This document shows, one piece after another, positions 1 to 64,000 of a stretch of DNA of 64,000 nt (the stretch's first letter is position 1; the number at the start of each line of letters is the position of its first letter). Under the pieces are notes generated by a model, which was not told where the DNA came from, ran no database searches, and saw only the letters and a program-made list of their open reading frames with translations. The stretch is taken from the NCBI GenBank assembly GCA_026387235.1, contig JAPLMD010000042.1:3185-67184 (forward strand), written 5' to 3'. The stretch comes from Candidatus Omnitrophota bacterium. Its GTDB lineage: Bacteria > Omnitrophota > Gorgyraeia > Gorgyraeales > Gorgyraeaceae. The position numbers and the translations under genes are program-made.

Positions 1-1320
1 TGCCGCAATAAAAATCCTTTTGCCCTGGCATCCTTTGCGATCCTTGTCCAGCACATATCCCTCTGGCCCATATGAAATACGCCCATTGCCTCATTCAGAA
101 AACTGTGTATTTGTCTTTCCAGTATAGGCTCGAAATCCTTCTGCATTTTTCTTCCGGCTACTTCTACTATTATTCCCAGGGGCGCTGCTCCGCCGTCTTC
201 AATTTTATCGAGTTCCGGGCCTATAACTTCAATTTTCCCATCCTCTATCTTATCGGGTGGCACCATTTTTACATATTCAAACGCATCTGAGTATTTGCCT
301 CCAAATTGCGCAAACATCTGCTCCCGCCTTACTCTTTCGCCTTCAAAAGCCGGCGAATACGGCACAGGTATCGGTATTTCTGTAATTTTTATTTTCAAAC
401 CTCTTACTTCTATTGAACGCTGCGCTATCTTTTTATGGTCCAATTCTTTTACTACGTGCTCATAAGTACATATGCCGCTCGGCTTTATTTCAGGTATATC
501 TGTGTCGGCTATAATAGGAAAGCCCATATTGATTGCGCCTGCGCCTGTCGCATATTTAATATCATCCAGCTTTCCCAAGACCATGCCAAAGGCAAATACC
601 CTGTTCTGGCAGTATTTAAGACATTTGAGAGCCTCTCCTTTTTTATGGCCTCCGAATGTAAGTGCGCCCCTTATCGCCCAATTCAAAGGATATATGGCGC
701 TCAAGGTGTCTCTTCCGTAAGGTATTATATAAGTGTCCCAGCCCATTTCTACTTTTTCTTCAAGAAGCTGATCGATTATGCTTCTCCCGTTAACATTACT
801 GCCTACAAATGTCATTATGCTGCGCTTTTGCAATTCACGCACAATATAAACTGCTGTTTTATTGTCAGGCGCAGCCCCTAATATTGCGGCAAAGCCTGGT
901 ATCCTCCCATCTACAAGCTGAATCCCTAATGTGCGGAGAATTGTATCTGAAAAGAAGCCGTTACAATCTTTTTGCGGTTCCTGGCCATATAAATACCTTA
1001 GCGCCATTATTATTTCTTCGCACAATAGCGTTGCTACGCCTGAATCCAGGGTATCTCCCAAATAAGGCAGCCATATTTTTTCAGAAGGGTCGTCACGCAG
1101 AAGTGTTTTTGCAAATAATAAAACTCTTTTGGCATCACTTAGTTTTTTCACCTCTTCGCCCAGCAAAGCATAAGCCATTGGAAAATAAAAAGCAGTATCC
1201 GGGAATTTAATCTCGCAGGATTCGGTTTTTTCCTTGATCGAGTTTTCCAGGAATTCCTCAGCCTGCCTGTATATCTCTCTGGCGCCCCTTATAGCGCATG
1301 TTGCAATTATCTTTGACATG
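1..1320 (-). CDS. acsB: Acetyl-CoA synthase (CODH/ACS complex, AcsB/CdhC-type subunit). N-terminal ~440 aa; the 3' end runs off the window start.
   Basis: Not in the ORF track because it is truncated at the edge. Manual reverse-strand translation from the ATG at 1320 (preceded by GGAGGA) gives MSKIIATCAIRGAREIYRQAEEFLENSIKEKTESCEIKFPDTAFYFPMAYALLGEEVKKLSDA... then ...DGKIEVIGPELDKIEDGGAAPLGIIVEVAGRKMQKDFEPILERQIHSFLNEAMGVFHMGQRDMCWTRIAKDA. This matches conserved AcsB blocks (PDTAYYLPV..GEEVKKLGDL; DGKIEVIGPDID; RRIHDF.NYGEG.WH.GQR). The frame is open to position 1. Confidence 0.85.
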
Positions 1321-1323
1321 CTT

Positions 1324-1392
1324 CCTCCAAATTTACGAAGTAAATTTGATCCCGAGTCCGCCCTTTTTATTGCTACTGTGCGGCGAGGGACC
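1324..1392 (-). repeat. Structured leader/intergenic repeat, copy A. AT hairpin AAATTTACGAAGTAAATTT plus GC hairpin GATCCCGAG..GCGGCGAGGGACC. It fills the FNOR-acsB gap.
   Basis: Shares motif and arrangement with copies at 12456, 23606, 37009, 37092 and 44668. It sits immediately 5' of the acsB SD and ATG on the coding (minus) strand. Confidence 0.7.
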
Positions 1393-1394
1393 TA

Positions 1395-2684
1395 TTATAG
1401 CGTCATTATCGTCTCTTTAAACTCCGGTTCTTTAAACCCTCTTTTAGATTTTTTTATAAGAGGGGCGATTTTACCATAATCAAAATAGTCTTCTAACATT
1501 ATGTCTTTAATGCTGGTGACATCCGCCTTATTCTTAATCAAAGTGCCGATTATGCCTATATTTTCAATTGAATTTACAAATATAACACCCACAATAATAC
1601 CATCTTTTAAAACTATTTTTTTGTAAATATTTTTACCTGCATCTTTTTTAACAATTTCTTTATACCTATCGCTTTTCGGCTTTGTTATACCAACTGAAAT
1701 AACCGGCAATCCGAAAAACTCTATTGAATTCATTGCCAGAGACCCTTCGTATGTTTCATTTTCCCCGGTCATATTTAAACCGGCAATTCTTCCCTGCTCA
1801 CACGCAGCTGGCCAGATTGCATTTATAGAACTTTCTTCCAAGGCAATATCATTTGTTTCTGACACATCGCCTGCGGTAAATATATCTTCAACGCCTGTTC
1901 TTAAGCGCTCGTTGGCCAAAATACCCCAGCTTGTTTTTATACCGGCATCCTTTGCTATTTCAACATTCGGCGAAACACCTTTACCTATAATTACAAGCTC
2001 GCAATCGTGTTTCGAGCCATTATCAAGCGCAACCCCATCTACTGACTTAGCCCCTGTGATTTCTTTTGCAGCTACGCCTGTAAATATTTTTATGCCTCTT
2101 TCCTCTATGCGTTTCTGCATAATGCCAGCGGCATCCTTATCAATTATCTGGGAAAGTATAGAGCCTGATTTTACAAAAACGCTCACATTCTTGCCTCTGT
2201 TTTTCAATGCATACGCAGCGCGCAGGCCTATTAAGCCGCCGCCCAAAACAGCCACGCTTTTTACCTTATCCAGCATAGACTGGATCTCTGTAGTGTGTTC
2301 AATAGTTCTGAGAGGAAAAACACCTTTTTTATCTATGCCGGGTATATCTTCTAATTTTGGCGAAGCGCCTGTTGCAATAAGCAGCTTATCAAACTTTATC
2401 TTTTCTTTATTGCCGATGGCTATTTCTTTTTTCTTTATATTTATTTTTTCAGCCTTGATGCCAAGCAATGCTTCAACTTTATTATCTTTAAAAAAACTGT
2501 CCGGCTTGTACCAGATCTTTTTCCCATCAATAGTGCCTGCCAAAAGATAAGAAATAAGGCATCTTGAATAAAGCGGATTTTTCTCATCCGAGATAATAAT
2601 TATCTTTGATGTCTTATCTTTTGTCCTTATGGCTTCTATTGCGTTTATTCCAGCCGCACTGGAACCGATTATTACGTACTGCAT
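1395..2684 (-). CDS. FAD-dependent pyridine nucleotide-disulfide oxidoreductase (the FAD/NAD(P) oxidoreductase that accompanies CooS-CooF).
   Basis: N-terminal GxGxxG (VIIGSSAAG) and a second Rossmann motif (VLGGGLIGLRAAYAL); typical length of 429 aa. It lies directly downstream of cooS-cooF, as in clostridial cooS1-cooF-FNOR clusters. Confidence 0.75.
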   Translation of the reverse strand: MQYVIIGSSAAGINAIEAIRTKDKTSKIIIISDEKNPLYSRCLISYLLAGTIDGKKIWYKPDSFFKDNKVEALLGIKAEKINIKKKEIAIGNKEKIKFDKLLIATGASPKLEDIPGIDKKGVFPLRTIEHTTEIQSMLDKVKSVAVLGGGLIGLRAAYALKNRGKNVSVFVKSGSILSQIIDKDAAGIMQKRIEERGIKIFTGVAAKEITGAKSVDGVALDNGSKHDCELVIIGKGVSPNVEIAKDAGIKTSWGILANERLRTGVEDIFTAGDVSETNDIALEESSINAIWPAACEQGRIAGLNMTGENETYEGSLAMNSIEFFGLPVISVGITKPKSDRYKEIVKKDAGKNIYKKIVLKDGIIVGVIFVNSIENIGIIGTLIKNKADVTSIKDIMLEDYFDYGKIAPLIKKSKRGFKEPEFKETIMTL

Positions 2685-3136
2685 ATCTTTGTAAACTCCT
2701 TAAGAGTTCCTAAAAACAGCGACTTTGTCTGGCATGCTTCAACGCAAGCAGGTTTATCCCTGTCAGGACAAAGATCACATTTCAAGACTATCTTTTCCTC
2801 TCTTAATCTCGTCACTGCTCCAAAAGGACAAGTCATTATGCACATCCAGCACCCAACGCATCTATCTTTATCATGCTGCGTAAGAGCTGTTTTCTTATCC
2901 TTGTACATTGCGCCTGACATGCAGGCTGTTACGCACGCCGCATTTTCGCAATGATGACAGCCTGTAGATATAGAGACGCTCTCTTCTACGAATTCTGCTT
3001 TGCGTCTTTTGACAGGAAGAGGGCTTTCTGCTATAGATTTATTCAATTCTCTGGACTTAGAATGCTCTATAGCGCATGCAATCTCACAACTCCCGCATCC
3101 GAGGCATTTTTTAATATTGCAGTATATTTTTTTCAT
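2672..3136 (-). CDS. cooF: CooF-like 4Fe-4S ferredoxin (iron-sulfur electron-transfer subunit).
   Basis: Four CxxCxxCxxxCP-type cysteine clusters (CLGCGSCEIAC, CHHCENAACVTAC, CVGCWMCIMTCP, CDLCPDRDKPACVEAC). 154 aa. Adjacent to cooS. Confidence 0.8.
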   Translation of the reverse strand: MKKIYCNIKKCLGCGSCEIACAIEHSKSRELNKSIAESPLPVKRRKAEFVEESVSISTGCHHCENAACVTACMSGAMYKDKKTALTQHDKDRCVGCWMCIMTCPFGAVTRLREEKIVLKCDLCPDRDKPACVEACQTKSLFLGTLKEFTKICST

Positions 3137-5037
3137 ACTTTAGCGCATATCAGGGGTTTCAGTTTAAGCGCTTCTCGCTTCTTATCAATATGCTCTACCA
3201 TTAAATGAGCTGCTTTTATCGGATCGCCTTCAAATGCCCATTTCCCGCCGTATAGCGGCTCGATTTCATTACAGATATAATTTGTGACATTCTTACTTCC
3301 CATCACTCTTAACGGAGTGCCAATTACCACAAATATTCCGGATGCTACAAAATACCAGCCTATTGCAATTGCTTTTTCAGACATCCATTCAGGGGCAGCT
3401 CCTGCAACAGGAAGCTCATCTATGCTATTTCCAATGCCGCCTTCTTTTACCATCTCGCAGCAGGCAGTCAGTATCCTTGTATTGTCCACGCAAGAGCCTG
3501 TGTGTAAAACCGGCGGTATCCCAACTGTTTCGCATATCTCCTTTAGGCCGTCTCCGGCAAACTTGAAAGCAGCTTCCGGAGTTAAAAGGCCTGCTTTTGC
3601 GCATGCGCTCCCGGAACACCCTGTTTGCACAACCAGCACATCATTTTTTATAAGCTCCTTTACCATTTCTGCGTGGCAGAGGCCTGATTCATTTTTCGGA
3701 TTATCGCAGCCTATCACACCGGCTACGCCTCTTATCCTTCCGCTTATAATCGCGTCATTTAAAGGCCTGTATGACGGTCTGAAACTTCCGCCCAGGTTAT
3801 AAAAAATATTTTCCATTGTAAAACCAGCCACAAGCGTCATTTTTTCTTTTGGTATATTGACCTTGGAGCGATTTCTATTTTTATAATTTTCAATAGCGAT
3901 TCTTAAAATCTTTTTTGCTGTTTCCAATGCATCTTTTTCATGAAATTCTATGTGCTCCATGCCAACAAATTTTGCCTTGGGAGAAGTAGAAATAAGTTTT
4001 GTATGAAATGACTTTGCTACTTCCGGCAGGCTCGGCATTATACATTGTATATCAACAATCATTGCTTCTACAGCCCCTGTAATTATAGCCAGCTCCTGCT
4101 GCAGAAAGCTTCCAGCCATAGGCACGCCATGCCGCATAAGCACTTCTGCTGCAGTGCAGCATATGCCTGAAAGGTTTATGCCTTTTGCCCCGTATTTTTT
4201 TGCAAGTTCTACAAGCTCTTTGTCCTGGCTGGCTGTAACCATGATATCGGAAAGAATCGGCTCGTGGCCGTGCAAAAGAATATTGACCTCGTCTTCTTTC
4301 AATACGCCTAAATTCACCTCAGCTCGTATGGGTTCCGGGGAGCCGAATAAAATATCGCTCAGGTCAGTTGCTATCATTGAACCGCCCCATCCATCTACAA
4401 GCGAAGCCCTTATTGCTGATTCTAAAACATGCTTATACTCATTATCGCATCCTATGTGAGTCCTGGACATTGCCTGAACAACCTCTATATCAATACCCCT
4501 TGGATTGACATTTGTTTTTTTCCAGTTATCCCGCTGTTTCTTAGGGGCTCTCTTTGTCAGCGTTAATTCTCCTTCTTGCTGGCCGTATTCTTTTAAAATA
4601 ACTTCCCCAAGCTCTTCCGCAATTTTTAAATCACCTTTACCGTCTATTTTTATGCTGAATTCAACAGCTAGTTTCTTTAATTTCGCGGGGTCTTTTATAG
4701 AATAGTCCTTTACATGGCCTCTTCCCAGTTCAAGAAGCGTCCATGCAAGATCTCTGCCATGATCTGAATGACACGCAGCTCCTGCTGCAGCGTTACGGAC
4801 TAAATTTCTTGAGCTTATAGTATCTGCGTCTGCTCCGCACGCCCCCTTCTGAGCTCCTTCTCCGAACGGGTCTATCCTGCATGGGCCGAGGTTACAGATC
4901 TTGCAACACACCCCGAGCGTCCCGAATCCGCAATGAGGCTCCTGCTCCATAAAGCGGTCCCATACAGTAGAAATATTATTTTGCGCAGCTATCTCTAATA
5001 ATTTATCGTTAATAGGATTACCTGTTGGTTTTGCCAT
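3133..5037 (-). CDS. cooS: Anaerobic carbon-monoxide dehydrogenase catalytic subunit (Ni-CODH).
   Basis: 634 aa. The N-terminal cysteine-rich block CGFGTLGVCCKICNLGPCRI and the overall CooS/AcsA length and sequence character are diagnostic. Confidence 0.92.
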   Translation of the reverse strand: MAKPTGNPINDKLLEIAAQNNISTVWDRFMEQEPHCGFGTLGVCCKICNLGPCRIDPFGEGAQKGACGADADTISSRNLVRNAAAGAACHSDHGRDLAWTLLELGRGHVKDYSIKDPAKLKKLAVEFSIKIDGKGDLKIAEELGEVILKEYGQQEGELTLTKRAPKKQRDNWKKTNVNPRGIDIEVVQAMSRTHIGCDNEYKHVLESAIRASLVDGWGGSMIATDLSDILFGSPEPIRAEVNLGVLKEDEVNILLHGHEPILSDIMVTASQDKELVELAKKYGAKGINLSGICCTAAEVLMRHGVPMAGSFLQQELAIITGAVEAMIVDIQCIMPSLPEVAKSFHTKLISTSPKAKFVGMEHIEFHEKDALETAKKILRIAIENYKNRNRSKVNIPKEKMTLVAGFTMENIFYNLGGSFRPSYRPLNDAIISGRIRGVAGVIGCDNPKNESGLCHAEMVKELIKNDVLVVQTGCSGSACAKAGLLTPEAAFKFAGDGLKEICETVGIPPVLHTGSCVDNTRILTACCEMVKEGGIGNSIDELPVAGAAPEWMSEKAIAIGWYFVASGIFVVIGTPLRVMGSKNVTNYICNEIEPLYGGKWAFEGDPIKAAHLMVEHIDKKREALKLKPLICAKV

Positions 5038-5758
5038 CTAATGCCTCCGATAAGTTTTTTATAAATTCAGAATCCTCCGGCAACACGCCTCTTGAGTTTA
5101 AAAGCGATTCATCAAGGCCTATGTACCCCTGAACCCGGATACCTTCTAAATTTTTCTTTATAAAATCTTTGTCTTCTTTTGACCTGATTTTGTTTCCTAT
5201 AGCTGAAATCTCTTTTATGCCAAGGCCTTCGGCAAGCTGTTTTATTTTTTTGGCTGTATCAATTGATGTGCTATTCGGTTCTATAACTATTAAAAATTTT
5301 TCAACGGACTCGGCAGTGCCTCTCCCAAGATGCTCTATGCCTGCCTCCATATCAACTACTATAACCTCGTCCCTGTTTAAAAATATATGGCTCAATAACG
5401 CTTTTAAAAATGCGCTCTCAGGACAAACGCAGCCTGAGCCGCCTCTTTTGACAGTGCCCATCTCCATCAAAATCACATTGCCGCGCTTAGAAGAAAACTT
5501 GTCAGGTATATCATCTACCCTTGGGTTTAATTTAAAAAAGGCGCCTACCTCACCTGTCCTCTCCAGAATCAGTTTCTTGAGTTCAGAGATCGGCGCAGGC
5601 CTCTCTGAACTTGAAAAACCAAGGGTAGCCGCAAGGTTCGCATCAGGATCAGCATCTATTGCAATTACCTTCTTGCCTTGATTTTTAAAGAGCAGGACAA
5701 GCCCAGCTGCCACAGAAGTCTTCCCTACTCCGCCTTTTCCGCTTACTGCTATTTTCAT
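5018..5758 (-). CDS. cooC: CODH nickel-insertion accessory ATPase (MinD/ParA family; CooC/AcsF).
   Basis: Deviant Walker A at the N-terminus (MKIAVSGKGGVGKTS). 246 aa. Overlaps the cooS start by 20 nt. Confidence 0.85.
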   Translation of the reverse strand: MKIAVSGKGGVGKTSVAAGLVLLFKNQGKKVIAIDADPDANLAATLGFSSSERPAPISELKKLILERTGEVGAFFKLNPRVDDIPDKFSSKRGNVILMEMGTVKRGGSGCVCPESAFLKALLSHIFLNRDEVIVVDMEAGIEHLGRGTAESVEKFLIVIEPNSTSIDTAKKIKQLAEGLGIKEISAIGNKIRSKEDKDFIKKNLEGIRVQGYIGLDESLLNSRGVLPEDSEFIKNLSEALDGKTNR

Positions 5759-6621
5759 AATCCTGCAGCATTCAAAACTAAAGGAACTTTTTTATCCCAT
5801 CCTATGGGCATTATATGAACGCCCTGGCATATAGGTTTAAGTTCTTTAATAAGCCTTGCTGCTATCTCTATTGATTTTACGCTTTTATCCTTAGCCTGCT
5901 CCATTTCCTGTATCAAATCTTCAGGCACAAACACCCCTGCTACATTTTTATTCATATACCTTGCCATGCCAGCTGATTTTAAAAGCACTATGCCAGCTAT
6001 AATGGTCGTTTTTAAATGAGAGGCTGCTTTCAGAAATTTCTCAAAAAGATGCATCTCATAGATAGCCTGGGTCTGAAAAAACTGAGCGCCTGCTTCTATT
6101 TTTTTCTCCATCTTAATAATCTCAGGCTCTATGGGGTCTGCGCCAGGATTCACCACTGCTCCTACGCAAAACTTAGGGCTTCCTTTCAATTCTTTGCCCG
6201 CCATATCCTTCCCTGATTGCAAGCCCCTGATAGCCTCAAGCAATTGCATTGAATCCAGATCAAAAACAGGTTTTGCGCCAGGATGGTCTCCCAAGGCCGG
6301 ATGGTCTCCAGTAAGAGCTAGCACGTTCTGTATCCCAAAAACAGCTGCGGATAAAAGATCTGACTGGAGAGCCAATCTGTTTCTGTCCCTGCAGGTAATC
6401 TGAAAAACAGGTTCAAGCCCGCGTTCCAATAAGAGTTTGCATATTGCCAGAGACCCTGTCCGCATGACAGAGCTTTGAAGGTCTGTCACATTTATCGCAT
6501 CCACCCTGCCTTTTACAAGCTCAGCATCCTTTAAAATCTCTTCGACATCAATGCCTTTCGGCGGAGCTATCTCCGACGTAATAATGAACTTACCTGATTG
6601 TATTTTTTCGCAAAGCGCCAT
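5755..6621 (-). CDS. metF: 5,10-methylenetetrahydrofolate reductase.
   Basis: 288 aa with MetF family blocks (FSFEFFPPK-like region ITSEIAPPKG; LALTGDHP; GAVVNPGADP). Located inside the Wood-Ljungdahl cluster. Confidence 0.85.
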   Translation of the reverse strand: MALCEKIQSGKFIITSEIAPPKGIDVEEILKDAELVKGRVDAINVTDLQSSVMRTGSLAICKLLLERGLEPVFQITCRDRNRLALQSDLLSAAVFGIQNVLALTGDHPALGDHPGAKPVFDLDSMQLLEAIRGLQSGKDMAGKELKGSPKFCVGAVVNPGADPIEPEIIKMEKKIEAGAQFFQTQAIYEMHLFEKFLKAASHLKTTIIAGIVLLKSAGMARYMNKNVAGVFVPEDLIQEMEQAKDKSVKSIEIAARLIKELKPICQGVHIMPIGWDKKVPLVLNAAGL

Positions 6622-6634
6622 AAGCTTTTTCCCG

Positions 6635-7501
6635 TTATTTTGTTTGTTGTTGTTTAAATGCCTCGACTACGTTCCGCATTAAAATCGTTACAGTCAAAGG
6701 CCCTACGCCGCCTGGAACAGGCGTTATGTACGAGGCCTTCTCAAATGCCTTATCGAATTCCACATCGCCCACAATCTTGCCTTCAACGCGGTTGATCCCG
6801 ACGTCTATTACAATTGCGCCTTCTTTTATCCAATCGCCTTTTACAAGCCCGGCCTTTCCCACAGCCACTATTAAAATCTCTGCTTTTTTCACAAATTCAG
6901 GAAGAGTTCCTCTTTGGCCTGTGGCTATGTGGCACACCGTGGTAGTTACGAATTTATTTAATAATAACAGCGCTAGAGGCTTTCCTACGATTTCGCTGTG
7001 GCCTACCACAACTGCCTCTTTGCCGTATAGCTCAAGCGAATCTATGGAATTCAATAATTCCATGCAGGCAGCCGCAGTGCACGGCAAAATCTTTGCTTTC
7101 CCAAAAACAATCTCTCCCATGTTCTCAGGATGGACTGCCTCTATGTCTTTTAAAGAAGAAATGTATCTGGATATAAGCTTTGCGTCTATATGCTGCGGCA
7201 AAGGCATCTGGACTATGATCCCATGCGTTGATTTATCTTTGTTCAGAGAATCGATTATTTCTATAAACTCATCCTGGGTTATGCCGGCGTCTATCTTTTT
7301 CAACTCGTACGTTATGCCGAGATCCCTTGCTGTCTTCTCCTGGGACTTGATATAAATTTCCGAGGCAGGATTTTCTCCTACCTGGACGCTCACAAGCTTA
7401 GGGCCGGCCCCGTATTTATTCTTCAGCGATTCGATTTCCAGTTTTATATTTTCTTTTATTTTTAAAGCAACGCTTTTACCTTCCAACAACTTAGCAGGCA
7501 T
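6635..7501 (-). CDS. folD: Bifunctional methylene-THF dehydrogenase / methenyl-THF cyclohydrolase.
   Basis: 288 aa. FolD hallmarks present: GKxxVVVGRSxIVGKPLALLL-like block (GKEAVVVGHSEIVGKPLALLLL) and PVPGGVGPLTV. Confidence 0.9.
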   Translation of the reverse strand: MPAKLLEGKSVALKIKENIKLEIESLKNKYGAGPKLVSVQVGENPASEIYIKSQEKTARDLGITYELKKIDAGITQDEFIEIIDSLNKDKSTHGIIVQMPLPQHIDAKLISRYISSLKDIEAVHPENMGEIVFGKAKILPCTAAACMELLNSIDSLELYGKEAVVVGHSEIVGKPLALLLLNKFVTTTVCHIATGQRGTLPEFVKKAEILIVAVGKAGLVKGDWIKEGAIVIDVGINRVEGKIVGDVEFDKAFEKASYITPVPGGVGPLTVTILMRNVVEAFKQQQTK

Positions 7502-7503
7502 GC

Positions 7504-8103
7504 CTATACCATCCTTTCGCCGGTTTTAGAAATAGTTTTTTTATACAGATGAGATATGTCTTTTTTAAGGCCGCGGAGGACGATCCTTTCTTTTTCTACA
7601 AAAGAGGCGTCCTTTATGCCTTTCAGGTTTATCTCAGAATTGAACACACCTGATTCAAAACCTGCTTTTAGAAGCTCTGCCCCGCACCCGACATCTGTTA
7701 TTAAATTCACGTTTGATTTCTCTGCCAGATTTAACGCGATTGCCATTCCGGCTTTCGCCAATCCGCACATTTTTAAAGAGATACGATACCCTTGTTTTAG
7801 AGCATTCTCAATTATTTTTTCATCTTTTGTTTTGAACGCCGCGCATATAGAAGAATATATCTTCACATCCTCGTCTACTAAAAGCAGAAATTCCTCTCTT
7901 ATCTTTCTAAGTGATGTCAGATAATCGGCCACGGCTTCTTCTGTGTCCTTGTATTTTTTATTTCCTATAGTAAAATTGCACACCATTTCTAACAGGGCTG
8001 AGCCCATGGCTCCTGCCAAGCTAGCTGCGCTGCCGCCGCCTGGCGTGGGCTGCCTCGCAGCAAGGTCATCTATATATTTTTTTAAAGGTTTATTGACATA
8101 CAT
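7504..8103 (-). CDS. fchA: Methenyl-THF cyclohydrolase / formimino-THF cyclodeaminase family protein (FchA-like).
   Basis: 199 aa. The cyclodeaminase-domain signature PTPGGGSAASLAGAMGSALLEMV. Sits between fhs and folD, as in acetogen Wood-Ljungdahl clusters. Confidence 0.75.
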   Translation of the reverse strand: MYVNKPLKKYIDDLAARQPTPGGGSAASLAGAMGSALLEMVCNFTIGNKKYKDTEEAVADYLTSLRKIREEFLLLVDEDVKIYSSICAAFKTKDEKIIENALKQGYRISLKMCGLAKAGMAIALNLAEKSNVNLITDVGCGAELLKAGFESGVFNSEINLKGIKDASFVEKERIVLRGLKKDISHLYKKTISKTGERMV

Positions 8104-9812
8104 TAAAATAGCCCTAACACCTTTCCGTCCTTATCAATATCCACTTTAGTCCCTGCGGGCACGGACGGTAAGCCCGGCATCGTGCGCATCTCGCCGCACA
8201 ATGGGTATAAAAATCCTGCGCCTGCTGAAATCCTTACATCTCTTATAGGCAAAGTAAAATCCCTGGGCCTCGCCTTAAGCTCAGGGTCGTGCGAAAGCGA
8301 TAAATGAGTCTTTGCCATACATATGGGTAATTTATCATAGCCCAATTTTGTATAGCAAGATATCTTTCTTTCAGCTTCCGGCGAATAACTTACATCTTTT
8401 GCGCCGTAAATCTTTTTTGCTATCAGCTCTATCTTTTCTTTAATCGGCATATCCAGAGGATATAGAAACTTGAAGTCTGATTTTTTCTCGCACATCTTTA
8501 TTACAGCTTTAGCTAAAGCTACGCCGCCTTCGCCGCCTTTTTCCCATACCTCGCTTAAAACAGCATCCTCTGCCCCTGCTTTTACAGCTATTTCTTCTAT
8601 TGCTGCAATTTCTCTATCCGTATCATATAAAAACCTATTTATCGCAACTACTACTGGCACGCCGAATAATTTTATATTCTCAATATGTTTTTCAAGGTTA
8701 CTAGCGCCTTTTTTAACAGCTTCTACATCTTCTCTCTTTAAAGCTTCTGCATCTATCTTCTTGCCCGGCGCTGCCTTAAACGCTCCTCCGTGCATCTTAA
8801 GGGCTCTGACACTGCATACTATCACCACAGCATCAGGTGGCTTAAGGCCCGGTATCCGGCATTTTATATCCATAAATTTTTCCGCGCCGCAGTCTGCGCC
8901 AAAACCGCTCTCAGTCACCACGTAATCTGATAGTTTTAATGCTATTATATCAGCCAGTATTGAATTGTTGCCGTGCGCGATATTTGCGAAAGGCCCGGCG
9001 TGCATGATGCACGGGGTGTTTTCCGTCGTCTGAACAAGGTTAGGCTTAATAGCGTCTTTTAAAAGGACTGTCATAGCGCCTGCGCATTTCAGGTCCTCCG
9101 CTGTGACTGGCAAGCCAGCATAAGTAAAAGCCGCTATAATTTTTCCTATGCGGCTCCTCAAATCAAAAAGATCTTTTGAAAGCGCGAGTATTGCCATCAC
9201 TTCACTTGCAACTGTTATATCAAAACCTGTATCTCTTGGAATTCCATTTTCCTCTCCGCCCAAGCCAGTTTTTATCTGCCGCAAAGCCCTGTCGCTTATA
9301 TCCACTACTCTGCGCGTGATAATAGTATCGGGATTTATATTCAGCTTATTGCCTTTGGCAATGCTATTATCAATGAATGCCGCCAGGAGATTATTTGCTG
9401 CGCCCACAGCGTGTATGTCGCCTGTAAAATGAAGGTTTATATCTTCCATTGGCAAAACCTGGGAATAACCACCTCCAGCAGCTCCGCCTTTTATTCCGAA
9501 TACAGGCCCCATCGAAGGCTGGCGCAATGTGGTAATTACCTTTTTCCCGAGCTTATGCAGTCCTAGACTCAAACCAATAGTGGTAACTGTTTTCCCTTCT
9601 CCCAAAGGCGTCGGCGTAATGGCTGTTACGTCTATATATTTTCCAAAAGGTTTATCTTTAAGGCGGCCAAGTATAGAAAGGGATATTTTGGCTTTATACC
9701 TTCCGTATAATTCAAGCTCATCCTCTTTTATACCCATCTCTTTTGCAATCTCAGTAATAGGCTTAAGTTCTGCAGCCTGGGCTATTTCTAGGTCACTTGG
9801 AATACTCTTCAT
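8103..9812 (-). CDS. fhs: Formate--tetrahydrofolate ligase.
   Basis: SDLEIAQAA..., TPTPLGEGKTVTTIGL and PSMGPVFGIKGGAAGGGYSQV are diagnostic. The start is called at MKSIPSD (ATG at 9812 with GGAGG 5 nt upstream) rather than the track's 9824. Confidence 0.92.
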   Translation of the reverse strand: MKSIPSDLEIAQAAELKPITEIAKEMGIKEDELELYGRYKAKISLSILGRLKDKPFGKYIDVTAITPTPLGEGKTVTTIGLSLGLHKLGKKVITTLRQPSMGPVFGIKGGAAGGGYSQVLPMEDINLHFTGDIHAVGAANNLLAAFIDNSIAKGNKLNINPDTIITRRVVDISDRALRQIKTGLGGEENGIPRDTGFDITVASEVMAILALSKDLFDLRSRIGKIIAAFTYAGLPVTAEDLKCAGAMTVLLKDAIKPNLVQTTENTPCIMHAGPFANIAHGNNSILADIIALKLSDYVVTESGFGADCGAEKFMDIKCRIPGLKPPDAVVIVCSVRALKMHGGAFKAAPGKKIDAEALKREDVEAVKKGASNLEKHIENIKLFGVPVVVAINRFLYDTDREIAAIEEIAVKAGAEDAVLSEVWEKGGEGGVALAKAVIKMCEKKSDFKFLYPLDMPIKEKIELIAKKIYGAKDVSYSPEAERKISCYTKLGYDKLPICMAKTHLSLSHDPELKARPRDFTLPIRDVRISAGAGFLYPLCGEMRTMPGLPSVPAGTKVDIDKDGKVLGLF

Positions 9813-9814
9813 TT

Positions 9815-10195
9815 TTACCTCCATCTACTATCCAGATCAAACGCATTCTTTATCAGCCTTACTTGCGGCCGGAGACTATCAACGCCCTCTATGCAAACCA
9901 CATCAAACCTGCAGCTTTTATCTTCCAGCTTAAATTTCTTTATATACGCTAGGGCTGCTTTTGAAATCTGCAGCTGTTTCTTTTTTAATATCGTCTCTTC
10001 AGGCAAACCGAACGCGGGCGAGTTTTTAGCCCTGACTTCCACAAAACAAGTACAGCCTTTATAATCCGCTATTATATCTATTTCTCCCAGCTTTGTCCTG
10101 TAATTTCTTCCTATTATTTTATAGCCTTCTCTTCGCAAATAAGAAACAGCCAGCTCCTCTCCGCTCTTTCCAGAACTAATCCTTGCAAATGTCAT
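9815..10195 (-). CDS. yraN: YraN/UPF0102 family endonuclease.
   Basis: MTFARISSGKSGEELAVSYLRREGYKIIGRNYRTKLGEIDIIA... is a typical YraN. The start is taken at MTF (ATG at 10195); the track ORF extends 16 codons upstream into a hairpin. Confidence 0.75.
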   Translation of the reverse strand: MTFARISSGKSGEELAVSYLRREGYKIIGRNYRTKLGEIDIIADYKGCTCFVEVRAKNSPAFGLPEETILKKKQLQISKAALAYIKKFKLEDKSCRFDVVCIEGVDSLRPQVRLIKNAFDLDSRWR

Positions 10196-10210
10196 TTTTT
10201 TAATGAGCAC

Positions 10211-10250
10211 TTGACTTATGGAGTGAATGAAATGAACGAGCATAAGTCAA
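10211..10250. repeat. Inverted repeat TTGACTTATG-N20-CATAAGTCAA in the rnhB-yraN gap. It is followed by GC motifs related to the leader-repeat family (TAATCCCGGGC ... GTTGCGAGGGAT; 10259-10300), a second inverted repeat GCGAGGGAT-N18-ATCCCTCGC (10292-10327), and CTCGGGAT (10355-10362).
   Basis: Perfect 10-bp arms. The neighbouring TAATCCCGGGCAACCC...GCGAGGGAT closely resembles TAATCCCGAGCAGCCC...GTCGCGAGGGGC of copy E. I read this as a degenerate seventh copy of the element. Confidence 0.4.
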
Positions 10251-10375
10251 TGTGCGAATTAATCCCGGGCAACCCTATTTTTCATCATGTTGCGAGGGAT
10301 AAAACTTTATATGATAATCCCTCGCTGCATATAATCAAGAATCAAGGCAGCTCGGGATAAGTTCGGACATATAGC

Positions 10376-11113
10376 TTACGTCGTCCTTCGGATTCCGCAA
10401 GCTATGTCCTCACTTATAGGCGCGAAACTTTTCCTGTGTATCAAGCAAGGCCCATGTTGCTTGATGGCCTCCAAATGAAATCTCGTGCCATATCCCTTGT
10501 GTTTAAAAAAACCATAAAGGGGATATTTTTTATCATACCGGTCCATGATCGCATCGCGCATTACCTTTGCGACTATTGACGCAGCTGCTATGGAAAAACT
10601 CTTGGAATCGCCTTTTATAATTGGAATTGTTTTATAGGGTAGAAACCCGCCAAATAGGCCATCTACTAGAACGCAGATATCTTTTCGGACATCTTTTTCT
10701 TTTTTATTAGCCAGCCGGCAGAATTTGAATACCAGTTTCTTAACAGCCTGCTTCATTGCTGCAAGCGTTGCCATGTGTATATTTTCTCTGTCTATATATT
10801 TATTATCTTTAATGCCTACCCCAAAAATAGCTTTCGCTGATATTTCTTTGAATGCCTTTTCTCTCTCCGGCGGCCGGAGTTTCTTAGAATCATCTATGTT
10901 TTCCTTGTATTCCGGCACCTTAAATATTCTCAAAGGAGAGCGGTTTAAAATCACAGCCCCCGCCACCACAGGACCTGCCAGAGGACCCCTGCCTGCTTCA
11001 TCGACTCCTATTATTATAGAAAAGCCTTTAAGAAACGCTTTCCGCTCCCAAGACAACATCTGCCGGGTTTTTAGCGGCTTCTCTTTCTTCTTCGACCGTT
11101 GTATGTTTGCCAA
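10376..11113 (-). CDS. rnhB: Ribonuclease HII.
   Basis: [23 protein letters not shown] and the ...[28 protein letters not shown]-terminal block. The start may be the internal MLSWERK (11059). Either start overlaps the rplS 3' end. Confidence 0.85.
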
Positions 11114-11420
11114 TTCTTTTCCTCAAATAATACAGCCTCGCCCTGTTAACCTTGCCTTTCTTGACAACCTTTATTGAGTCTATGTGCGGAGAATGCATAT
11201 GAAACACCCTCTCAACACCTTCTCCGAAAGATATACGCCTGACCGTAAAAGTCTCTTTTATCCCCGACCCTTTTCTGGCAATAACTATGCCTTCAAAAGC
11301 CTGGGACCTGGTCTTGTCGCCTTCTTTTATCCTGACTGCTACTCTGACAGTGTCGCCAACCTTGAAAACAGTGATTTCCTTTTTCATAAGATCTTTTTCC
11401 AGCTCTCTGATTATGTTCAT
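11028..11420 (-). CDS. rplS: 50S ribosomal protein L19, with a ~15-20 aa C-terminal extension.
   Basis: [10 protein letters not shown]...[63 protein letters not shown]...[22 protein letters not shown] lies 6 nt upstream. Confidence 0.9.
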
Positions 11421-11435
11421 AATTCCTCCTTGAGC

Positions 11436-11501
11436 TTCTCGACTCAGCCCTTCGGGCTTCGCTCGAAGAATATTGTTCGAGCGAGCGAAGCGAGTCGAGA
11501 A
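11436..11501. repeat. Nested GC-rich palindromic element between the trmD stop and the rplS SD. Outer arms are TTCTCGACTC/GAGTCGAGAA, the inner arms are GCTTCGCTCGAA/TTCGAGCG(AG)CGAAGC, and there is a UUCG-looped mini-hairpin AGCCCTTCGGGCT.
   Basis: Read directly from the sequence. It shares the 14-mer TCGCTTCGCTCGCT with the element downstream of tRNA-Arg (45440-45525). Confidence 0.55.
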
Positions 11502-11505
11502 CTGT

Positions 11506-12195
11506 TTAATGTTTTAATAAATCCGGCCTTTTCTTTTTAGTTGTTTTTACCGCCTCTTTCTTTCTCCATTCTTTTATTTTCTCATGATCCCCGGACAAAA
11601 GAACATCCGGAACTTTCATGCCGTTGTAATCAGCCGGCCTTGTATAATGCGGATACTCCAAAAGATCTTCGGAAAACGACTCATCCTTGCAGGAATTCTC
11701 ATCTCCAAGAGCTCCCGGCAAAAGCCTTACAACGCCGTCAATTATTACCATGGCCGGTAATTCTCCGCCGGTCAAAATAAAATCTCCTATCGATATCTCG
11801 TCATCCGCTAGGTGCCCAGCAACCCTTTCGTCTATGCCTTCATAATGACCGCACAATAGCACCACGTGTTCATATTTTGACAATTTTACAGCAAGCGCCT
11901 GATTAAATCTCCTGCCTTTAGGGCTCAGAAGCACTGTTCTCGTCTTGAGCCTGAGGTCTTTTGTCTTTCTTCTTATATAATTAACAGCTTCAAAAAACGG
12001 CTCGGCATTCATCACCATGCCCGGGCCTCCGCCAAAAGGCTTATCATCCACCTTTCTATGCTTGTCTTTTGAAAAGAGCCTCAAATCTATTACATTTATT
12101 TCAACAACGCCTTTTTCTTTTGCCCTTTTTATAATAGACTCTCCCATCACCGCATCAAACATCTTCGGGAATATTGTCAGAACATCTATACGCAT
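11506..12195 (-). CDS. trmD: tRNA (guanine37-N1)-methyltransferase.
   Basis: [12 protein letters not shown]......SI..RA...G.V......[20 protein letters not shown]; SPKG; [10 protein letters not shown]. 229 aa. Confidence 0.9.
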
Positions 12196-12202
12196 TTGAT
12201 AA

Positions 12203-12445
12203 TTAAATTACACCCTGTTTTTTGAAAAGGCTCTTTATTATCTCTGTCGGCGTAGCGCCTTTTGACAACCAGATCCTGGCCCTTTCTTTATCTATACTTA
12301 GAAAGGTTGGCTTCTTGGATGGATCATAATATCCTAACTCCTCTATTGTTTTTCCATCTCTTGCGCGCCTTATATCGCATACGACAATCCTGCGATGAGG
12401 TTTCTTTTTCGTCCCTAATCTCTTTAATCTGATTCTAACTGCCAT
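12203..12445 (-). CDS. rpsP: 30S ribosomal protein S16.
   Basis: MAVRIRLKRLGTKKKPHRRIVVCDIRRARDGKTIEELGYYDP. The ATG at 12445 follows GGAGGA; the track's extra MGGK is just the SD read as codons. Confidence 0.9.
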   Translation of the reverse strand: MAVRIRLKRLGTKKKPHRRIVVCDIRRARDGKTIEELGYYDPSKKPTFLSIDKERARIWLSKGATPTEIIKSLFKKQGVI

Positions 12446-12455
12446 CTTTCCTCCC

Positions 12456-12520
12456 AAATTTTGCGAAGCAAAATTTGATCCCGAGCCGCCATTATACCCG
12501 CGTATACGCGGCGAGGGACC
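12456..12520 (-). repeat. Structured leader repeat, copy B (AAATTTTGCGAAGCAAAATTT + GATCCCGAG..GCGGCGAGGGACC). It fills the murA-rpsP gap.
   Basis: Same architecture as copy A, with compensatory palindrome variants TGC/GCA. Confidence 0.7.
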
Positions 12521-12526
12521 TTTATA

Positions 12527-13792
12527 CTAATCCTCTTTTTCTCTTTTTATCCGTACGCCTAATTTTTCTAATTTCTCCTCTATGTTATAATAACCCCTGT
12601 CAAGGTGGTATATCCTGGATATCTCTGTTTTGCCTTTTGCAACAAGACCTGCCAGAACCAGCCCTGCGCTTGCCCTTAAATCAGAAGCCATTACAGGCGC
12701 CGCGCTAAGCCTCGGAACGCCTTTGACTATCGCGCTCGAACCTTCCAGTATTATATGCGCGCCCATCCTGGCTAGTTCGCTTATATGCATGAATCTTTCC
12801 GGATATATCTTCTCCGTTATCACGCTTATGCCTTTGGTCATGCACATAAGCGCCATCATCTGGGCCTGCATGTCAGTAGGGAAGCCGGGATAAGGCAGCG
12901 TAGTGACGTCAACGGGCCTTATAAAACCCGTCTTTACAACGCGCATCCCGTCTTTAGTGTTTGTGATCTTCACGCCTACGTCTTTTAATTTATCTATAAT
13001 AGCCCCGAGATGCTCTATATTAGCCCCTTTTATTAACACGTCTCCTCCGGTAATTGCAGAAGCTATCATAAAAGTACCGGCCTCTACCCTGTCGTTTATT
13101 ATGGAATATTCCGCTCCGTGAAGTGATTTCACGCCCTCTATCTCCAATATCGGAGTTCTCTGGCCTTTTATTTTTGCGCCCATCTCAACAAGAAAATCCG
13201 CAAGGTCGCAAACCTCCGGTTCGCACGCTGCGTTTTCAATGACAGTCTTTCCCTTTGCAAGCGTTGCAGCCATCATGACGTTAGCCGTAGCAAGGACGCT
13301 GGACCCGAATTTGCCTCCGAGGTAAACACGGCCGCCCGTAAGATTTTTTGCGTCTGCGATTATGTATCCATGCTCCACTTTTAAATCAGCGCCTAAGGCC
13401 TTAAGCCCTTTTACATGCAGGTCGATCGGTCTCGGCCCTATTATGCATCCTCCGGGCATTGACACCTCTGCATGTTTCAATTTCGCAAGTAAGGGCCCGA
13501 GCACGCATACAGAAGCCCTCATTGTGCTGACGAGTTTATACGGCGCGACGTAATTAGAGTATCCGTTCGGATGAATGACAACGACCCCGTCTTCCATGTC
13601 AGCCCTGACGCCCATATTCCTGAGTATCCTGAGCATCGTATACACGTCGCGTAAAGGCGGGACATTCCTTATGATGCATTTTTCGTCTGTCAGGAGAGTG
13701 GCTGCCAGTATAGGAAGCGCTGCATTTTTTGCGCCGCTTATCTCTACAGTGCCTTTTAGTCTCACTCCGCCTTCTACAATAAATTTATCCAC
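12527..13792 (-). CDS. murA: UDP-N-acetylglucosamine 1-carboxyvinyltransferase.
   Basis: 421 aa; MDKF.VEGG.RL.G.V.ISGAKNAALPILAA.LL; the active-site region around C...GPRPID. A typical MurA throughout. Confidence 0.92.
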   Translation of the reverse strand: MDKFIVEGGVRLKGTVEISGAKNAALPILAATLLTDEKCIIRNVPPLRDVYTMLRILRNMGVRADMEDGVVVIHPNGYSNYVAPYKLVSTMRASVCVLGPLLAKLKHAEVSMPGGCIIGPRPIDLHVKGLKALGADLKVEHGYIIADAKNLTGGRVYLGGKFGSSVLATANVMMAATLAKGKTVIENAACEPEVCDLADFLVEMGAKIKGQRTPILEIEGVKSLHGAEYSIINDRVEAGTFMIASAITGGDVLIKGANIEHLGAIIDKLKDVGVKITNTKDGMRVVKTGFIRPVDVTTLPYPGFPTDMQAQMMALMCMTKGISVITEKIYPERFMHISELARMGAHIILEGSSAIVKGVPRLSAAPVMASDLRASAGLVLAGLVAKGKTEISRIYHLDRGYYNIEEKLEKLGVRIKREKED

Positions 13793-14625
13793 ATTGCCCT
13801 TTCTATGCCTGAAAAATCCTTGATTATCTTATGTATCTCAAATATGTTATATAAGGAAAAAATATCTTTCAAAGCCTGTTTTTGGCCAAAGCCTATTTCC
13901 AATAAAATACTGCCGCATTTTTCCAAATATCTATGTGATTCTTTCGCTATGATCCTGTAAAAATCCAAACCATCCCCTCCGCCGTTCAAAGCAATCTCCG
14001 GCTCTTGTTTCACTTCATTCTGTAAATATGGAAATTCAGCCTTTTTTACATAAGGCGGGTTACAGACTATTATATCAAATTTAGGATTTTTATCAAATAC
14101 TAAAGCGTTAAAAACATTTCCTTTATAAAATTTTATTCTCTCACTCACATTATGCCGCGCCGCATTTTTCTCTGCTATCTTTAAAGCAGCCTCGGATATG
14201 TCAGTAGCCGTTACTTCAATTTGCGGCATCAATTTAGCCAGGCTTACGGCGATGTTTCCGCTGCCTGTGCATAAATCTAATATTCTGAAGCTCTTATCTG
14301 GTGAATTAAGTAATTCATTCACCAATATCTCTGTCTCTGGCCTGGGTATGAACGTATCTTTCGTTACAATAAAATCCAGGCCCATAAATTCTGCGCAGCC
14401 TGTAATGTATTGCACAGGTTCCCCGTTCAGCCGGCGGCTAATCAAAGAATCATATAATTCTTCTATCGTTTCATTGATGCTGAAATTCCTGATATACAAA
14501 TCTATTCTGGCGCAATTAAACAGATATTCTAAAAGCATCTCTGTTTCGACCTTGGAAACAATGCCGGAATATTTGTTTATTAAATAAAAAACGTCTCTTT
14601 TGCAAGTTTTACTACTTAATATCAT
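13774..14625 (-). CDS. prmC: Release-factor glutamine N5-methyltransferase (HemK/PrmC).
   Basis: ILDLCTGSGNIAVSLA (SAM motif I) and VCNPPYV (NPPY motif). Located downstream of prfA. Confidence 0.85.
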   Translation of the reverse strand: MILSSKTCKRDVFYLINKYSGIVSKVETEMLLEYLFNCARIDLYIRNFSINETIEELYDSLISRRLNGEPVQYITGCAEFMGLDFIVTKDTFIPRPETEILVNELLNSPDKSFRILDLCTGSGNIAVSLAKLMPQIEVTATDISEAALKIAEKNAARHNVSERIKFYKGNVFNALVFDKNPKFDIIVCNPPYVKKAEFPYLQNEVKQEPEIALNGGGDGLDFYRIIAKESHRYLEKCGSILLEIGFGQKQALKDIFSLYNIFEIHKIIKDFSGIERAMWINLL

Positions 14626-15703
14626 TTTGCGCTCCCGATATGGATTGGTTTAATTTTAACTTTCTTTCTGCTTCTATAAGGGCATTTAAAATTTTATCTA
14701 TTTCGCCTTCCATTACGTTCGGCAGATCGTGTATTGTAAAGCCTATCCTATGATCCGTAACCCTGCGGTCCGGAAAATTATAAGTCCTGATTTTTTCGCT
14801 TCTGTCTCCGCTGCCTACCTGGATACGCCTGTCCTTTGCTATTTTTTCTTCATGCTTTTTCCTGATGTGATCCAAAAGCCTTGCCCTCAATACCCTCATG
14901 GCCTTCTCCTTATTCTTACTCTGAGATCTTTCATCCTGGCATGTAACAACCATGCCTGACGGTATATGCGTAATGCGCACCGCTGATTCTATCTTGTTTA
15001 CGCCTTGACCACCGGCGCCTGATGCCCTGTATACATCTACTCTTAAATCCTGCGGATTAATCTGAACGTCGACGTCCTCTGCCTCGGCAAGAACCGCTAC
15101 TGTCACGGCAGACGTATGAATCCTGCCTGACGCTTCCGTAGCAGGAACTCTCTGGACCCTGTGGCAGCCTTTCTCGTATTTAAGTTTTTTGTACGCGCCT
15201 TGGCCTTTTACGGCAAATATCACTTCCTTGAACCCTCCTGCTTCAGCTGGATGAGCGTCCATAATTTCCACCTTCCAATTATTTTTCGCGGCATACTTAG
15301 AGTACATTCTGAAAAGATCTCCCGCAAAAAGAGAAGCCTCTGCCCCGCCTGTTCCTGCCCTGATCTCCACAATCACATCTTTATCCGCGTCAGGGTCTTC
15401 TTCCAGCATCATCTCTTCTAATCCAAGCTGGAGCTGTTTTTGTCTTTTTTCCAGCTCTTCTATTTCTTTATCCGCCATATCAACAATTTCTTTATTAGTT
15501 TCTTTTTCCGAAAGATGCTTTGCGCCGCTTATCTCAGAAACAACCTTCTTATACTCGCTATATTTTTTAACAATACCTTCAAGCGAAGACAGTTCTCTGG
15601 CGAGCTTCTGATATTTATCAATGTCGGCTATAACATCGTGATCTGACATTAACATATGCAATTCGTTGTAACGTTTTAATATAGAGTCTAATTTTTCAAA
15701 CAT
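14612..15703 (-). CDS. prfA: Peptide chain release factor 1.
   Basis: GGQ motif (RASGAGGQGVNK), PxT-region block, 363 aa. Confidence 0.92.
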   Translation of the reverse strand: MFEKLDSILKRYNELHMLMSDHDVIADIDKYQKLARELSSLEGIVKKYSEYKKVVSEISGAKHLSEKETNKEIVDMADKEIEELEKRQKQLQLGLEEMMLEEDPDADKDVIVEIRAGTGGAEASLFAGDLFRMYSKYAAKNNWKVEIMDAHPAEAGGFKEVIFAVKGQGAYKKLKYEKGCHRVQRVPATEASGRIHTSAVTVAVLAEAEDVDVQINPQDLRVDVYRASGAGGQGVNKIESAVRITHIPSGMVVTCQDERSQSKNKEKAMRVLRARLLDHIRKKHEEKIAKDRRIQVGSGDRSEKIRTYNFPDRRVTDHRIGFTIHDLPNVMEGEIDKILNALIEAERKLKLNQSISGAQNDIK

Positions 15704-15722
15704 AATGATATTCCGGCATTGC

Positions 15723-15742
15723 CTGCTCTATTATTTAGAGAC
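15723..15742. promoter_or_regulatory. 20-bp perfect palindrome ATTTAGAGACGTCTCTAAAT, ~20 nt upstream of the prfA start and just downstream of the rpmE 3' hairpin (15764-15796).
   Basis: Perfect dyad symmetry read from the sequence. Its position is consistent with an operator or an RNA hairpin in the rpmE-prfA junction. Confidence 0.35.
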
Positions 15743-15797
15743 GTCTCTAAATGCTGTATTCCGCCCAAGGAACCCCGGGCTTGAGCCCGGGTGGGCT

Positions 15798-16010
15798 TCA
15801 TTTCTTCTCTTCCTTCTTACTATATTTCTTCAAAAACTTTTCTACCCTGCCTGCGGAATCCACGAATTTCTGCTTGCCCGTGAAAAAAGGGTGACACTTA
15901 GAACATATTTCCACACGCAGATTCTGTTTTGTAGAACGCGTGCGAATAACCTCTCCGCATGCGCACGTAATAACCGCTTCCTTGTACTCCGGGTGAATTT
16001 TGTCTTTCAT
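15798..16010 (-). CDS. rpmE: 50S ribosomal protein L31 (Zn-ribbon type).
   Basis: [59 protein letters not shown]. 70 aa. Confidence 0.9.
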
Positions 16011-16019
16011 TTTATCCTC

Positions 16020-17285
16020 CTATTTATTCATGCTGTCCAAGAAATCTTCATTTGTTTTAGTCTTGCTGATTTTCTCTATTAAAAGCTCCATTGCTTCTAC
16101 GCTATTCAATTCATTCAAGACTTTTCTGAGAAGCCATATCCTCTGAAGCTCTTTTGCATCCACAAGCAGGTCCTCTTTTCTGGTATTGGACCTCTTGATG
16201 TCTATAGCAGGATAAATCCTTCTCTGGAAAAGAGTCCTGTCCATCTGCAGTTCCATATTGCCTGTGCCTTTGAATTCTTCAAAAATAACCTCATCCATCC
16301 TGCTGCCCGTATCTACGAGAGCTGTTGCTATGATGGTAAGGCTCCCTCCTTCTTCTATGTTCCTTGCAGCTCCAAAAAATCTTTTTGGTTTATGAAGCGC
16401 GTTTGAATCCACTCCTCCTGAAAGTATTTTGCCTGAATGAGGCACTACGGTGTTATATGCCCTGGCCAGCCTGGTAATGCTATCCAGAAGTATGACCACG
16501 TCTTTTTTATGCTCCACCAACCTCTTTGCTTTTTCAAGCACCATCTCCGCAACCTGAACATGCCTTTCAGCAGGCTCGTCGAAAGTGGAGCTGATAACCT
16601 CTCCTTTTACAGACCTCTGCATGTCAGTAACTTCCTCGGGCCGCTCATCTATCAACAGCACCATGATAATTGTGTCCGGAAAATTGGTTGCGATACTATT
16701 GGCTATCTTCTGCATTATTATGGTTTTACCGCTGTAAGGAGGCGCAACTATCATCCCTCTCTGGCCTTTCCCTACGGGAGTCAATAAATCCATTATGCGC
16801 ATAGATGTGTCTACAGTTTTCGTCTCCAGTTTATATCTTATGTTAGGATATATCGGAGTAAGGTTATCGAAAAGCACTTTGTCCTTTGCCGCCTCAGGGC
16901 TTTCAAAATTAACAGCCTCCACCTTTAATAATGCGAAATATCTTTCGCCTTCTTTAGGAGGCCGTATCTGCCCGCTCACTGTGTCGCCCGTTCTCAAATC
17001 AAATTTCCTAATCTGCGAAGGCGATATGTATATATCGTCAGGACACGGCAGATAGTTATAGTTCGGCGAACGGAGAAAACCAAATCCATCAGGCAATATC
17101 TCCAGAACCCCTTCCCCGAATATAAGCCCGTCTTTTTCTGTCTGAGCCTGGAGGATTTTGAATATCATGTCCTGTTTTTTTAACCCGCTCACGCCGTTTA
17201 TGTTCATATCATGCGCGAGTTTATTTAATTCGGTTATCTTCATTGATTTCAATTTTTCAATATCTAGTTTTTCTTTCACGTCCAT
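16020..17285 (-). CDS. rho: Transcription termination factor Rho.
   Basis: 421 aa. N-terminal domain followed by OB fold, Walker [16 protein letters not shown], and the Q and R loops. Confidence 0.93.
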
Positions 17286-17286
17286 G

Positions 17287-17868
17287 TTATACTCCTCGTT
17301 TTTTCCAGATCTCTTTGACCTGGGTTAATGTGTTTGTTTTCGATCCGCTATTATCTATGATAAAATCCGCGAATGCCAGTTTTTCCTTAAAAGGCATCTG
17401 CATCCTTATTCTCTTTAGAGTTTCTTCGGCAGATAATCCCCTATTTTCTCTTATTCTTCTAATTTGCTCTTCTTTTTTATTTGCCACCACTATTACCTTA
17501 TCCATTTCTCTATAAAAACCTGTTTCCACCAAAAGAGGCGCCTCGATAACTATAACCTTGCCTCTTTTGGATTTCGCTATGTCTCTTATCTCTTTTATGA
17601 CCTCGAAATGAGTAACGCTATTAAGAAGTTTAAGTTTTGATTTTTCTTTAAATACGATATTTCCGAGCTTTTTCCTGTCTATCCGCCCTGTCCTGCTTAA
17701 TATATCTTTGCCGAAACGCCTGACTATTTTTTTATAACAATTTTCCCCGGGCATTATAAGCGAATGATAAACCTTATCCGCGTCAATTGCATAAGCGCCG
17801 AGTCGCGCAAACATTTTCGCAACTGTCGTCTTCCCGCTTCCAAAACTTCCTGTAACGCCGATAATCAT
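17287..17868 (-). CDS. coaE: Dephospho-CoA kinase.
   Basis: [29 protein letters not shown]. The start is taken at MIIGVTG (17868); the track start at 17895 would overlap the polA stop. Confidence 0.85.
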
Positions 17869-17870
17869 GA

Positions 17871-20555
17871 TTAAATCTCTTTCATCTCCAGCCAATTTTT
17901 TCCGTACTGCACGCTTGCCTTTATGGGGACCGATAGCTTTACGGCGCCTTCCATCTCTTCTTTTACAAGTTCTTTCATTTTATCCAGCTCATCCTTGGGT
18001 ACTTCAAAAACAAGTTCATCATGCACCTGTAAAGTCATCAGCGATTTTAAATTCTCTTTCTTCATCCTCCTGCATATATTTATCATCGCTATTTTTATCA
18101 GATCCGCTGCCGAACCCTGGACAGGCGTATTTATGGCAATCCTCTCCGCCTGCTGCTGTTCTCTTATGCCGCCTGTTTTTATTTCAGGGATATATCTCCG
18201 CCTGTTGAAAAGAGTTGTTACATACCCAGCACTTCTAGCCTCTTCGATTTTGTCTTCCATATAAACTCTTACGGCTGGATATCTTTCAAAATACGAATCT
18301 ATGAATTGCTGGGCGCTAGCCGGATCTATGTTAAGGCCTTTACTTAAACCAAAAGCGCTGATGCCGTATATTATGCCAAAGTTCACGGTCTTAGCGCTCA
18401 CCCTCATTTCCGGCGTTACTTCGCTTTCATTCACGCCAAAAATCAAAGAAGCAGTATGGGTATGCACGTCTCTATTATTTTCAAACGCAGATAGAAGCTC
18501 AGGGTCTTTCGAGAGATGCGCCAGAATCCTCAGCTCTATCTGGGAATAATCAGCTGACATTATTAAATTACCGCCTTCCCCTACAAAAGCCTTTCTTATC
18601 TTTCTGCCTTCTTCCGTCTTTATCGGAATATTCTGAAGATTTGGATTAGAGGATGAAAGCCTTCCTGTAGCCGTAACCGCCTGGTTAAAAGAAGTGTGAA
18701 GCCTTCCTGTTTTTTTATTAATCAGCTCCGGCAATGCATCTACGTAAGTAGACTTCAGTTTGGATAATTCCCTGTATTTCAATAGTTCTTTAGCTAGCGG
18801 ATGCAAAGAAGAAAGCCTTTCAAGAACCTCTACGTCCGTCGAAGCGCCGGTCTTTGTCTTTTTTACAACAGGCAGCCCTAATTTTTCAAATAAAATCCGG
18901 CTGAGCTGTTTCGGGGAATTAATGTTGAATTCTTCGCCTGCTATCCGATATATCTCCTTAGTGAGCGCAGAAAGTTCTTTCTCCATATCAGACGAGGTTT
19001 CTTTTAAAAAATCAACATCTATCTTTATTCCATTCTTCTCTATCTCGCCCAAAATATCTACAAGCGGCAGCTCTATATCGTTAAAAAGCGATTCCAGCTC
19101 TTTTTTAAAAATCTCTTTTTCAAATACATTTTTAAGCCTCAGCGTGACATCGCTATCTTCGCAAGAATATGCGGAGACCTTCTCTACGTCCACCTTGTCC
19201 ATCGTAATTCTTTTCTTGCCAGTGCCCAGAAGTTCGTCAATAGAGGTCATTTTATGGTCAAGGTATTCAAACGCAAGGTCATCCAGGCCATGGCTCATCC
19301 TGGAAGGGTTCAGCAGATACGATGCTATCATCGTGTCATAAGATATGCCCTTAACCTCTATGCCATAATTTGACAATACCAGCTTGTCATATTTTATATT
19401 CTGCCCGATTTTCTTTATGTTTCCGTCTTCAAGAATAGGCTTTAGTTTTTTAATAACTGCTTCTAAATCTACGCCTTTGGCATATGGCGCAGAGCGCGGA
19501 GCCACGTAATACGCTTCGCCTTCTTTCCAGCAAAACGATATGCCTACAAGCTCTGCTTCCATCGGGCGTTCGCTCGTGGTTTCAATGTCCAGAACAAACT
19601 CTTTCTTTGTTTTCAACTCTCCGATAAAATCCCTGAAATCTTCAGCGCTAGCGATTGTCTTATAGTTGGCCGCTTTATGAACATCCGAATAGCATGACGC
19701 GATTTCCCTGGCAAAGTTTTTAAACTCCAGCTCTTTAAAAATGGCTAATAGTTTTTCCGAATCAGGGCCTGTTGAGCGCATGACATCAGCGTCTATTTCT
19801 ATCGGCACCTCTGAATCCACAGTAGCGAGCTCCTTGGACATCCTCGCGCTATCTTCCTGCTCAGACAGCATTCTTTTTCTTGATTCGCTTTTTATCTTAT
19901 CGAGATTTTTATAAAGATTGTCCAGGCTTCCAAACTCCTTTATAAGCTCAATGGCTGTTTTTTCTCCTATGCCCCGCACACCCGGAATGTTATCAGTGGC
20001 ATCACCTGCAAGAGCGATAAAATCAGTTATGTTTTCAGGCCCGAGCCCTGAAAATCTTTCCTTTACGGCTTCAGAGTCGTAAACAAGCTCATCTTTATGC
20101 GTGCTGTAAACTTTTATATTATTATCGACTATCTGAAGCATGTCTTTATCGCCCGTGACTATATACACTTCTATGCCCTGCTGAGATATTTTTTTAGCAA
20201 TAGTGGCCAGGATATCATCCGCCTCAAAACCCTGTTTTTCAAAAATAGGTATGTTATACGCAGATATAGTTTCTTTTATTAAGCCCATTTGGCTTACAAG
20301 ATCGTCCGGCATGGGCTTTCTATGAACCTTGTAACCATCAAACTGCTCGTGCCTGAACGTAGGGCCCTTCAGGTCAAACGCCACACCAATATAAGCAGGC
20401 TTTTCTTTCTCTAGTAATTTTTTAAGCATCAGGATAAAGCCGTAGACCGCGTTCGTGGGCCTGCCTTTTGAATTCCTTAGCTCTTTTATGGCATAAAAAG
20501 CTCTATAACAATAAGAATTTCCATCAATCAAAAAAAGTTTTTCTTTTTTAGTCAT
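17871..20555 (-). CDS. polA: DNA polymerase I (5'-3' exonuclease + 3'-5' exonuclease + polymerase domains).
   Basis: 894 aa. N-terminal LFLIDGNSYCYRAFYA; polymerase motifs RRxAKTVNFGIIYG and QVHDELVFEV. Confidence 0.95.
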   Translation of the reverse strand: MTKKEKLFLIDGNSYCYRAFYAIKELRNSKGRPTNAVYGFILMLKKLLEKEKPAYIGVAFDLKGPTFRHEQFDGYKVHRKPMPDDLVSQMGLIKETISAYNIPIFEKQGFEADDILATIAKKISQQGIEVYIVTGDKDMLQIVDNNIKVYSTHKDELVYDSEAVKERFSGLGPENITDFIALAGDATDNIPGVRGIGEKTAIELIKEFGSLDNLYKNLDKIKSESRKRMLSEQEDSARMSKELATVDSEVPIEIDADVMRSTGPDSEKLLAIFKELEFKNFAREIASCYSDVHKAANYKTIASAEDFRDFIGELKTKKEFVLDIETTSERPMEAELVGISFCWKEGEAYYVAPRSAPYAKGVDLEAVIKKLKPILEDGNIKKIGQNIKYDKLVLSNYGIEVKGISYDTMIASYLLNPSRMSHGLDDLAFEYLDHKMTSIDELLGTGKKRITMDKVDVEKVSAYSCEDSDVTLRLKNVFEKEIFKKELESLFNDIELPLVDILGEIEKNGIKIDVDFLKETSSDMEKELSALTKEIYRIAGEEFNINSPKQLSRILFEKLGLPVVKKTKTGASTDVEVLERLSSLHPLAKELLKYRELSKLKSTYVDALPELINKKTGRLHTSFNQAVTATGRLSSSNPNLQNIPIKTEEGRKIRKAFVGEGGNLIMSADYSQIELRILAHLSKDPELLSAFENNRDVHTHTASLIFGVNESEVTPEMRVSAKTVNFGIIYGISAFGLSKGLNIDPASAQQFIDSYFERYPAVRVYMEDKIEEARSAGYVTTLFNRRRYIPEIKTGGIREQQQAERIAINTPVQGSAADLIKIAMINICRRMKKENLKSLMTLQVHDELVFEVPKDELDKMKELVKEEMEGAVKLSVPIKASVQYGKNWLEMKEI

Positions 20556-20620
20556 TCATTATTTATACGGGATTTCCTAAAATAGGAAGGGTATTTCTCT
20601 GCATAAATCAGGCGGTTCTG

Positions 20621-21646
20621 CTACTCTGGTAAAATACTTAAAATTGCTTCGAATTCTTTTTTGGCGCCCGCAAAATCTTTCTGGCGGTAACATATCATAC
20701 CTTCTTTATAATAATCCTCTATCCTTTCCTCCTTCATTTTAAACTTTATTTCGTCTTCTAATTCTGAGAACGACTTACTTTCCTTGGAATCCTGCTTGGC
20801 AAGCCTTATTACATCCAGCGCCTTTGCGTATTCGCCTTTATTGTAATAATCTCTTGCCTTGCCATAAGATGCGCTCGCTCCGCTGTTAGTTGCCGCTTTA
20901 GGCTCTTTGGCATTTTCTTTGCTGTCTTTTTCTTTTCTCAGCCTTTCTTCGGCCAACTTCAAGGATTCCTGAAGTTCTTTGTCTATATTCTTATCTGATT
21001 TTGAAATTTTGACAGGTTGTTTCTTTTTTTCAGATCCTATCCTAGTCCAACCAGAATCTTTTTTTGCTTTTGGTTTAGGCTCTGGTTTTTGTTTTTTTTC
21101 AACAGGAGCCTGCTGCTTTATTTTTGGCGGTTCAGCCTTTAGTTCAGTCTTTTCTGTTTTATCAATCAGGCCGAGCTTTTCTAGCCTACTACTTGCTTCC
21201 TGAGTCCATGGATCGTTCGGGTTGCCTAATTTATATCTTCTCATCCAGTGAAAAGCAGCTCTTTCCAGCTCGCCTTTTCTCTCATAAAGAAGCGCCAGGT
21301 TCGTATGAACTTCTTTATAATTCGAATCCAAAACAAGGGCTTTCTCGTATTCAGCTTCCGCCCTATCCAGCCATCCTTTTGTCTCAAATAGAATGCCGAG
21401 ATCATTGTGCGGAGAAGCATATTCAGGCTTAATATTAGCCGCCTTCTGATACCATTCAATAGCGGTATCTATATCTCCGCGCTGCTGCGCATCATACCCC
21501 TTTGCCCGATATGTTTCCGCTTCGCTCGATATTCCCACTACATTTCCGGCATACATATAAGGTATAATTAAAAATGGCAGGAAAAACAAAATCGCAGAAT
21601 AGATCAACCCGCGTCTTACAAATCTTATACTATTTATTTTTCTCAT
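20621..21646 (-). CDS. Membrane-anchored TPR-repeat protein with a long Lys/Glu-rich linker.
   Basis: N-terminal transmembrane segment (LIYSAILFFLPFLIIPYMYA). TPR-like repeats (AIEWYQKAANIKPEYASPHNDLGILFETKGWLDRAEAEYEKALVLD...). The central K/E/P-rich low-complexity region is ~100 aa. Confidence 0.6.
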   Translation of the reverse strand: MRKINSIRFVRRGLIYSAILFFLPFLIIPYMYAGNVVGISSEAETYRAKGYDAQQRGDIDTAIEWYQKAANIKPEYASPHNDLGILFETKGWLDRAEAEYEKALVLDSNYKEVHTNLALLYERKGELERAAFHWMRRYKLGNPNDPWTQEASSRLEKLGLIDKTEKTELKAEPPKIKQQAPVEKKQKPEPKPKAKKDSGWTRIGSEKKKQPVKISKSDKNIDKELQESLKLAEERLRKEKDSKENAKEPKAATNSGASASYGKARDYYNKGEYAKALDVIRLAKQDSKESKSFSELEDEIKFKMKEERIEDYYKEGMICYRQKDFAGAKKEFEAILSILPE

Positions 21647-21765
21647 TGCTCATAAGTGTATCACATACCTCTTATTGCGTCAAGAATAAAATTAAACAAA
21701 AAATTACTAAAACTCCGTTATTTAACAAAACAAGCCATGCTCGATCTGTAAAATAACAGCTACCT

Positions 21766-23313
21766 CTATTGTTCTTGCAGGTGCGCGGAAAAGTAGCCTC
21801 CAGTGAGAGCATCTATGTCCGCGGTAAGTTCCTGAAGCCGAAGTTCTTTTTCAAGGCTAATCTTTAAATCATGAGGAGGCAAAGCCAGCATTTCTATCTG
21901 AAGCCGCCTTCTTTCAAAATATATCCTCGTGACCTCGTTTATTATATCGTCTCTAAGTTCAACCATGAGTTTTGACCTGGTATCTATGGATGTCTGGTCT
22001 TCGTTCCATATGAGTTCCCCCATATCCCATGTCATTGCAATATCCCAGCTGACTGTATCCTTCCCTTTCTGCAATGTATCAGGATTTGTGCCTGAATCCC
22101 AATGCCAGTAATCAGTAACATACCTATCTAATCCTACTGAGACATTGGGAAGTAAGGCTTTTTTGCCCGCAGATTTTCTCCATTCTTTTATCTTATCAGG
22201 ATGGACTTCCGCATATTCTATGGCTGCATTTTGAACATCCTTTATGCTCGGCTCATTATTAAAGCTTTCTAAGATTTCGTTAAATTCATAATCTTTATCA
22301 TCAATGCGGGACAGATTAGTTTTATATAGGCCTTTTTTTGTGGCAGTCCACAAATATCCATTTGTATCTATGACAATATCCCGCGTATCTTTCGTAGTTA
22401 TGCCTTTATAGAGCGGCTTCCAGAGCTTTTCCTGTTCAAAAAACATGAAAACACCCTTATTAGTTGCGGCATAGAGATTGTCTTTATATATTAGTCTTTT
22501 TACTTTTAAAGATATGAGGCCTGCATTAATAAACTCTTTCCATGTTTCCCCTTTATCTTCACTTACGAATATCCCAGAATCAGTTGCAAGAAAAACATTA
22601 TTTTTACCCACCGTTATACTGTTTACCGGTTTTATTGCTTTAACATCTTCGTCTACGATATCCGCATCGTATTTCATTTCTCCCCTGGCTGTTACAAAGG
22701 TTCTCTTCCATCCAGTATCAGTATTTCTGTATACGCCTTTTTCAGCGGCAATAAAAATTACATCATCCATAAACTCTATCCACCTTACGCCAAAATTAGC
22801 TATTTCTCCAGGGTCTTTCTGCCAAGCAAGGCCATTATCTATGCTAATAAAAAGCCCCTTTTCCGTACCGAGGAAAATCTTACCGTCTTTGGAAAACGCG
22901 ATGTGCGCGGCATTCTCTTCAAATATTCTTTTCCAATTTAACTTACCGTCCTCGCTTTTAAAAAGGCCTGCTTTCGTGCAGATAAAAATACCTTGTTCAG
23001 AAATACCTGTGAAATTAATTTCATTATCTTCTCCCTGCGCAGAAAATACTGCTTGCCAGGTATTTCCTTCGTCTTCGCTTCTATGCAATGTTTTTTCAGT
23101 TGAGGCATAGATAACATTATTAAAAGGGCTTATGCTGACATCCTGCATATCCACTTCCTGAATTCCCTTTATTTGCTCCCAATCTCTACTAGTAAAGCCA
23201 AGCGAACAAAAAATAAACATGCACAGCATTGCTAAAATATTAACATGCCTCACAAAGCACCCCCTTATCTTTGCGCAAGGGCAGGTTTTAAACCTGCCTC
23301 TACGCTTGTTCAA
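21766..23313 (-). CDS. BNR/Asp-box repeat protein (Ycf48/sialidase-like beta-propeller) with an uncharacterised C-terminal domain.
   Basis: Three S-x-D-x-G-x-T-W type boxes (SEDEGNTWQ, SIDNGLAWQ, SEDKGETWK). The likely true start is at MLCMFIF (~23229), which begins a signal or transmembrane segment. Confidence 0.55.
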   Translation of the reverse strand: MNKRRGRFKTCPCAKIRGCFVRHVNILAMLCMFIFCSLGFTSRDWEQIKGIQEVDMQDVSISPFNNVIYASTEKTLHRSEDEGNTWQAVFSAQGEDNEINFTGISEQGIFICTKAGLFKSEDGKLNWKRIFEENAAHIAFSKDGKIFLGTEKGLFISIDNGLAWQKDPGEIANFGVRWIEFMDDVIFIAAEKGVYRNTDTGWKRTFVTARGEMKYDADIVDEDVKAIKPVNSITVGKNNVFLATDSGIFVSEDKGETWKEFINAGLISLKVKRLIYKDNLYAATNKGVFMFFEQEKLWKPLYKGITTKDTRDIVIDTNGYLWTATKKGLYKTNLSRIDDKDYEFNEILESFNNEPSIKDVQNAAIEYAEVHPDKIKEWRKSAGKKALLPNVSVGLDRYVTDYWHWDSGTNPDTLQKGKDTVSWDIAMTWDMGELIWNEDQTSIDTRSKLMVELRDDIINEVTRIYFERRRLQIEMLALPPHDLKISLEKELRLQELTADIDALTGGYFSAHLQEQ

Positions 23314-23405
23314 AAAGATAGATTCAGTATATGCCGTGTTAATTTAGATAGGCAAGGATAAAGAAGTCAGAAAATAATGCTTGAGGGACAGGGGAAAATC
23401 GAAAA

Positions 23406-23591
23406 CTAAACTCGCGGCTTTTTTAAAAAAGATATTGCGCCTCGTATTATTAACAACGCGCAGACAAAAAAAGCAATTATGGACTTTGGCCCTATATAAT
23501 TCATGGCTTTTCCAAGGATAATATCATACGTTGACACAAAAATAGCGCCTACGACGCCAAGTATAATAAAGATTAACCCTTCTGTTTTCAT
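23406..23591 (-). CDS. Small hydrophobic membrane protein (~61 aa).
   Basis: MKTEGLIFIILGVVGAIFVSTYDIILGKAMNYIGPKSIIAFFVCALLIIRGAI has two predicted transmembrane helices. The ATG at 23591 lies 8 nt after GGAGG. The track ORF's extra N-terminus is just translation of the leader palindrome. Confidence 0.4.
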   Translation of the reverse strand: MKTEGLIFIILGVVGAIFVSTYDIILGKAMNYIGPKSIIAFFVCALLIIRGAISFLKKPRV

Positions 23592-23605
23592 ATTCATATC
23601 CTCCC

Positions 23606-23713
23606 AAATTTTGTGAAACAAAATTTAATCCCGCCTCGTGCCGAAACGAGTGCTAGCTAGGCACTCGGCGCCGAGGCAAGCTGCCCTGACTCTTACACCT
23701 AGCGACGAGGGGC
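23606..23713 (-). repeat. Structured leader repeat, copy C (long form: AAATTTTGTGAAACAAAATTT + AATCCCG..extended GC hairpins..GCGACGAGGGGC).
   Basis: The AT palindrome is identical to copies D1 and E. The GC-hairpin module carries an extra CCTCGTGCCGAAACGAGTGCTAGCTAGGCACTCGGCGCCGAGG insert. Confidence 0.65.
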
Positions 23714-23821
23714 TTTTTAATAATATTACTATTATCCTATGCAAAATCAAGAAAATTATAATTTACATTTTTTCAATATCCTAACCTATTACAATGATTA
23801 ATGTTACAAGCGATGCTAAAT

Positions 23822-23850
23822 TTGAATAATGGCCCTAAATGTGATATAGT
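23822..23850 (+). promoter_or_regulatory. Putative sigma-70 promoter (TTGAAT-N17-TATAGT) for the plus-strand gene at 23868.
   Basis: The -35/-10 hexamers have a 17-nt spacer. The -10 lies ~18 nt upstream of the ATG, which is preceded by AGGAGGAG. Confidence 0.35.
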
Positions 23851-23867
23851 TATAGTAGGAGGAGAAG

Positions 23868-24212
23868 ATGTTTAAATTCGCTGTTACATTAATATCGATT
23901 TTTATCATGGCATCCGCATGCGCCTACGCAGGCACAGAACCAGGCCTTGCGATAAGTGTATCGTCATGCTCTTTTTCTGAATGGGTTAACACAGAATCCG
24001 GCAATAATCCTATAGATGAAAATGCGGAAAAAATAGCTTTAAGAGAACAATGGGAAACTAATATCGGAATAGATGTTTTCTATCCTTATTTTAAAGCAAA
24101 AGAGCTGGAATCAAAGGTGAGAGAAAAAACCAGCGTAAGAGTTTTAAAAGTAAGAGGTAAGCCGGAATTTAAAAGCAACGAAGCAAAATACATATTCACT
24201 ATAAAATTTTAG
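23868..24212 (+). CDS. Small secreted hypothetical protein (signal peptide; 114 aa).
   Basis: Strong SD (AGGAGGAGAAG-ATG). N-terminal signal peptide MFKFAVTLISIFIMASACAYA. One of only three plus-strand genes in the window. Confidence 0.5.
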   Translation: MFKFAVTLISIFIMASACAYAGTEPGLAISVSSCSFSEWVNTESGNNPIDENAEKIALREQWETNIGIDVFYPYFKAKELESKVREKTSVRVLKVRGKPEFKSNEAKYIFTIKF

Positions 24213-26251
24213 CCCTTCTTCTTTTTCAGCACATCAATTAATACGCTTGCAACTTTGGGATCAAACTGCGTGCCGCTGTTTTCCTTGATTATCCTTAAAG
24301 CTTCCTTTTTTGACAAAGCTTTTCGATAAGGCCTGTCCGATATCAGGGCTTCGTAAACGTCGGCTATGGCTATGATGCGCGCGCCTATCGGTATCTCTTC
24401 TTCTTTTAATCCGAACGGATAACCTTTGCCATCCCATCTTTCATGATGATAAAGAATCAAAGGCAACAGGTTATGAAAAGATTGTATGGGCCTTATTATA
24501 TCAACGCCGATTTTAGGATGCTCCCTGATCTTTTTAAATTCCGACCTGGTAAGAGACCCTTTCTTTAAAAGAATTTTTTCGCTTATGCCGATTTTACCCA
24601 AATCATGCAGCATTGACGCCTGCTCTATGAACCTTATCTCATCCATAGGCAAGCCGATGCGCTTGGCTATCTCGTTCGCGTAGTAAACAGTCCTTTCCAC
24701 ATGATTACCCGTATAATGATCCTTAAGCTCTATTGTTTTGGCGAATGCGAAGATGGATTCAATCGAACTCTGATTCGATTTTTTTGTAAGTTTCAAAAAT
24801 TTATGCCTTAAATTTTTAATGCTCCCTGCTTTATCTGATAAAACATTGCCGTCCTGTATATCTGACATGGAGCACACCCTGTCTCCGCCATATTCCTTTG
24901 CCTTGTTTAAAATCTTATCCGCGGCTTCGATAAAATCAGAACTTTTGAACAAGTTGTCTCCAGGATAAGAAACAACAGCCATGCTTATCCGTAATTTAAC
25001 CACATTCTTCTTGTCTCCAAAAGTAAACACCTTGATAGCATCCGCTATTCTATGCCCAAGCTCTAATGCGCTCTGGTTATAATTACCCGGCAATACGATC
25101 ACGAATTCCTCATCTCCGAATCTTATAACATAATCATGCAGTCTGACCAGCCTTCTTAGTTTATGCGCAAACTGCTTAAGAACCAAGTCTCCAAATTTAT
25201 ATCCATAAGCGTCATTAACGGATCTGAAATAATCTATGTCAATAAATATCAGCGAAAGCAGCTGATGATATTTTTTGGCCCTGTAAAATTCCGACTTCAT
25301 GATCTCTTTTAAATATCCGTGGTTATAAAGCCCTGTATGAGGGTCCTTTACGACAAGATGCTGTAATTTTTTATTTGATTTAAAAAGTTCCTTATTTAAT
25401 ATCACTGTATTTTTTTCGGCTTTCTTGCGTTTAGTTATATCTCCGGCCACTTCCAGGATAGTCTTGACATGATTTGTTTCGTCATACATGGGTATTCCTT
25501 TGATAATCCATTCCCTGCCGTCAGGCGCAACCATCTCCTCTTCTTCTATTTTTCCTGTTTCTCTGGCCCTGATTACAGGGCAATTCGCGCACGGCTTATC
25601 AAGGCCATGAAAAATCTGGTAACATATTTTTCCTTCCAGGAGCTTAGGGGTTGTTTTAAATGATTCTGCGGTAGCCTTATTAGCCCATATAATCCTGCTT
25701 TCTAAATCCTGCTGGACTACAAGCTCCTGCATATTATTAAGGATGATGGTTTTTTCGCTCTCCGTCTTCCTGCGCTCTTCTTCAACGCCTATAGCGGAAG
25801 CAATAATTCCTATCAGCCTCTCTTCTTCCGAAGTAGGCACGAAATCTTTCTTATAAACAACGCAAAGCACTCCTTTATAGCTGCCGTTAAATTTTACCGG
25901 CCGGCCCATGTAGGTCTCGAGGCCATATTTTTTAACATTCGGATCTGAATTTGCGTACGGAGTATTCTGAAGGTGGCGTACCAGAACAACTTCGTCAGCC
26001 GCGTATCTTATGGCATCATGACAAATGTGGCCTTCTGCTTTATCAGTCAGTTTGTAATCCAAAGGCACATTCCATGTACCAGCGGAGCATAGTATATCCT
26101 TATCAAGGCGATTATACAAAGCGCACGTCGCGCCCATTAAATCCCCGCACAATGCCACAAGTTTATTTATATTTTTTATAGGGTCATTACCAAAGGAGAG
26201 AAGGCATTCTGTTAACTTTATAAAATGATTTTCAATGATTAGATATTCCAT
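24209..26251 (-). CDS. Multidomain c-di-GMP signalling protein: GAF-like N-terminus, PAS, degenerate GGDEF (RFGDEEF) and HD-GYP phosphodiesterase domain.
   Basis: PAS-like region (RIIWANKATAESF...CPVIRARETG). GGDEF-family block (DPHTGLYNHGYL...IDIDYFRSVNDAYGY..GD..L) with the RFGDEEF motif. The HD-GYP signature HHERWDGKGYP plus HD residues (MLHDLGK) are present. Confidence 0.8.
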   Translation of the reverse strand: MEYLIIENHFIKLTECLLSFGNDPIKNINKLVALCGDLMGATCALYNRLDKDILCSAGTWNVPLDYKLTDKAEGHICHDAIRYAADEVVLVRHLQNTPYANSDPNVKKYGLETYMGRPVKFNGSYKGVLCVVYKKDFVPTSEEERLIGIIASAIGVEEERRKTESEKTIILNNMQELVVQQDLESRIIWANKATAESFKTTPKLLEGKICYQIFHGLDKPCANCPVIRARETGKIEEEEMVAPDGREWIIKGIPMYDETNHVKTILEVAGDITKRKKAEKNTVILNKELFKSNKKLQHLVVKDPHTGLYNHGYLKEIMKSEFYRAKKYHQLLSLIFIDIDYFRSVNDAYGYKFGDLVLKQFAHKLRRLVRLHDYVIRFGDEEFVIVLPGNYNQSALELGHRIADAIKVFTFGDKKNVVKLRISMAVVSYPGDNLFKSSDFIEAADKILNKAKEYGGDRVCSMSDIQDGNVLSDKAGSIKNLRHKFLKLTKKSNQSSIESIFAFAKTIELKDHYTGNHVERTVYYANEIAKRIGLPMDEIRFIEQASMLHDLGKIGISEKILLKKGSLTRSEFKKIREHPKIGVDIIRPIQSFHNLLPLILYHHERWDGKGYPFGLKEEEIPIGARIIAIADVYEALISDRPYRKALSKKEALRIIKENSGTQFDPKVASVLIDVLKKKKG

Positions 26252-26419
26252 GACACCCTACACTCAATTAGAAACTACCAGCACTGCTAACTTCTAAAAC
26301 AGTATTATTTACCAGCGCTTGACTCTAAAAGCTTTGGGAGATAGGAACTTTTCTATACCTAGAAGGATACCATATAAAACGTTTACTTTCAAGGGTAAAA
26401 CAAGATATTATATCCGGGG

Positions 26420-26914
26420 TTATTTCTTGTAAAGCCCTATTAATTCAGCCTGGGCCAGCACATGCCCATTAATAGCTCTTTCTAAATCAACTTTGCGACC
26501 CCCTTCTTTCAAATTAAGCTCTATATCGAGAGCGTATACTTTAAAAATATAACGATGAACCCCAGATGGAGGAAATGGTCCATCATAACCAATCCTCCCA
26601 AAATCATTAATACCCTGTTTCCCTGGTATGGAATTCTCTTCGATCTTTGAAACCGGAGGCATATCAAATACTAGCCAGTGCACCCAATCCCCGCCAGGCG
26701 CATCAGGATCATTAAATATCAAAGCGATGCTCTGGGTTCCAGCAGGAATATCACCTATAATCAACTCGGGGTTAATATTTTCTCCGCGGTAGGTAAACTT
26801 TTTAGGGATAAATTCGTTATTTTTGAATTCCGGGCTTTTTAATTCCATTGCCAAGACCTGCGATTCTATCGCCAATACAAGACAAAATACGAGAAATATG
26901 GCCTTTTTTCTCAT
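26420..26914 (-). CDS. YbhB/YbcL family (PEBP / Raf-kinase-inhibitor-like) protein, secreted.
   Basis: Signal peptide, then NDPDAPGG.WVHW, GY.GP.PP.G.HRY.F..YALD. A typical bacterial PEBP. Confidence 0.8.
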   Translation of the reverse strand: MRKKAIFLVFCLVLAIESQVLAMELKSPEFKNNEFIPKKFTYRGENINPELIIGDIPAGTQSIALIFNDPDAPGGDWVHWLVFDMPPVSKIEENSIPGKQGINDFGRIGYDGPFPPSGVHRYIFKVYALDIELNLKEGGRKVDLERAINGHVLAQAELIGLYKK

Positions 26915-27855
26915 TTGCCCTTTAAAAGCCTGTTTAAAAGCTCCTGGCCTTTTGAAACAAATAACTTTTGTATCACGTATTCAAGGTCCGGCATTACCAT
27001 TATATCAGGCACTTTGCCGCTTATCTCCATAGGCATTTTTATTAAACCTTTATCGTCCGCGATATATCTAAGCTCAGGCGCGGTATTAATAAGCGCGTTC
27101 GAAAGGTCTTTTTGTATAAATAAATCTACGCTGATGTCAATGTCCTGCTCTATCCCGATAGACCCCTTGCCTGTAAGATAAAAAGCGCTTGATTCTACCA
27201 AAAGTTCGTCAAAGAAAATTCTGCCGTCTTTTATTTCAAAATCCGCGTTTATTGGCTTAAATGCGGTGTAATTCTGGTCCAGGAGATCTCTATATTTCTC
27301 AGGCATATTATCTTTTAACTTTTGGACAAGGCCTGGCAGCATGTTAAGTTTATCCAGCGCGGCCTTTAAAACATTCATATTATCCAAAACCGCGTTTTGC
27401 AATTTTGCGTTCCCTTTTGCGCTTAATGTTTTTAACATGTCATCCTGCGACAGGCTGTTGATTGAAATGCGCATATTTAAATCAAGGCCGCATCTAAAGC
27501 TAGGGCTATCGCCCGGATTGATCCTTAATTCAGGTATAAGCAATCTCTCGATTTGGATATATTTTCTTAAAAGCGGTAGAATCCTTACGCTTGCTTCCAG
27601 GCTTTCCGCTTTTAATAAAGCGTTATCCCAGATTTTGCCCTTGTCTTTTATGGCAATGCCTCTCGCCTTGACTTCAAGCCCGTGTAAAAAACTAAGGGAG
27701 ATATTGTCTATCGCTACATCCTTGCCCATAGACTCTTCTAATTTTATTATCAATGCGCCTTTGTAGCGATTGGCGTCAAAAGTAACTATAAACAGGCCGG
27801 CCGCAATTAACAGCAATATTAAAACAGAAGCTGTTATTATGAAAATTTTTTTCAT
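26911..27855 (-). CDS. AsmA-family protein (short form).
   Basis: N-terminal membrane anchor MKKIFIITASVLILLLIAAGLFIVTFDANRYKG..., characteristic of the AsmA N-terminus. 314 aa. Confidence 0.5.
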   Translation of the reverse strand: MKKIFIITASVLILLLIAAGLFIVTFDANRYKGALIIKLEESMGKDVAIDNISLSFLHGLEVKARGIAIKDKGKIWDNALLKAESLEASVRILPLLRKYIQIERLLIPELRINPGDSPSFRCGLDLNMRISINSLSQDDMLKTLSAKGNAKLQNAVLDNMNVLKAALDKLNMLPGLVQKLKDNMPEKYRDLLDQNYTAFKPINADFEIKDGRIFFDELLVESSAFYLTGKGSIGIEQDIDISVDLFIQKDLSNALINTAPELRYIADDKGLIKMPMEISGKVPDIMVMPDLEYVIQKLFVSKGQELLNRLLKGK

Positions 27856-27858
27856 AGG

Positions 27859-28863
27859 TTAAAATCCTACGTTGAAGCCCGCGTCCAAGCTCACGTCCGG
27901 GCTTGACGCAGAGTTTACGTTTTCGGTAATGGCAAAATGCCAAGACACATTCTCTTTTTCTTTAAATCTGTAATTAACGCCTAATCCTAGATCGATCGCT
28001 GATTCATCCAGGGCATTTGTGCCGCTAGACGGATAAGGCGTTGTATTTCCGGTGGCCTGCACCACAATAGAGAATCTTTGCGTTAAAAGATATTCTACGC
28101 CTAACAGTCCAGAAATTATATTGCGCTTTAAATTCAAAACACTGAAAAAACTTGGTTTTTCTATTATTACAAAATTACAACCGGTGTACACTGTTATCTT
28201 TTCGGAAAATGTCTTATCTAAAAGCACGCCGAACCCGTAATCGATCTCCCCGCTTCCCAGTAAAGACCTTTTTTCGCCTGTAGGCAATTTAACAGCAGCT
28301 CTGAAAGACGCGTTGGGCCAAAAACCATTCTCATCTTCTTTTGAAATTTGGTATTTCGCCTTTAACACAATGTCGCCTAACCCATCGGAAGCATTGGTTC
28401 TTTTTATCAAAGACTGGCTATTATAAATAAATGAGTAGTTAAGATTATATGATCCCTGACGCGCCCTGGAACGCGGTGTTGTCGCGCCAACGGTATCTTC
28501 AAATCCCTCTACGAATTCGTCAAGATAGCCGCGAGATAAACTCAAATAAGGCACGTCCAGCCCAGCCTCAAGTTTTTCAGAAAGGCCGTATCTTAAATCC
28601 AGAGTCATCCTGGAAACCTCCGCATCGATATTTATGTTATATAAAGACGAAACAGGTGTAAAACAGCTTACGGTTACATTCGAAACAGTATATCCGGCGT
28701 TGACGTCAAAACTATCCTGCTCTACTACGCTTGCCCTGTCAGGTTCCATCTGTAGGTAAAACAAATAGAGCGGCATCTGGTTGCGTATCGGAATAGGGCC
28801 TGTTTTCGCAAAAGTATCTGTCGCGAAAAATAATAAAAAGAATATAATCATGGCGATCGGCAT
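27859..28863 (-). CDS. Putative outer-membrane beta-barrel protein (DUF3187-like).
   Basis: Signal peptide MPIAMIIFFLLFFATDTFA; alternating amphipathic beta-strand pattern; C-terminal aromatic residue (NVGF). The ORF is open up to 28971 but that extension lacks signal-peptide character. Confidence 0.45.
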   Translation of the reverse strand: MPIAMIIFFLLFFATDTFAKTGPIPIRNQMPLYLFYLQMEPDRASVVEQDSFDVNAGYTVSNVTVSCFTPVSSLYNINIDAEVSRMTLDLRYGLSEKLEAGLDVPYLSLSRGYLDEFVEGFEDTVGATTPRSRARQGSYNLNYSFIYNSQSLIKRTNASDGLGDIVLKAKYQISKEDENGFWPNASFRAAVKLPTGEKRSLLGSGEIDYGFGVLLDKTFSEKITVYTGCNFVIIEKPSFFSVLNLKRNIISGLLGVEYLLTQRFSIVVQATGNTTPYPSSGTNALDESAIDLGLGVNYRFKEKENVSWHFAITENVNSASSPDVSLDAGFNVGF

Positions 28864-29059
28864 CTTATATTTTCCCAATTTTTTATCTCTCCTCTCTCTT
28901 GAAAAATCGGTTTTATATGGTATAATTATTATAGCCGATAAGGGCAAACCCTGAGAAATCAGGGGGCGCAAAGCCTACGGGCCTAAGTTATTATGACAAG
29001 CCGTGACCAAAAGGTTAGTTAGGCAGTCAGTAATAATATGGCGGCCGGGTTGCCGAGCG

Positions 29060-29104
29060 ATAAAAAGCCGAAGCTGTAAGCCTTTATCGGCTTTTTTCTT
29101 TTTT
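29060..29104. terminator. Bidirectional intrinsic terminator (hairpin AAGCCGA...TCGGCTT with T-runs on both strands) downstream of the REC-GGDEF gene.
   Basis: A 7-bp GC-containing stem followed by TTTTTTCTTTTTT on the plus strand and TTTTTAT on the minus strand. Confidence 0.45.
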
Positions 29105-29171
29105 AGCCCTTTGTTTTAATACATTCGCCCGCCACAGAAACAATGGCGGGCTCAGTATTAAGCTAACGATC

Positions 29172-30617
29172 TTAGCCCTTTGTTTTAACTATCCTGTCAA
29201 ATATTTCGGTAAATTCACTCTCCAGGACAAACGAAGTCGCTATCGCGCAACCCGTAAGCATTTTTATCTTAGTCATGGCTTCTATATTCTTCGGATCAAG
29301 CATCGCCAAAAGAAGCGTGTTCTTATCTTTTCTTACAGGCAAAACACCGTAATTTTTCATTACGTCAAAAGATATCTTAGAAAGCATCTCTTTCATTTCT
29401 CCGTTCTCGCTCATATTGCGGATGTCAAAATGCGGGACATTGAATTGCGATTCCAGGGCCCTTGCAACATCGCCTGCGCTGGCCATTCCAAGATTTATAA
29501 TGCTCTGGCCTATTTTATGCCCAGTAGTCCAGTGTTTATTAAGCGCTGTTTCAAGCTGTTCAGGCGTAATTATCTGGGATTCAAGCAGTATCTGGCCAAG
29601 CGGTTTATGTTTGGTTCTTTCTTCTTTGCCTGCGCTTTTATTTTCTTCCTTGCAAGACTCATCAATAAATACACTCTTTTCATTCTGCCTGCGGTTCATG
29701 AGAAAATTGCTGCCCGGCAGCGTCTTTAAAAAACTCTTTATTTCCGTAATTATCTCCATTAGTTCCACCATATTTTTTATGGGAAAATATTTATTATTTG
29801 CTATGGCTATGGAGATGCTCATAAGAGGCATTTTCATGACATTACCGCGCCTGTCTTTGGAAACTACATAAGTCCTTTCTCTGTCCTCTTTTGAATAATG
29901 AAAATGCGTGGCCCTGTTAAAAGCGAGTATCGATTCAGACGCGATTAACCTGTCCTTGTCAGGCGTTGTGACGACCACAAAATCATCGCCTCCTATATGG
30001 CCTACAAAATCATGCGGATTGCCGTATCTTTTGACCGTAGTAGCTATGATGTAAGCGACGTGTCTTATGACGCTATCTCCTTTCATGTAGCCGTATTTAT
30101 CGTTAAATGATTTGAAATTATCTATATCGTAGTAGGCAACCGAAAAAAGCTTTTTCTCGTCCATCCTTGAATGTATGGCCTTTTCTATCTGCTTATTTCC
30201 CGGAAGCTTTGTGAGGGCATTCGCGTAAAGCTGGTGGCTAGTCCTGCGCAACGCAAGCTCCATCCTGACTTCAAGGTCTATCGGATCAGGAGGATTGGCA
30301 ATATAATCGTCCACACCCTGTTCTATCTCCAACATCTTTTTTCTTATCTGCTTCTTGTCTATAAGGACTATTATAGGGATATGCGCGGTGAGGAAATCTT
30401 CCTTTAATGCCTTAGACACCTTTAGTCCGTCCATATCAGGCAGGCCCCAGTCTATGATAATAATATCCGGCTGTTCCCGCCTTACTGCGTCCATAACAAC
30501 AGAGCCCTTACTAACGGTAACGGTATCGTAATCCCATGCCTTGAGAAGATATTGTATTATCTCCGCAATGCCGGCTTCATGTTCAGCTAATAATACTTTC
30601 TTTTTTCCGAGATTCAT
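29172..30617 (-). CDS. Response-regulator receiver + GGDEF-family (GGDDF variant) + C-terminal T2SS-E N-terminal (MshEN-like) domain protein.
   Basis: REC domain (VLLAEHE...IIIIDWGLPDMDG...K). GGDEF fold with HIGGDDFVVV. The C-terminal ~140 aa (LGQILLESQIITPEQLETALN...GEMKEML...YGVLPVRKDKNTLLLAMLDP) is the GspE_N/MshEN fold known to bind c-di-GMP. Confidence 0.8.
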   Translation of the reverse strand: MNLGKKKVLLAEHEAGIAEIIQYLLKAWDYDTVTVSKGSVVMDAVRREQPDIIIIDWGLPDMDGLKVSKALKEDFLTAHIPIIVLIDKKQIRKKMLEIEQGVDDYIANPPDPIDLEVRMELALRRTSHQLYANALTKLPGNKQIEKAIHSRMDEKKLFSVAYYDIDNFKSFNDKYGYMKGDSVIRHVAYIIATTVKRYGNPHDFVGHIGGDDFVVVTTPDKDRLIASESILAFNRATHFHYSKEDRERTYVVSKDRRGNVMKMPLMSISIAIANNKYFPIKNMVELMEIITEIKSFLKTLPGSNFLMNRRQNEKSVFIDESCKEENKSAGKEERTKHKPLGQILLESQIITPEQLETALNKHWTTGHKIGQSIINLGMASAGDVARALESQFNVPHFDIRNMSENGEMKEMLSKISFDVMKNYGVLPVRKDKNTLLLAMLDPKNIEAMTKIKMLTGCAIATSFVLESEFTEIFDRIVKTKG

Positions 30618-30663
30618 TTGGATTTATTATATCTCAGAAAAATATCCCGGTCAATTAATTTAG

Positions 30664-31398
30664 TTGCAAAAACCGGCATTTTTGAATATACTACATTTCA
30701 TGAAACTTTCTATCCTAATCCCGGCCTACAATGAAGAGAAATCCATTGGCTTGGTAATGCAGGAAATAAAATCATTAAACCTGTCTTCCTGTAATATCTC
30801 TGAAAAAGAAATCATACTTATCGATGACGGCTCTACTGATAAAACCGTGGAAAAAGCTACTGCCATCATCCCTTCCGCCAGAGTAATCAGGCATGTAAAA
30901 AATCAGGGCAAAGGCGCCGCGCTAATATCCGGCTTCGGCCAGGCAACAGGAGACATAATCATAATCCAAGACGCTGATTTAGAATACAGCCCTTTATCGT
31001 ATCCTGACCTATTAAAACCTATCTTAGAAAAAAACATAGACGTTGTATACGGTTCCAGGTTCCTAGGCCAGGCTCATCCTAAAGAAATGAGAATGTCATA
31101 TTTTCTTGCAAATCGTTTTGGAAATTATCTTACAAACATGCTGTGCAAAACATCTCTTACAGATTGCATGACATGCTTTAAGGTTTTCAAAAAACATGTG
31201 CTCCTGGGAATTACTTTTGAATCCAAAGGTTTTGGAATAGAGCCTGAGATCACCGCTAAAATAACCAAAGCAGGGTTTAAGATAAAAGAAACTGCTGTCC
31301 CATATAAAGCAAGGACATTCAAGGAAGGGAAAAAATTCAAAAGAGTTTATTCTCTGGGCGTCCTGTGGGCTATAATCAAATACTCGCTTATCGCCTGA
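30664..31398 (+). CDS. Family 2 glycosyltransferase (dolichyl/polyprenyl-phosphate glycosyltransferase-like).
   Basis: LSILIPAYNEE.SIG.V..E; IDDGSTDKT; D.D (QDADLEYSP). The start is possibly at MKLSILIP (30700). Confidence 0.8.
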   Translation: MQKPAFLNILHFMKLSILIPAYNEEKSIGLVMQEIKSLNLSSCNISEKEIILIDDGSTDKTVEKATAIIPSARVIRHVKNQGKGAALISGFGQATGDIIIIQDADLEYSPLSYPDLLKPILEKNIDVVYGSRFLGQAHPKEMRMSYFLANRFGNYLTNMLCKTSLTDCMTCFKVFKKHVLLGITFESKGFGIEPEITAKITKAGFKIKETAVPYKARTFKEGKKFKRVYSLGVLWAIIKYSLIA

Positions 31399-31399
31399 A

Positions 31400-31684
31400 T
31401 CAAAAGAACCCTTTTGCTTTAATAAATCCTACTACCTTTTTGTAATCCTCTAGATCTATAAATATCAAATCCGGCCTTTTCTCTTTGATTTTTCTTATTT
31501 CTTTGCTCCGCGAAGCAATGTATTTAAAATCAGTCCCGCATTTTGAGCAAGAAGCGGCCGTAGAATAATTTATCCCAAGCTCCCTGCAATTGGAACAGTC
31601 AGCGCTTGTCAGGCCTACTATCAAAAGATGGCCCTCAATATCTTTTATATCAACTTCTTTCCATACCCTTATCAATTCATTCAT
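31400..31684 (-). CDS. Small CxxC...CxxC zinc-ribbon protein, translationally coupled (ATGA overlap) to the upstream TPR membrane protein gene.
   Basis: Contains CSNC and CSKC pairs. 94 aa. 4-nt start/stop overlap with the ORF at 31681. Confidence 0.4.
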   Translation of the reverse strand: MNELIRVWKEVDIKDIEGHLLIVGLTSADCSNCRELGINYSTAASCSKCGTDFKYIASRSKEIRKIKEKRPDLIFIDLEDYKKVVGFIKAKGFF

Positions 31685-33333
31685 AGCACCCCCATCTCAT
31701 TTAGAATCCTATTTATGCTTTTTATAACATCCTGATCGTTTGTAAATTTTAAGGCATTACTTAAACACTCTTTTGCGTCTATGTATTGTCTGTTAGCGAG
31801 GTAAACGTTACTCAGATTTACGTAAGCCTCGAAAAACTCCGGATTCATTTCTATAGCTTTTTTATAATAACCTACGGATCTTTCTATGTCTCTAAAGTGG
31901 AACCAATATTCACCAAGCCTGTAATAAGCCTCTGGATATTCGGATTTAAGTTTTAAGGCAATGCTGTACTCCCTTAATGCTCCTTCATATCTTTGCGCCT
32001 TGAAATAATATACCCCCAGCGTATAATGTGCCCTTGCTTTGTAAGGGCTTTTTTTAACCGCATCCTCCCATAAAGAAATTTCTGTCTTCCATACCAGATT
32101 CCTGGAATATGCGGTAATAGAATAGGCTGCGATCAAAGCAATAAGGAATCCTATCCACCATCTTTTGTTAATCTTCAGATTATTCGCAATGTTAAGGCTT
32201 AATGCCGGCAAAATAAGGCTATATCCAAACAAGGGCAGGTATAAATAGTGCTCAAAAAAAATGTCCTCTAAAAATACCAGGGTAGTGATTGAAAGCGTAA
32301 GGTAAAACCAGCTGATAGCAAATGATATTAAAGGATTACGCTTAAAACTAAATACGCATATTGCGATCAAAGACAACAGGATAATCAAACTGCCTGAGGT
32401 TAAAATAAGGTCTGCAAAAAATATGCTCCACGTGAAATCATATTCGAGGCTCTGATTGATTGGAAAAGCCATAAGCAACAAGGATTTTATCAGCATCCTT
32501 ATTTTTGTGCAGTAATAAGGGATATAATATTCGGTAAACCTTATACTTATAGTCCCGCTTTGGCTTTCTAATTTAGTAATCATAATAGGCGCTAAAATAA
32601 ACAATAAGATTGGAATAAGGTATTTCAAAGAAGATTTCAATTCATTCATATCCTTGCTTAAAAAACATATCTCGTAAATTAGTATGGCTGCAGGAAGAGT
32701 CAGGGAGGTTTCTTTTGTCAGGGAACACAATGTCATTGATACAAAACAGAGTATATAAAACAACCAGCCTAGTTTTTTCCCGCCGCCATTTATCTGGATT
32801 AATCTGAATTTTGCATACAAAAATATTGAAAGAAAGTAAAACATGCCTGCCATTGATTCTCCCCTTTGCCATATGTAAGTAACAGATCCTGTCTGTATCG
32901 GATGAATTGCGAATATCATTGATGAAAAAAATGCAAGTATCAGGCTATGCTGCGCAAGATTCTGTTTTTTCAGCCTGGGGGAATTGAAGATAATCAAGCT
33001 TAAAGCGAAAACCAGCAAAGAAGATATGATATGGATGATTAAATTAACAAGATGATAGCCGAATACATTATATTTGCCGAAATAATAATTAGCAGCAAAG
33101 GTAAAATAAAGCAGAAACCTGCTCTTTGAATACTGGAATATGTTTCCGATATCCAGATTTTCTATTACCTTCTGGCCTGCTATTCGTTTTACATCATCAA
33201 ATTGAAACGGGGTATTGATACCAGGCAGATAAATAATTGATAAGGTTGCTGCTATAATTAAAATTGCAAAAGGAATAGATAAATGTTTCATATAATTAAA
33301 AAGCCCCTCTGCCATTTTATGACAGAGGGGCAA
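31681..33333 (-). CDS. Polytopic membrane protein with C-terminal TPR repeats (PMT/ArnT-like glycosyltransferase-fold candidate).
   Basis: About 11 predicted transmembrane helices, followed by TPR-like repeats (AHYTLGVYYFKAQRYEGALREYSIALKLKSEYPEAYYRLGEYWF..AIEMNPEFFEAYVNLSNVY). Confidence 0.6.
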   Translation of the reverse strand: MPLCHKMAEGLFNYMKHLSIPFAILIIAATLSIIYLPGINTPFQFDDVKRIAGQKVIENLDIGNIFQYSKSRFLLYFTFAANYYFGKYNVFGYHLVNLIIHIISSLLVFALSLIIFNSPRLKKQNLAQHSLILAFFSSMIFAIHPIQTGSVTYIWQRGESMAGMFYFLSIFLYAKFRLIQINGGGKKLGWLFYILCFVSMTLCSLTKETSLTLPAAILIYEICFLSKDMNELKSSLKYLIPILLFILAPIMITKLESQSGTISIRFTEYYIPYYCTKIRMLIKSLLLMAFPINQSLEYDFTWSIFFADLILTSGSLIILLSLIAICVFSFKRNPLISFAISWFYLTLSITTLVFLEDIFFEHYLYLPLFGYSLILPALSLNIANNLKINKRWWIGFLIALIAAYSITAYSRNLVWKTEISLWEDAVKKSPYKARAHYTLGVYYFKAQRYEGALREYSIALKLKSEYPEAYYRLGEYWFHFRDIERSVGYYKKAIEMNPEFFEAYVNLSNVYLANRQYIDAKECLSNALKFTNDQDVIKSINRILNEMGVL

Positions 33334-33354
33334 AGGTAGCTATTTTTTTTAAAC

Positions 33355-33558
33355 TTATGATAATTTAGTCACGTTAGCTGCCTGTTCTCCTTTTGGTCCC
33401 TGGACAATCTCAAACTCTACTTCTTGGCCTTCCTGTAAAGTCTTATAACCTTCCCCCTGTATGGCCGTATGATGCACAAATACATCTTTACCATCTTCAG
33501 GAGTGATAAAGCCATAGCCTTTTTGATTGCTGAACCATTTCACTTTTCCTTTCGGCAC
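33355..33558 (-). CDS. cspA: Cold-shock protein (CspA family).
   Basis: [27 protein letters not shown]. 67 aa, with a ~75-nt 5' UTR typical of csp genes. Confidence 0.92.
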
Positions 33559-33633
33559 CTTTACTACCCTCCTTCCATAAAATTTGTTTAATTATACCTC
33601 ACTAAACCAATTTTGTCAATACCGGCCGAGAGA

Positions 33634-34350
33634 TTATTTGTCATCAGGAAGCTCTTCAACCGCCTTTTCTTCGTAATCATGGAATATGCTTCTTGTTTTT
33701 ATATTGTGATCTTTTTCAATAGTTTCCAGTCTCTGCTCCAATTCATGCTGCATTTTGAGCATAATTTTTACAACGTCTGCTATCGGATCAGGCAGATTTC
33801 CATGCTCAAAATCCAGCTCTAATTTTTCAGCAGTTTTCTTTTTGACTATTTTACCAGGCACGCCGACTACAGTCGCGCCCGGCGGAACATCTTTTACGAC
33901 AACAGATCCGGAGCCTATTTTTGCGCCGTCTCCTATTTTTATAGGTCCCAGGACGCAGGCATTGGATCCTACCACCACGTTCCTGCCAAGCGTGGGATGG
34001 CGTTTTCCTCTTTGAAGGTTCGTGCCTCCCAGCACAACTCCTTTATAAATCAGGCTATCGTCTCCAATCTCTGCAGTCTCTCCTATTACTACGCCCATGC
34101 CATGGTCTATAAACACGCGCCTTCCTATATTTGCGCCGGGATGAATCTCTACTCCTGTAACAAATCTTGCAAAATGAGAAACCATCCTCGCAATTATATA
34201 CATCTTTCTATTGTATAAAAAATGCGCTATCCTGTAAAGCCACAGAGCGTGAATGCCCGGATAGCAAAAAATAACCTCCAGGCTGCTCCTCGCCGCAGGG
34301 TCTTTCTTCATTGCAGATTTTATATCTTCCACGATTCTGCCTAAAAACAT
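33634..34350 (-). CDS. cysE: Serine O-acetyltransferase with a ~60-aa charged C-terminal extension.
   Basis: DP.A.S..E.....PG..A...YR.AH.L; hexapeptide repeats [42 protein letters not shown]. Confidence 0.85.
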
Positions 34351-34384
34351 TTTTCACCATCCCAACCGCGTAGATTTTTTACGA

Positions 34385-35539
34385 CTATTTAGGTAGCGTA
34401 AAGTAAAACTGGCTTCCTTTTCCTAGTTCGCTTTTCACCCATATCCTGCCGTTATGTAAACTAATTATATCTTTTGCTATTGGCAAGCCCAGTCCAGTCC
34501 CTTCTTTTTTTTCAGCGGTAACACGGATAAACTTATCGAATATCTTATCCAGGTTATCAGGCGCCAAGCCCTCGCCTGCGTCTGATATCTCTACCATTAT
34601 TTCTTTCTCCAGGTTAACGGTTTTTACCATAATATTTTTAAATTCGGGCGTATATTTTATCGCATTGCTTAGAAGATTTATAAATGCCTGCGTTACCTTG
34701 TCTTTATCGGCGTTAATCTTTGGCAAATCCCTGGCTAGATCTTTCTGCAATATCTGTTTCTTATCTTTTATTATCTTATCAAAAATCTCTAAATTTTCTT
34801 CTATTATTTTATTCATCTCAATGGGTTCTTTTTTTAATTCCATTTTTCCGGATTCTATCTTTGATATGTCCAGGAGATCATTTACAAGCCTTGATAGCCT
34901 GTTGACTATATTTATAGCGCTGTCGAGCATTTCTTTTTGAGTGGGCGCAACCGGGCCAAGCCCTCCTTTATTGACAATGTCCACGTTGCCTTTTATGATC
35001 ATCAGCGGAGTCCTGAATTCATGCGCCACGTTTGCTACAAAGTCTGATTTTATTTTATCGAGCTGCTGTAATTTTCTATTTGCCGCCTCAAGCTCCACTT
35101 TCTTAGCGGCTATTTCTTTTTGCAGGCGCTCTCTTTCTTTTGCGGCGCGGAACGCAGCCATCGCGTTATGCATAATAATGGGAAGTCCTTCTTCAAATCC
35201 CTTTTCCCGTATTACGCAATCATACGCTCCTTCGCGGATTGCTTGAGGCGCGAATTCTTTATCCACGACATCCGCCAGCATGATAACAGGGCCCGATAGT
35301 TCTTTATATTGTAAATCTGCAAGTATTTCCAAACCATTTAAACCGGTAAGATTATACGAAAGAAGTATGATGTCAAATTTTTCATCTTCTACTTTCCTGA
35401 GGATATTCTCCTCTACCTGAGGCCAGGATATATCGTAAGATATGCCGGACACTTTTGAAAGCGCGCCCTTTATCTTCAATATATTAGCACTGGCAAAATC
35501 CACTATTAATACTTTAATAATCTGGCTTTCCAGATGCAT
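34385..35539 (-). CDS. Sensor histidine kinase with an N-terminal pseudo-receiver domain (phospho-acceptor Asp replaced by Ser).
   Basis: The REC-like fold VLIVDF...DIILLSYNLTGLNG carries LLS in place of LLD. HisKA H-box (VANVAHEFRTPL) and HATPase_c G-boxes (GTGLGLPIAKDI) follow. Confidence 0.8.
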   Translation of the reverse strand: MHLESQIIKVLIVDFASANILKIKGALSKVSGISYDISWPQVEENILRKVEDEKFDIILLSYNLTGLNGLEILADLQYKELSGPVIMLADVVDKEFAPQAIREGAYDCVIREKGFEEGLPIIMHNAMAAFRAAKERERLQKEIAAKKVELEAANRKLQQLDKIKSDFVANVAHEFRTPLMIIKGNVDIVNKGGLGPVAPTQKEMLDSAINIVNRLSRLVNDLLDISKIESGKMELKKEPIEMNKIIEENLEIFDKIIKDKKQILQKDLARDLPKINADKDKVTQAFINLLSNAIKYTPEFKNIMVKTVNLEKEIMVEISDAGEGLAPDNLDKIFDKFIRVTAEKKEGTGLGLPIAKDIISLHNGRIWVKSELGKGSQFYFTLPK

Positions 35540-35570
35540 AGCTACCTCTGAATAAGGAATTAATAATTCG

Positions 35571-36473
35571 TCAAACCAATGCCCTTATTTTATCTATATA
35601 CCTAAGGGTTTCTTCTTCTCCTGTTTTTACAAAATTTTTTACCAGATAAAAGTCTGTAGAGGCTGCGTCGCTCAGGACAGGATGAAGGCTTACATTAGCT
35701 CTGCAGCAGCTTATCTCTGCCAGGCTGTATTCCATTGCCTGCATGCTGGTCATTATAACGTCAAATATGTTAGGAGTAAAAATCTTTTTGAAAAATCTCG
35801 TCAAATGAACGCATATCTGCTCATCCAAAGACCCCTGCCTCATTATATTTTCCTCTTCCTTTTCAATCTCTTTTAAAGCCATGTTTCTCTCGCATATATT
35901 CCTCGGGCCGGGCAGAACATTTACTGCTATCACTTTCGCCGCCCCATTTTTAAAAAGCGTGTCCACAGGCACCGGATCCAATATGCCTCCGTCCACAAAC
36001 ATCTTTCCGTCTTCCATTACAGGCTGGAATATTCCGGGCACGGCAATACTTTTATAGACAGCGTCCAGAAGCCTGCCGCTATCTATCGTAACGGTTTCTC
36101 TATTTACCAGATCGTAAGATATTATTTTAACCGGTATCTTAAGGTCCTCAAACATCCTGTCTCCCAGGATAGCTCTTAAAAATCTTTTCAATCTCTTGCC
36201 CGCAAGTATTCCGGATACAGGGAAAGTAAAATCCAGGAGCCTCATGATGTTAAGTTTTCTTTTAAGCTTCCCGGAAATGTCTTCTATTTCCTTAGAGCTG
36301 AGGCCGATACCCCACATCGCAGCTATGAGGGCGCCCATGCTTGCGCCTGAAACAATGCCTATTGGTATCTTTTCTTTTTCCAGCACGCGCAAAACGCCTA
36401 TGTGAGCCAGGCCGAAAGCAGCTCCGGAACCCAGCGCAAGCCCTATTATATTTTTATTATCCGCATTCTCCAT
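35571..36473 (-). CDS. Patatin-like phospholipase.
   Basis: Glycine-rich oxyanion motif (LALGSGAAFG), the GxSxG nucleophile (GASMG) and DGG..D catalytic Asp block. Confidence 0.8.
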   Translation of the reverse strand: MENADNKNIIGLALGSGAAFGLAHIGVLRVLEKEKIPIGIVSGASMGALIAAMWGIGLSSKEIEDISGKLKRKLNIMRLLDFTFPVSGILAGKRLKRFLRAILGDRMFEDLKIPVKIISYDLVNRETVTIDSGRLLDAVYKSIAVPGIFQPVMEDGKMFVDGGILDPVPVDTLFKNGAAKVIAVNVLPGPRNICERNMALKEIEKEEENIMRQGSLDEQICVHLTRFFKKIFTPNIFDVIMTSMQAMEYSLAEISCCRANVSLHPVLSDAASTDFYLVKNFVKTGEEETLRYIDKIRALV

Positions 36474-36615
36474 ATTCTAAATATAAAAAAAGAAGCCGAT
36501 AAAGATTAGTCGCTTAGCGCGATCCGGCTTGGCCTTATATTAAGGCATCTCTTTGTAACTTTATCGGCTTCATTATTGAGTATATCACATTTTTTAAGCA
36601 AATTCAAGCCGTCGT

Positions 36616-36996
36616 CTAACTTACTATTTTATAGACTACGTCGTGTTCCCTAACCTTTGATTTTACCTTTAACCCTATCTCCATACCCTTTTCCGCATTT
36701 TGTATCGGCGCGTGGTCAAGCTGGATAGATTGCACCTTTTCCTTAAAATCAGACGTATGGCCTTTTATGACAATGTTATCTCCCACGGAAAGAGTGCTCT
36801 TCGTAAGTTTTACGACAGCTGCATCTACTTTTGGAAAATAATGGGTTATTATACCTGCTTCTTCGAGAGATGCGCCGCTGGGTATAGATGAAGCCTTTTT
36901 TAGTGCCTTTGCCAGGGGCTTCTTCTTGGCAACGGTTTTCTTCTTTGCCTTTTTTACAGGCTTTCTAATTACCTTCTTGGTTTTCTTTTTCTTCAT
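36616..36996 (-). CDS. Lysine-rich (histone H1-like tail) protein with a C-terminal small beta-barrel domain (translation-factor domain II-like). Hypothetical.
   Basis: The N-terminal 35 aa are ~50% Lys (MKKKKTKKVIRKPVKKAKKKTVAKKKPLAKALKK). The C-terminal ~85 aa follow the G..G..V..G..V pattern of EF-Tu domain-2-like barrels. Preceded by two tandem leader repeats. Confidence 0.4.
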   Translation of the reverse strand: MKKKKTKKVIRKPVKKAKKKTVAKKKPLAKALKKASSIPSGASLEEAGIITHYFPKVDAAVVKLTKSTLSVGDNIVIKGHTSDFKEKVQSIQLDHAPIQNAEKGMEIGLKVKSKVREHDVVYKIVS

Positions 36997-37008
36997 GCTT
37001 CACCTCCC

Positions 37009-37077
37009 AAAATTTTGTGAAACAAAATTTTGATCCCGAGTGACCCTAATTATTTTCCATCGGGTCGCGAGGGACCC
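37009..37077 (-). repeat. Structured leader repeat, copy D1.
   Basis: AAAATTTTGTGAAACAAAATTTT + GATCCCGAG..GGGTCGCGAGGGACCC, immediately 5' of the SD (GGAGG at 37003-37007) and ATG 36996. Confidence 0.7.
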
Positions 37078-37087
37078 TTGTCTTTCG

Positions 37088-38104
37088 CTACTTGTTTTGT
37101 GCAACAAAATTTGATCCCGAGGCCGCCTCGCCATCAAAGGTGGCGGGTGAGACGAGGGGCGATTTTTTATATAAAAACTCTCCGAACATTTTGCTGTGTT
37201 TTGTCCATGACGAATCAAGGTCATTGTATGTCTTTACAAAATGCCGGAATCCGTTTATCTTTGCGTCCAGGTTATCTATGTGATGCAGGATGATCGCCTC
37301 GAAGCACATGGGCCTTTTAGGCGAACCCCATTCATGTTCTCCGTGATGGCTGAGTATTATATGCAGAATAAGATTTTTCAATTCTTCCGGAAAATCCTGG
37401 ATCTTATCAATTGCCGCGCTTACGATATTTACGCCCAGGACTATGTGGCCTATCAGCCTGCCTCTATCCGTATAATAAAAACTTCTTTTATACGCAAGTT
37501 CTTCTATCTTCCCTATGTCGTGGAGAGCTGTGCCGCATAAAAGAAGGTCGATATTTATATTCTCGTATTTTAAAGATATCGTTCTTGCAAGTTGAACGCA
37601 CGCGAGCGTATGCTCAACAAGCCCGCCTATGTACGGATGATGAAAATCACTGGCAGCAGGCGCTGTTTTGAATTTTTCAGATATGCCTTTATCGGAGAAC
37701 ACGTTATGTATTAAGACCTTAAGATAGGGATTTTTGATTGATTCCATTTCAGATAAAAAATCTTTAAACATCTGATTTCTGTTTTTATCTGAAACCGGTA
37801 CATACAGCGAAAGATCTACGGATTCCTCGTTTATCTTTTCTATGGATTCCAGTTTTAATTGCGGATAGTTTTTGTAGAATTCTACCTTGCCCCTTATTTT
37901 TATAAAATCATCTACGATAAAAGAATCAAATAAAGACTTTAAGGCGTCCCATTTCCTGCAATCCACCATGCCTGTCCTGTCGGAAAGTTCGAGCGATATG
38001 TATGGATTACCGTTCTTGGTGATGTCGAAGGATTTTTCTCTTACAAGATAAACCGACTCTACTATCTCTCCTTCTTTCAAATCGCTTATAAACCTGTGAG
38101 CCAT
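37088..38104 (-). CDS. yhaM: 3'-5' exoribonuclease YhaM-like (OB-fold + HD domain).
   Basis: N-terminal OB fold (DLKEGEIVESVYLVREK...GNPYISLELSDRTG). HD domain (HPYIGGLVEHTL...ALHDIGK...HHGEHEWGSP). The C-terminal ~24 aa are encoded by repeat copy D2. Confidence 0.75.
   Translation of the reverse strand: MAHRFISDLKEGEIVESVYLVREKSFDITKNGNPYISLELSDRTGMVDCRKWDALKSLFDSFIVDDFIKIRGKVEFYKNYPQLKLESIEKINEESVDLSLYVPVSDKNRNQMFKDFLSEMESIKNPYLKVLIHNVFSDKGISEKFKTAPAASDFHHPYIGGLVEHTLACVQLARTISLKYENINIDLLLCGTALHDIGKIEELAYKRSFYYTDRGRLIGHIVLGVNIVSAAIDKIQDFPEELKNLILHIILSHHGEHEWGSPKRPMCFEAIILHHIDNLDAKINGFRHFVKTYNDLDSSWTKHSKMFGEFLYKKSPLVSPATFDGEAASGSNFVAQNK
37092..37161 (-). repeat. Structured leader repeat, copy D2 (tandem to D1). 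It overlaps the last ~24 codons and the stop of yhaM.
   Basis: TTGTTTTGTGCAACAAAATTT + GATCCCGAG..GACGAGGGGCG. The yhaM reading frame runs through it (…SPLVSPATFDGEAASGSNFVAQNK*). Confidence 0.65.
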
Positions 38105-38156
38105 GTCTGAATTATATACCTAACATAATTTGTTTTCAACAAAAAATATAATTAAC

Positions 38157-38172
38157 GCTGGCCATGGCCAGC
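38157..38172. terminator. Perfect 16-bp palindrome GCTGGCCATGGCCAGC followed (minus sense) by a U-rich tract. Candidate terminator of the LOG-family gene.
   Basis: Read from the sequence. The minus-strand downstream run is GTTAATTATATTTTTTGTTG. Confidence 0.35.
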
Positions 38173-38183
38173 TAGCTATATTC

Positions 38184-38831
38184 TTATTTTTGATTAGAAT
38201 AGAAATCCTTTATAACTTGCACTGCTTCAGACGGTTCATCTACGATAGAAAATATATCCAGATCTTCTTCTGATATGTATCTTCCCTTGAGCATAGATTT
38301 TTTGACCCAATCTATCAGGCCTCTCCAATATACGCCTCCCATCAGCACAACAGGAAATTTGTCTATCCTTTGAGTCTGAATAAGTGTTATGGTTTCAAAA
38401 AATTCATCCATTGTTCCAAATCCGCCTGGAAATATCACTGATGCTTTTGCGTATTTTAAAAACATTACTTTCCTGCAGAAAAAATACCTGAATTCCACAA
38501 GTTTTGTTATAAAACTGTTCGGCTTCTGCGCCACAGGCACCTGTATGTTAAGGCCTATAGAGGCAACGCCTGCTTTTTTAGCGCCTTTATTAGCCGCCTC
38601 CATTATGCCCGGGCCTGCGCCCGTAATTATCGCATAACCGTCTTTGGCCAGCAAGAACGCGCTCTCTTCTGCTAATTTATAATATTTATCGCTTGGTTTT
38701 GTCCTGGCTGAGCCGAATATGGTAACAGCAGGGCCTATCTTGGCAAGTTCCTCAAAACCTTCCACAAACTCAGCCATAATCCTGAATATGCGCCACGGGT
38801 CCTGCGTGGTAAAATCATCTCTTCTAAGCAT
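38184..38831 (-). CDS. LOG-family (TIGR00730) cytokinin riboside 5'-monophosphate phosphoribohydrolase-like protein.
   Basis: VTIFGSAR; GYAIITGAGPGIMEAANKGA; PGGFGTMDEFFE (the PGGxGTxxE motif). Confidence 0.8.
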   Translation of the reverse strand: MLRRDDFTTQDPWRIFRIMAEFVEGFEELAKIGPAVTIFGSARTKPSDKYYKLAEESAFLLAKDGYAIITGAGPGIMEAANKGAKKAGVASIGLNIQVPVAQKPNSFITKLVEFRYFFCRKVMFLKYAKASVIFPGGFGTMDEFFETITLIQTQRIDKFPVVLMGGVYWRGLIDWVKKSMLKGRYISEEDLDIFSIVDEPSEAVQVIKDFYSNQK

Positions 38832-38839
38832 AAATCCTC

Positions 38840-39625
38840 CTATTCTATCCCTTTATTCATGTAATCGCTAAAATCAACTTCGCCTGCAAGTTCCTGCTTG
38901 ACCATGCGTATGCGGTCTGCGACATATGGATGAGAGCGGTAACTGGTATATGGCCTTATGGGCTCAGTTTTATCCGCTTCCTGAAGCTTTTTAAGAAGGC
39001 TCACGACTGCCCACGGGTCATAACCTGCTTCTTTTAAGTATTTTATTGCCAGTTTATCAGCCAGCGCCTCGTCTTCTCTTGAATAAGACATGATCAACTG
39101 GCCGAATGCGGCGTCAATACGGCCTGCGTCCGGCCTCCCTGCTCCCGTAACAGCCATTAATATCTGGAGTATATTATAACCTACTCCTCCCTGGAGCCTC
39201 TTTATTGAATGCTTCGCTACCACGTGCGCTATTTCATGGGCAATGACTGCGGCAAGCTCATCGTCTTTGGAAACCTTGTCCACAAGGCCTTTGAAGACAA
39301 ACACGTATCCTCCCGGCAAAGCAAACGCATTCACGTCATCCTTATCTATAACCCTGAACGTATAGCTCACCTCTTTTCTGCCGCTGATAGATGCGATCCT
39401 TTGGCCGACCTCATTGACGCGCTCTGTCATCAGCGGATCAGGATCCAGTTTTATCTCTTTGCTTTTTTCAATGCTCTCGGCAATACTTTTCCCCATATTC
39501 ACTTCTTTCTGGGTATCTACAAAAATAATGTCTTCTTTGCCGGTAGCGGTATTATATTCCTGCGTAGCGCAGCCTGACACGGCGCTCATTATAAATAATA
39601 TAAAAATAATGGCTACGTTCTTCAT
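38840..39625 (-). CDS. M48-family zinc metalloprotease, lipoprotein.
   Basis: Lipobox (AVSGC). HEIAHV zinc-binding HExxH, and a downstream E (EDEALAD) consistent with the M48/BepA-like family. Confidence 0.8.
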   Translation of the reverse strand: MKNVAIIFILFIMSAVSGCATQEYNTATGKEDIIFVDTQKEVNMGKSIAESIEKSKEIKLDPDPLMTERVNEVGQRIASISGRKEVSYTFRVIDKDDVNAFALPGGYVFVFKGLVDKVSKDDELAAVIAHEIAHVVAKHSIKRLQGGVGYNILQILMAVTGAGRPDAGRIDAAFGQLIMSYSREDEALADKLAIKYLKEAGYDPWAVVSLLKKLQEADKTEPIRPYTSYRSHPYVADRIRMVKQELAGEVDFSDYMNKGIE

Positions 39626-39693
39626 ATAGAATAAGTTTATGCTAAAAACATGTCCTCGTCAAATATATTTTATCGGAAGCGCCTTATTTAATA

Positions 39694-40065
39694 TTACATT
39701 ATTTCTACGGAAACTTCTGCAAGGCCTTTTTCCAGGTCAGCTATTTTGGAAAAAGCTGTTTTTGTAAGGTCTATCGCGCGGTTTAATCTCTTGGCAGGGC
39801 CTCTATCGTTTACCCGGACAATAACAGACTTGTCATTTTCCATATTTGTTACCTTTAATATAGTGTTAAACGGCAGGTCCCACATAGCGCACGTAAGCTG
39901 GGAATCATTAAATGTTTCCATATTGGCTGTTGTTAGAAGAATTCCCGGGTCTTTCTGGGAATACCAGGACGCCTTGCCTTTAATGACAATGGAACTGGTT
40001 CCTGCCTCCTTTAAAGAAAAAACCACAGCTATAAGAACTATCAACATAACTGCGGCTTTCTTCAT
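39694..40065 (-). CDS. rlpA: RlpA-like (DPBB_1 double-psi beta-barrel) septal lytic transglycosylase family protein.
   Basis: Signal peptide, then GKASWYS..........A....TCAM..LPFNT.LKVTN..N.KSVIVRVNDRGP. Confidence 0.75.
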   Translation of the reverse strand: MKKAAVMLIVLIAVVFSLKEAGTSSIVIKGKASWYSQKDPGILLTTANMETFNDSQLTCAMWDLPFNTILKVTNMENDKSVIVRVNDRGPAKRLNRAIDLTKTAFSKIADLEKGLAEVSVEIM

Positions 40066-40081
40066 CTTGAGACCCTCGAAT

Positions 40082-40118
40082 AAAAAAACCTATCCGGCCC
40101 TTGGCAGAATAGGTTTTT
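40082..40118. terminator. Bidirectional intrinsic terminator (AAAAAAACCTATccggcccttggcagaATAGGTTTTT).
   Basis: A 7-bp stem flanked by an A-run and a T-run, so it gives hairpin+U-tract on both strands. Confidence 0.5.
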
Positions 40119-40316
40119 AAATTTCGGTAATCCAGCCACCTTAATCCCGCGCTCGCAGAATCTTAGGCCTGTGACTTTGCGCCCCGCTCTTTCGAGCGGT
40201 TTGCCTTTGTCGTAATACTATTCAGTTGTCTCTAGTTATAAGTATGCCTCATTTTTTGGAAAAAACAAGGGCTGGCGCGAAGCGAACGCAGTGAGCTTCG
40301 CGCTAAAACATATTTA

Positions 40317-41609
40317 CTATAATAATTCTGCGGCTAAGGACGCAAGACCAGAGCGCTCGTTCTTGGTAAGAGTTACATGGCCGAACATCTCCTGGCCTTT
40401 CATGCGCTCAACTGCGTAGCTGAGGCCGTTAGAGGATGAATCAAGATACGGACTGTCTATCTGGTAAGGGTCCCCCGTGAGAACCATCTTTGTATTGCTT
40501 CCTGCGCGGCTTACGACTGTTTTTATTTCATGAGGCGTGAGATTCTGTGCCTCGTCTATGATTATAAATTGATTGGGGATACTTCTCCCTCTCATGTAAG
40601 TAAGCGCTTCTAATTGCAGAAGATCGCAGTCGATCAAGCCCTCAACGTGTTCTTTTCTTTTTCTTATGGTAAGGATATATTCCAGATTATCATAAATAGG
40701 CTGCATCCAGTTTACGAGCTTCTCTTCTTTTGTGCCCGGCAGATAGCCTATATCTTTTCCCATCGGTATAACAGGCCTTGAAACAAGCATCCTTTTGTAG
40801 CCATGCTCATCCACTGTCTTTTTCAATCCTGCCGCGAGCGCGAGAAGGGTTTTTCCTGTGCCTGCCACTCCTACGAGCGTCACAAGCTTTATACTGTCGT
40901 CCAGAAGAAGATCTAAGGCAATTGCCTGTTCTTTATTTCTCGGTTTTATGCCCCACACATCCCCAAGGTCTGATTTTAAAAGCACTATGCCTTTTTGTTT
41001 AGCGTCATATCTTCCGAGAGCCGTATGTTTACCCGCGGATTTATCCTTCAATAATATATACTGATTCGGGAACAACCCGTTTTCCTTCAGGGCGAAAAAC
41101 TTTTTTTCATAAAAATTATCTATCTCTTTCGAGCTGAATTCTATTTCTTTCCAGCCGTTATACAGGCTGTCTATGTCCACTTTTTGCTTTTCAAAATCAA
41201 CCGCATTTACACCTAATGCATCTGCTTTTACTCTGGCGTTTATATCCTTGGAAACAAAAATCACATGATTGCCTTTCTGCTGAAGATCATACGCCACCAT
41301 CAAAATTTTATTGTCTCTTTCGTGCGGCGAAACATTCAGGATGCCTTTTGAATCCACGTGCATAACAATACGCAAAATTCCGCCGTTCTCAAGAGGAACG
41401 CCTTCGCCTAATTTGCCATGTTCTCTCAGGTCATCCAGCATTCTTATCGCTGCCCTGGCATTGCGGCCCTTTTCATCGCTGTCTTTTTTGAATATGTCCA
41501 ACTCTTCAATGACGTCGATAGGAAGGACAACTTCGTTATCCGCAAATACGTTCAATGCCTCAGCGTTATGAAGAATCACATTTGTATCAAGTACGAATAT
41601 TTTTCTCAT
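40317..41609 (-). CDS. PIN-domain + PhoH-like ATPase (YlaK-type).
   Basis: N-terminal PIN (IFVLDTNVILHNAEAL...PIDVIEELD). C-terminal PhoH-like P-loop ATPase (GVAGTGKTLLALAAGL; DEAQN). 430 aa. Confidence 0.85.
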   Translation of the reverse strand: MRKIFVLDTNVILHNAEALNVFADNEVVLPIDVIEELDIFKKDSDEKGRNARAAIRMLDDLREHGKLGEGVPLENGGILRIVMHVDSKGILNVSPHERDNKILMVAYDLQQKGNHVIFVSKDINARVKADALGVNAVDFEKQKVDIDSLYNGWKEIEFSSKEIDNFYEKKFFALKENGLFPNQYILLKDKSAGKHTALGRYDAKQKGIVLLKSDLGDVWGIKPRNKEQAIALDLLLDDSIKLVTLVGVAGTGKTLLALAAGLKKTVDEHGYKRMLVSRPVIPMGKDIGYLPGTKEEKLVNWMQPIYDNLEYILTIRKRKEHVEGLIDCDLLQLEALTYMRGRSIPNQFIIIDEAQNLTPHEIKTVVSRAGSNTKMVLTGDPYQIDSPYLDSSSNGLSYAVERMKGQEMFGHVTLTKNERSGLASLAAELL

Positions 41610-41657
41610 GGCTTATATTATACATAATTATAACTTAATGTAAACATCTTTTGTCCA

Positions 41658-41711
41658 CCCTCTGTCCACCTGCCAGGTGAGCCATCTGGCTCACCTGGCA
41701 GGTGGACAGAG
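41658..41711. repeat. REP-type palindrome (CCTCTGTCCACCTGCCAGGTGAGCCA..TGGCTCACCTGGCAGGTGGACAGAGG), the 3'-flanking copy of the RAYT.
   Basis: ~26-bp arms; near-identical copies at 42370 and 45614. Confidence 0.8.
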
Positions 41712-41718
41712 GCTTACG

Positions 41719-42351
41719 TTATTCTAGTATCATATCCTTTATTTTTGCCAATTCTCTTTGATAAGAAATTCTGTCTTCTACAAATTTTTTATACTCCTCT
41801 GGCTTTATATCTAATACATTGTCATATTCACAAATGCCCTCTTTATTACCGGAAATATATTCCCGATAAGAGGACCATTTCCAGTCTTCCGGGTTATTAA
41901 CTATATACGCTGTAGCAGGATTTAAATGAATGTATCTTGTCAAATGGAGCAACTGCGCATCGCTTTCTACCAGCACTTTTTTAAAACTACTCTCCCATAA
42001 TGGCCCTTTGCGATTATGCTTTATATTAAAATATCGCGAATAACTATTAAGCACGTTGCTCATAAAAACTGAAATTCCTTTGTCCTTTAATTGCTTAAGC
42101 ACTAAATGTATATGGGTCGGCATAATGCAATAACAAATAATCTGCACAAGTCTTTTAACGTCAAGTTGTTTAACCTGCATATTCCTTTCTTTGAACCTTG
42201 AAAACCGGACAAAAGGCCTTTCGATTCTATAATATTCAATGACTTCGCGCATCCTTGAATATTCAAAATCATTATTAAATATTACATATTCTGCGATACT
42301 TTTACTATAAACATGATAGATTTCGTCTGTAACTATGCGCTGACTATCCAT
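41719..42351 (-). CDS. tnpA: IS200/IS605-family Y1 (HuH) transposase of the REP-associated type (RAYT/TnpA-REP).
   Basis: HuH motif MPTHIHLV and catalytic Tyr region (TRYIHLNP). 210 aa from MDSQRIV (ATG 42351, SD AGGAGGGG). Flanked on both sides by the same long palindrome. The track ORF's N-terminal extension is just the palindrome translated. Confidence 0.8.
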   Translation of the reverse strand: MDSQRIVTDEIYHVYSKSIAEYVIFNNDFEYSRMREVIEYYRIERPFVRFSRFKERNMQVKQLDVKRLVQIICYCIMPTHIHLVLKQLKDKGISVFMSNVLNSYSRYFNIKHNRKGPLWESSFKKVLVESDAQLLHLTRYIHLNPATAYIVNNPEDWKWSSYREYISGNKEGICEYDNVLDIKPEEYKKFVEDRISYQRELAKIKDMILE

Positions 42352-42369
42352 TTTACCCCTCCTATAGCT

Positions 42370-42415
42370 TATACCTTTGGTCCACCTGCCAGGTGAGCCA
42401 GCTGGCTCACCTGGC
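42370..42415. repeat. REP-type palindrome (perfect 46-bp palindrome GGTCCACCTGCCAGGTGAGCCAGCTGGCTCACCTGGCAGGTGGACC), 5'-flanking the RAYT.
   Basis: Perfect dyad symmetry; same sequence family as 41658 and 45614. Confidence 0.8.
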
Positions 42416-42593
42416 AGGTGGACCAGGGTTCTCATTATATAAGACACATTTGGAGGGGATTTTCTTTCAAAAAAATTTAGATTTTTTCAGCAGACTAGAA
42501 GATATGTAAAAGGCGGTGAGTTTGTTTGCAAATAAAAATCCCCTGGAGGATTACTCCCCCAGGGGATTTAAACTGCTGAACTAATGTTTTAGG

Positions 42594-43946
42594 TTAGAAA
42601 GCAACCTTTACATTAGCTACGACTGTGGATGCTCGGTCGTTGTTGTCTGTTAAGAATGTTTTGCCTGGCATAAAGAAACCTGCTGTCAAACCAAGCTTCA
42701 CATCTTCTGTGTAGTCATAACCTAATGAAAAATCTACTTCTTGCCCTAAATTTTTATTACCCCTTATTTGTAGACCATCTCTTGTAGTTGTAACAGTGGT
42801 GTCCCATTTCTGCGCTAACATAAAATAGTAATAATCAAGCGCAACTGTCAGGTCCTGCACAGGAACAGCTGACGCCATTACATTGATTATGCTAGAGTTT
42901 GAATCCACGCCATCGTTATTGCCGTCAAAAATCTGATTTGCAACAATACCGTGCGTCTGGTCTTCAAACGAAGTATCCCATGCTTTATAAGTTACACCAG
43001 CCGCTGCATCTGTATCAACAGCTTGACCAGGAGGTGTTTTCTGGCCGGAACGATAGACATATCTTGCTGCAACTTTTGGCGACCACTTGTAATCAATCGC
43101 GTATGCTGCGCCTAAATCAGCTGCCCAAGCAGATCTGTCAATGCTCACGCCACCAAGCCTATAATCGCCTCTCTGTACTGCAAGCTCTCCATCTACTACT
43201 AACTTGGAGATTGGCTCTAAACTGCCTCTTACGCCATATGTATAAATTTTATCTGATTCCACGTTAGCTGCTCTGGTATTCTTTGCGAACATATAAGCTT
43301 CTGCTTCTGAATTATACTTGTCAAACTTATATGCTGCATTGATACCATATAGATCTGTATCATCGTCGTTTTTCGATGATCCGACAGTGCCTGCAGTAAT
43401 CTTTGCCATTACAATATCCAACACTAAAGGATTGTAGTCAAAAGTTGCCCTTACTGCGTCAAAAGCTTTTCTTACAGAAAAGTCTTCTGCTGCGATTGAA
43501 GTACCTATTGATCGATCATTTGAATCCGGATCTCCAACTACTAATCCATTGCCGAATCTTAAATTCTGCCTTCCAATGGTCAGTGTTAAAGGAGCATAAA
43601 ACATCTCCTTCATCTTTACAGATGCGAGATCTAAGGCAATGTTTGTATTGCCGCTTCCATCAGCAACAGCTTCTTGATTCCAATCTCTTTCATTGAGTAA
43701 TCTTACACAAGTAGACACATTATCAGTCAGGTCTGCGTCAATCTGAACTCTTGCGGTTGACATGAACCATGTGTCTGAATCAGCATTAGTGCCGCTTGTG
43801 TAATTATTGAAATCGTAGTCATTTCTGGTAATCATTTTTGAATCAATATCACCGCTGACCTTTACGTTCTGCACTTCTGCGAACGCGGGGACAGCAATGA
43901 GAGCTACTATTGCTAGTATACTCATTAGTTTTAAGAATCTACTCAT
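42594..43946 (-). CDS. Putative major outer-membrane porin (beta-barrel, C-terminal Phe).
   Basis: Signal peptide ending AFA. Long alternating hydrophilic/hydrophobic strands rich in Y, G, D, N, T. Terminal ...VKVAF. Strong SD (GGAGGAAAAG). Codon usage looks like a highly expressed gene. Confidence 0.55.
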   Translation of the reverse strand: MSRFLKLMSILAIVALIAVPAFAEVQNVKVSGDIDSKMITRNDYDFNNYTSGTNADSDTWFMSTARVQIDADLTDNVSTCVRLLNERDWNQEAVADGSGNTNIALDLASVKMKEMFYAPLTLTIGRQNLRFGNGLVVGDPDSNDRSIGTSIAAEDFSVRKAFDAVRATFDYNPLVLDIVMAKITAGTVGSSKNDDDTDLYGINAAYKFDKYNSEAEAYMFAKNTRAANVESDKIYTYGVRGSLEPISKLVVDGELAVQRGDYRLGGVSIDRSAWAADLGAAYAIDYKWSPKVAARYVYRSGQKTPPGQAVDTDAAAGVTYKAWDTSFEDQTHGIVANQIFDGNNDGVDSNSSIINVMASAVPVQDLTVALDYYYFMLAQKWDTTVTTTRDGLQIRGNKNLGQEVDFSLGYDYTEDVKLGLTAGFFMPGKTFLTDNNDRASTVVANVKVAF

Positions 43947-44137
43947 TTACTTTTCCTCCTTGGTTGACTTTATTATATCTAGGCTATTACCTAAAATTGT
44001 TTTTCTCTCTATGATATATCGCTATATTATTTTGGCTGCTTCTGCTTAAAAGTTTCACCTCCCTCCCTTGCATAGATTAAAGCTGCCTATAGCGGTATAC
44101 GCTTCTTGTAAACGATTTCTTTACTTTATTGCCAAAA

Positions 44138-44166
44138 AGTATACCTCATATATATATAATTGTCAA
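44138..44166 (-). promoter_or_regulatory. Near-consensus sigma-70 promoter (TTGACA-N17-TATACT) ~185 nt upstream of the porin start, implying a long 5' UTR.
   Basis: Minus-strand reading is TTGACAattatatatatatgaggTATACT. The hexamers match consensus 6/6 and 5/6 with a 17-nt spacer. Confidence 0.4.
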
Positions 44167-44190
44167 GAACTTTGTGCTTTTATCCCTATT

Positions 44191-44655
44191 TTACTTGGTT
44201 TCCGTTTTCTGCGCTTTTATAGGCCTGGACCTAGGAGAAAGAGATATTATAACAGTGCTCTTTCCGCCCTGCGGTTGTACTGTAACTATACAGCTTTCAT
44301 CCGAATTCTCGTAGTTTAAAACCTTTCTATCGTATTCTATGATATTCACCAGGTCCCAATTAAATGAAGCCATCTGCTCCTTATAAAACGCCACTACCTG
44401 GTCTGCTGTCTGGCCGCCGTAATACTTTAATAAGGCTACTCTCGATTTATCATTCTGGAACGCAAAAGACTCTTTGTCTAAACTTTTAAAACCCGCGGGA
44501 ACAGGTATATCTTCAAATTTAAGAATAGGGGCCACTGAAAGAGTTACTTTATTTTTTTCTGCATTGCCCGATGATTCGTTTTGAGGAAATGTAGCGCAGC
44601 CGGCCAATAAAACCAGAGACAAAACACAAAGAATAAGAAACTTAAATATATACAT
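44191..44655 (-). CDS. Lipoprotein, hypothetical.
   Basis: Lipobox LLAGC after a hydrophobic signal peptide. 154 aa. Preceded by leader repeat copy E. Confidence 0.45.
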   Translation of the reverse strand: MYIFKFLILCVLSLVLLAGCATFPQNESSGNAEKNKVTLSVAPILKFEDIPVPAGFKSLDKESFAFQNDKSRVALLKYYGGQTADQVVAFYKEQMASFNWDLVNIIEYDRKVLNYENSDESCIVTVQPQGGKSTVIISLSPRSRPIKAQKTETK

Positions 44656-44667
44656 ATATCCTCCTTA

Positions 44668-44728
44668 AATTTTGTGAAACAAAATTTAATCCCGAGCAGC
44701 CCTTATTCTTCACTGAGTCGCGAGGGGC
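44668..44728 (-). repeat. Structured leader repeat, copy E (AAATTTTGTGAAACAAAATTT + AATCCCGAG..GTCGCGAGGGGC).
   Basis: Abuts the SD (GGAGG at 44660-44664) and ATG 44655 of the lipoprotein gene. It fills most of the PHP-lipoprotein intergenic gap. Confidence 0.7.
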
Positions 44729-44765
44729 TTTTTTATAATAAGGTTACTACATCTATCCTTTAATG

Positions 44766-45413
44766 TCAAGTAAGTCGTGCTACTAATTCTTCCGAATTTT
44801 TAAAAACCTGCGCAATTTCCTTTTTATCAAGTCCTGCGCCAAAAAGAACCTCTTCCGCAAAATCCTTTGTAATCAGATTTTCAGGCGCGTGGGAATCTGT
44901 ACTTATAACAAGTTTCGCTCCCGCGAGTCTCGCCATCTTCGCAACGTGACCGTTACTAAGCGAATGGCCTTTACGAGTCGTGATTTCAAGATAGATATTT
45001 CTACTTGCCGCGAGCTTCGCGTCTTCCAGCGTTATAAGCCCCGGATGAGCCAGGATGCTTATGTCCGCAAGAAGCGCTTCCTTATTTGTGCCTTTAATAA
45101 CAGGCTCGACTATTGTTTCGCCGTGGCCGAGAATCAGCTTTATGCCTTTTGAACGGACAAATTTTGCAGTGCTTTTTATCAGCTCAATAGGCATATGCGT
45201 AATCTCAACTCCGGGAATCGCTTTTATCTTCCAGTTTTTATTTATGTCATTACACGCGTTTATGATCCTGGGTATGACAAAGTCTATGTTGGAAGAATCC
45301 ACGTGGTCGGTCATGCCTATAACTTTATAGCCTTTTTCCTGCGCCCGCCTAGCTAATTCAGTGGGCAATAACTCTCCATCGCTTAATAATGTGTGGGTAT
45401 GCAGGTCGATCAT
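44766..45413 (-). CDS. PHP-domain metal-dependent phosphoesterase.
   Basis: MIDLHTHTLLSDGEL.P.EL..RA.E.GY.V...TDH; further His/Asp motif positions. 215 aa. Confidence 0.75.
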   Translation of the reverse strand: MIDLHTHTLLSDGELLPTELARRAQEKGYKVIGMTDHVDSSNIDFVIPRIINACNDINKNWKIKAIPGVEITHMPIELIKSTAKFVRSKGIKLILGHGETIVEPVIKGTNKEALLADISILAHPGLITLEDAKLAASRNIYLEITTRKGHSLSNGHVAKMARLAGAKLVISTDSHAPENLITKDFAEEVLFGAGLDKKEIAQVFKNSEELVARLT

Positions 45414-45526
45414 GTTTCTCTCCTTAGCTAAGCATTGTGGTTCGACGCGCTCGCTTCGCTCGCTTGCTCACCACCATCCTGAGCAAGCGAAAATTTTATA
45501 AAATAAAATTTTCGCGCGTCGAAGGA
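45414..45526 (-). repeat. Highly structured GC/AT palindromic element between tRNA-Arg and the PHP gene. Outer stem TTCGACGCGC/GCGCGTCGAA encloses hairpins GAAAATTTTAT-ttt-ATAAAATTTTC and GCTTGCTCA-N9-TGAGCAAGC, plus a GAGCGAAGCGAGC tract.
   Basis: Inverted repeats read directly. It shares TCGCTTCGCTCGCT with the rplS-leader palindrome (11436-11501). Confidence 0.5.
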
Positions 45527-45603
45527 TGGCGTCCCAGGGGCGATTCGAACGCCCGACCCCAGGTTTAGGAAACCTGTGCTCTATCCATCTGAGCTACTGG
45601 GAC
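45527..45603 (-). tRNA. tRNA-Arg (anticodon CCU), with encoded CCA.
   Basis: Manual cloverleaf: acceptor GTCCCAG/CTGGGAC (7 bp), D-arm GCTC-AGATGGATA-GAGC, anticodon arm CAGGT-TTCCTAA-ACCTG (CCU at 34-36), variable loop GGGTC, T-arm GGGCG-TTCGAAT-CGCCC, discriminator G, CCA. Confidence 0.85.
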
Positions 45604-45613
45604 CTTTGACCTT

Positions 45614-45661
45614 GGTCCACCTGCCAGGTGAGCCAGATGATGGCTCACCTGGCAGGTGGAC
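45614..45661. repeat. REP-type palindrome (third copy of the RAYT-associated family), immediately upstream of tRNA-Arg.
   Basis: GGTCCACCTGCCAGGTGAGCCA-gatga-TGGCTCACCTGGCAGGTGGAC. Confidence 0.8.
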
Positions 45662-45670
45662 AGGGATTTA

Positions 45671-46186
45671 TTAATACTGGACCATGGAATAGACCGGGAA
45701 ATCGCTTAATTTGGAACGGCCTTTTAAGTCTTCTAATTCTATGATGAAGGTAATCTCTACGATTTCGCCTTTCAGTTTTTTTACAAGATCTATTACTGCG
45801 CCAAGCGTCCCACCTGTTGCCAATAAATCATCTATCAATAAAATCCTTGCCCCGGGTTTTATCGCATCTTGATGTATCTCAAGCGTATCTTCGCCGTATT
45901 CCAGAGAGTAAGTCGCCTGGATTGTTTTGGATGGAAGTTTTCCTTTTTTTCTGACAGGGACAAATCCTGCACCTAACTTATAAGCCAGGGCTCCGCCAAA
46001 AATAAAGCCGCGTGATTCTACGGCAAGGACTGCGTCTATTTTTTTATCAGCGTATCTTTTCGCAAGCGTATCTATAACTTCCCTGAACTTATCCTTGTTA
46101 CCGATAAGTGTCGTGATGTCTCTGAAAAGAATGCCTTTTTTGGGGAAGTCAGGGATGCTGCGTATGTATTTCTTTAAATCGTCCAT
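45671..46186 (-). CDS. apt: Adenine phosphoribosyltransferase.
   Basis: IR.IPDFPK.GI.FRDIT.L; PRPP-binding motif ILLIDDLLATGGT. 171 aa. Confidence 0.9.
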   Translation of the reverse strand: MDDLKKYIRSIPDFPKKGILFRDITTLIGNKDKFREVIDTLAKRYADKKIDAVLAVESRGFIFGGALAYKLGAGFVPVRKKGKLPSKTIQATYSLEYGEDTLEIHQDAIKPGARILLIDDLLATGGTLGAVIDLVKKLKGEIVEITFIIELEDLKGRSKLSDFPVYSMVQY

Positions 46187-47007
46187 TAATATTCTCCCAT
46201 CTCGCCGGTTTGCTGCATTATAAAAACTCGCAATTTTTCAAGCGCCGCGCTTTCTATCTGCCTGACCCTTTCTCTCGTGATACCGAACACCTTTGCTGTT
46301 TCGCCCAGGGTATGAGTAGCGCCGTCGCTTAAGCCAAATCTCAGGTCCAGTATCTTTTTTTCGCGTTCATTCATGCGGTCCAGCAGCTGGACAACCCTTT
46401 CGCGGCGAAGAGTATCAGTAACGTTATCCGTAGGAGATAAGCTAGAATTGTCCTCAATAAGGTCTATAAACTGCCCTGTGCTTTCGTCGCCGATAGGCGC
46501 GTCAAGAGAAGAAATCTTAGTGGCTGCCTCGCTTATCTCCCGTATTTTCTTCATAGAAAATCTCATCAGCTTTGCAACTTCTTTTGTCTTGGGCTTCCTG
46601 CCATATCTTTGAGTCAGCTGTTCAGTAACCCTTTTCCACCTGTTGATTATCTCTGTCATGTAAACAGGTATCCTGATGGTCTTGCCCTGATTCGCGACGG
46701 CCCTTGTAATATACTGCTTGATCCACCACGCCGCGTAAGTGGAAAATCTGTAGCCTTTATGCGGGTTGTATTTCTTCACAGCTTTCATAAGGCCGAGATT
46801 CCCTTCTTCGATCAGGTCCATCATCGGAACGCCTAATTTCGAATACCGTTTGGCGATATTCACTACAAGCCTGAGATTAGCCTGTATCATCCTCTTCCTG
46901 GCATGCACATTGCCTATCCTGACCTTCTTTGACAAGGATATCTCCTCTTCCGCGGTCAGTAGAGGCGTATCTTTTATTGCCCTGAGATATAATTTTATAG
47001 CATCCAT
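46186..47007 (-). CDS. RNA polymerase sigma factor, sigma-70 family (compact RpoD/RpoS-like; regions 2-4).
   Basis: Region 2 (LIEEGNLGLMKAVKKY....GYRFSTYAAWWIKQ.I.RA). Region 4 HTH (TL.E.AK.FGITRERVRQIE..AL.KLR). The start is called at MDAIKLYL (47007), abutting the ppdK stop. Confidence 0.85.
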   Translation of the reverse strand: MDAIKLYLRAIKDTPLLTAEEEISLSKKVRIGNVHARKRMIQANLRLVVNIAKRYSKLGVPMMDLIEEGNLGLMKAVKKYNPHKGYRFSTYAAWWIKQYITRAVANQGKTIRIPVYMTEIINRWKRVTEQLTQRYGRKPKTKEVAKLMRFSMKKIREISEAATKISSLDAPIGDESTGQFIDLIEDNSSLSPTDNVTDTLRRERVVQLLDRMNEREKKILDLRFGLSDGATHTLGETAKVFGITRERVRQIESAALEKLRVFIMQQTGEMGEY

Positions 47008-47009
47008 GT

Positions 47010-49736
47010 TTATTTTTTTTCTTTCACCTGAGCCTGCGCTGCAGCGAGCCTGGCAATAGGAACCCTGAAAGGTGAACAACTTACGTAGTTCATGCCAACC
47101 CTGTGGCAGAATTCCACTGATTTAGGCTCTCCGCCGTGCTCTCCGCAAATACCAACCTTCAGGTCTTTGCGCGTTTTTCTTCCGCGATCAATAGCTATCT
47201 TTATAAGCTCACCGACTCCGTCCTGGTCAATTGTCTGAAACGGGTCATTAGGCAGAATATTCTTCTCGAGATACGCCGGAAGGAATCCAGCCATGTCATC
47301 CCTTGAAAAACAAAAGCTCATCTGAGTAAGATCATTAGTGCCGAAAGAGAAAAACTCAGCTTCTTCGGCAATACGGCCTGCCATAAGAGCGGCTCTCGGA
47401 ATTTCAATCATCGTGCCGAACATGTGAGGTATTTTCTTTACCTTATATTTAACTATAACCTCTTGGTAAACTTTTTCCGCGAGTTTTTTCTGATCTATCA
47501 ATTCATTCTTATCGCATACGACAGGAATCATTATCTCAGGAGAGACTTTCTTGCCGGCCTGAATAAGTTCGCACGCTGATTCAAGTATCGCTCGCACCTG
47601 CATCTCAGTCACTTCAGGATAAGTAACTCCCAATCTCACCCCGCGATGGCCCATCATAGGATTAGATTCACGTAAGTTTGAAGCCCTCTTTTCCAATTCC
47701 TCCAAGGATATATTCAGGCTTACTGCGAGTTCCTTTAGCTTTACTTCCTCGTGCGGTATAAACTCATGAAGAGGCGGATCCAGAAGCCTTATGGTAACCG
47801 GATACCCTTCCATTACCTCAAGAGTACCTTTTATGTCGCTCTTTACGTGTTCAAAAAGTTCAGCCAAGGCAGCTTTTCTTTCTTCCGCGGTCTTTGAAAC
47901 TATCATTTTTCTTAATTTAAATAAGGGGACTTCCGAACCTTTACCGTAAAACATGTGCTCTGTCCTGAAAAGGCCAATGCCTTCTGCGCCGAATGAGCGG
48001 GCTTTTTTCGCGTCGCTTGGAGTCTCTGCATTGGTCCTGATTTTTAATTTTCTGACAGAGTCGCATATCTTAAGAAATTTATTGAAAATCTCGTTTTCTT
48101 CTGTGGCGTCCATCATGGGAAGTTTTCCTTCATACACATAACCTTTTGTTCCGTTAAGCGTAATCCAGTCGCCTTCCTTGAAAGTTTTTCCTCCGGCAGA
48201 AAATTGTTTTGCTCCTGAGTTAATCGTTATGCCGCCGCAGCCTACAATACAGCATTTCCCCCAGCCCCTGGCAACAAGAGCCGCGTGCGAGGTCATGCCG
48301 CCTCTCACTGTAAGTATTGCCTCAGCTGCCCTCATGCCTTCAACGTCTTCGGGATTTGTTTCTTCGCGGACAAGGATCACATTTTTACCTTCCTTTTTCC
48401 ACCTTACAGCTTCTTCTGCTGTAAATACCGCCTGGCCGCATGCGCCTCCCGGGCCTGCAGGCAAACCCTTTGCAATAGGCTTGCTTAACTTTTCTGTTTT
48501 AGGATCTATAATAGGGTGCAGTAATTCATCCAGCTGGTCAGGGGTAACTCTCATAACAGCTGTTTTTACGTCTATCAGTTTTTCTTTTACCATTTCCACT
48601 GCCATTCTTACGGCAGCAGGGCCGTTTCTTTTTCCTGAACGGCACTGAAGCATGAACAGTTTGCCTTTTTCAATGGTAAATTCAATGTCCTGCATGTCCT
48701 TATAATGCTTCTCCAGCCTTTTTCTTATTTCGCAGATATCTTTATAAATCGCAGGCATGAATTTTTCAAGTCTTACAAGCTCTTTATTGTGCTCGCTTGT
48801 AGAATACTCATTTATCGGAGCAGGCGTCCTTATGCCGGCGACAACGTCTTCGCCCTGCGCATTCACGAGATATTCGCCGTAAAAACCGTTTTCTCCGTTA
48901 CCCGGATTTCTGGTAAATGCAACTCCGGTGGCAGAATCATTGCCCATATTCCCAAAAACCATTGTCTGCACGTTTACCGCGGTGCCCCATTCATGGGGAA
49001 TGCCTTCAATCCTCCTGTAAGAGATGGCTCTCTTGCCGTTCCAAGACGCGAATACAGCGCTTATGCCTCCCCATAACTGCTCGTAAGGATCATCCGGAAA
49101 ATCTTTTTTAAGGACTTCTTTTATTTTCTTTTTAAATTCTGCGCAAAGTTTTTTCAAATCTTCGGCATTCAAATCAGTATCATTCTTTACGCCTTTTTTA
49201 TGCTTCACGCTGTCCATTATTCTCTCGAGCTGCTTGCGTATCCCCATGTCGCCCTCAGGCTCAACGCCAGCTGCCTTTTCCATCACAACGTCGGAATACA
49301 TCATTATAAGGCGCCTGTACGCGTCATAAACAAACCTCTCGTTTCCTGTCTCTCTTATAAGGCCGGGGATTGTTTTCTCTGTAAGGCCTACATTTAAAAC
49401 TGTTTCCATCATGCCGGGCATGGATTTGCGGGCGCCGGAACGCACAGAAACAAGTAAAGGATTATTAGCATCGCCGAATCCCTTATTCATTAATCTTTCA
49501 ATCTTTGCCAGATTTTTATCGACATCTTCCCTGAGCCCCTTGGGATATTTTCCTTTATTCTGATAATAGTAAGCGCATATTTCAGTCGTAATCGTAAATC
49601 CTGGAGGAACAGGCAGTTTTAAATCCTTATGGCCTGCCATTTCAGCAAGGTTAGCGCCCTTGCCTCCCAGAAGATTTTTCATGCTTTCGTTTCCGTCCGC
49701 TTTTCCACCGCCAAAGAAGTAAACCACTTTGCTCAT
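47010..49736 (-). CDS. ppdK: Pyruvate, phosphate dikinase.
   Basis: 908 aa. N-terminal ATP-grasp (FGGGK.DGN...K.LLGGKGANLAEM). Phospho-His domain (GGMTSHAA.VARG.G). C-terminal PEP-utilising TIM barrel. Confidence 0.95.
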   Translation of the reverse strand: MSKVVYFFGGGKADGNESMKNLLGGKGANLAEMAGHKDLKLPVPPGFTITTEICAYYYQNKGKYPKGLREDVDKNLAKIERLMNKGFGDANNPLLVSVRSGARKSMPGMMETVLNVGLTEKTIPGLIRETGNERFVYDAYRRLIMMYSDVVMEKAAGVEPEGDMGIRKQLERIMDSVKHKKGVKNDTDLNAEDLKKLCAEFKKKIKEVLKKDFPDDPYEQLWGGISAVFASWNGKRAISYRRIEGIPHEWGTAVNVQTMVFGNMGNDSATGVAFTRNPGNGENGFYGEYLVNAQGEDVVAGIRTPAPINEYSTSEHNKELVRLEKFMPAIYKDICEIRKRLEKHYKDMQDIEFTIEKGKLFMLQCRSGKRNGPAAVRMAVEMVKEKLIDVKTAVMRVTPDQLDELLHPIIDPKTEKLSKPIAKGLPAGPGGACGQAVFTAEEAVRWKKEGKNVILVREETNPEDVEGMRAAEAILTVRGGMTSHAALVARGWGKCCIVGCGGITINSGAKQFSAGGKTFKEGDWITLNGTKGYVYEGKLPMMDATEENEIFNKFLKICDSVRKLKIRTNAETPSDAKKARSFGAEGIGLFRTEHMFYGKGSEVPLFKLRKMIVSKTAEERKAALAELFEHVKSDIKGTLEVMEGYPVTIRLLDPPLHEFIPHEEVKLKELAVSLNISLEELEKRASNLRESNPMMGHRGVRLGVTYPEVTEMQVRAILESACELIQAGKKVSPEIMIPVVCDKNELIDQKKLAEKVYQEVIVKYKVKKIPHMFGTMIEIPRAALMAGRIAEEAEFFSFGTNDLTQMSFCFSRDDMAGFLPAYLEKNILPNDPFQTIDQDGVGELIKIAIDRGRKTRKDLKVGICGEHGGEPKSVEFCHRVGMNYVSCSPFRVPIARLAAAQAQVKEKK

Positions 49737-49763
49737 TTTTACTGCGCCCTTCCTTTCTATTGT

Positions 49764-51836
49764 TTATTGAACCACGATCTGAGGCAACATTGCCAGGTCC
49801 GCTACATCATTTGTGTAGAGTTTATTAATGGCCTGCATCATCGCAAGCCTGTTTTCGCGAAGAGAGCTGTCTTCCGTGTTCACAAGCACGTTGTCAAAAA
49901 ACTTATGCAGGACTTCGAAAAACGCGTCTCCGTAAGCCCTGGTAGCTTCTTCATATTTTTCTTCCTTTATCAGGTTCTCTATTGCCCGGTTATTGGCTGA
50001 ATACGCCTTCCACACCTCTTTTTCCAAATCCTCCTTTAAAAGGGTTTCATTTACAGCGCTTATCTTTTCGCCTTTGGCGCCTTTTAAAATATTAGATGTT
50101 CTCTCGCAGACCTTAGCTGTCTTTAAAAAATATTTCTCAGAGCTTATCTTGGAGAGCGCCTCTACTCTTTTAAATACGCCCACGATATCATTACAGCCTG
50201 ATTTAAGCACTGCCTGCTTTAATTCCAGCGGCTTGGTATCCGGCGTCAGAAATTCAAGCCTTTCCTTTATGTAGTCAATCACTTTTATTTCCAATTCTGC
50301 CTGTGATATTTTAAGCTTACCTTTATATAATTCTATGGCCTTTTTAATCAGGCTTTGAAATCCGATCCTGAGAGATCTATGATTTACGATCTGAATCAGG
50401 CCCTGGGAATTTCTTCTGATGCCGAACGGATCAAAACTTCCTTTCGGTTCTATCCCGCTTCCCAGAAGGCCTACTATATTATCGACCCTGTCGCTTATTG
50501 CGAGTATCGCGCCTTCTATTGTCTCGGGAAGATTATCATCCAGGCCTTTCGGAAGATAATGTTCTTTTATGGCTATTGCTACGGATTCTTTTTCTCCGCT
50601 TTTAAGGCTATATTCCATGCCCATCGCGCCCTGCAGGCTAGGAAATTCGCCTACCATCTGCGTAACGAGGTCTGTTTTGCATAAATAAGCCGCTCTTTTA
50701 ACAGCGCCTCTTTTATCAGGGCTTATATTTAATCTTTCCGAAATAAATGACGAAAGTTCTTCAAGCCTTTGAATTTTTTCGAACATATTACCTAAATCCT
50801 TTTGAAAAATCAAGTCTTTTAATTTAGGCGTCAGGTCCGAAAACGGCTTCTTGATATCTTCATTGTAAAAAAACAGGCTGTCCTTGAGCCTGGCTTCTAA
50901 AATATTGGCGTAAACCTTTTTCATTTTCTCTATGTTCCGGCCCTTGCCGTCAATTATGGCGATAAACTTATTAACAAGCTTATTATTTTTGGAAAGAGTG
51001 AATATCCTCTGATGTTTGGACATACTGGCAGCCAGGACGTCTTTAGGGACAGCGAGAAATCTCTTGTCAAAATCCCCTGTCATCAATACCGGAGACTTTA
51101 CCAGGAAATTCGTTTCCTCAAGGAGATTTTTGTCAATGTATTCATCCAGCCCAAGTTTTTTTTGAGCCGCGCTAATCATCTTTTCTATCTCCAGCTTTCT
51201 TTTGTCCTGGTCCAAGATACATGATTTTTCAAGTTTTTTAAGATACGCGCTTATTGATGCGCCTTTAATAAGTTTGGCTTCTACGTTCCAGATTTTAATC
51301 TTTATATTTTCCTTATCCAATAAAACCAGGATAGATTCTATGGGCCTTGCGAATCTCGCGCCTGAATCGTCCCACCTCATCGTCTTTGGAAAACTAATTG
51401 ATTTTACGATACCCGGCGTAATATCCCGCAGGACCTCTTTCGTGGGCCTTGATTTTATTTTCTTGACTATAAATACATACTCGCCTTTTGGCGTTTGTTT
51501 TATTTTTAAATCTTTTACATCCACCCCCTGATTCTTCGCGAAACCCATGCCCTGAGGCGTAGGTTTATTATTTTCATCAAATGCTATTTTCCTGGGCGGA
51601 CCACTTATCTCCTGAGAAAACTCTTCCTGTTTCAATAATATGTCTTTGATATGGCAGATGAGGACAGCAGCTGTCCCGAATACGGCAATATTTCCATGCG
51701 CTATGCGCTCTGTTTTAAGCCTTTCGATGAACGCGTTTTTCAGCTTATCCAAAGCAGGCCTCACGCAGCTAACCGGCAGCTCTTCAACATTGATCTCTAA
51801 TAAAAAATCGCTGATATCTCTAATATTTTTTTTCAT
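49764..51836 (-). CDS. glyS: Glycine--tRNA ligase beta subunit.
   Basis: 690 aa. N-terminal LLEI.VEELP. Located immediately after glyQ with a 4-nt overlap. Confidence 0.92.
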
Positions 51837-52684
51837 ACAATACTACCGAGGTAGAGGTCTGCGCAGCGCTTAGCGAGAGAGCGAACCCTTGCGATATAGC
51901 GAGGCCTCTCGTTCTGGCTTATTGCGCCCCTTGCGTCCAGCACATTAAATGCGTGCGACGTCTTTAGAACAAAACCATAAGCGGGATAGGCAAGCCCTTT
52001 ATCCGCCAATCTGTTTGCTTCTTTTTCAAAAAATTCAAACATCTTTGAATGCATCTCTATGTCAGCTTCTTCGAAATTGTACTTTGAATATTCTATTTCG
52101 TGCTGCCTGTGAATGTCGCCGTAAGTCACGCTGTTATGCCACTCCAAGTCAAATAAATTGAATTTTTCCTGGATAAACATGCATATCCGCTCAAGTCCAT
52201 AGGTTATTTCGCAAGGCACGAGATCCAATTCTATGCCTGCCACCTGCTGAAAATACGTAAACTGCGTAATCTCAAAACTGTCCAGCCATACTTCCCAGCC
52301 TAGACCTGATGCGCCCAAAGTAGGAGATTCCCAGTCATCCTCCACAAATCTCGCTTCATGAGCCTTTAAATCCACTCCCAGGAATTTAAGGCTATCAAGA
52401 TAAACTTTTCTTATATCAGGAATTGTTGGTTTTATAATGACCTGATACTGGTAATAATGCTGGAGCCTCAGAGGGTTATCCGCATATCTGCCGTCGCAAG
52501 GCCGCCTTGAAGGCTGGACATACGCGCAGCGCCACGGGTCCTTTCCGAGCGATTTAAAGAACGTAGCAGGATGAAATGTGCCTGCGCCGACCTCTGTATC
52601 CAATGGTTCGACAACAAGGCACCCCTTGTCTGACCAGAACTTGTTCAACCGCTCTATTACTTCCTGAAATGATAGTTTTTTCAT
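51833..52684 (-). CDS. glyQ: Glycine--tRNA ligase alpha subunit.
   Basis: FQ..I..L..FW...GC....P.D.E.GAGT; highly conserved GlyQ throughout. 283 aa. Confidence 0.93.
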
Positions 52685-53319
52685 ATTAAAAACCTTGTTG
52701 TTTTTAAAGGCCTGTCTAAATTTTCCTCTATTATCTTGCCGGTAATTGCTTTTATCTCGGCATTCACGTCTTTTGTCAATTTCATATTAGAAGCGGTTTT
52801 CCACGATTCTTTTTCCAGATGCATAACGCTCGACATGGCGCCTTTGGTCAATTTGAAATATTCAGCGCCGGGCCAGAAACCAAGGGCCTTTAATAATTTT
52901 ATTTCAAAAAGCCTGGTTATGCTTTCCGCTTCTTTGCCGCTATCCAAAAATTTAAAACTATTGCACAGGCTGTCAAACACCTCTTCTGATTTCTCTCCGG
53001 GTTCGGTAAATACGTCCACCAGCTCCAGCATGTAATACGCCGAAGAAGCCCTGATCCATTCCTTGAGTATATTAAGGAATACTTCCTGCGTCTCGCACTG
53101 CGACACTATAGAAATGCCGCCGATTTTTTTTTCGTAAAAAACTACCTGGTCCAGACTGAAAAATATGGGGTTCGCGTCGCCCCTCGGCCTATAACCCCTG
53201 GCGCCTTTTATAATACCGTCTACTTTTCCGAAATCTTTCGTAAAAAAAGTAAGGATAAAGCTAGTTTCCCTGAAGTCCTTCTTTTTTAAAAGTATCGCTT
53301 CTGTTTTCTGTATTGCCAT
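52681..53319 (-). CDS. recO: DNA repair protein RecO.
   Basis: N-terminal OB fold ([35 protein letters not shown]). 212 aa. Its start overlaps the upstream gene's 3' end by ~59 nt. Confidence 0.8.
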
Positions 53320-53938
53320 AATCGGCTTTTGGCGTAACTGCTCCGCCTGAAATAATCATTTTCATTCCTTCTGTCACAGACATATCCAATAGAATAATGT
53401 CCTCCCGCGGCACAAGCACCAGCATGCCCGAAGTAGGGTTAGGCGTGGTGGGCACAAAAACATTTACGACATTTTCCTTTGTCTTTTTCTGAACCTCGCC
53501 TTGCGCTTCCGAAGTAATAAATCCTATGGCATAAACCCCGTTTTTAGGATATTGCACTAAAACAACTCTTTTAAAAATGGATTCATGATTAGATAAAAAA
53601 GCGGACGACATCTCTTTCAGGCCTTTGTAGATTGTGCTGATCATTGGGACCTTATATAAAATACTTTCTCCAAAACCGAATATATTCCTCAGCAGTATAA
53701 TCCTTGCAGCAAACCCAGTCAGCGTCAATAGCGTCAGCAAAATAAAAAATATCGCCGCTTTCGTAAAAAATTCCACGGATACCCTGTCAGGCAGCCAGAA
53801 CTGGAATATTTTCATTATAGGCTCTAATAATAAAAGATTGAGCCTGCTTATAACAAAATACAGCACCCAGAAAGTCAAAACTGCCGGAATTACCAATAAC
53901 AGCCCTGCAAAAAAATTAGTCCTTATTTTACGCCACAT
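53261..53938 (-). CDS. DUF502 family membrane protein.
   Basis: Typical DUF502 N-terminus (MWRKIRTNFFAGLLLVIPAVLTFWVL.F....L......I). 225 aa. Confidence 0.7.
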   Translation of the reverse strand: MWRKIRTNFFAGLLLVIPAVLTFWVLYFVISRLNLLLLEPIMKIFQFWLPDRVSVEFFTKAAIFFILLTLLTLTGFAARIILLRNIFGFGESILYKVPMISTIYKGLKEMSSAFLSNHESIFKRVVLVQYPKNGVYAIGFITSEAQGEVQKKTKENVVNVFVPTTPNPTSGMLVLVPREDIILLDMSVTEGMKMIISGGAVTPKADYGNTENRSDTFKKEGLQGN

Positions 53939-53939
53939 G

Positions 53940-54644
53940 CTATATCCTCAATAATTGAAACATAAACACCGTTATCAAAACCCCTACCAGCGCGCCTATA
54001 AAAACCTCCACGAGGCTGTGGATCTGCGCGCTGACCCTGCTTCTGGCCACCAGAATCGCCAGTATAAACACAAGAAAAATCACCAAGCTATTAGGATAAA
54101 GAAGCGATATCACCGTCCATATTGAAAACGCTATTGCGCTGTGGCCGCTCGGCATGCCGCCTCTTGAAGGCGTGCCTTTATTTAAAAATAGCTTGCTCAA
54201 AACTACTATAACCAGAATAAGGATAAATATTATAAACGTTATATGCCAGCTGGATTCTCTTATTTTCATGATATTATCTTCTATCCTGATCCCTACTCTG
54301 GAGACGAACAAAATATAACCGACTACCGCTGCAGTCATTGCGCTCAATAAAACCGCTCCGGCGCCTATATCTTTTACTATCCTCGCGAGAGGATGATATT
54401 CCATGCTCACCACCAGGTTCACCGTGTGCTCAATAGCGGTATTGAACATCTCCGCGAAAAGGACAAACGCTATAGTAAGGCACAACACCATTAATTCTAT
54501 ATAATTAAAGTTCAGGATTATACCGAGAAGAAAAGCGAAAAGCCCCATTAAAAAATGAAGCCTCATGTTACGCTGGCTTTTAAAGACGTATACAAAACCT
54601 TCTATGGCCGCATTAAAACTTTCTGCTAACCTCTGCTGCTGCAT
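53940..54644 (-). CDS. dgkA: Fusion protein: DgkA-family (diacylglycerol/undecaprenol) kinase N-domain + PAP2-type phosphatase C-domain.
   Basis: The DgkA block (…NAAIEGFVY.F..Q.N.R.H...........L......E...L.....VL..E..NTAIE..V.....E.HPLA...KD..AGAVL) is followed by two extra transmembrane helices carrying PAP2 motifs PSGHS and SR(x5)H(x3)E. Confidence 0.75.
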   Translation of the reverse strand: MQQQRLAESFNAAIEGFVYVFKSQRNMRLHFLMGLFAFLLGIILNFNYIELMVLCLTIAFVLFAEMFNTAIEHTVNLVVSMEYHPLARIVKDIGAGAVLLSAMTAAVVGYILFVSRVGIRIEDNIMKIRESSWHITFIIFILILVIVVLSKLFLNKGTPSRGGMPSGHSAIAFSIWTVISLLYPNSLVIFLVFILAILVARSRVSAQIHSLVEVFIGALVGVLITVFMFQLLRI

Positions 54645-55063
54645 AAACTTTCCATTAACTCCTTTTCCTTCTGTTTCATCTTTTTCCTTTTTCTGATTTT
54701 TTCATCATCATAACCTAATAAATGCAGTATACCGTGCACAAAGTAAAGATCCAGCTCATCCTGTAAATCTTTTTTTCTTTTCTTTGCTTCCCTCTTGGCT
54801 GTTTCTACGGATATTACTACGTCTCCGAGTATGACTCCCGAAAGCCTCCTGGAATCGCGCATCGGAAACGCTAATACGTCCGTAGCGGAATCGTTTCCTC
54901 TATATTTCCAGTTCAGGTTCCTGATATACGTGTCGTTTACAAGAACAAGGCTTAATTCCGCGTCATTCTCGCCCATTGCTTTCAATACGTAATTCGCGCA
55001 TTCTATTACCTTGTTTTTATCGATCTTTGCTACGCTCTGTAAATTTTGTATATCTATTTTCAT
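54626..55063 (-). CDS. ybeY: rRNA maturation endoribonuclease YbeY.
   Basis: HG.LHLLGYDD zinc-binding motif. 145 aa. Confidence 0.88.
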   Translation of the reverse strand: MKIDIQNLQSVAKIDKNKVIECANYVLKAMGENDAELSLVLVNDTYIRNLNWKYRGNDSATDVLAFPMRDSRRLSGVILGDVVISVETAKREAKKRKKDLQDELDLYFVHGILHLLGYDDEKIRKRKKMKQKEKELMESLCSSRG

Positions 55064-55077
55064 AAATTTAAAATTTC

Positions 55078-57255
55078 CTACTTTTTTCTGGTATCTTCCG
55101 GATATTCTACGCGGCTATGATATATGCCTGTTAAGATGTGCGTAAAAATCTCCGCTATCTTCTCAAGATCTTTCAACGTCAATTCGCATTCGTCCAGCTG
55201 AGCGTCTATGAATTTATTATTTATAATTTTTTTAACAAGGCCCTGTATGCTGGAAGGCGTGGGGTCGTCGAGCGTGCGCGAAGCAGCCTCTACCGAATCA
55301 GCCAGAAGCACGCACGCTGCTTCTTTTGTCTGCGGCTTGGGACCGGGATACCTGAAGCCTTCTTCAAATACATCTTCATCCCCTGTTTTCTCAAGAGCCC
55401 TTTTAAAGAAATAAAAAACAAGGCCTGTCCCGTGGTGCTGTTTTATTATATCCACAATTCTTCTATTCAGGCCATATTTTTGAGCAAGCTCAACCCCATT
55501 TTTAACGTGGCTTGTGATTATAAGACTGCTCATGGTAGGAGAAAGTTTATCGTGCATAGATTTCCCCGTTTGATTTTCACTGAAATACTCCGCTTTTTCT
55601 ATCTTACCTATGTCATGAAAATATGCGCTCACGCGCGCCAGAAGCGCATTTGCTCCTATTGCCTCGCAAGCTGCCTCCACGAGATTCCCCACCACAAGAC
55701 TGTGATGATAAGTGCCGGGCGCTTTTATAACCATCTCTTTTAAAATAGGGTGATTCAGATCAGCTATTTCCAAAAGGCTTATATCAGTAATAGTCTTTGA
55801 CGTTGTTTCAAAAATAGGCAGAACCCCGGTAACTATTATAGCTGACATCACTCCATTCGCAAGGCCTATGAACGCCTCTGTCATGTAAATATTAAAATCC
55901 AGGGAATTCAGAAGCCCCATTCCTATAAAATATGCCATGTTGGCAAACCCAACCACAAGTCCCGCTGATATAAGCTGCGATCTTCTCCTGACATTTCTTA
56001 CTGCAAAAATACCTATTATGCCGCCCACGATTGATACCGCTGCTACATCCAGACTGCCTCCTGAAATCATGCCTATAATTATACTCAAGAAACACGTGAC
56101 TACTATCGCGAGCCTGTTATTAATGAGTAACGCTATAAGCATCGAAGCGGCCGACACAGGAATCATATTGCTGGGCCAGGGAGATATTACTATAAGTTTT
56201 CCCGCAAGCGTCATCAGAATGCATATGGAAGCGAGAAGAACAAGTTCTTTATTACCCACTATTAAATCAGGTTCATAGAATTCAATATAAAGAACGAGAA
56301 GCAGTATAAATAAGCCTACTAAAAGCGCAATGCCAAAAAAAGCAGCTACCTTAATCGTAGGCGGATCGCGCTGTTCAATTGCCTCAAGTTTTGCCATGTG
56401 TTCTTTTGATACACGCTCTCCTTTATTAAGTATCAGCTCATTCTTCTTAACCTCTACCATATTATAGACAGGTTTAATTTTTGCAGCTGCAGCCTGCTTT
56501 CTGAAATCTGTCTCTTCTTCCTGATATCTTACGTTTGAGTTCAATGCCGCGCTTATCAAATCCACAAGAAGGATTTTTTCTTTTCTATCTTTCAGAGAGG
56601 AAGGAAAAGACTCTATTTTTTTTCTTATATCTGAAGATGCCCAGAATTCTTCCGCAGGCTTTTCTTGTTCTGTGTTTTTGGATTTATTTATCAGCGTTAC
56701 AGTCTTTAGAAGATCTTTCTTTAACTTAGTCGATTCTGATACAGAAATAATCCCTGTATCCATTATGTATTCTACTATTTTGACTGTTTCTGCAAAAAAC
56801 CCCTGCAAGTCTTTAAGGTCAAGTATGCCGCTTGTTATAGGAAAAGGCACATTGTAAGACTCGCTGGCTGCCTTTATTTTTAAAAGCTTTTCCTCTACCG
56901 CTCCTTCATCATTTTTGAGCAGCTCTATTGCGCTAAAAAACGAATTGATCTTATTTAAAGCATCTTCTTTAACAGAGCCGTCAATACTATAGACAGGCGG
57001 CACTAAACTTATAGCATCTCTTTTAACAGCTTCTGTGGTTTTATAGTCTATATCGCCTTTTATTTTAAAATCAAAAGGCGCATATATTGATCTAAGCACT
57101 ATATCGCCTTCGTGAAATTCAGTCTTAGTAAGGCCTGTATCCCATTCTGCTATTATCCCTACAAGAATAAAACAGGTAGCAAGCGCTATCAGAACATGCG
57201 ATATCTTATTGGGGATTTTGTTAAACTTATGTTTTTTATTTAGAATTTTCTTCAT
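55078..57255 (-). CDS. 7TM-receptor-coupled HD hydrolase (YqfF/PgpH family; c-di-AMP phosphodiesterase candidate).
   Basis: Extracellular N-domain, seven transmembrane helices, C-terminal HD domain (H...HSL.VGNL...A...GANALLARV.AYFHDIGK). 725 aa. Sits in the conserved ybeY-dgkA neighbourhood. Confidence 0.85.
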   Translation of the reverse strand: MKKILNKKHKFNKIPNKISHVLIALATCFILVGIIAEWDTGLTKTEFHEGDIVLRSIYAPFDFKIKGDIDYKTTEAVKRDAISLVPPVYSIDGSVKEDALNKINSFFSAIELLKNDEGAVEEKLLKIKAASESYNVPFPITSGILDLKDLQGFFAETVKIVEYIMDTGIISVSESTKLKKDLLKTVTLINKSKNTEQEKPAEEFWASSDIRKKIESFPSSLKDRKEKILLVDLISAALNSNVRYQEEETDFRKQAAAAKIKPVYNMVEVKKNELILNKGERVSKEHMAKLEAIEQRDPPTIKVAAFFGIALLVGLFILLLVLYIEFYEPDLIVGNKELVLLASICILMTLAGKLIVISPWPSNMIPVSAASMLIALLINNRLAIVVTCFLSIIIGMISGGSLDVAAVSIVGGIIGIFAVRNVRRRSQLISAGLVVGFANMAYFIGMGLLNSLDFNIYMTEAFIGLANGVMSAIIVTGVLPIFETTSKTITDISLLEIADLNHPILKEMVIKAPGTYHHSLVVGNLVEAACEAIGANALLARVSAYFHDIGKIEKAEYFSENQTGKSMHDKLSPTMSSLIITSHVKNGVELAQKYGLNRRIVDIIKQHHGTGLVFYFFKRALEKTGDEDVFEEGFRYPGPKPQTKEAACVLLADSVEAASRTLDDPTPSSIQGLVKKIINNKFIDAQLDECELTLKDLEKIAEIFTHILTGIYHSRVEYPEDTRKK

Positions 57256-57270
57256 ATTTCACGCAATCTG

Positions 57271-57864
57271 CTATTTCGGTATTGCAAGCTTCTGTCCAGG
57301 CCTTATCCTATCCGGGCTCTTAAGGACATGCTTATTTGCATCATATATACTCTGCCATTTTTGTGTAGTCCCGAAAAGCTTTTGAGATATCTTTTGAAGC
57401 GTGTCGCCTTTCTGAACAACGTAATATTCTTTTTGAGCCCCGCTGGCGCTGATCCCGGCGTCGCTTGAAGGCTCGCTGTAAACTATCTGCGGCATTCTAG
57501 AAGATCCTAATCCTGCGTTAAACCTCCCGTCAGGTACTTGCCCTTTTCCGCTCTCAGTCACATAAACTTCTTTTTCAGGAACGACGTTTCCGCGCACATA
57601 GCCCCTGTTTCCATACAGTTCCTTATCTTTCACCTCTTGGGTGGTCTTGTATCCTGAAGGAAGCTCCACTTCCACGTTATAAATCGTCCTTGTCTTTTTT
57701 ACCTGCTCTGTCTCGCTGACCGCAGGAGGAGTGCCCATTATAACGCCTCTATTACCGCTTATTTCCTGATCAACTCTTTCCATCTCAACAGTATAAGTCC
57801 TAATCACGCACCCTGAAATAAAAAACATCCCGAGTAAAATGCAACACAGAGCCGCGTTCTTCAT
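57271..57864 (-). CDS. LysM-domain lipoprotein.
   Basis: Lipobox ISGC. C-terminal LysM ([19 protein letters not shown]....W..I...N.......I.PGQKL.IP). Confidence 0.7.
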
Positions 57865-59231
57865 AACTCCTCCTTTTTTATCCTTATTCCAAGTTCCTTT
57901 AGCTGTTTTTCATCTACCGGCGACGGCGCTTCTGTCAACGGACAGACCGCCTTTTGCGTTTTTGGAAAAGCTATTACATCCCTTATCGTATCCGAGCCTG
58001 CCATCAACGCTATGAGCCTGTCCAGGCCGAGCGCAATGCCTCCGTGCGGAGGCGCGCCATATTCAAATGCCTCCAGTAAAAATCCAAAACGCTCTTTCGC
58101 CTCTTCCATGCTCAAACCTATGCGTTTAAATATCTTTTCCTGTAAATCTCTCTTATGAATCCTTATGCTGCCTGAGGCTATCTCAACGCCGTTTACGACA
58201 AGGTCGTAAGCCCTAGACCTGACCTTGTCCGGATCTTTTTCTATCAAATCTATATCTTCCACCAAAGGATACGTAAACGGGTGATGTTCCATGTCCCATT
58301 TTTTTTCTTCTTCGTTGTATCTGAATAAAGGAAAACTCGTAACCCACAAAAATTGGAATCCGGCCTTATTTTCTCTTATATCAGGCTTATCTGAATTGTA
58401 TTTTTCCATCGCCTCTTTATAAGACATCCTGGGGAACGGGATCTTCAGTTCCAGCCCTATCGTCTCTTTAAATACATAAAAAAGCAGCTTTTCTATTATC
58501 GCGAATATCTCTTCTTCGTCCGTAAAAGAAAGCTCCATGTCCAGCTGTGTAAATTCAGGCTGCCTGTCCGCCCTCAGGTCCTCATCCCTGAAACACTTGG
58601 CTATCTGAAAATACCTCTCAAGGCCCGACACCATCAATAACTGCTTGAACAGTTGAGGAGACTGCGGAAGCGCAAAAAACCTTCCGTGATTCAACCTGGA
58701 CGGAACCAGAAAATCCCTGGCGCCTTCAGGAGTGGATTTTGTAAGTATCGGCGTTTCCACCTCTATAAAATCCTTTTTATCCAGAAAATCCCTCATTGAT
58801 TTTATTATCTTATGCCGCAATATGAGTTTTTTCTGGACCAAAGGCCTTCTTAAATCAATATACCTGTATTTCAACCTTACCTCTTCCGATATCTCGTTCG
58901 CACTATCCAGTTCAAAAGGAGGCGTGAGAGACGGGTTAAGTATCTCTAGTTCTTCAACGCCTAGCTCAACCTCGCCCGTAGGTATATCCGGATTTTCTGT
59001 GCCTTTCGGCCTTTGCTGCACTACGCCTTTCACGGCTATGACGTATTCGCTGCGAAGCTCTTCAGCGGCTTTCATTTTAAAAAATACTATCTGGGTCATG
59101 CCGTACCTGTCGCGCACATCCACAAAAATCAATTTTCCATGGTCTCGTCTTTTGTTCACCCAGCCTGTCAGAATCGCTTTCTCGCCTATATTCTTAACTG
59201 TCAAATCCCCGCATGTATGCGTCCGCTTCAT
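57861..59231 (-). CDS. aspS: Aspartate--tRNA ligase, compact bacterial-type core lacking the GAD insertion domain.
   Basis: N-terminal OB fold (RTHTCGDL....G....L.GWV...RDHG.LIF.D.RDR.G..Q.VF). Motif 2 ([44 protein letters not shown]). Motif 3 (GAPPHGG.ALGLDRL). The sequence passes from ..SDKPDIR straight to ...[10 protein letters not shown] with no ~130-aa GAD domain, giving 456 aa. Confidence 0.9.
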
Positions 59232-59235
59232 CTTA

Positions 59236-60483
59236 TTATCTCCGTAATTCTATTATTATTTTTTCCAATTCCACTTCTTTCTGGCTATGGTTCTCCATAT
59301 CCCTGACGATGACTTTTTTATTCTTGATTTCTTCCTCTCCAAGGATAACAACAAATTTAGCGCCGAGTTTTTCAGCTTTTCTCATCTGCGCTTTTAAACT
59401 TTTTGTATCATAATCTATTTCGCCTGCGATGCCTGAGCGGCGTAAAGAATACAGTAATTTAAAAGCCTCGCCGCAAAATCCTTCTCCGGCAACCGCAACG
59501 AAAACATTGGCCCTTGGGCGGAGAGCATGAGGCATAGAGCCCTTTTCCAGCGCCAACGCTAACCTCTCCATGCCAAACGCAAATCCAATCGCAGGCGTAT
59601 CATTACCATCAAGCTCTTTGATTAGATTATTATATCTTCCGCCCGCGCATATGGCGTCTTTTGCCCCTAGATCATTCTGCGTTATTTCAAACACGGTCTT
59701 AGTGTAATAATCAAGACCTCTTACTATTTTATAGTCTACCGCGTATTCAATGCCTATAATATCCAAGCCTTTTTTAACTTTTTCAAAATGATCCGCGCAG
59801 TCGCCGCATAGCGCGCTTTCCACGGCAATATTCTCCGCAATAGTCTTGCAGGAAGGCTCTTTGCAATCAAATATCCTCAGCACGTTTTTATCGAAACGGC
59901 CCTTGCAGGTTTCGCATAATTTTTCAAGATAAGGTTTGAAACTCTTTTTATGCCTTTCCATTACGCTAATTTTATCTTTCTGGCAGCCCAGGCTGTTTAA
60001 TTTTATATGAAACTTTTTAATGCCGAGCTGCTCCAGAAATCCTGCCGCGAGCGCAACAACCTCCGCGTCAATAAGCGGATTATCAGATCCTATTGCCTCG
60101 ACCCCTATCTGATAGAACTGCCTCTGCCTGCCCTGCTGAGGCCTTTCGCTCCTGAACATCGGGCCTATGTAAAATAACTTGGAAACCCCGCCTGCCTGAA
60201 ATAGAGAATTTTCTATGTACGCGCGCACGATGGAAGCCGTAGCCTCAGGCCTCAGGGCAATAGACCTCCCGCCTCTATCAGAAAAAACATACATCTCTTT
60301 CTGGACAATGTCAGTCGCATCGCCTATGCTTCTTATAAATAAAGAAGCATCTTCTATTACAGGCGTCTTTATCTCTTTATACCCATATATATTAAATATA
60401 TCCCTGCCGCTGGATTCAATGTATTGCCATAAACCTATTTCATCGGGCAATATATCCTTTGTGCCGCGTAAAGCTTTTATCAT
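59236..60483 (-). CDS. hisS: Histidine--tRNA ligase.
   Basis: G.KD.LP.E.......E......F..YGY.EI.TP..E; motif 2 FRSERPQ.GR.RQF.Q; C-terminal anticodon-binding domain. 415 aa. Confidence 0.92.
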
Positions 60484-60497
60484 ATTTTATATAAAAA

Positions 60498-60782
60498 TTA
60501 TTTTACCTTTGCCTTCATGATGAGGCCGGGTTTGAATATGGCTACTTTTTTAGGCTGAACAGGGACTTGTGCGCCTGTCCTGGGATTGCGGCCCATGCGG
60601 CCTTTCCTTGACTTTGTCTTAAACACGCCGAAATTCCTGAGCTCTATTTTTTCGCCTCTGGCCAGCGCGTCAACGATAACATCAAACGTCATCTGTACGA
60701 CTTTTTTAACATCTATCTGCTTAATATTGGTGTCTGTCGCAATCTTCATTACAATGTCTTTTTTGGTCATACTCTTCCCCAT
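60498..60782 (-). CDS. hup: HU-family nucleoid-associated DNA-binding protein.
   Basis: MTKKDIV..IA.......K.V...........AL..GEKIELRNFGVF.....K.R.GRNPRTG..V.V....V..FKPG. The start is either MGKS (60782) or MTKK (60770). Confidence 0.88.
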   Translation of the reverse strand: MGKSMTKKDIVMKIATDTNIKQIDVKKVVQMTFDVIVDALARGEKIELRNFGVFKTKSRKGRMGRNPRTGAQVPVQPKKVAIFKPGLIMKAKVK

Positions 60783-60909
60783 AATAAGCCTCCTTGGTTT
60801 TTTTATATCTATCGTAAATATAATGGGTAGTGTAACAGGTTAAGCTGCTATTGTCAAACGAATTCTGGATAGTTATTCTTTCCGGATGGCAGGATCAACA
60901 GTATTAAAA

Positions 60910-63900
60910 TTAACTTTTCTCGAATTTGATGTGTTCTTTGCCGATGAGGGTTTCCAGTTCCCCGGCGAGTTCATTGGTAGGGCTCACGAAAAGTTTTCTA
61001 TCTATAAGCTGGCGGTAGGAACCGTTTGTCTTTGTTGAAAAATTAAGGTAGACAGGCGTATCGCCTTGATATCTGCTGAACACACTTCTCAACCTTCCAA
61101 AAAGTTCCTCATCCATACCCTGGGATAAAAGTTCTATTGAAACAGACTGGGTAAATTTTTTTCTTGCATCAGAAATAGGGATAATTTCTTCAACTATTAT
61201 CTTCGGCCTTTCTTCTTTAAGGCTCAGTCTGCCATTTACAAATATGGCCACATTGGGCACTATATATTTAGCAACATTCTTGTATGAATTCGGGAACACA
61301 AGCGCTTCCACGCTGCCTTCCATGTCTTCAATCATCATGATAGCCATCTTCTCACCGGAGCGTTTCGTAACCGTATTCTTTATCTTATTTATTATGCCGC
61401 CAAACCAAACCTTCTGCCCGTCTTCCAGATTCTTTAGCCCTACGCTTCCGGACGTAGAATACTCTTTCAGTATTTTCTCATACTTGGCAAGCGGATGGCC
61501 TGTGATATAAAATCCTATCATATCTTTTTCAAAATTGAGCAGCTGGCTTTCAGGCCACTCCTTGATATCAGGCGTATGATGGGATCGGCTTGTTTCTTTA
61601 AAAAGAGTCATCTGGCCCGTAGCTGATTCTTTGTTCGCCGCGCCTGCCGCATCCATCACTTCGCCCAATATAGCCATCAGCTGCGCCCTCTTTAAACCCA
61701 CACTATCAAACGCCCCGCATTTTATCAGGCTCTCCAAAACTTTTTTATTCGCGAGCCTTGAATCAGTCCACTCGCAGAATTCATATAAATTATTAAACCG
61801 CCCGTGTTTCTTCCTCGCATCTATTATTGATTCTATTGCGCCCTCTCCGACATTCTTAACAGCGCTCAGGCCGAATCTTATTTCATTTTCATTTATCATA
61901 GTGAAGTTTGCATAACTCTCATTAACGTCTGGCGGCAATATCTTTATGCCCATGCGCTCTGCTTCGTCTATGTATTCAACTATCTTATCGGTGTTATCTT
62001 TTTCACTTGTCAGCAATGCTGTCATGAATTCAACAGGATAGTTGGCTTTGAGATACGCAGTCCTGTAAGAGATCATCGCGTATGCAGCTGAATGACTTTT
62101 GTTAAAACCGTATCCTGCAAAATGTTCTATTAAACTAAATATTTTTTCCGCAATCCTTTTGTCGATCTTATTCTTTACAGCGCCGTCTATAAACGCCTTT
62201 TTCTGCTGTTCCATTATCTCCGGAGTTTTCTTGCCTATCGCCCTTCTTAAAATATCTGCCTGGCTAAGCGAAAAGCCCGCGAGGCTTGAAACTATCATCA
62301 TTACCTGCTCCTGATACACGATAATGCCGTATGTTTCCTTAAGGCTCGCCTCAAGAAGAGGGTGATCATATCTCACATCTATTTTTCCATGTTTGCGTTT
62401 CATGTAATCGTCCAGCATTCCGCTTCCTATAGGGCCTGGTCTGTATAACGCGAGAAGAGCTATTATATCTTCAAACTTTTCAGCTTTCAATTTCCTTAAT
62501 AAATCCCTCATGCCTGAACTTTCTAACTGGAATATGCCCGTGGATTCCGCGTTGTTAAAAAGTTTATAAGTCTTGGGGTCATCCATTGGCATGTCTTCGA
62601 CTTTCAGATTTATCCCATTCACTCTGTTTATTATTTTGAGCGCTTCCTGAATAACGGTCAGAGTCCTCAAACCCAGAAAATCCATTTTCAAAAGCCCAAT
62701 CTTCTCAAGCGAACCCATCGCGTAGCCGGTGGATATCTGTCCATCGCTAGTTTTAAAAAGCGGCGCATGATTGGTCAAGGAATCTTCGCTTATAACAACG
62801 CCTGCGGCGTGAGTAGAGGCGTGGCGCGTAAGTCCTTCGAGTTTTTTCGAAACATTGATAAGCTCTCTCACTTTTGAATCTTCTTTGCAGAGCTTTGCAA
62901 GCTCGGGCTCTTCGTCAAGCGCGCGCTCGAGGGTCATATCAGGGTCCATCGGCACAAGTTTTGCTATCTTATCCACGTCCGCGTAAGGAAGATTCATCGC
63001 CCTTCCGACATCTCTTATAACCGCCTTGGCTGCCATGGTCCCGAACGTTATGATCTGGGCCACATTATCCTTGCCGTATTTTTGAATAACATATTCTATA
63101 ACCTCGCCTCTTTTTTCATAACAGAAATCTATGTCTATATCAGGCATGCTGACGCGCTCGGAATTCAAAAATCTTTCAAAGAGAAGGTTATATTTCAAGG
63201 GGTCTATGTCTGTTATTCCAAGAAGATAGCTGACAATGCTTCCAGCCGCAGAACCTCTTCCGGGGCCCACTGCTATGCCTTTTGACTTCGCGTAATTAAT
63301 AAAATCCCACACTATGAGAAAATAACTCGTGTAGCCGGCTTTAGTAATAACCTTAAGTTCATTTTCAAGCCTGCCTTTTATCTGGATAGTCACTTCTTTG
63401 TATCTATGCCTGAGATTTTCTTCGCATAAATCCTTTAGGTATTTTTCGCGCGTCACACCTTCCGGAACAGTATAATGAGGGAGAAATGTTTTCTTAAAAT
63501 CCAGCTCAAGATTGCATCTCTCGGCTATCTTTATCGTATTTGAAATGGCCTCAGGCACATCCTTGAAAAGCGCTTTCATTTCATCGCCGGATTTAAAATA
63601 AAACTGATCTGTCTGTAGTTTCATGCGGTCAGGATCGTCAAGCGTTGTCTGAGTCTGTATGCAAAGGAGCGCTTCGTGGGCCTTTGCGCTGTCTCCGGTG
63701 AGATAATGCACGTCATTCGTGGCTACAAGACCTATGCCCAGCTCCTTGCCCAATCTTATAAGTTCCTTGCTTACTTCTTTCTGCTCCTGGATACCGTTAT
63801 CCTGCAATTCAAAATAAAAATTTTCCTTGCCGAGAATGTCGCGGTATTCGGCCGCGAGCTGTTTAGCTTTTTCTTCTTTATTGTTCATCACTGAACGAGG

Positions 63901-64000
63901 GATTTCGCCTTTCAAGCAGCTCGAGAGACCTATCAATCCTTTTGAATACTGCGCCAGCACCTCTTTGTCAATCCTCGGCTTATAATAGAACCCTTCCAGA
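60910..64000 (-). CDS. dnaE: DNA polymerase III alpha subunit, 5'-partial (the N-terminus lies beyond the window end).
   Basis: The frame stays open through 64000 (…LEGFYYKPRIDKEVLAQYSKGLIGLSSC). Conserved DnaE blocks include GPGRGSAAGSIVSYLLGITDIDPL, FLGLRTLTVI and the OB fold. The stop is at 60910. Confidence 0.93.
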   Translation of the reverse strand, partial: LEGFYYKPRIDKEVLAQYSKGLIGLSSCLKGEIPRSVMNNKEEKAKQLAAEYRDILGKENFYFELQDNGIQEQKEVSKELIRLGKELGIGLVATNDVHYLTGDSAKAHEALLCIQTQTTLDDPDRMKLQTDQFYFKSGDEMKALFKDVPEAISNTIKIAERCNLELDFKKTFLPHYTVPEGVTREKYLKDLCEENLRHRYKEVTIQIKGRLENELKVITKAGYTSYFLIVWDFINYAKSKGIAVGPGRGSAAGSIVSYLLGITDIDPLKYNLLFERFLNSERVSMPDIDIDFCYEKRGEVIEYVIQKYGKDNVAQIITFGTMAAKAVIRDVGRAMNLPYADVDKIAKLVPMDPDMTLERALDEEPELAKLCKEDSKVRELINVSKKLEGLTRHASTHAAGVVISEDSLTNHAPLFKTSDGQISTGYAMGSLEKIGLLKMDFLGLRTLTVIQEALKIINRVNGINLKVEDMPMDDPKTYKLFNNAESTGIFQLESSGMRDLLRKLKAEKFEDIIALLALYRPGPIGSGMLDDYMKRKHGKIDVRYDHPLLEASLKETYGIIVYQEQVMMIVSSLAGFSLSQADILRRAIGKKTPEIMEQQKKAFIDGAVKNKIDKRIAEKIFSLIEHFAGYGFNKSHSAAYAMISYRTAYLKANYPVEFMTALLTSEKDNTDKIVEYIDEAERMGIKILPPDVNESYANFTMINENEIRFGLSAVKNVGEGAIESIIDARKKHGRFNNLYEFCEWTDSRLANKKVLESLIKCGAFDSVGLKRAQLMAILGEVMDAAGAANKESATGQMTLFKETSRSHHTPDIKEWPESQLLNFEKDMIGFYITGHPLAKYEKILKEYSTSGSVGLKNLEDGQKVWFGGIINKIKNTVTKRSGEKMAIMMIEDMEGSVEALVFPNSYKNVAKYIVPNVAIFVNGRLSLKEERPKIIVEEIIPISDARKKFTQSVSIELLSQGMDEELFGRLRSVFSRYQGDTPVYLNFSTKTNGSYRQLIDRKLFVSPTNELAGELETLIGKEHIKFEKS

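Follow-up and report, generated by a model that had tools for sequence, protein, structure and literature searches.

The window examined here, by which we mean the whole 64-kb stretch of DNA that was analyzed, carries part of a Wood-Ljungdahl gene cluster on its minus strand. Four genes at this locus were assigned through Pfam:

3133-5037, minus strand: cooS (Prismane)
2672-3136, minus strand: cooF-like 4Fe-4S protein
1395-2684, minus strand: Pyr_redox_2/Rubredoxin_C oxidoreductase (FAD/NAD), with its stop codon TAA at 1397-1395
1319-1317 (ATG), minus strand: acsB (CODH_A_N + CdhC), which runs off the window

The gap between the oxidoreductase and acsB spans 75 nt on the minus strand (TAGGTCCCTCGCCGCACAGTAGCAATAAAAAGGGCGGACTCGGGATCAAATTTACTTCGTAAATTTGGAGGAAGC). 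From the oxidoreductase stop codon to the acsB ribosome-binding site, it is occupied by a two-hairpin element, hereafter copy A (1328-1392, minus strand). Copy A comprises a GC-rich hairpin whose base, GGUCCC-UC-G...C-UC-GGGAU, is invariant; immediately after it comes an A/U hairpin of 9-10 bp, which borders on GGAGG. The covariance model R1 matched this copy at 1327-1392, with 69.5 bits and an E value of 6e-14. The parts of copy A, and the Shine-Dalgarno (SD) sequence that adjoins it, are as follows:

1349-1392, minus strand: module 1, from sequence, R1 match, and family covariation
G1391·U1349, U1390-A1350, and C1389-1387 with G1351-1353, minus strand: P1, from sequence
1386-1385 and 1355-1354, minus strand: symmetric internal loop UC/UC, from sequence
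G1384-C1356, bulged A1357, and CCGC 1383-1380 with GCGG 1361-1358: P2, with an A-rich loop
1328-1348, minus strand: module 2 (P3), A/U hairpin CAAAUUUAC-UUC-GUAAAUUUG
1324-1328, minus strand: SD of acsB, GGAGG, host sequence and not part of the insert

The SD was assigned to the host because a relative in which the junction is empty, L102, has the same GGAGGAAGCATG. In folds the SD is unpaired except for its first G, which is common to P3 and the SD and closes the A/U hairpin as the pair C1348-G1328. The first-pass annotation had described a repeated two-hairpin element that fills the intercistronic gap and abuts the acsB SD, and both the sequence and the family matches bear this out. Its boundaries of 1324-1392 were correct, while the acsB start it gave, 1320, was one base off. 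It had also called the hairpin strong. Folded alone, copy A has a minimum free energy of -18.7 kcal/mol, which is not exceptional against shuffles (z = -1.3), and its GC hairpin carries a bulged A; the structure is backed by covariation at the level of the family, described below, and not by the stability of this single copy.

Copy A is one of at least nine copies in the 64 kb. The pattern CCCTCG-N10-40-CGGGAT gave seven matches in the window against 0.07 expected, and a repeat search of the window returned five copies of the SD-proximal part. Using R1, we detected four full copies at 68-82 bits (1327-1392, 12455-12520, 37009-37076, and 44666-44729), along with weaker or partial copies at 23605-23665, 10316-10366 (plus strand), 10248-10301, and 37094-37161. 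The second of the full copies precedes rpsP, as the first-pass annotation had recognized. The copies other than A are:

12455-12520, minus strand: copy B, between the murA stop codon and the rpsP SD; R1 81.8 bits
23605-23713, minus strand: copy C, in which the module-1 hairpin is enlarged, with a small membrane-like ORF downstream; R1 36 bits
37009-37076, minus strand: copy D, upstream of a 126-aa EFTU_D2-like ORF (36616-36996); R1 68.4 bits
37094-37161, minus strand: copy E, in tandem with and 5' of copy D, with a degenerate P3; R1 23 bits
44666-44729, minus strand: copy F, within the 5' UTR of ORF 44191-44655; R1 69.4 bits
10262-10301, minus strand: copy G1, lying between rnhB and a UPF0102 gene and consisting of module 1 alone, with a different conserved hairpin after it
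10316-10358, plus strand: copy G2, module 1 only, back-to-back with G1 across a 20-nt spacer
45476-45527, minus strand: a divergent copy just 3' of a tRNA gene, CCUUCG...CUCAGGAU

Copy F lies downstream of a conserved TTGACA...TAGTAA promoter-like motif, and the divergent copy shows a compensatory C-G to U-A change in P1. Where the window has G1 and G2, the rnhB and UPF0102 genes of a 95%-identical relative (L108) overlap, with no spacer. We also observed units in which module 1 lacks the A/U hairpin and is fused to conserved hairpins of other kinds; one example, ATTCGCACATTGACTTATG...CATAAGTCAAGTGCTCATT, immediately precedes an ATG that has no SD. Such units occur at 10180-10420 in the window, at 20120-20310 of L112, at 1288-1422 of L017, and at about 1790-1900 of L001.

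The family extends well beyond this genome. A scan of a genome collection, holding one genome per species, with the pattern CCCTCG-N10-40-CTCGGGATYAAATTT returned at least 100 loci, almost all in metagenome-assembled genomes (MAGs) of Candidatus Omnitrophota/Omnitrophica, and the 80 loci listed come from about 35 different assemblies. The matches with other labels were a few chance matches lacking the hairpins, or differently labeled bins that hold the canonical element. These loci were chosen for the presence of the element; the relatives used below for comparing junctions were fetched independently of it. R1 gave 124 matches in the 0.69 Mb of pattern-scan loci. We found no copy of the element in viral contigs and no Rfam family for it, either at gathering thresholds across the whole window or at E ≤ 10 in 1290-1430. 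Literature searches on Omnitrophica/Omnitrophota RNA motifs, leaders, and structured RNAs, on Velamenicoccus, on SD-adjacent repeats, and on strings of the element sequence returned no description, and this SD-adjacent two-hairpin repeat of Omnitrophota is apparently undescribed so far.

The repeat unit reads 5'-(G)GYCCC-UC-[variable stem-loop]-UC-GGGAU-[A/U hairpin]-3' and measures about 62-66 nt. P1 consists of 5 bp, a nearly fixed G·U, a U-A, and three C-G pairs, with one C-G replaced by U-A in seven sequences; the G·U, at pair 2, is present in 75-81 sequences. The internal loop is invariant and two-fold symmetric, both strands reading 5'-CUCG-3'. P2 is variable: four of its positions each show four or more pair types, and its apex varies too, falling into recurring subtypes such as ...GCCGC-AUAUUUGCGAGUGCAAUG-GCGGC, UCCCGA-UAAA-UCGGGA, and UUCGCCACC-UUUG-GUGGCGAGA. 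P3 is a 10-bp A/U hairpin with a closing pair that covaries across the family, being C-G in 87 sequences and U-A in 10. As no linker separates P1 from P3, folding brings the two terminal nucleotides of the unit next to each other.

Both helices covary strongly. In the R1 alignment, 94.8% of cells are paired and double changes occur in 16 of 20 pairs; none of 500 shuffles reached the observed values, and no slid register came close. Strong as it is, this covariation tracks subtypes that are shared between loci, which weakens a reading of the element as a conserved RNA. Moreover, outside the one fixed G·U position the helices contain 27 G·U against 43 A·C, which is the signature of unselected transitions in DNA copies and not of selection on an RNA helix in situ. 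For the most part, the covariation thus arises from differences between subtypes, within each of which the hairpin stays perfect, as expected if the fold is needed for propagation.

Several RNA roles were considered and rejected on the basis of sequence and fold. Ribozymes (hammerhead, twister, pistol, hatchet, and HDV-like) were set aside, there being no Rfam match and the core motifs being absent. Sequestration of the SD fails because no more than 4 nt of GGGAGG can pair with the CCCUC of the 5' arm, and the SD is free in the folds. An intrinsic terminator or attenuator on the sense strand finds no terminator-like site in 1250-1600, where P3 is followed by GGAGG and not by a U-tract. A terminator on the opposite strand would obtain a U-rich tail from the A-rich left flank, but this is inconsistent in the cases with convergent tRNA genes. 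Long-range pairing of inverted copies around tRNAs, in the manner of rRNA processing stems, was seen in L056 only and is not general.

We then considered the genomic contexts of 119 copies. In 84 of them, the copy is in sense orientation, with an SD and a start codon 7-15 nt after P3. tRNA genes adjoin the element in other cases, 7 copies lying against the 5' end of a same-strand gene and 10 against the CCA end of a convergent one. The remaining 18 lie in other contexts, and for two of these an intrinsic terminator is all that follows. In roughly three-quarters of the cases with a coding sequence, GGAGG starts right at the base that follows P3, and positions 2-5 of the right flank are G (96%), A (82%), G (85%), and G (95%); flanks adjacent to tRNA genes contain GGGG or GGAG. 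Operon-internal positions are common, since 46 of 116 copies start within 12 nt of a co-directional ORF stop codon. The downstream genes, named from their N-terminal sequences and not from Pfam, are diverse: they include tuf, dnaK, groEL, rpsP, rpsG, rpmA, hcp-like genes, a probable ribH, and genes for membrane proteins, in addition to tRNA genes. Several genes (rpsP, rpsG, the hcp-like gene, the putative ribH, and dnaK) carry the element repeatedly in different MAGs.

This distribution could be expected of a host-beneficial portable leader that acts as RNA, with module 1 serving as a stabilizer or as a site for a nuclease or RNA-binding protein and the A/U hairpin presenting the SD. The element would then be a natural insulator that selection recruits before strongly expressed genes and tRNAs. 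The prevalence of sense copies with an SD and start codon 7-15 nt after P3, the identity of the genes downstream (tuf, dnaK, groEL, rpsP, rpsG, rpmA, and tRNAs), and the copies within operons all fit such a leader, as does an SD left unpaired in folds. The fixed G·U in P1 favors folding of the sense strand and is compatible with a role as RNA, the invariant two-fold symmetric CUCG/CUCG loop resembles a protein site, and recurrence before the same genes in several MAGs could mean selection for a host function. Nevertheless, we consider a portable leader unlikely. Apart from that one position, G·U is not favored over A·C, the ten copies at convergent tRNA genes point into the 3' ends of those genes, and some copies are followed only by terminators. 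The comparison of orthologous sites, presented next, also argues against it.

The oxidoreductase|acsB junction was compared with those of four relatives, L101, L102, L103, and L104, at 91%, 88%, 86%, and 79% protein identity, respectively. The junction is empty in L102 (...TATAAT|GGAGGAAGCATG) and in L104 (...TATAG|CGAAGGAGAGGCAATG), both having a bare succession of stop codon, SD, and ATG. The junction of the window equals the L102 sequence plus a 65-nt insert between TAAT and GGAGG, and the distance from stop to start is 77 nt in the window, with two hairpins in between, versus 13 nt in L102. Two other, unrelated palindromic inserts occupy the junctions of L101 and L103, and R1 found no element in L101-L107. 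The oxidoreductase|acsB junction is a hot spot for structured insertions. The insert in L101 (5288-5370) is a palindrome with a 19-bp stem (GGGACAGCTACCATTTTTT...AAAAAATGGTAGCTGTCCC) that resembles the repeats flanking the RAYT-like gene described below, and the one in L103 (4277-4390) is a different inverted repeat.

Four further sites could be compared between genomes. The murA|rpsP site is empty in L108/L109 (95% MurA identity; GACTAA|AGGAGG) and in L112/L113 (87%); it is filled in the window and also in L111/L025 (91%), there with a completely different P2 and P3 loop. Site D, before the EFTU_D2-like ORF, is empty in L115 (AAAAAATC|GGAGGTGAAG, at the GGAGG edge), has one copy in L114, and has two in tandem in the window. 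The site before a DPBB_1 gene is empty in the window and in L115 (TATTC|GAGGGTC) and filled in L114, where the insert lies between a c-di-GMP riboswitch terminator and the SD. Site F is empty in L114 and L115 (AAAAAAG|GGAGG) and filled in the window, within the 5' UTR. In all five filled/empty pairs, the insert is in sense orientation with the same polarity and has GGAGG or GAGG immediately 3' of it. The five junctions showed no terminal inverted repeats and no clear target duplication, and at every site the difference may be read as a gain or as a precise loss. In the window itself, two c-di-GMP-I-GGC riboswitch aptamers score above the Rfam gathering threshold, at 40122-40214 (minus strand) and 28934-29058 (plus strand); the former lies upstream of the DPBB_1-domain gene 39694-40065 and has a terminator-like expression platform.

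Copy density differs sharply between close relatives: the window has about 9 copies per 64 kb, against 2 in 42 kb of one relative and a single copy or none in 21 kb of others. Near-identical copies occur at unrelated loci. The element before rpsG in L026 and that in L095 are 100% identical, those at three loci of MAG JAHJGB01 are 95-98% identical, and those of L052 and L078, before different genes, are 97% identical. Conversely, orthologous sites hold different P2 subtypes in different genomes. For a portable leader, both the empty orthologous sites in close relatives at five loci and the exchange of hairpin subtypes, in place of their divergence at one site, are unfavorable. Presence or absence at the five orthologous sites, together with the 27 G·U against 43 A·C, likewise goes against a generic conserved structured RNA.

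These comparisons also bear on the function that the first-pass annotation had proposed for the element, that of a designed control point in the Wood-Ljungdahl transcript, which would set the stoichiometry of cooS-cooF-oxidoreductase to acsB through processing or attenuation. Its position exactly between both modules and adjoining the acsB SD speaks in favor, and intercistronic hairpins are established to affect operon transcripts in this way elsewhere, REP in malEFG and ERIC in Yersinia being examples. However, the four orthologous oxidoreductase|acsB junctions lack the element, there is no U-tract or terminator-like site, and the element is generic and not specific to CODH/ACS, for it precedes many unrelated genes and tRNAs and is present or absent at four further sites. 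In addition, the relative with 95% MurA identity has acsB straight after MTHFR, with no cooS module there. We therefore regard a regulator specific to this operon as very unlikely, and the outcome for the Wood-Ljungdahl cluster is a negative one, in that the hairpin does not belong to the conserved regulation of the pathway. By analogy with REP, ERIC, and Correia repeats, the element might still affect acsB incidentally, by uncoupling translation or by changing how stable the flanking mRNA segments are, but only in this lineage. When L108 (15994-19534) is set against the window (1-5037), both the cooS-cooF-oxidoreductase module and FTHFS are missing from this place in L108; the order of genes in the Wood-Ljungdahl cluster therefore differs between very close genomes.

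A further possibility was that the element marks or carries an internal promoter for acsB, rpsP, and other genes. A TTTAAA-N16-TATAAT match sits immediately 5' of copy A, at 1421-1394; many copies are preceded by A-rich sequences resembling a -10 box, and recognizable promoters lie 5-23 nt before some. The match at acsB, however, is also found in relatives that lack the element, where it is coding sequence plus a stop codon, and an internal acsB promoter at 1421-1394 was rejected on this ground. The distance from the -10-like boxes to the element varies, the element itself contains no -35/-10 pair, and at site F and the DPBB_1 gene a promoter or a riboswitch terminator lies upstream, the element being placed well within a 5' UTR that already exists there. 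A promoter role is thus very improbable.

Collectively, these data demonstrate a family of repeats with a common fold and precise boundaries, which turns over between close relatives and whose identical subtypes have spread to unrelated loci. As judged from these sequence comparisons, copy A is probably one insertion of a mobile DNA element that is non-autonomous, depends on its structure, and enters GGAGG-like sequences seamlessly at their 5' edge. In the mechanism we propose, one strand would fold such that the abutting P1 and A/U hairpin P3 bring the ends of the element together. The element would integrate in one polarity only, immediately 5' of a GGAGG-like motif, which is to say 3' of CCTCC on the opposite strand. 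Landing there would place the element in sense orientation directly upstream of SDs and beside tRNA ends containing GGRG. Movement might proceed as folded single-stranded DNA, through an HUH-type or other structure-specific recombinase supplied in trans, and the preference for highly transcribed genes and tRNAs would reflect exposure of the non-template strand. In the acsB transcript, the element would merely be co-transcribed with the SD left free, and it would be near-neutral for translation because the SD-AUG module is untouched.

Some observations count against a mobile element. The core is unusually constant across many assemblies, which is not what a selfish repeat would suggest, and the two hairpins, in contrast to those at the ends of IS200/IS605 elements, are unlike each other. 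Regarding a source of mobility, the roughly 0.9 Mb of loci contained no autonomous parent element with the same ends. An IS200 TnpA query gave no match in tblastn, a search that was insensitive, as it also missed the RAYT-like gene at 41722-42351. Solo A/U hairpins were considered as remnants of an autonomous element and dismissed, since only about 10 were found, with no ORF-bearing candidate among them.

In its mode of insertion, the element resembles IS200/IS605 elements and their non-autonomous derivatives (PATEs), which are among the closest known systems. The five filled/empty pairs show the corresponding features, namely ends that are not inverted repeats (GGTCCC... and ...AAATTTG), no duplication, seamless empty sites, and an oriented position beside a 4-5 nt motif (CCTCC/GGAGG), and the element shares hairpin ends with this group. 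However, IS200/IS605 elements have similar hairpins set back from their cleavage sites, with the target 5' of the left end on the active strand, whereas the hairpins here are dissimilar and reach the very termini, module 1 and P3 being unrelated in sequence and shape; neither a matching pair of hairpins nor a TnpA-bearing parent with the element's ends was found. Classical MITEs have terminal inverted repeats and target-site duplications, and the element has neither at the five junctions. It resembles the Correia/NEMIS repeats of Neisseria, ERIC of Yersinia, and BOX/RUP of pneumococci in being dispersed, structured, often located in operons or 5' UTRs, and variably present among strains, but those families end in inverted repeats and/or show TA duplications, and they keep no constant position relative to the SD. 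Such repeats can change the stability or processing of flanking cistrons, and the function suggested in the first-pass annotation would amount to the same. In the transcribed repeats Correia and ERIC, cleavage by RNase III/E in the hairpin goes with changed stability of the flanking cistrons. By analogy only, a structured module followed by a hairpin that ends at a free SD also recalls a synthetic 5'-UTR insulator, the RiboJ ribozyme with its SD-exposing hairpin, although our element has no ribozyme signature (no Rfam match at E ≤ 10).

The REP/REPIN-RAYT system offers another comparison. Like REPs, the element is a short hairpin repeat with many intergenic copies that are co-transcribed with genes, and a RAYT-like protein is encoded in the window. 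Inverted, back-to-back pairs of module 1 with spacers of 13-20 nt (10262-10358; L017, L029, and L054) recall REPINs. Most copies, on the other hand, are single and polar, with two unlike hairpins and no GTAG-type head, and their polarity and position at the SD edge are fixed, which is not the case for REPs. The RAYT-like gene is:

41722-42351, minus strand: RAYT-like Y1 (HUH) transposase, Pfam Y1_Tnp 31 bits

Its match to NCBIfam REP_Tyr_transpos reached 61.6 bits, below the cut-off of 80, and the gene is missing from the orthologous position in L114 and L115. Long perfect palindromes of about 50 nt (...TCCACCTGCCAGGTGAGCCA|TGGCTCACCTGGCAGGTGGA...) flank it at 42373-42438 and 41657-41722, and a third palindrome of this type lies at 45612-45670, next to a tRNA gene. 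The RAYT-like protein has 3261 homologues in Omnitrophota at E ≤ 1e-10. The homologues L116-L120 are each flanked by a palindrome of their own, with the base CTGTCC...GGACAG, which lies behind a conserved upstream promoter-like block. R1 found no SD-adjacent element near the RAYT-like gene of the window or near L116-L120, so that none of the RAYT-like genes tested is flanked by this repeat. The RAYT-like gene was rejected as the mover of the SD-adjacent element on the ground that its flanks carry another palindrome family; the gene and its palindromes are a separate, classical REPIN-type system, to which the insert at the acsB junction of L101 looks like it belongs. Mobility of single-strand DNA of the HUH type is thus shown to be present in these genomes. 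The system does not identify the enzyme for the SD-adjacent element.

More tentatively, we suggest as a possibility that the family constitutes a novel miniature mobile element that targets the ribosome-binding-site motif itself, moved by a structure-specific recombinase and inserted in hundreds of Omnitrophota 5' UTRs and intercistronic gaps, and that it could be partly domesticated as a portable RNA insulator or stabilizer. If so, this would be a new target logic for bacterial mobile DNA, in which the SD motif is used as an address, and a repeat in uncultured bacteria with small genomes would have found the intergenic position that is almost always tolerated, just before the SD. It would also be a source of rapid variation in 5' UTRs and operon spacers between near-identical strains, and a candidate natural insulator part. 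On the practical side, the elements fragment MAG assemblies and mislead gene calling.

Finally, some minor observations were made on individual loci. At about 7900-8000 of L037 (minus strand), GGTCCTTTGCGTTT is repeated in tandem immediately 5' of an element, and the unit begins with GGTCC, like the 5' end of the element. The NCBI assembly of MAG JAHJGB01 breaks exactly inside the murA|rpsP element (end of the L110 contig, start of the L111/L025 contig), and a Logan contig bridges the start of that element. A called gene in L114, 19879-20898, runs through an element.

Follow-up and report, generated by a model that had tools for sequence, protein, structure and literature searches.

Several families of short repeats are known to occupy the spaces in and around bacterial genes. 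The REP, BIME and REPIN sequences of proteobacteria, which are mobilised by RAYT proteins, are short G+C-rich imperfect palindromes that occur at about one copy per several kb and lie after stop codons, in the very short spaces between or within the cistrons of transcribed operons. They have neither terminal inverted repeats nor target duplications and occasionally form inverted doublets. The Correia elements of Neisseria (CREE/NEMIS) and the MITEs RUP, BOX and ERIC are multi-copy non-autonomous intergenic repeats whose presence is polymorphic between strains, and which are co-transcribed with their neighbours and sometimes alter the 3' end of an ORF. Mycobacterial interspersed repetitive units (MIRUs) are oriented repeats between the cistrons of operons, whose frames fuse with the flanking stop and start codons and which may stand in tandem. 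The palindrome-associated elements derived from IS200/IS605 move by a peel-and-paste route, have subterminal hairpins without terminal inverted repeats or target duplications, and insert in one orientation next to a short conserved sequence; seamless excision predicts nucleotide-identical empty sites. Finally, the Rickettsia palindromic elements (RPE) are palindromic repeats that are incorporated into coding sequence and translated.

The stretch of 64,000 nucleotides of Omnitrophota DNA analysed here (the window) contains a dispersed, structured and hairpin-forming repeat about 70 nt long. It is built as RGUCCC-UC-G[P2 hairpin]C-UC-GGGAUY, followed by an A/U hairpin (P3) and a G-rich flank, and the pyrimidine internal loop (UC/UC) is invariant in the repeat family. 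The pattern CCCTCG-N8-38-CTCGG was found seven times in the window against 0.34 expected, a number that none of 100 shuffles reached, and the P3 pattern gave 11 matches against 1.5 expected. With filters off, a covariance model detected eight credible copies in the window (Table 1). In 744 kb of related DNA it detected 139; this set was selected by pattern, and copy densities in it are biased upwards since the consensus of the element itself was used to find the metagenome loci. The structure of the family covaries: 93.9% of pair cells were paired compared with 80.8% in shuffles, and double changes were seen at all 20 pairs, which was matched by none of 500 shuffles, while controls in a slid register gave 25-58%. 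Most copies (104 of 139) abut a Shine-Dalgarno (SD) sequence and start codon; at tRNA genes, nine lie directly against the 5' end of one in sense orientation and 11 against the 3' end of one in antisense orientation. Beside the tRNAs, a role as antisense terminator was considered and rejected, since most such copies seem to lack an antisense U-tract when the 5' flanks are read by eye, uncounted. Rfam 15 contained no matching family, either for the whole window at gathering thresholds or for positions 36500-37700 at E<=10, where only noise was returned, and full-text searches of the literature turned up no account of an Omnitrophota element of this kind.

Table 1. Features of the yhaM locus and further copies of the repeat in the window. 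For the yhaM, D2, D1 and Lys-rich region the minus strand is the sense strand of the genes.
Feature	Position	Strand	Evidence
YhaM-family 3'-5' exoribonuclease, conserved core ending ...SKMFGEFLYKK	37163..38104	-	ORF list, Pfam, NCBIfam, homologues
YhaM non-homologous tail SPLVSPATFDGEAASGSNFVAQNK (24 codons) and UAG stop, read from D2	37088..37162	-	translation, homologue tails
D2, distal, older, degenerate copy (putative age)	37092..37160	-	covariance-model match 16.3 bits, E=0.02
D2, CCCTCG	37153-37158	-	
D2, P2 hairpin	37122-37152	-	
D2, CTCGGGATCAAA	37110-37121	-	
D2, P3 (UUUUGUUGCACAAAA)	37095-37109	-	
Spacer (C)AAGUAGCGAAAGACAA between D2 and D1, yhaM stop inside	37077..37091	-	sequence
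D1, proximal, intact copy	37009..37076	-	covariance-model match 71 bits, E=1e-16
D1, CCCTCG	37068-37073	-	
D1, P2 hairpin	37041-37067	-	
D1, CTCGGGATCAAA	37029-37040	-	
D1, P3	37009-37031	-	
Shine-Dalgarno GGGAGG of the Lys-rich gene	37003..37008	-	empty vs filled site comparison; ATG at 36996
Lys-rich 126-aa protein gene, C-terminal half EF-Tu domain-2-like	36616..36996	-	ORF list, domain search, junction comparison
Strong sigma-70-like promoter match TTGAAA-17-TATAAT, upstream of yhaM	38111..38139	-	consensus scan only
Copy abutting SD of rpsP (S16)	12451..12520	-	covariance model 92.8 bits
Copy abutting SD of a large gene (first 438 aa in window)	1324..1392	-	covariance model 65 bits
Copy abutting SD of a putative lipoprotein gene	44662..44729	-	covariance model 62.6 bits
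Copy with long P2 insertion, abutting SD of a small hydrophobic (putative membrane) protein gene	23601..23714	-	covariance model 49 bits
Inverted doublet: sense copy (10244-10301) before yraN; 5' module only (10317-10358)	10244..10358	- and +	covariance model 24.7 and 36.2 bits

Two of these copies, D1 and D2, lie head-to-tail upstream of the Lys-rich gene, as the initial annotation had recognised. D1 is made up of GGUCCC-UC-G, a P2 of CGACCC...GGGUCA, C-UC-GGGAUC and a P3 of AAAAUUUUGUUUCACAAAAUUUU, and its RNA folds at -27.2 kcal/mol (z=-2.8). D2 has a mismatched P1 (CGCCCC), a G-to-A mismatch in P2, a P3 whose base is unpaired and no SD; its intact counterpart at L116 scored 58 bits with the covariance model. 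Upstream of both, the ORF at 37088-38104 encodes a protein of 338 aa of the YhaM family with HD and OB domains (Pfam HD and tRNA_anti-codon), which matched NCBIfam PRK13480 YhaM at E=1e-60, below the curated cutoff. The yhaM frame had been described as continuing through D2, with its last ~24 codons and its stop encoded by the repeat. The 24 codons (37091-37162) do derive from D2, but the UAG (37088-37090, 91 nt before the Lys-rich ATG) lies 2 nt past the end given there for D2, within the sequence that stands in place of a complete copy's SD part (covariance-model positions 66-70). At every locus with a readable junction the Lys-rich gene is directly downstream of yhaM. In a consensus scan the site upstream of yhaM was the sole strong sigma-70-like match in the region and no promoter-like site was found between the two genes; therefore D2 and D1 are probably intercistronic, and we infer that yhaM and the Lys-rich gene are co-transcribed. 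A promoter belonging to D2 itself was rejected, since the upstream TATAAA represents codons for LYK, the scan gave no promoter between the genes, and elsewhere most copies directly follow the upstream stop codon. Among the other copies of the window, the one at 1324..1392 precedes a large gene that adjoins Wood-Ljungdahl genes and whose product we take to resemble acetyl-CoA synthase, while the lipoprotein following the copy at 44662..44729 is called only from an N-terminal ...LLAGC signal-like sequence.

Relatives of the window carry zero, one or two copies at the orthologous junction. The junction is empty in L002, L005, L008, L010, L012 and the outgroup L015, with the identical 19 nt in all of them; one copy is present in L004, L009, L079, L116, L125, L149 and L150, and two in the window, L001 and L011, of which L011 contains a scaffold gap. 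Remnants of the element with internal deletions were found in L003, L006 and L007, and the distant relatives L013, L014, L016 and L023 have different junction sequences without the element. At yhaM, the element is all that separates a filled from an empty junction, with the boundary ambiguous by no more than 1 nt (G). Full-length copies follow the same AAAAAATCG and lie immediately 5' of the downstream GGAGG, with L079 as the sole exception among those examined, and at least six different P2 types occur at one position after AAAAAATCG. The GAGG core of the Lys-rich SD is already present in the empty sites. Furthermore, the window with its two copies is 94% identical to the empty L002 over the 3' end of yhaM, and the single-copy L004 clusters with the empty L005 and L008. 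The locus is an insertion polymorphism at one nucleotide position, and from the outgroup and in-group junctions the empty site appears to be the ancestral state. Junctions with zero, one and two copies, together with an apparently ancestral empty site, support both the insertion of the element at the 3' end of yhaM and its mobility, as had been proposed.

The effect on the protein is confined to its end. The sequence up to FLYK(K) is kept in all 90 homologues listed, and ...SKMFGEFLYKK is common to YhaM proteins that are 80-91% identical and diverge beyond it; the tails of close homologues are either different or translated from other element copies. The last ~24 residues of the window protein are therefore non-homologous to those of its orthologues, as had been suspected. 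In element-free genomes AAAAAATCG is followed directly by GAGGTGAAGCATG, which gives YhaM the tail SEVKHEEKE... overlapping the next gene, and since these genomes encode SEVKHEEKE... the same C-terminal residues are not shared by orthologues that lack the element. The initial annotation overstated the case, however, in suggesting that the native C-terminus was replaced, since the displaced tail is itself an unconserved read-through over the SD and start of the next gene, and no functional C-terminus was lost. The yhaM frame of L149 and L150 stays open across the entire element and ends in an ATGA overlap, an arrangement seen only in these single-copy alleles. Past FLYKK the tail is not conserved and appears to be unconstrained read-through, and its 24-residue version in the window is best explained as an unselected by-product.

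D1 and D2 are not identical. Aligned to each other they agree in 47 of 74 columns (64%), which is 6 SD above 2000 shuffles (score 51 vs 32 for the best shuffle), and the identity of their P2 hairpins is 0.45. The nearest P2 to that of D1 is in L053 (89%), upstream of a different gene in another metagenome, while the P2 of D2 is 94% identical to that of L001/L090, 90% to that of L116 at the orthologous site and 87% to that of L119:10514 at a non-orthologous locus. L116 has a D2-type copy alone, L079 has a single copy resembling D1, and the second copies of L001 and L011 are of other subtypes. These comparisons do not bear out the term tandem duplication that had been applied to the pair, and we propose that D1 and D2 represent two separate insertions of the dispersed repeat at one hot spot, each landing 5' of the G-rich motif (probability about 0.7). 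That a single leader copy was duplicated locally and then diverged is very unlikely. The head-to-tail arrangement of D1 and D2 at a distance of 81-82 nt, the conserved modules present in both and the commonness of tandem pairs in the family would all agree with it, but it leaves two P2 hairpins that match others elsewhere at 87-94% far better than each other, as well as the alleles with only one of the two types and those with other second copies; the spacer 5' of D1 is also found at an unrelated tandem in L121, where its AGCGAAAGACAAGG stretch precedes a copy. About 13 true tandem pairs exist elsewhere in the family, and their recurrence is expected if the insertion target survives each insertion; many other apparent pairs are in fact one copy interrupted by a nested insert. 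The proposal that the proximal copy is always the more intact was dropped, as this is a tendency only, seen in roughly 9 of the 13 true tandems.

It is highly improbable that the leaders are ancestral, inherited vertically and repeatedly lost by deletion without any mobility. The remnants with internal deletions in L003, L006 and L007 and the similar P2 in L004 and L009 despite empty sister genomes would fit, but the repeated deletions would have to be nucleotide-precise every time. The 19-nt empty junction of the outgroup L015 is identical to that of the in-group empty sites, distant relatives likewise lack the element, and six unrelated P2 types at one site cannot share one ancestor. A selected tandem cis-regulatory RNA controlling translation of the Lys-rich gene, with the yhaM overlap incidental, also seems unlikely, even though the covarying structure, the sense orientation with P3 abutting the SD in 104 of 139 copies, and the invariant UC/UC loop, whose CCUC might base-pair with GAGG in the SD, as in alternative MFE folds of L004 and L009, would suit such a role. 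Against it, no Rfam family matches, the element is absent from the Lys-rich gene in the closest relatives, D2 is degenerate at 16 bits, and the genes following the copies are not related to one another (S16, YraN, a putative lipoprotein, a small hydrophobic protein, a large gene by the Wood-Ljungdahl cluster, and tRNAs in both orientations); the coherent set of regulated genes and the orthologous conservation of a riboswitch were not found. Besides the fixed G2.U43, there are 31 G.U pairs and 43 A.C mismatches, and this absence of G.U enrichment is atypical for a functional RNA helix. The G.U and A.C counts mark out neither strand as the active one, nor do they separate an RNA from an ssDNA structure.

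With two separate insertions, yhaM would ancestrally have overlapped the Lys-rich start (…FLYKK-SEVKHEEK…). A D2-type copy would then have entered the site between TCG and GAGG, so that the yhaM frame ran on to the first chance stop. A D1-type copy with a short 5' extension would have followed into the same target, which survived between the P3 of D2 and the SD; D2, displaced from the SD, would subsequently have decayed, and the Lys-rich gene would have retained its own SD, now directly after the P3 hairpin of D1. The presumed landing target throughout the family is the position just 5' of a G-rich motif, which is an SD's GGAGG or the end of a tRNA gene. We infer this order, like the independence of the two events, from the comparison of P2 subtypes and a single-gene neighbour-joining tree. 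Gene conversion between dispersed copies could also exchange P2 types without a new insertion; the P2 of D2 is 94% identical between the window and L001 compared with 82% for the adjacent yhaM DNA, for which vertical descent is no simple explanation.

Alignments revealed no terminal inverted repeats, the 5' (R)GUCCCUCG and 3' CAAAAUUUG(G) not being reverse complements and the only palindromes being the internal P2 and P3. Neither was a target-site duplication found at the yhaM junctions, nor a correlation between the 5' and 3' end dinucleotides (model positions 1-2 and 66-67; 133 copies). The conserved flank GGAGG 3' of the element corresponds to CCTCC 5' on the other strand. Mobilisation in trans by a single-stranded DNA HUH/Y1 transposase of the RAYT or IS200-IS605 kind is a tentative suggestion, which would be in keeping with ends that show neither terminal inverted repeats nor target duplications and with the nucleotide-identical empty sites. 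The window does contain a RAYT-like gene (41719-42351; Pfam Y1_Tnp E=3e-7; NCBIfam REP_Tyr_transpos E=7e-17, below cutoff), but we rejected it as the cognate enzyme, as it is flanked by a different 46-nt palindrome rather than by the repeat within the 64-kb window and has a homologue in only one of 148 loci, L085, the only tblastn match, where the gene has no flanking repeat. No autonomous parent or TnpA-bearing element was found in the window and the fetched loci. The strong bias towards the sense orientation and the exact abutment to SD sequences could result from selection for an RNA function rather than from target choice. Rather speculative is the wider notion of a site-specific mobile element in Omnitrophota that homes to the 5' edge of SD sequences and to tRNA termini, leaves seamless empty sites and doubles as a mobile translation-initiation module or structured leader, with arrays like D2-D1 as a stratigraphic record of one insertion after another.

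The element may be viewed as a small selfish or semi-domesticated repeat that remodels the ends of genes and the regions between cistrons in a phylum that is streamlined and uncultivated. Here it breaks the overlap of yhaM with the Lys-rich gene, which may have coupled their translation, and adds peptides of arbitrary sequence to a ribonuclease. Annotated YhaM orthologues vary in length (318-339 aa) mostly through the element, and such C-terminal extensions should not be counted as domains in annotation. With a natural series of alleles holding zero, one or two copies at a single nucleotide position and a striking preference for SD sequences and tRNA ends, the insertion mechanism and the effect on translation are directly testable.

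From sequence comparison, the element appears to be abundant in this Omnitrophota lineage and akin to the known short palindromic repeats, with features of its own. With REP, BIME and REPIN it shares the short imperfect palindrome in high copy in extragenic DNA (eight in 64 kb) and, apart from the position after stop codons, the other properties given above, including a RAYT-like gene in the window, although that gene is flanked by another palindrome. Unlike them, it consists of two dissimilar hairpins (the G+C-rich P1-P2 and the A/U-rich P3) with fixed single-stranded motifs, and lies 5' of genes at SD sequences and tRNA ends; inverted doublets, the predominant form of REPINs, were seen at 10244-10358 in the window and at L072, whereas the majority of copies stand alone in the sense orientation. 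As in the MITEs and Correia elements, multiple copies are combined with presence/absence polymorphism at orthologous sites, probable co-transcription and altered ORF ends, but no counterpart was found here to the terminal inverted repeats and the TA target duplication of Correia elements. The orientation, the fusion of frames and the tandem recall MIRUs, but these are variable numbers of near-identical units without a conserved hairpin architecture, which couple an upstream stop to a downstream start, while D1 and D2 are different subtypes. The IS200/IS605-derived elements agree in their ends, hairpins, empty sites and oriented insertion, but the hairpins of the Omnitrophota element are dissimilar and its conserved flank is 3' on the sense strand rather than 5' of the left end. 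Like RPEs the element is translated, but RPEs lie in frame inside ORFs whose downstream protein is kept, whereas here only an unconserved C-terminal tail is replaced.

All genes in the yhaM part of the window lie on the minus strand, and on that strand the interval between yhaM and the Lys-rich protein gene contains two related segments: the distal copy D2, CGCCCCUCG-[UCUCACCCGCCACCUUUGAUGGCGAGGCGGC]-CUCGGGAUCAAA-UUUUGUUGCACAAAA, and, after a spacer of 15-17 nt, the proximal copy D1, GGGUCCCUCG-[CGACCCGAUGGAAAAUAAUUAGGGUCA]-CUCGGGAUCAAA-AUUUUGUUUCACAAAAUUUU, which is directly followed by GGGAGG and then ATG. The two align with 47 of 74 columns identical, 6 standard deviations above shuffles, confirming the two head-to-tail copies described in the initial annotation. 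That annotation was also correct in that the yhaM frame continues through D2, as codons 315-338 (SPLVSPATFDGEAASGSNFVAQNK, 37091-37162), the last 24, are read from it; the UAG stop itself (37088-37090) lies just past the second hairpin of D2. The interval contained no promoter-like site, and a strong match was found 5' of yhaM at 38111-38139.

Coordinates of genes, repeat copies (found with the covariance model) and other elements in the window
Feature	Position	Strand	Remarks
yhaM ORF	37088-38104	-	338 aa; OB and HD domains; YhaM 3'-5' exoribonuclease family
Lys-rich protein gene	36616-36996	-	126 aa; 3' of yhaM
RAYT-like HUH/Y1 transposase gene	41719-42351	-	HIH and YIHLNP motifs; Pfam Y1_Tnp
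Repeat copy D1	37009-37076	-	71 bits
Repeat copy D2	37092-37160	-	only 16 bits
Repeat copy	1324-1392		
Repeat copy	10244-10301	sense	rnhB/yraN interval
Repeat copy	10317-10358	+	5' module only; rnhB/yraN interval
Repeat copy	12451-12520		
Repeat copy	23601-23714	-	
Repeat copy	44662-44729		
46-nt palindrome	~41660-41711		beside RAYT-like gene
46-nt palindrome	~42376-42427		beside RAYT-like gene
46-nt palindrome	45614-45662		directly 5' of tRNA gene 45530-45603
c-di-GMP-I-GGC riboswitch aptamer	28934-29058	+	61.6 bits
c-di-GMP-I-GGC riboswitch aptamer	40122-40214	-	69.1 bits

D1 and D2 belong to a dispersed family. The window has 7 occurrences of the bipartite motif CCCTCG-N8-38-CTCGG, where 0.34 would be expected, and a covariance model built from 14 equal-length copies, run with filters off, found eight credible copies there. 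Across 744 kb of DNA from related Omnitrophota the model found 139 copies, a density that is biased upwards because these metagenome loci were among the matches listed in a scan with the repeat's own consensus pattern. In helix P1, RGUCCC pairs with GGGAUY around an invariant 2x2 pyrimidine loop (UC/UC); P2 is a variable G+C-rich hairpin, and P3, immediately after P1, is a 9-bp A/U hairpin (AAAUUUUGY-UUC-RCAAAAUUU) followed by a G-rich flank. Pairing holds in 93.9% of the pair cells of the model-fitted alignment, compared with 80.8% for shuffles; each of the 20 pairs has changes in both partners (0 of 500 shuffles were as good), and slid-register controls reached 25-58%. With one fixed G.U pair excepted, G.U pairs (31) were not commoner than A.C mismatches (43), so that the data do not separate RNA from single-stranded DNA as the molecule whose structure is selected. 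The repeat had no Rfam 15 match in the whole window at gathering thresholds or locally at E<=10.

Tandem pairs, inverted doublets and arrays all occur in the family, as do several variants. Many copies carry a conserved insert of ~50 nt (GUCCCGCCCUUUUGGCGGG...AAAAGGGCGGGGC) inside the P3 loop (L038, L040, L051, L060, L071, L075, L098, L106, L112 and other related loci, and also L079:10646-10764 and L119:10511-10639), which represents either a second element nested there or a longer family variant. The window copy at 23601-23714 has a long G+C-rich insertion in P2, and its 5' CCUCGU pairs with ACGAGG, a variant closing helix that the distal L011 copy shares. A "CCUUCG-type" relative of the repeat, with arms like GCUUUGCUCGC, was seen at L001:1570-1652, in L111 (as short tandem arrays), L129 and L148, and at ~45440-45530 in the window; it supplies the second copy at the L001 yhaM junction.

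A Shine-Dalgarno sequence (SD) and start codon lie directly 3' of 104 of the 139 copies, while 9 adjoin the 5' end of a sense-oriented tRNA gene and 11 the 3' end of an antisense one; 15 have other contexts. The genes 3' of the window copies are unrelated (S16, YraN, a putative lipoprotein, a small hydrophobic protein, the Lys-rich protein and a large unannotated gene adjoining a Wood-Ljungdahl cluster), and many copies begin only a few bases after the upstream stop codon. From these contexts and the promoter scan, the repeat is intercistronic and 5'-proximal, not a dedicated regulon leader. The rnhB/yraN interval (10244-10420) holds an inverted doublet, a sense copy with a 5' module on the other strand; a further long hairpin (~10360-10420) overlaps the rnhB 3' end, and therefore the RNase HII tail may also be repeat-encoded. 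At L072:429-590, two inverted copies, each abutting a tRNA end, fill a tRNA-Ile/tRNA-Ala spacer, probably that of an rRNA operon. As to the rest of the window, 51 of 55 ORFs in a greedy non-overlapping set are on the minus strand, including all of the Wood-Ljungdahl-type cluster at 1-9824 (CO dehydrogenase of the Prismane family, MTHFR, FolD, an FTCD_C-domain protein and formate-THF ligase); the large unannotated gene at 1-1319 presumably resembles acetyl-CoA synthase. Two riboswitch aptamers exceed the Rfam gathering score.

The window organism is placed in Omnitrophota. The listed YhaM homologues (65-91% identity) all keep ...SKMFGEFLYK(K), beyond which sequence and length (318-339 aa) diverge, and the Lys-rich gene is immediately 3' of yhaM in every locus with a readable junction. 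Between the last core codon and the Lys-rich ATG there are four states. No copy is present in L002, L005, L008, L010, L012 and the outgroup L015, which have a common 19-nt junction, AAAAAATCG|GAGGTGAAGCATG, or in the more distant L013, L014, L016 and L023; one copy is found in L004, L009, L079, L116, L125, L149 and L150, remnants with internal deletions in L003, L006 and L007, and two copies in the window, L001 (=L090) and L011. The L011 pair contains a scaffold gap (a run of N, ~2140-2200), its copy number being two or three; repeats of this kind evidently break short-read assemblies.

In all full-length junction copies examined except L079, the inserted DNA follows AAAAAATCG, and its last bases, ...AAAUUUG(G), adjoin the GAGG that was already there, with a boundary ambiguity of at most 1 nt. 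Neither a target duplication nor terminal inverted repeats were found. In different genomes this position is taken by at least six unrelated P2 types, all of which also occur at unrelated loci. The yhaM 3' end of the window matches that of the empty locus L002 at 94% identity, that of L116, with one copy, at 92%, and that of L003, with a remnant, at 90%; L004 (one copy) groups with the empty L005 and L008. Such a patchy distribution of zero-, one- and two-copy alleles among close relatives requires the element to have entered one hot spot repeatedly, to have been excised exactly, or both, and either way the proposed mobility of the element is supported.

The insertions leave the conserved YhaM core untouched, and translation beyond it continues into whatever sequence follows until a stop codon appears in frame. 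The tail so formed is SPLAAEQ* in L004 and is 24 residues long in the window; in L149 and L150 the frame crosses the whole element and ends at an ATGA overlap. Element-free loci do not share the window tail; those with the common 19-nt junction end in SEVKHEEK..., which is simply the overlap with the Lys-rich gene. The repeat did displace a tail, as had been claimed, but the "native C-terminus" that it replaced was itself an unconserved overlap, and there was no sign of selection on the repeat-encoded peptide. A 30-nt gene overlap has become a 91-nt gap from the yhaM stop to the Lys-rich ATG, and any translational coupling that the overlap may provide would be lost.

The proposal that D1 and D2 arose by tandem duplication of one copy was not supported. 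Their P2 hairpins are 45% identical, no better than unrelated copies, and the closest matches of both lie elsewhere: for D1 at a different gene in another metagenome (L053, 89%), and for D2 in L001 (94%), L116 (90%) and a non-orthologous copy in L119 (87%). L116 carries only a D2-type copy, which is complete and has intact P3, SD and ATG. In L003, D1 is lacking and a D2 remnant persists, with the unusual UGC loop also seen in D2. The single copy of L079 is D1-like: it shares the longer AAAAUUUUGUUUCACAAAAUUUU P3, and its P2 is 74% identical. In L001 and L011 the second copy is in each case of another subtype and has the same position, between the first copy's P3 and the SD, and the AGCGAAAGACAAGG stretch 5' of D1 recurs at another tandem, in L121. 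The simplest history suggested by these sequences would be two successive insertions, in which a D2-type copy entered in front of the SD and a D1-type copy later entered the same target, each leaving it intact and the latter pushing D2 away from the SD. In D2, P1 contains mismatches, a G of P2 has changed to A and P3 has an unpaired base; its score is 16 bits, compared with 58 for the D2-type copy of L116. The D2 P2 is 94% identical between the window and L001, yet the adjacent yhaM DNA only 82%, suggesting either that this P2 type is under constraint or that one master copy inserted separately in each.

The repeat may have an RNA-level role, for instance as a leader that presents the SD or as a site of processing or protein binding, as P3 abuts the SD exactly and the copies are biased towards the sense orientation. 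As the primary explanation at the yhaM locus, however, such a role is disfavoured: the downstream genes are heterogeneous, tRNA contexts occur in both orientations, the closest relatives lack the repeat, and D2 has decayed. The mobility would recall the single-strand HUH mechanisms of IS200/IS605 and RAYT/REP, in that the repeat has hairpins, lacks terminal inverted repeats and target duplication, and is inserted in one orientation next to a short conserved motif, and in that its empty sites are identical. The window does encode a RAYT-like protein, matching the NCBIfam REP-associated tyrosine transposase below cutoff. Its gene is flanked on both sides by a different element, a 46-nt perfect palindrome (GTCCACCTGCCAGGTGAGCCAG.TGGCTCACCTGGCAGGTGGAC) that constitutes a second repeat family and is absent among 148 related loci, only one of which has a homologue of the gene. 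This gene was therefore rejected as the source of the cognate enzyme, and no cognate enzyme was found.

The yhaM finding is real, instructive and moderately surprising, and is of value for the series of alleles that it offers at a single nucleotide position and for the way in which SD and tRNA ends appear to be targeted. Since no description was found in Rfam or the searchable literature, we class the repeat as a small structured dispersed repeat of an apparently undescribed variant. It differs from MITEs in missing their defining inverted repeats and target duplication, from REP/RAYT systems in having no demonstrated RAYT partner, and from MIRUs in that D2-D1 is not a MIRU-type array. Its closest analogues are REP/BIME, Correia-type MITEs, MIRUs and IS200/IS605-derived palindromic elements, together with the Rickettsia palindromic elements as to the translation of repeat DNA.

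Follow-up and report, generated by a model that had tools for sequence, protein, structure and literature searches.

REPIN-RAYT systems have been discussed as long-lived, vertically inherited replicators within bacterial genomes. Nearly all of the available data concern Gammaproteobacteria and, on the enzyme side, RAYT Groups 2 and 3. In the REPtrons of Proteobacteria, exemplified by the E. coli TnpA-REP with its Y/Z REPs (PDB 4ER8) and the REPINs of P. fluorescens SBW25 (Bertels Groups 2 and 3; Quentin subclasses 2.2 and 2.5), a tyrosine transposase is accompanied by short cognate palindromes. Such RAYTs belong to TnpA-Y1 class 2, which is defined by a Y---NP tyrosine motif as against the Y---Q of IS200 (PMC6006769). 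A further set within this class, designated subclass 2.1 by Quentin 2018, corresponds to Bertels Group 1 and to the TIRYT/TIRtron of Di Nocera 2013.

The locus described here lies in a 64-kb stretch of DNA from an Omnitrophota bacterium, the whole of which was analyzed and is referred to below as the window. It is likely to be a REPtron, i.e., a single-copy, vertically inherited RAYT (TnpA-Y1 class 2) together with two flanking, cognate REPIN-like doublets. A system described chiefly in Proteobacteria is thereby carried into a new phylum, with a mechanism that is not itself new. A REPtron in an uncultured phylum of the PVC group would widen the taxonomic as well as the enzymatic range of these systems, its RAYT being closest to a group that has been reported as REP-less.

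The tyrosine transposase and its genomic setting

A preliminary description of this DNA had placed a gene for a 210-aa HUH/Y1 protein between two palindromes, and had interpreted it as a RAYT with cognate REPs as opposed to an ordinary IS200 transposase; both points are borne out. The gene (Table 1) starts with an ATG at 42351 that is preceded by AGGAGG, and its product displays the HUH motif in MPTHIHLVL (H80/H82), the catalytic tyrosine (Y140) in RYIHLNP, a W119-E120 pair and a W..SSY motif at positions 157-162. Inspection of 40 homologues shows H80, H82 and Y140 to be invariant, as are the Y, N and P of the class-2 Y---NP signature (Y140-I-H-L-N144-P145); judging from these residues, the catalytic core is intact.

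Table 1. Features of the RAYT unit and of the orphan palindrome, in window coordinates
Feature	Coordinates	Strand	Details
Possible scar	41652..41658	.	7-nt duplicate of arm end (TGTCCAC), abutting copy 1
REPIN-like palindrome copy 1 (type 1)	41659..41712	.	26-nt arms, 100% complementary, 2-nt centre
RAYT (TnpA-REP class) gene	41719..42351	minus	210 aa + stop; Pfam Y1_Tnp, NCBIfam REP_Tyr_transpos, 4er8
REPIN-like palindrome copy 2 (type 1)	42378..42425	.	24-nt arms, 100% complementary, spacer 0
Conserved upstream block TTTTTTTGAAAGAAAATCCCCTCCAAATGTGTCTTATATAAT, presumed promoter	42430..42476	minus	Beyond the palindrome
tRNA-Arg(CCT)	45527..45603	minus
REPIN-like palindrome copy 3 (type 1), orphan	45615..45661	.	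21-nt arms, 100% complementary, 5-nt loop

Profile searches recover Pfam Y1_Tnp (PF01797) with 32.2 bits, above the gathering cutoff of 23, while the best NCBIfam model is REP_Tyr_transpos (NF047646; 62.1 bits, E 5e-17), with a score that lies below the equivalog cutoff of 80 bits, as do those of the Group-1-like plasmid proteins of the comparison set (69.6 and 75.6 bits). The NCBIfam model transpos_IS200 gives zero matches to the protein at E<1. Further, a profile built from 40 homologues retrieves from the PDB 4er8, the E. coli TnpA-REP, with E 8e-6, and the ISDra2 TnpA with 0.02. The predicted structure is in agreement: a Foldseek search with the AF2 model (pLDDT 81.9, pTM 0.81) places 4er8_A at the top (E 6.8e-7), with the TnpA proteins of ISDra2, IS608 and IS200 ranking lower, and the first 25 PDB matches are Y1 transposases without exception. 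The C-terminus of the model is formed by one helix (residues 184-209). By its motifs, profile matches and predicted fold, the protein is a RAYT-class member of the HUH/Y1 superfamily, and its gene is that of a domesticated-type tyrosine transposase.

The distribution of the gene is equally informative. It is present in one copy in the 64 kb, and near-identical copies of the unit were seen in none of the data searched. Orthologues with 86-92% amino acid identity occupy the same slot, between the OMP gene and PIN-PhoH, in five other assemblies; these two genes are the neighbours in the window, and tnpB is absent near the RAYT gene. The family as a whole breaks down into no fewer than 266 clusters at the 50% identity level. 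Nearly every cluster of homologues is found in a single genomic context, paralogues within one genome are only 70% identical, and plasmid or phage locations are encountered only among relatives of <40% identity. As read from this phyletic and syntenic pattern, the RAYT is inherited vertically as a single-copy gene, unlike an insertion sequence.

On the upstream side, beyond copy 2, alignments reveal a block, TTTTTTTGAAAGAAAATCCCCTCCAAATGTGTCTTATATAAT, which has stayed almost unchanged when the window is compared with L004, with L109 and with the L125 paralogue of 70% identity, and which also precedes the RAYT genes of L127, L129, L130, L132, L133 and L134, in other genomic contexts. A sigma-70 scan does not call this block a promoter, and because the spacing of the scan is not matched, we only infer a promoter role for it.

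REPIN-like doublets within and beyond the window

Apart from the three palindromes, the window contains no GC-rich perfect palindrome whose stem reaches 10 bp, and the GC content of the three, 64-67%, stands against 41.7% for the window as a whole. An exact 21-mer, GTCCACCTGCCAGGTGAGCCA, occurs six times in the 64 kb, in the form of three inverted pairs, with 0 occurrences expected from 100 shuffles. As single-stranded DNA the palindromes fold with -30.5 to -34.5 kcal/mol (z = -9.5 to -11.5), the values for copies 1 and 2 being -34.5 (z -11.5) and -30.8 (z -9.45), respectively. Copy 1 lies 6 nt past the RAYT stop codon and immediately ahead of a promoter-like site of PhoH, and copy 2 occupies the 5' leader of the RAYT gene, with the ATG 27 nt downstream. 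Copy 3 lies between the apt gene and the tRNA-Arg gene, its start being 11 nt upstream of the tRNA 5' end and its other end 9 nt from the apt stop, i.e., directly upstream of the tRNA as initially proposed; in L004, L070 and L074 the orthologous site is filled as well, the type-1 copy there having A at the centre. The first coordinates for copies 1 and 3 were accurate to within 1 nt, those for copy 2 (42370-42415) lay 8-10 nt too far left.

Each doublet consists of two inverted REP units with a 0-5-nt centre, and in single-stranded form makes a hairpin of 21-26 bp. The unit of ~21 nt can be described as GTC + (C/A)ACCTG-N-CAGGT(G/T) + A(G/C)CCA; it forms a small hairpin of 5-6 bp by itself, which in copy 1 appears as the inner palindrome CACCTG-C-CAGGTG within each arm. 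The palindromes can be classified as REPIN-like doublets because every arm has such an inner hairpin, whose pairing is preserved via compensatory changes. The pairs observed are CACCTG/CAGGTG, AACCTG/CAGGTT, CAACTT/AAGTTG, GGCAACCT/AGGTTGCC and CGGAC/GTCCG versus AGAC/GTCT, with the compensatory variants represented in types 2, 3, 4 and 6. The elements first labelled REPs are REPIN-like inverted doublets of this unit. The canonical unpaired 5' GT[AG]G (or CGTC) tag of REPs was looked for and is absent as a conserved foot of the hairpin: units of types 1 and 2 start with GGTC or TGTC ahead of the inner hairpin, and GTGG is present in type 1 only inside the stem and is lost in type 2. The sequence CACCTGC overlaps the AarI/BspMI recognition site; given that the base at the centre of the palindrome varies (C, A, T, G), we regard this overlap as coincidental.

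Adjacent to copy 1, the 7-nt TGTCCAC duplicate is suggestive of a scar. In gene orientation, the alignment has ...GGTGGACAGAGG followed by GTGGACAAAAGATG in the window, as compared with ...GGTTGAC followed by CAAAAGATG in the orthologue L004; an analogous configuration is found in L125, where the tail of a type-2 arm comes after a type-3 palindrome.

The marks of a simple IS remnant named in the preliminary description included confinement of the palindrome to its three sites and distinct left and right ends. Instead, both ends of the unit are the same palindrome, and a metagenome scan with a degenerate arm pattern for types 1 and 2 recovered 116 loci with 67 perfect doublets, which represent at least 37 non-orthologous sites. 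Almost all of these sites are distant from a RAYT gene, which is present in only 2 of the 116 loci. The arm combinations within doublets are exclusively complementary (C..G and A..T), one-mismatch copies number ~12 versus the 67 perfect ones, and sub-families can be distinguished by the centre nucleotide. Contigs carry 1-5 copies, with at least 4 on one of 378 kb, and on long contigs doublets with the exact core occur about once per 40-150 kb. The exact centre-C 21-mer is additionally found in three other Omnitrophota MAGs among the GTDB representative genomes, at one site each. Overall, the copy number looks modest, tens at most, and not E. coli-like.

Comparison of orthologous sites in alignments reveals both filled and empty states, including one empty site in the window at ~3137/3138. 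No clean element ends or target site emerge from these filled-versus-empty comparisons, the boundaries being fuzzy because the flanks, at 72-83% identity, are too diverged. At three sites, both RAYT flanks included, type 1 in some genomes is replaced by type 2 in others, and L004 combines a retained type-1 orphan copy with type-2 RAYT flanks. Where a site is conserved, arm identity amounts to 95-100%, as against 80-89% for the flanks. Turnover is slow, since there are many old sites, shared as orthologues across ~70-85% nucleotide divergence.

Ten of the 11 lineages examined (59-100% identity) have a palindrome or hairpin of their own on both flanks of the RAYT, those of the L131 RAYT being single hairpins in inverted orientation. 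The type-1-flanked RAYT of the window is 91% identical to type-2-flanked RAYTs, whereas its identity to the one other RAYT that has type-1-like flanks is only 79%; in these comparisons, REP type does not simply track RAYT similarity.

Two further expectations concerned the wider REP complement. Co-existence of several palindrome families, as had been suggested, is observed in related genomes only. The two additional palindromic families mentioned for the window are not borne out: besides the three palindromes it contains no REP-like palindrome, only an AT-rich leader motif; Rfam gives zero matches at this motif or at the palindromes. Nor does a restriction of REP copies to intergenic regions hold: at least seven sites are in-frame inside genes, e.g., alaS, fmt, a glycosyltransferase and a radical-SAM gene. 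The genic insert of 45 nt encodes VHL[PST]GEPxGSPxRWT, and Pfam domains or the frame continue across it. Genic and extragenic calls were made by ORF reading and Pfam domain continuity; open frames from stop to stop are a misleading guide here, as two of the three frames run through the palindrome without a stop. A candidate cargo gene between paired palindromes 1 kb apart (L052, L061) proved to be merely an oppD-like ABC ATPase within an operon.

Interpretation of the unit

The REPtron reading draws on a RAYT-like predicted fold, lineage-specific pairing of RAYT and palindrome, orphan copies, filled and empty sites, and type switches, all of which are observed. By analogy with the E. coli TnpA-REP and the IS608 TnpA, the HUH/Tyr enzyme would bind REP hairpins that form where DNA is single-stranded, at the replication fork, and the bound enzyme would cleave and rejoin adjacent to the hairpin. 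It could thereby occasionally copy doublets to new sites, or occasionally replace doublets at existing sites, its own two flanking sites included. Palindrome binding, cleavage and mobility are ascribed to this particular RAYT on the same analogy, under which the ~50-bp palindrome is probably mobilized by the RAYT that it flanks.

A contrasting possibility is that the palindromes serve the host in cis, as hairpins that mark transcript ends or stabilize transcripts, as insulators or as a protein-binding site. Selection or gene conversion would then maintain them, and RAYT catalysis would play no part in their spread, with the link to the RAYT reflecting gene regulation or a site preference of the cassette. 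It would accommodate the majority of copies, which are intergenic, including copies within operons (the opp-like ABC operon of L052/L061), as well as those at the 5' leader and 3' end of the RAYT gene; sites and sequences that are far better conserved than their flanks fit purifying selection, and a dimeric protein that binds dsDNA would find a suitable site in the inner motif, CACCTGnCAGGTG. However, the stems are not followed by a T-run and a terminator scan is negative at the full palindromes, while the in-frame copies in alaS, fmt, the glycosyltransferase and the radical-SAM gene would be senseless as regulatory sites. Further, presence or absence and type switches at fixed sites speak against it, and a palindrome type of the lineage's own on both RAYT flanks is the pattern of an enzyme with its substrate. 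The cis-element account is an unlikely one. For Neisseria, decay of the palindromes has been reported in lineages that have lost the RAYT (10.1101/2021.07.10.451892).

The unit might also be viewed as a TIRtron, a term of Di Nocera 2013, i.e., a Group-1/TIRYT-type transposase with self-complementary terminal inverted repeats and few solo TIRs, in the absence of a replicating REPIN population. The difference is mostly one of naming, and by its motifs the RAYT of the window does appear nearest to Quentin subclass 2.1/Bertels Group 1: the motifs of the broader family (NH[YF]H, FQ and Y[IV]HLNP) match that group. Against the view of a TIRtron, which we regard as very improbable, stand the flanks of the unit, each a full inverted doublet, the dispersal of this doublet to dozens of sites and into genes, and sub-families by centre nucleotide and type, as expected of a replicating population. 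In its favour, the single inverted hairpins that flank the L131 RAYT are TIR-like, and the moderate copy number is as seen in TIR families and in Group 1, for which 12 occurrences of the flanking 16-mers are on record.

Least probable of all is that the 767-bp unit (41659-42425) is an autonomous IS200-like IS or its relic with the palindromes as subterminal hairpin ends: its length is near that of IS200, its protein falls within Pfam Y1_Tnp, a RAYT unit stands at both ends of one 58-kb contig, and the promoter-palindrome-gene-palindrome layout of related units recurs in different genomic contexts, the unit therefore having moved or duplicated over evolutionary time, but all this is countered by the single copy without near-identical counterparts, the syntenic slot shared with the 86-92%-identity orthologues, a Y---NP and not a Y---Q motif in a protein of 210 aa versus ~150, the lack of a nearby tnpB, the presence of the same palindrome at both ends and solo at no fewer than 35 other sites, and homology between paralogous units that runs ~50-75 nt past the upstream palindrome.

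Beyond the REPtron reading of this one unit, a wider proposal, to which we would give somewhat less than an even chance, is that the RAYTs of Omnitrophota form a phylum-wide radiation of Group-1/subclass-2.1-like enzymes, with several RAYT-palindrome pairs per small genome and doublets that are renewed in place (as in the type switches, RAYT flanks included) and persist in-frame in essential genes, e.g., alaS and fmt; the REPIN-RAYT association would then have arisen, or survive, outside Proteobacteria in a different RAYT lineage. Several RAYT-palindrome pairs per genome, taken with the compensatory evolution of the inner hairpin, provide, in types 1, 2, 3 and so on, a series made by nature from which the way these enzymes read their hairpins could be worked out. 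There are also practical consequences for annotation: the RAYT genes are labelled just as 'transposase', housekeeping proteins acquire a recurrent peptide of 15 aa from the palindromes, and assemblies may break at the palindromes.

Comparison with described systems

With the TnpA proteins of IS200/IS605 elements (IS608, ISDra2, IS200; subclass 1.1) the unit shares the HUH/Y1 fold, a length of ~0.7 kb and, putatively, the recognition of DNA hairpins. It differs from them in its Y---NP motif, its 210-aa protein, its one syntenic copy, its identical ends, the absence of tnpB and the occurrence of the palindromes as solo copies elsewhere. The in-frame copies recall the Rickettsia palindromic elements and the genic REPs of Di Nocera 2013, which likewise lie within housekeeping genes, tRNA synthetases included, and contribute a short peptide to loops or linkers; in Omnitrophota, by contrast, the insert is only 45 nt and the family has an identifiable cognate RAYT.

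The proteobacterial REPtrons are alike in having a single-copy gene for a Y---NP HUH/Tyr protein with cognate palindromes on both sides, short hairpin-forming REPs arranged as inverted doublets, dispersed orphans that are mostly intergenic, the possibility of several RAYT-REP pairs per genome, and vertical, syntenic inheritance. While 4ER8 is the best solved structural match, the Omnitrophota RAYT is only ~15% identical to the E. coli TnpA-REP, and the REPs in Omnitrophota are without the 5' GT[AG]G tag. Additionally, the REPINs of SBW25 have a spacer of tens of nucleotides as opposed to the perfect doublets with 0-5 nt seen here, the proteobacterial copies run to hundreds as against tens at most in Omnitrophota, and the host belongs to the PVC group.

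With subclass 2.1, the common features are Y[IV]HLNP, WE and W..SSY, a length of ~210-240 aa and moderately abundant flanking repeats; distant members of the Omnitrophota family further share FQ and NH[YF]H, with the consensus PNHFHL and ..QGRFK, and the plasmid-borne NHVH/YIELNP proteins of Iodobacter and P. aeruginosa are 26-31% identical to the Omnitrophota RAYT. The clade of the window is set apart by an invariant T in place of N before the HUH motif (THxH), by an extra segment of ~25 aa after helix A, and by a C-terminus that consists of one long helix and has no DnaA_C-like HTH tail; in the alignment, the ~40-aa tail of the Iodobacter and Pseudomonas proteins is missing from the RAYT of the window. 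Finally, whereas subclass 2.1 has been reported without nearby REP-like sequences, every Omnitrophota lineage examined has them.

The RAYT gene and its setting

The window has six occurrences of the arm sequence GTCCACCTGCCAGGTGAGCCA, arranged in three inverted pairs, where chance predicts none. Apart from the resulting three palindromes, no GC-rich perfect palindrome in the 64 kb has a stem of 10 bp or more. Their GC content is 64-67% versus 41.7% for the window, the inner inverted repeat CACCTG-N-CAGGTG is present within each arm, and folding as single-stranded DNA gives -30.5 to -34.5 kcal/mol (z -9.5 to -11.5). Copy 3 has the 5' end of tRNA-Arg(CCT) on one side and the apt stop codon on the other. 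Directly beside copy 1, 7 nt of the arm end are duplicated. The palindromes, the Y1 gene and the tRNA-Arg placement of the preliminary description stand, as do its coordinates for copies 1 and 3; those for copy 2 were 8-10 nt off. A reading of the raw sequence alone additionally brings out a compound hairpin in the interval from the 3' end of tRNA-Arg to the PHP-domain gene start, with an outer stem TTCGACGCGC...GCGCGTCGAA around two inner hairpins.

The REP-associated tyrosine transposase (RAYT) carries the motifs MPTHIHLVL and RYIHLNP and matches Pfam Y1_Tnp over its cutoff (32 bits). REP_Tyr_transpos is its top NCBIfam model (62 bits, E 5e-17, under the equivalog cutoff of 80), and the NCBIfam IS200 model gave no match. 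A profile of 40 sequences recovers E. coli TnpA-REP (4er8) at E 8e-6 versus 0.02 for ISDra2 TnpA; the AlphaFold model (pLDDT 81.9, pTM 0.81) ranks 4er8_A first in the PDB, followed by the ISDra2, IS608 and IS200 transposases. H80, H82 and Y140 are invariant in the homologues of this profile; with N144 and P145, Y140 makes up the Y---NP motif by which Quentin et al. 2018 (PMC6006769) define the class 2 (RAYT-type) TnpA-Y1 proteins. More distant family members share the consensus PNHFHL, ..QGRFK and YIHLNP, and plasmid-borne proteins of Iodobacter and P. aeruginosa (NHVH, YIELNP) are 26-31% identical. The window clade is set apart by an invariant T preceding the HUH motif, an extra segment of ~25 aa following the first helix and, as modelled, one C-terminal helix instead of the HTH tail. 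The family comprises 3,267 word-sharing clusters at 90% identity, all named ones being from Omnitrophota, and 266 at 50% identity (E<=1e-30).

Orthologues (P0002 and P0003, 91-92% identity; P0007, 86%) occupy the same slot in five other assemblies, with PIN-PhoH on one side and an Alginate_exp-type outer-membrane protein on the other where the contig extends so far. Given this shared slot, the single RAYT copy that tblastn finds in all 64 kb and the identity below 40% of all plasmid- or phage-borne relatives, the window RAYT behaves as a resident gene and not as an insertion sequence. The alternative that the unit is an autonomous IS200-like element is unlikely, being contradicted by several observations. 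The paralogues are themselves presence/absence polymorphic: in locus L132, from a related genome, whose gene order matches the window (M48 peptidase ... CSD ... GT2 ... GGDEF), a 64%-identical paralogue lies between the GT2 and GGDEF genes, and the window lacks it. Each end of contig Ga0172369_10000502 (58,371 bp; L005/L107, L125) is 0.2-0.7 kb from a RAYT unit, P0003 at one and the 70%-identical paralogue P0019 at the other; hence, RAYT units or their palindromes may break short-read assemblies.

A repeated leader element, ...GGTCCCTCGC(n)GGCGGCTCGGGATyAAATTTTGyTTCrCAAAATTTGGGAGGA-ATG, stands directly upstream of at least five genes in the window, one rpsP-like and one encoding a lipoprotein, and ends in a Shine-Dalgarno sequence. 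A threshold as loose as E<=1 yielded no Rfam match to it. The element probably corresponds to one of the "other palindromic families" of the preliminary description, but has the look of an element of the 5' UTR or of expression and not of a REP.

Coordinates of features in the window and in metagenome loci (L-numbers)
Feature	Position	Strand	Remark
Palindrome copy 1	window 41659-41712		26-nt arms
Palindrome copy 2	window 42378-42425		24-nt arms, no spacer
Palindrome copy 3	window 45615-45661		21-nt arms, 5-nt loop
RAYT ORF, 210 aa	window 41719-42351	minus	between copies 1 and 2; AGGAGG Shine-Dalgarno
tRNA-Arg(CCT)	window 45527-45603	minus	
Compound hairpin	window 45441-45523		
Leader element	window 1320-1362, 12449-12491, 23599-23640, 37003-37046, 37085-37127, 44660-44702	minus	
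c-di-GMP-I-GGC riboswitch aptamer (RF03167)	window 40122-40214	minus	69.1 bits; upstream of RlpA/DPBB gene 39694-40065
c-di-GMP-I-GGC riboswitch aptamer (RF03167)	window 28934-29058	plus	61.6 bits
Empty site	window ~3137/3138		
Filled orthologous junction	L060 4870-5040		
RAYT paralogue	L132 10001-10630		
Half-element of CCGTTCGTCGATCGG family	L134 1250-1440		
Genic type-1 doublets	L016 5228-5271; L045 662-705; L011 6035-6078; L043 2905-2948; L046 619-662; L049 2186-2229; L076 1158-1207; L098 290-333		
Further palindrome families	L004 2189-2230; L016 8355-8414; L129 6016-6046; L013 975-1009; L011 2534-2581; L053, L059, L098; L038		L053, L059, L098: several
Type-switch sites	both RAYT flanks, window vs L004-L007 and L133; L081 769 vs L118 1125		

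Pairing with RAYT lineages and dispersal

Each RAYT lineage comes with its own palindrome. The window copies are type 1; in the 91%-identical orthologues both RAYT flanks carry type 2, TGGTCAACCTGCCAGGTTACCC...GGGTAACCTGGCAGGTTGACCA, which differs by three changes per arm that leave the long hairpin and the inner one (AACCTG/CAGGTT) intact. Type 3, with inner hairpin CAACTT-CGC-AAGTTG, stands at both flanks of P0019, the 70%-identical paralogue of the 58-kb contig. Further types flank RAYT genes of Ca. Gorgyraea atricola (GGAC-GCGTT-GTCC) and other lineages (CCGTTCGCCGATCGG; GGCAACCT-CGT-AGGTTGCC; tandem AACCTGCGAGGT units; single CCCACC-GCGTA-GGTGGG hairpins in inverted orientation). The gene is flanked on both sides in 10 of 11 lineages and only upstream in the remaining one. 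Since a block, TTTTGAAAGAAAATCCCCTCCAAATGTGTCTTATATA, is conserved 5' of the upstream palindrome in most lineages despite differing genomic contexts, the conserved unit is block - doublet - Shine-Dalgarno - gene - doublet, and its transcript would start with a hairpin. By sequence, the palindromes thus described are REPIN-like doublets (two inverted ~21-nt REP units) pairing with their RAYT; that they are host cis-elements unrelated to the enzyme is unlikely, as several observations contradict it. Upstream of the P0012 RAYT in L134, a half-element of the CCGTTCGTCGATCGG family lies outside a type-1-like palindrome. The corresponding slot upstream of fusA holds, in L129, a RAYT with palindromes of that family; palindromes or RAYTs seem to have been replaced there in successive layers.

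When metagenomes were scanned with GTCMACCTGNCAGGTKASCC, 116 loci matched, only two of them with a RAYT gene. The matches include 67 perfect doublets, whose arm combinations are complementary only (C..G..G and A..T..C, plus one A..T..G); mixed combinations are confined to single matches in GC-rich unrelated contigs and are taken to be chance. There are about 12 more copies with one mismatch and a few half-elements. Clustering by flank homology resolves at least 37 independent sites: 14 of type 1, 20 of type 2 and three differing between genomes. At conserved sites arm identity is 95-100% versus 80-89% for the flanks. Copies differ in their centre base (C, A, T or G) and in the outer stem past GTC, with complementarity kept; 13 of them have at least four additional paired bases, where 0.23 would be expected. 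Long contigs show a modest density (at least four copies in a 378-kb contig, three in the 64-kb window), and the exact centre-C arm occurs at one site in each of three GTDB representative MAGs. A low-copy TIRtron, too, is unlikely, being contradicted by several observations. Metagenomic Omnitrophota contigs with these doublets also bear at least six other nested perfect palindrome families, e.g., CCGTTCGCCGAACGG, CCACCGCGTAGGTGG, GGGAGTCCGACTCCC, AAGACCAGGTCTT, GACTTCSGAAGTC and a "double-foot" type, GTAG...CTAC. Two or more of these families match sequences that flank other RAYT paralogues.

Genic, filled and switched sites

The preliminary description had proposed checking whether REP copies are restricted to intergenic regions; at least seven independent sites lie in-frame within genes, so they are not. 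Two of the three palindrome reading frames are open. The hosts are alaS, fmt, GT4 glycosyltransferase, GT9 heptosyltransferase, MiaB-like radical-SAM enzyme and LpxL-ELM1 fusion genes, in all of which the Pfam domain continues across the insert, and an interdomain linker of another radical-SAM protein. The insert encodes 15-17 aa, VHL[PST]GEPxGSPxRWT (LSTCQVSQLAHLAGG in alaS). The alaS and fmt inserts are old, being common to genomes whose flanks are only ~70-83% identical in nucleotide sequence.

Several comparisons between genomes point to mobility. Orthologous sites are filled in L053 and empty in L052 and L061, or filled in L018, L068 and L052 and empty in L053. At an empty site in the window two genes stand 3 nt apart, and the orthologous junction in L060 has 73 extra nt including a type-2 doublet; filled-versus-empty boundaries are blurred by sequence divergence. 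An intergenic slot can differ in its palindrome family from genome to genome. In L125 a type-2 arm tail follows the type-3 palindrome, which, with the 7-nt duplicate at window copy 1, hints at re-insertion at the same spot. At three fixed orthologous sites, both RAYT flanks among them, it depends on the genome whether the doublet is of type 1 or type 2. As this entails six concerted base changes, whereas arms elsewhere are 95-100% conserved, the switches suggest in-place replacement or gene conversion and not point mutation.

Comparison with known systems

The whole locus fits a REPtron, i.e., a domesticated RAYT with its cognate REPIN-like elements. By analogy with E. coli TnpA-REP and IS608, the RAYT would recognize the palindrome hairpin on single-stranded DNA, with Tyr-mediated cleavage and then rejoining; the outcome would be occasional doublet copying or in-place replacement. 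REPtrons, genomes with multiple RAYT-REP pairs, REPs inside genes, REPs of the "double-foot" kind and REPs of the PVC superphylum have all been described (PMC6006769, PMC3733652, PMC5581495). Other phyla are already known to have genic REPs, with tRNA synthetase genes among the hosts (PMC3733652). Our literature search found no paper joining RAYT or REPIN to Omnitrophota, and the host phylum is modestly new. Equally modest is the novelty in classification: by its motifs (WE, YIHLNP, W..SSY) the window RAYT appears closest, among published subclasses, to subclass 2.1 (Bertels Group 1), reported as lacking REPs (PMC6006769), and would fall outside Groups 2 and 3, which are said to be the only RAYT groups with REPINs.
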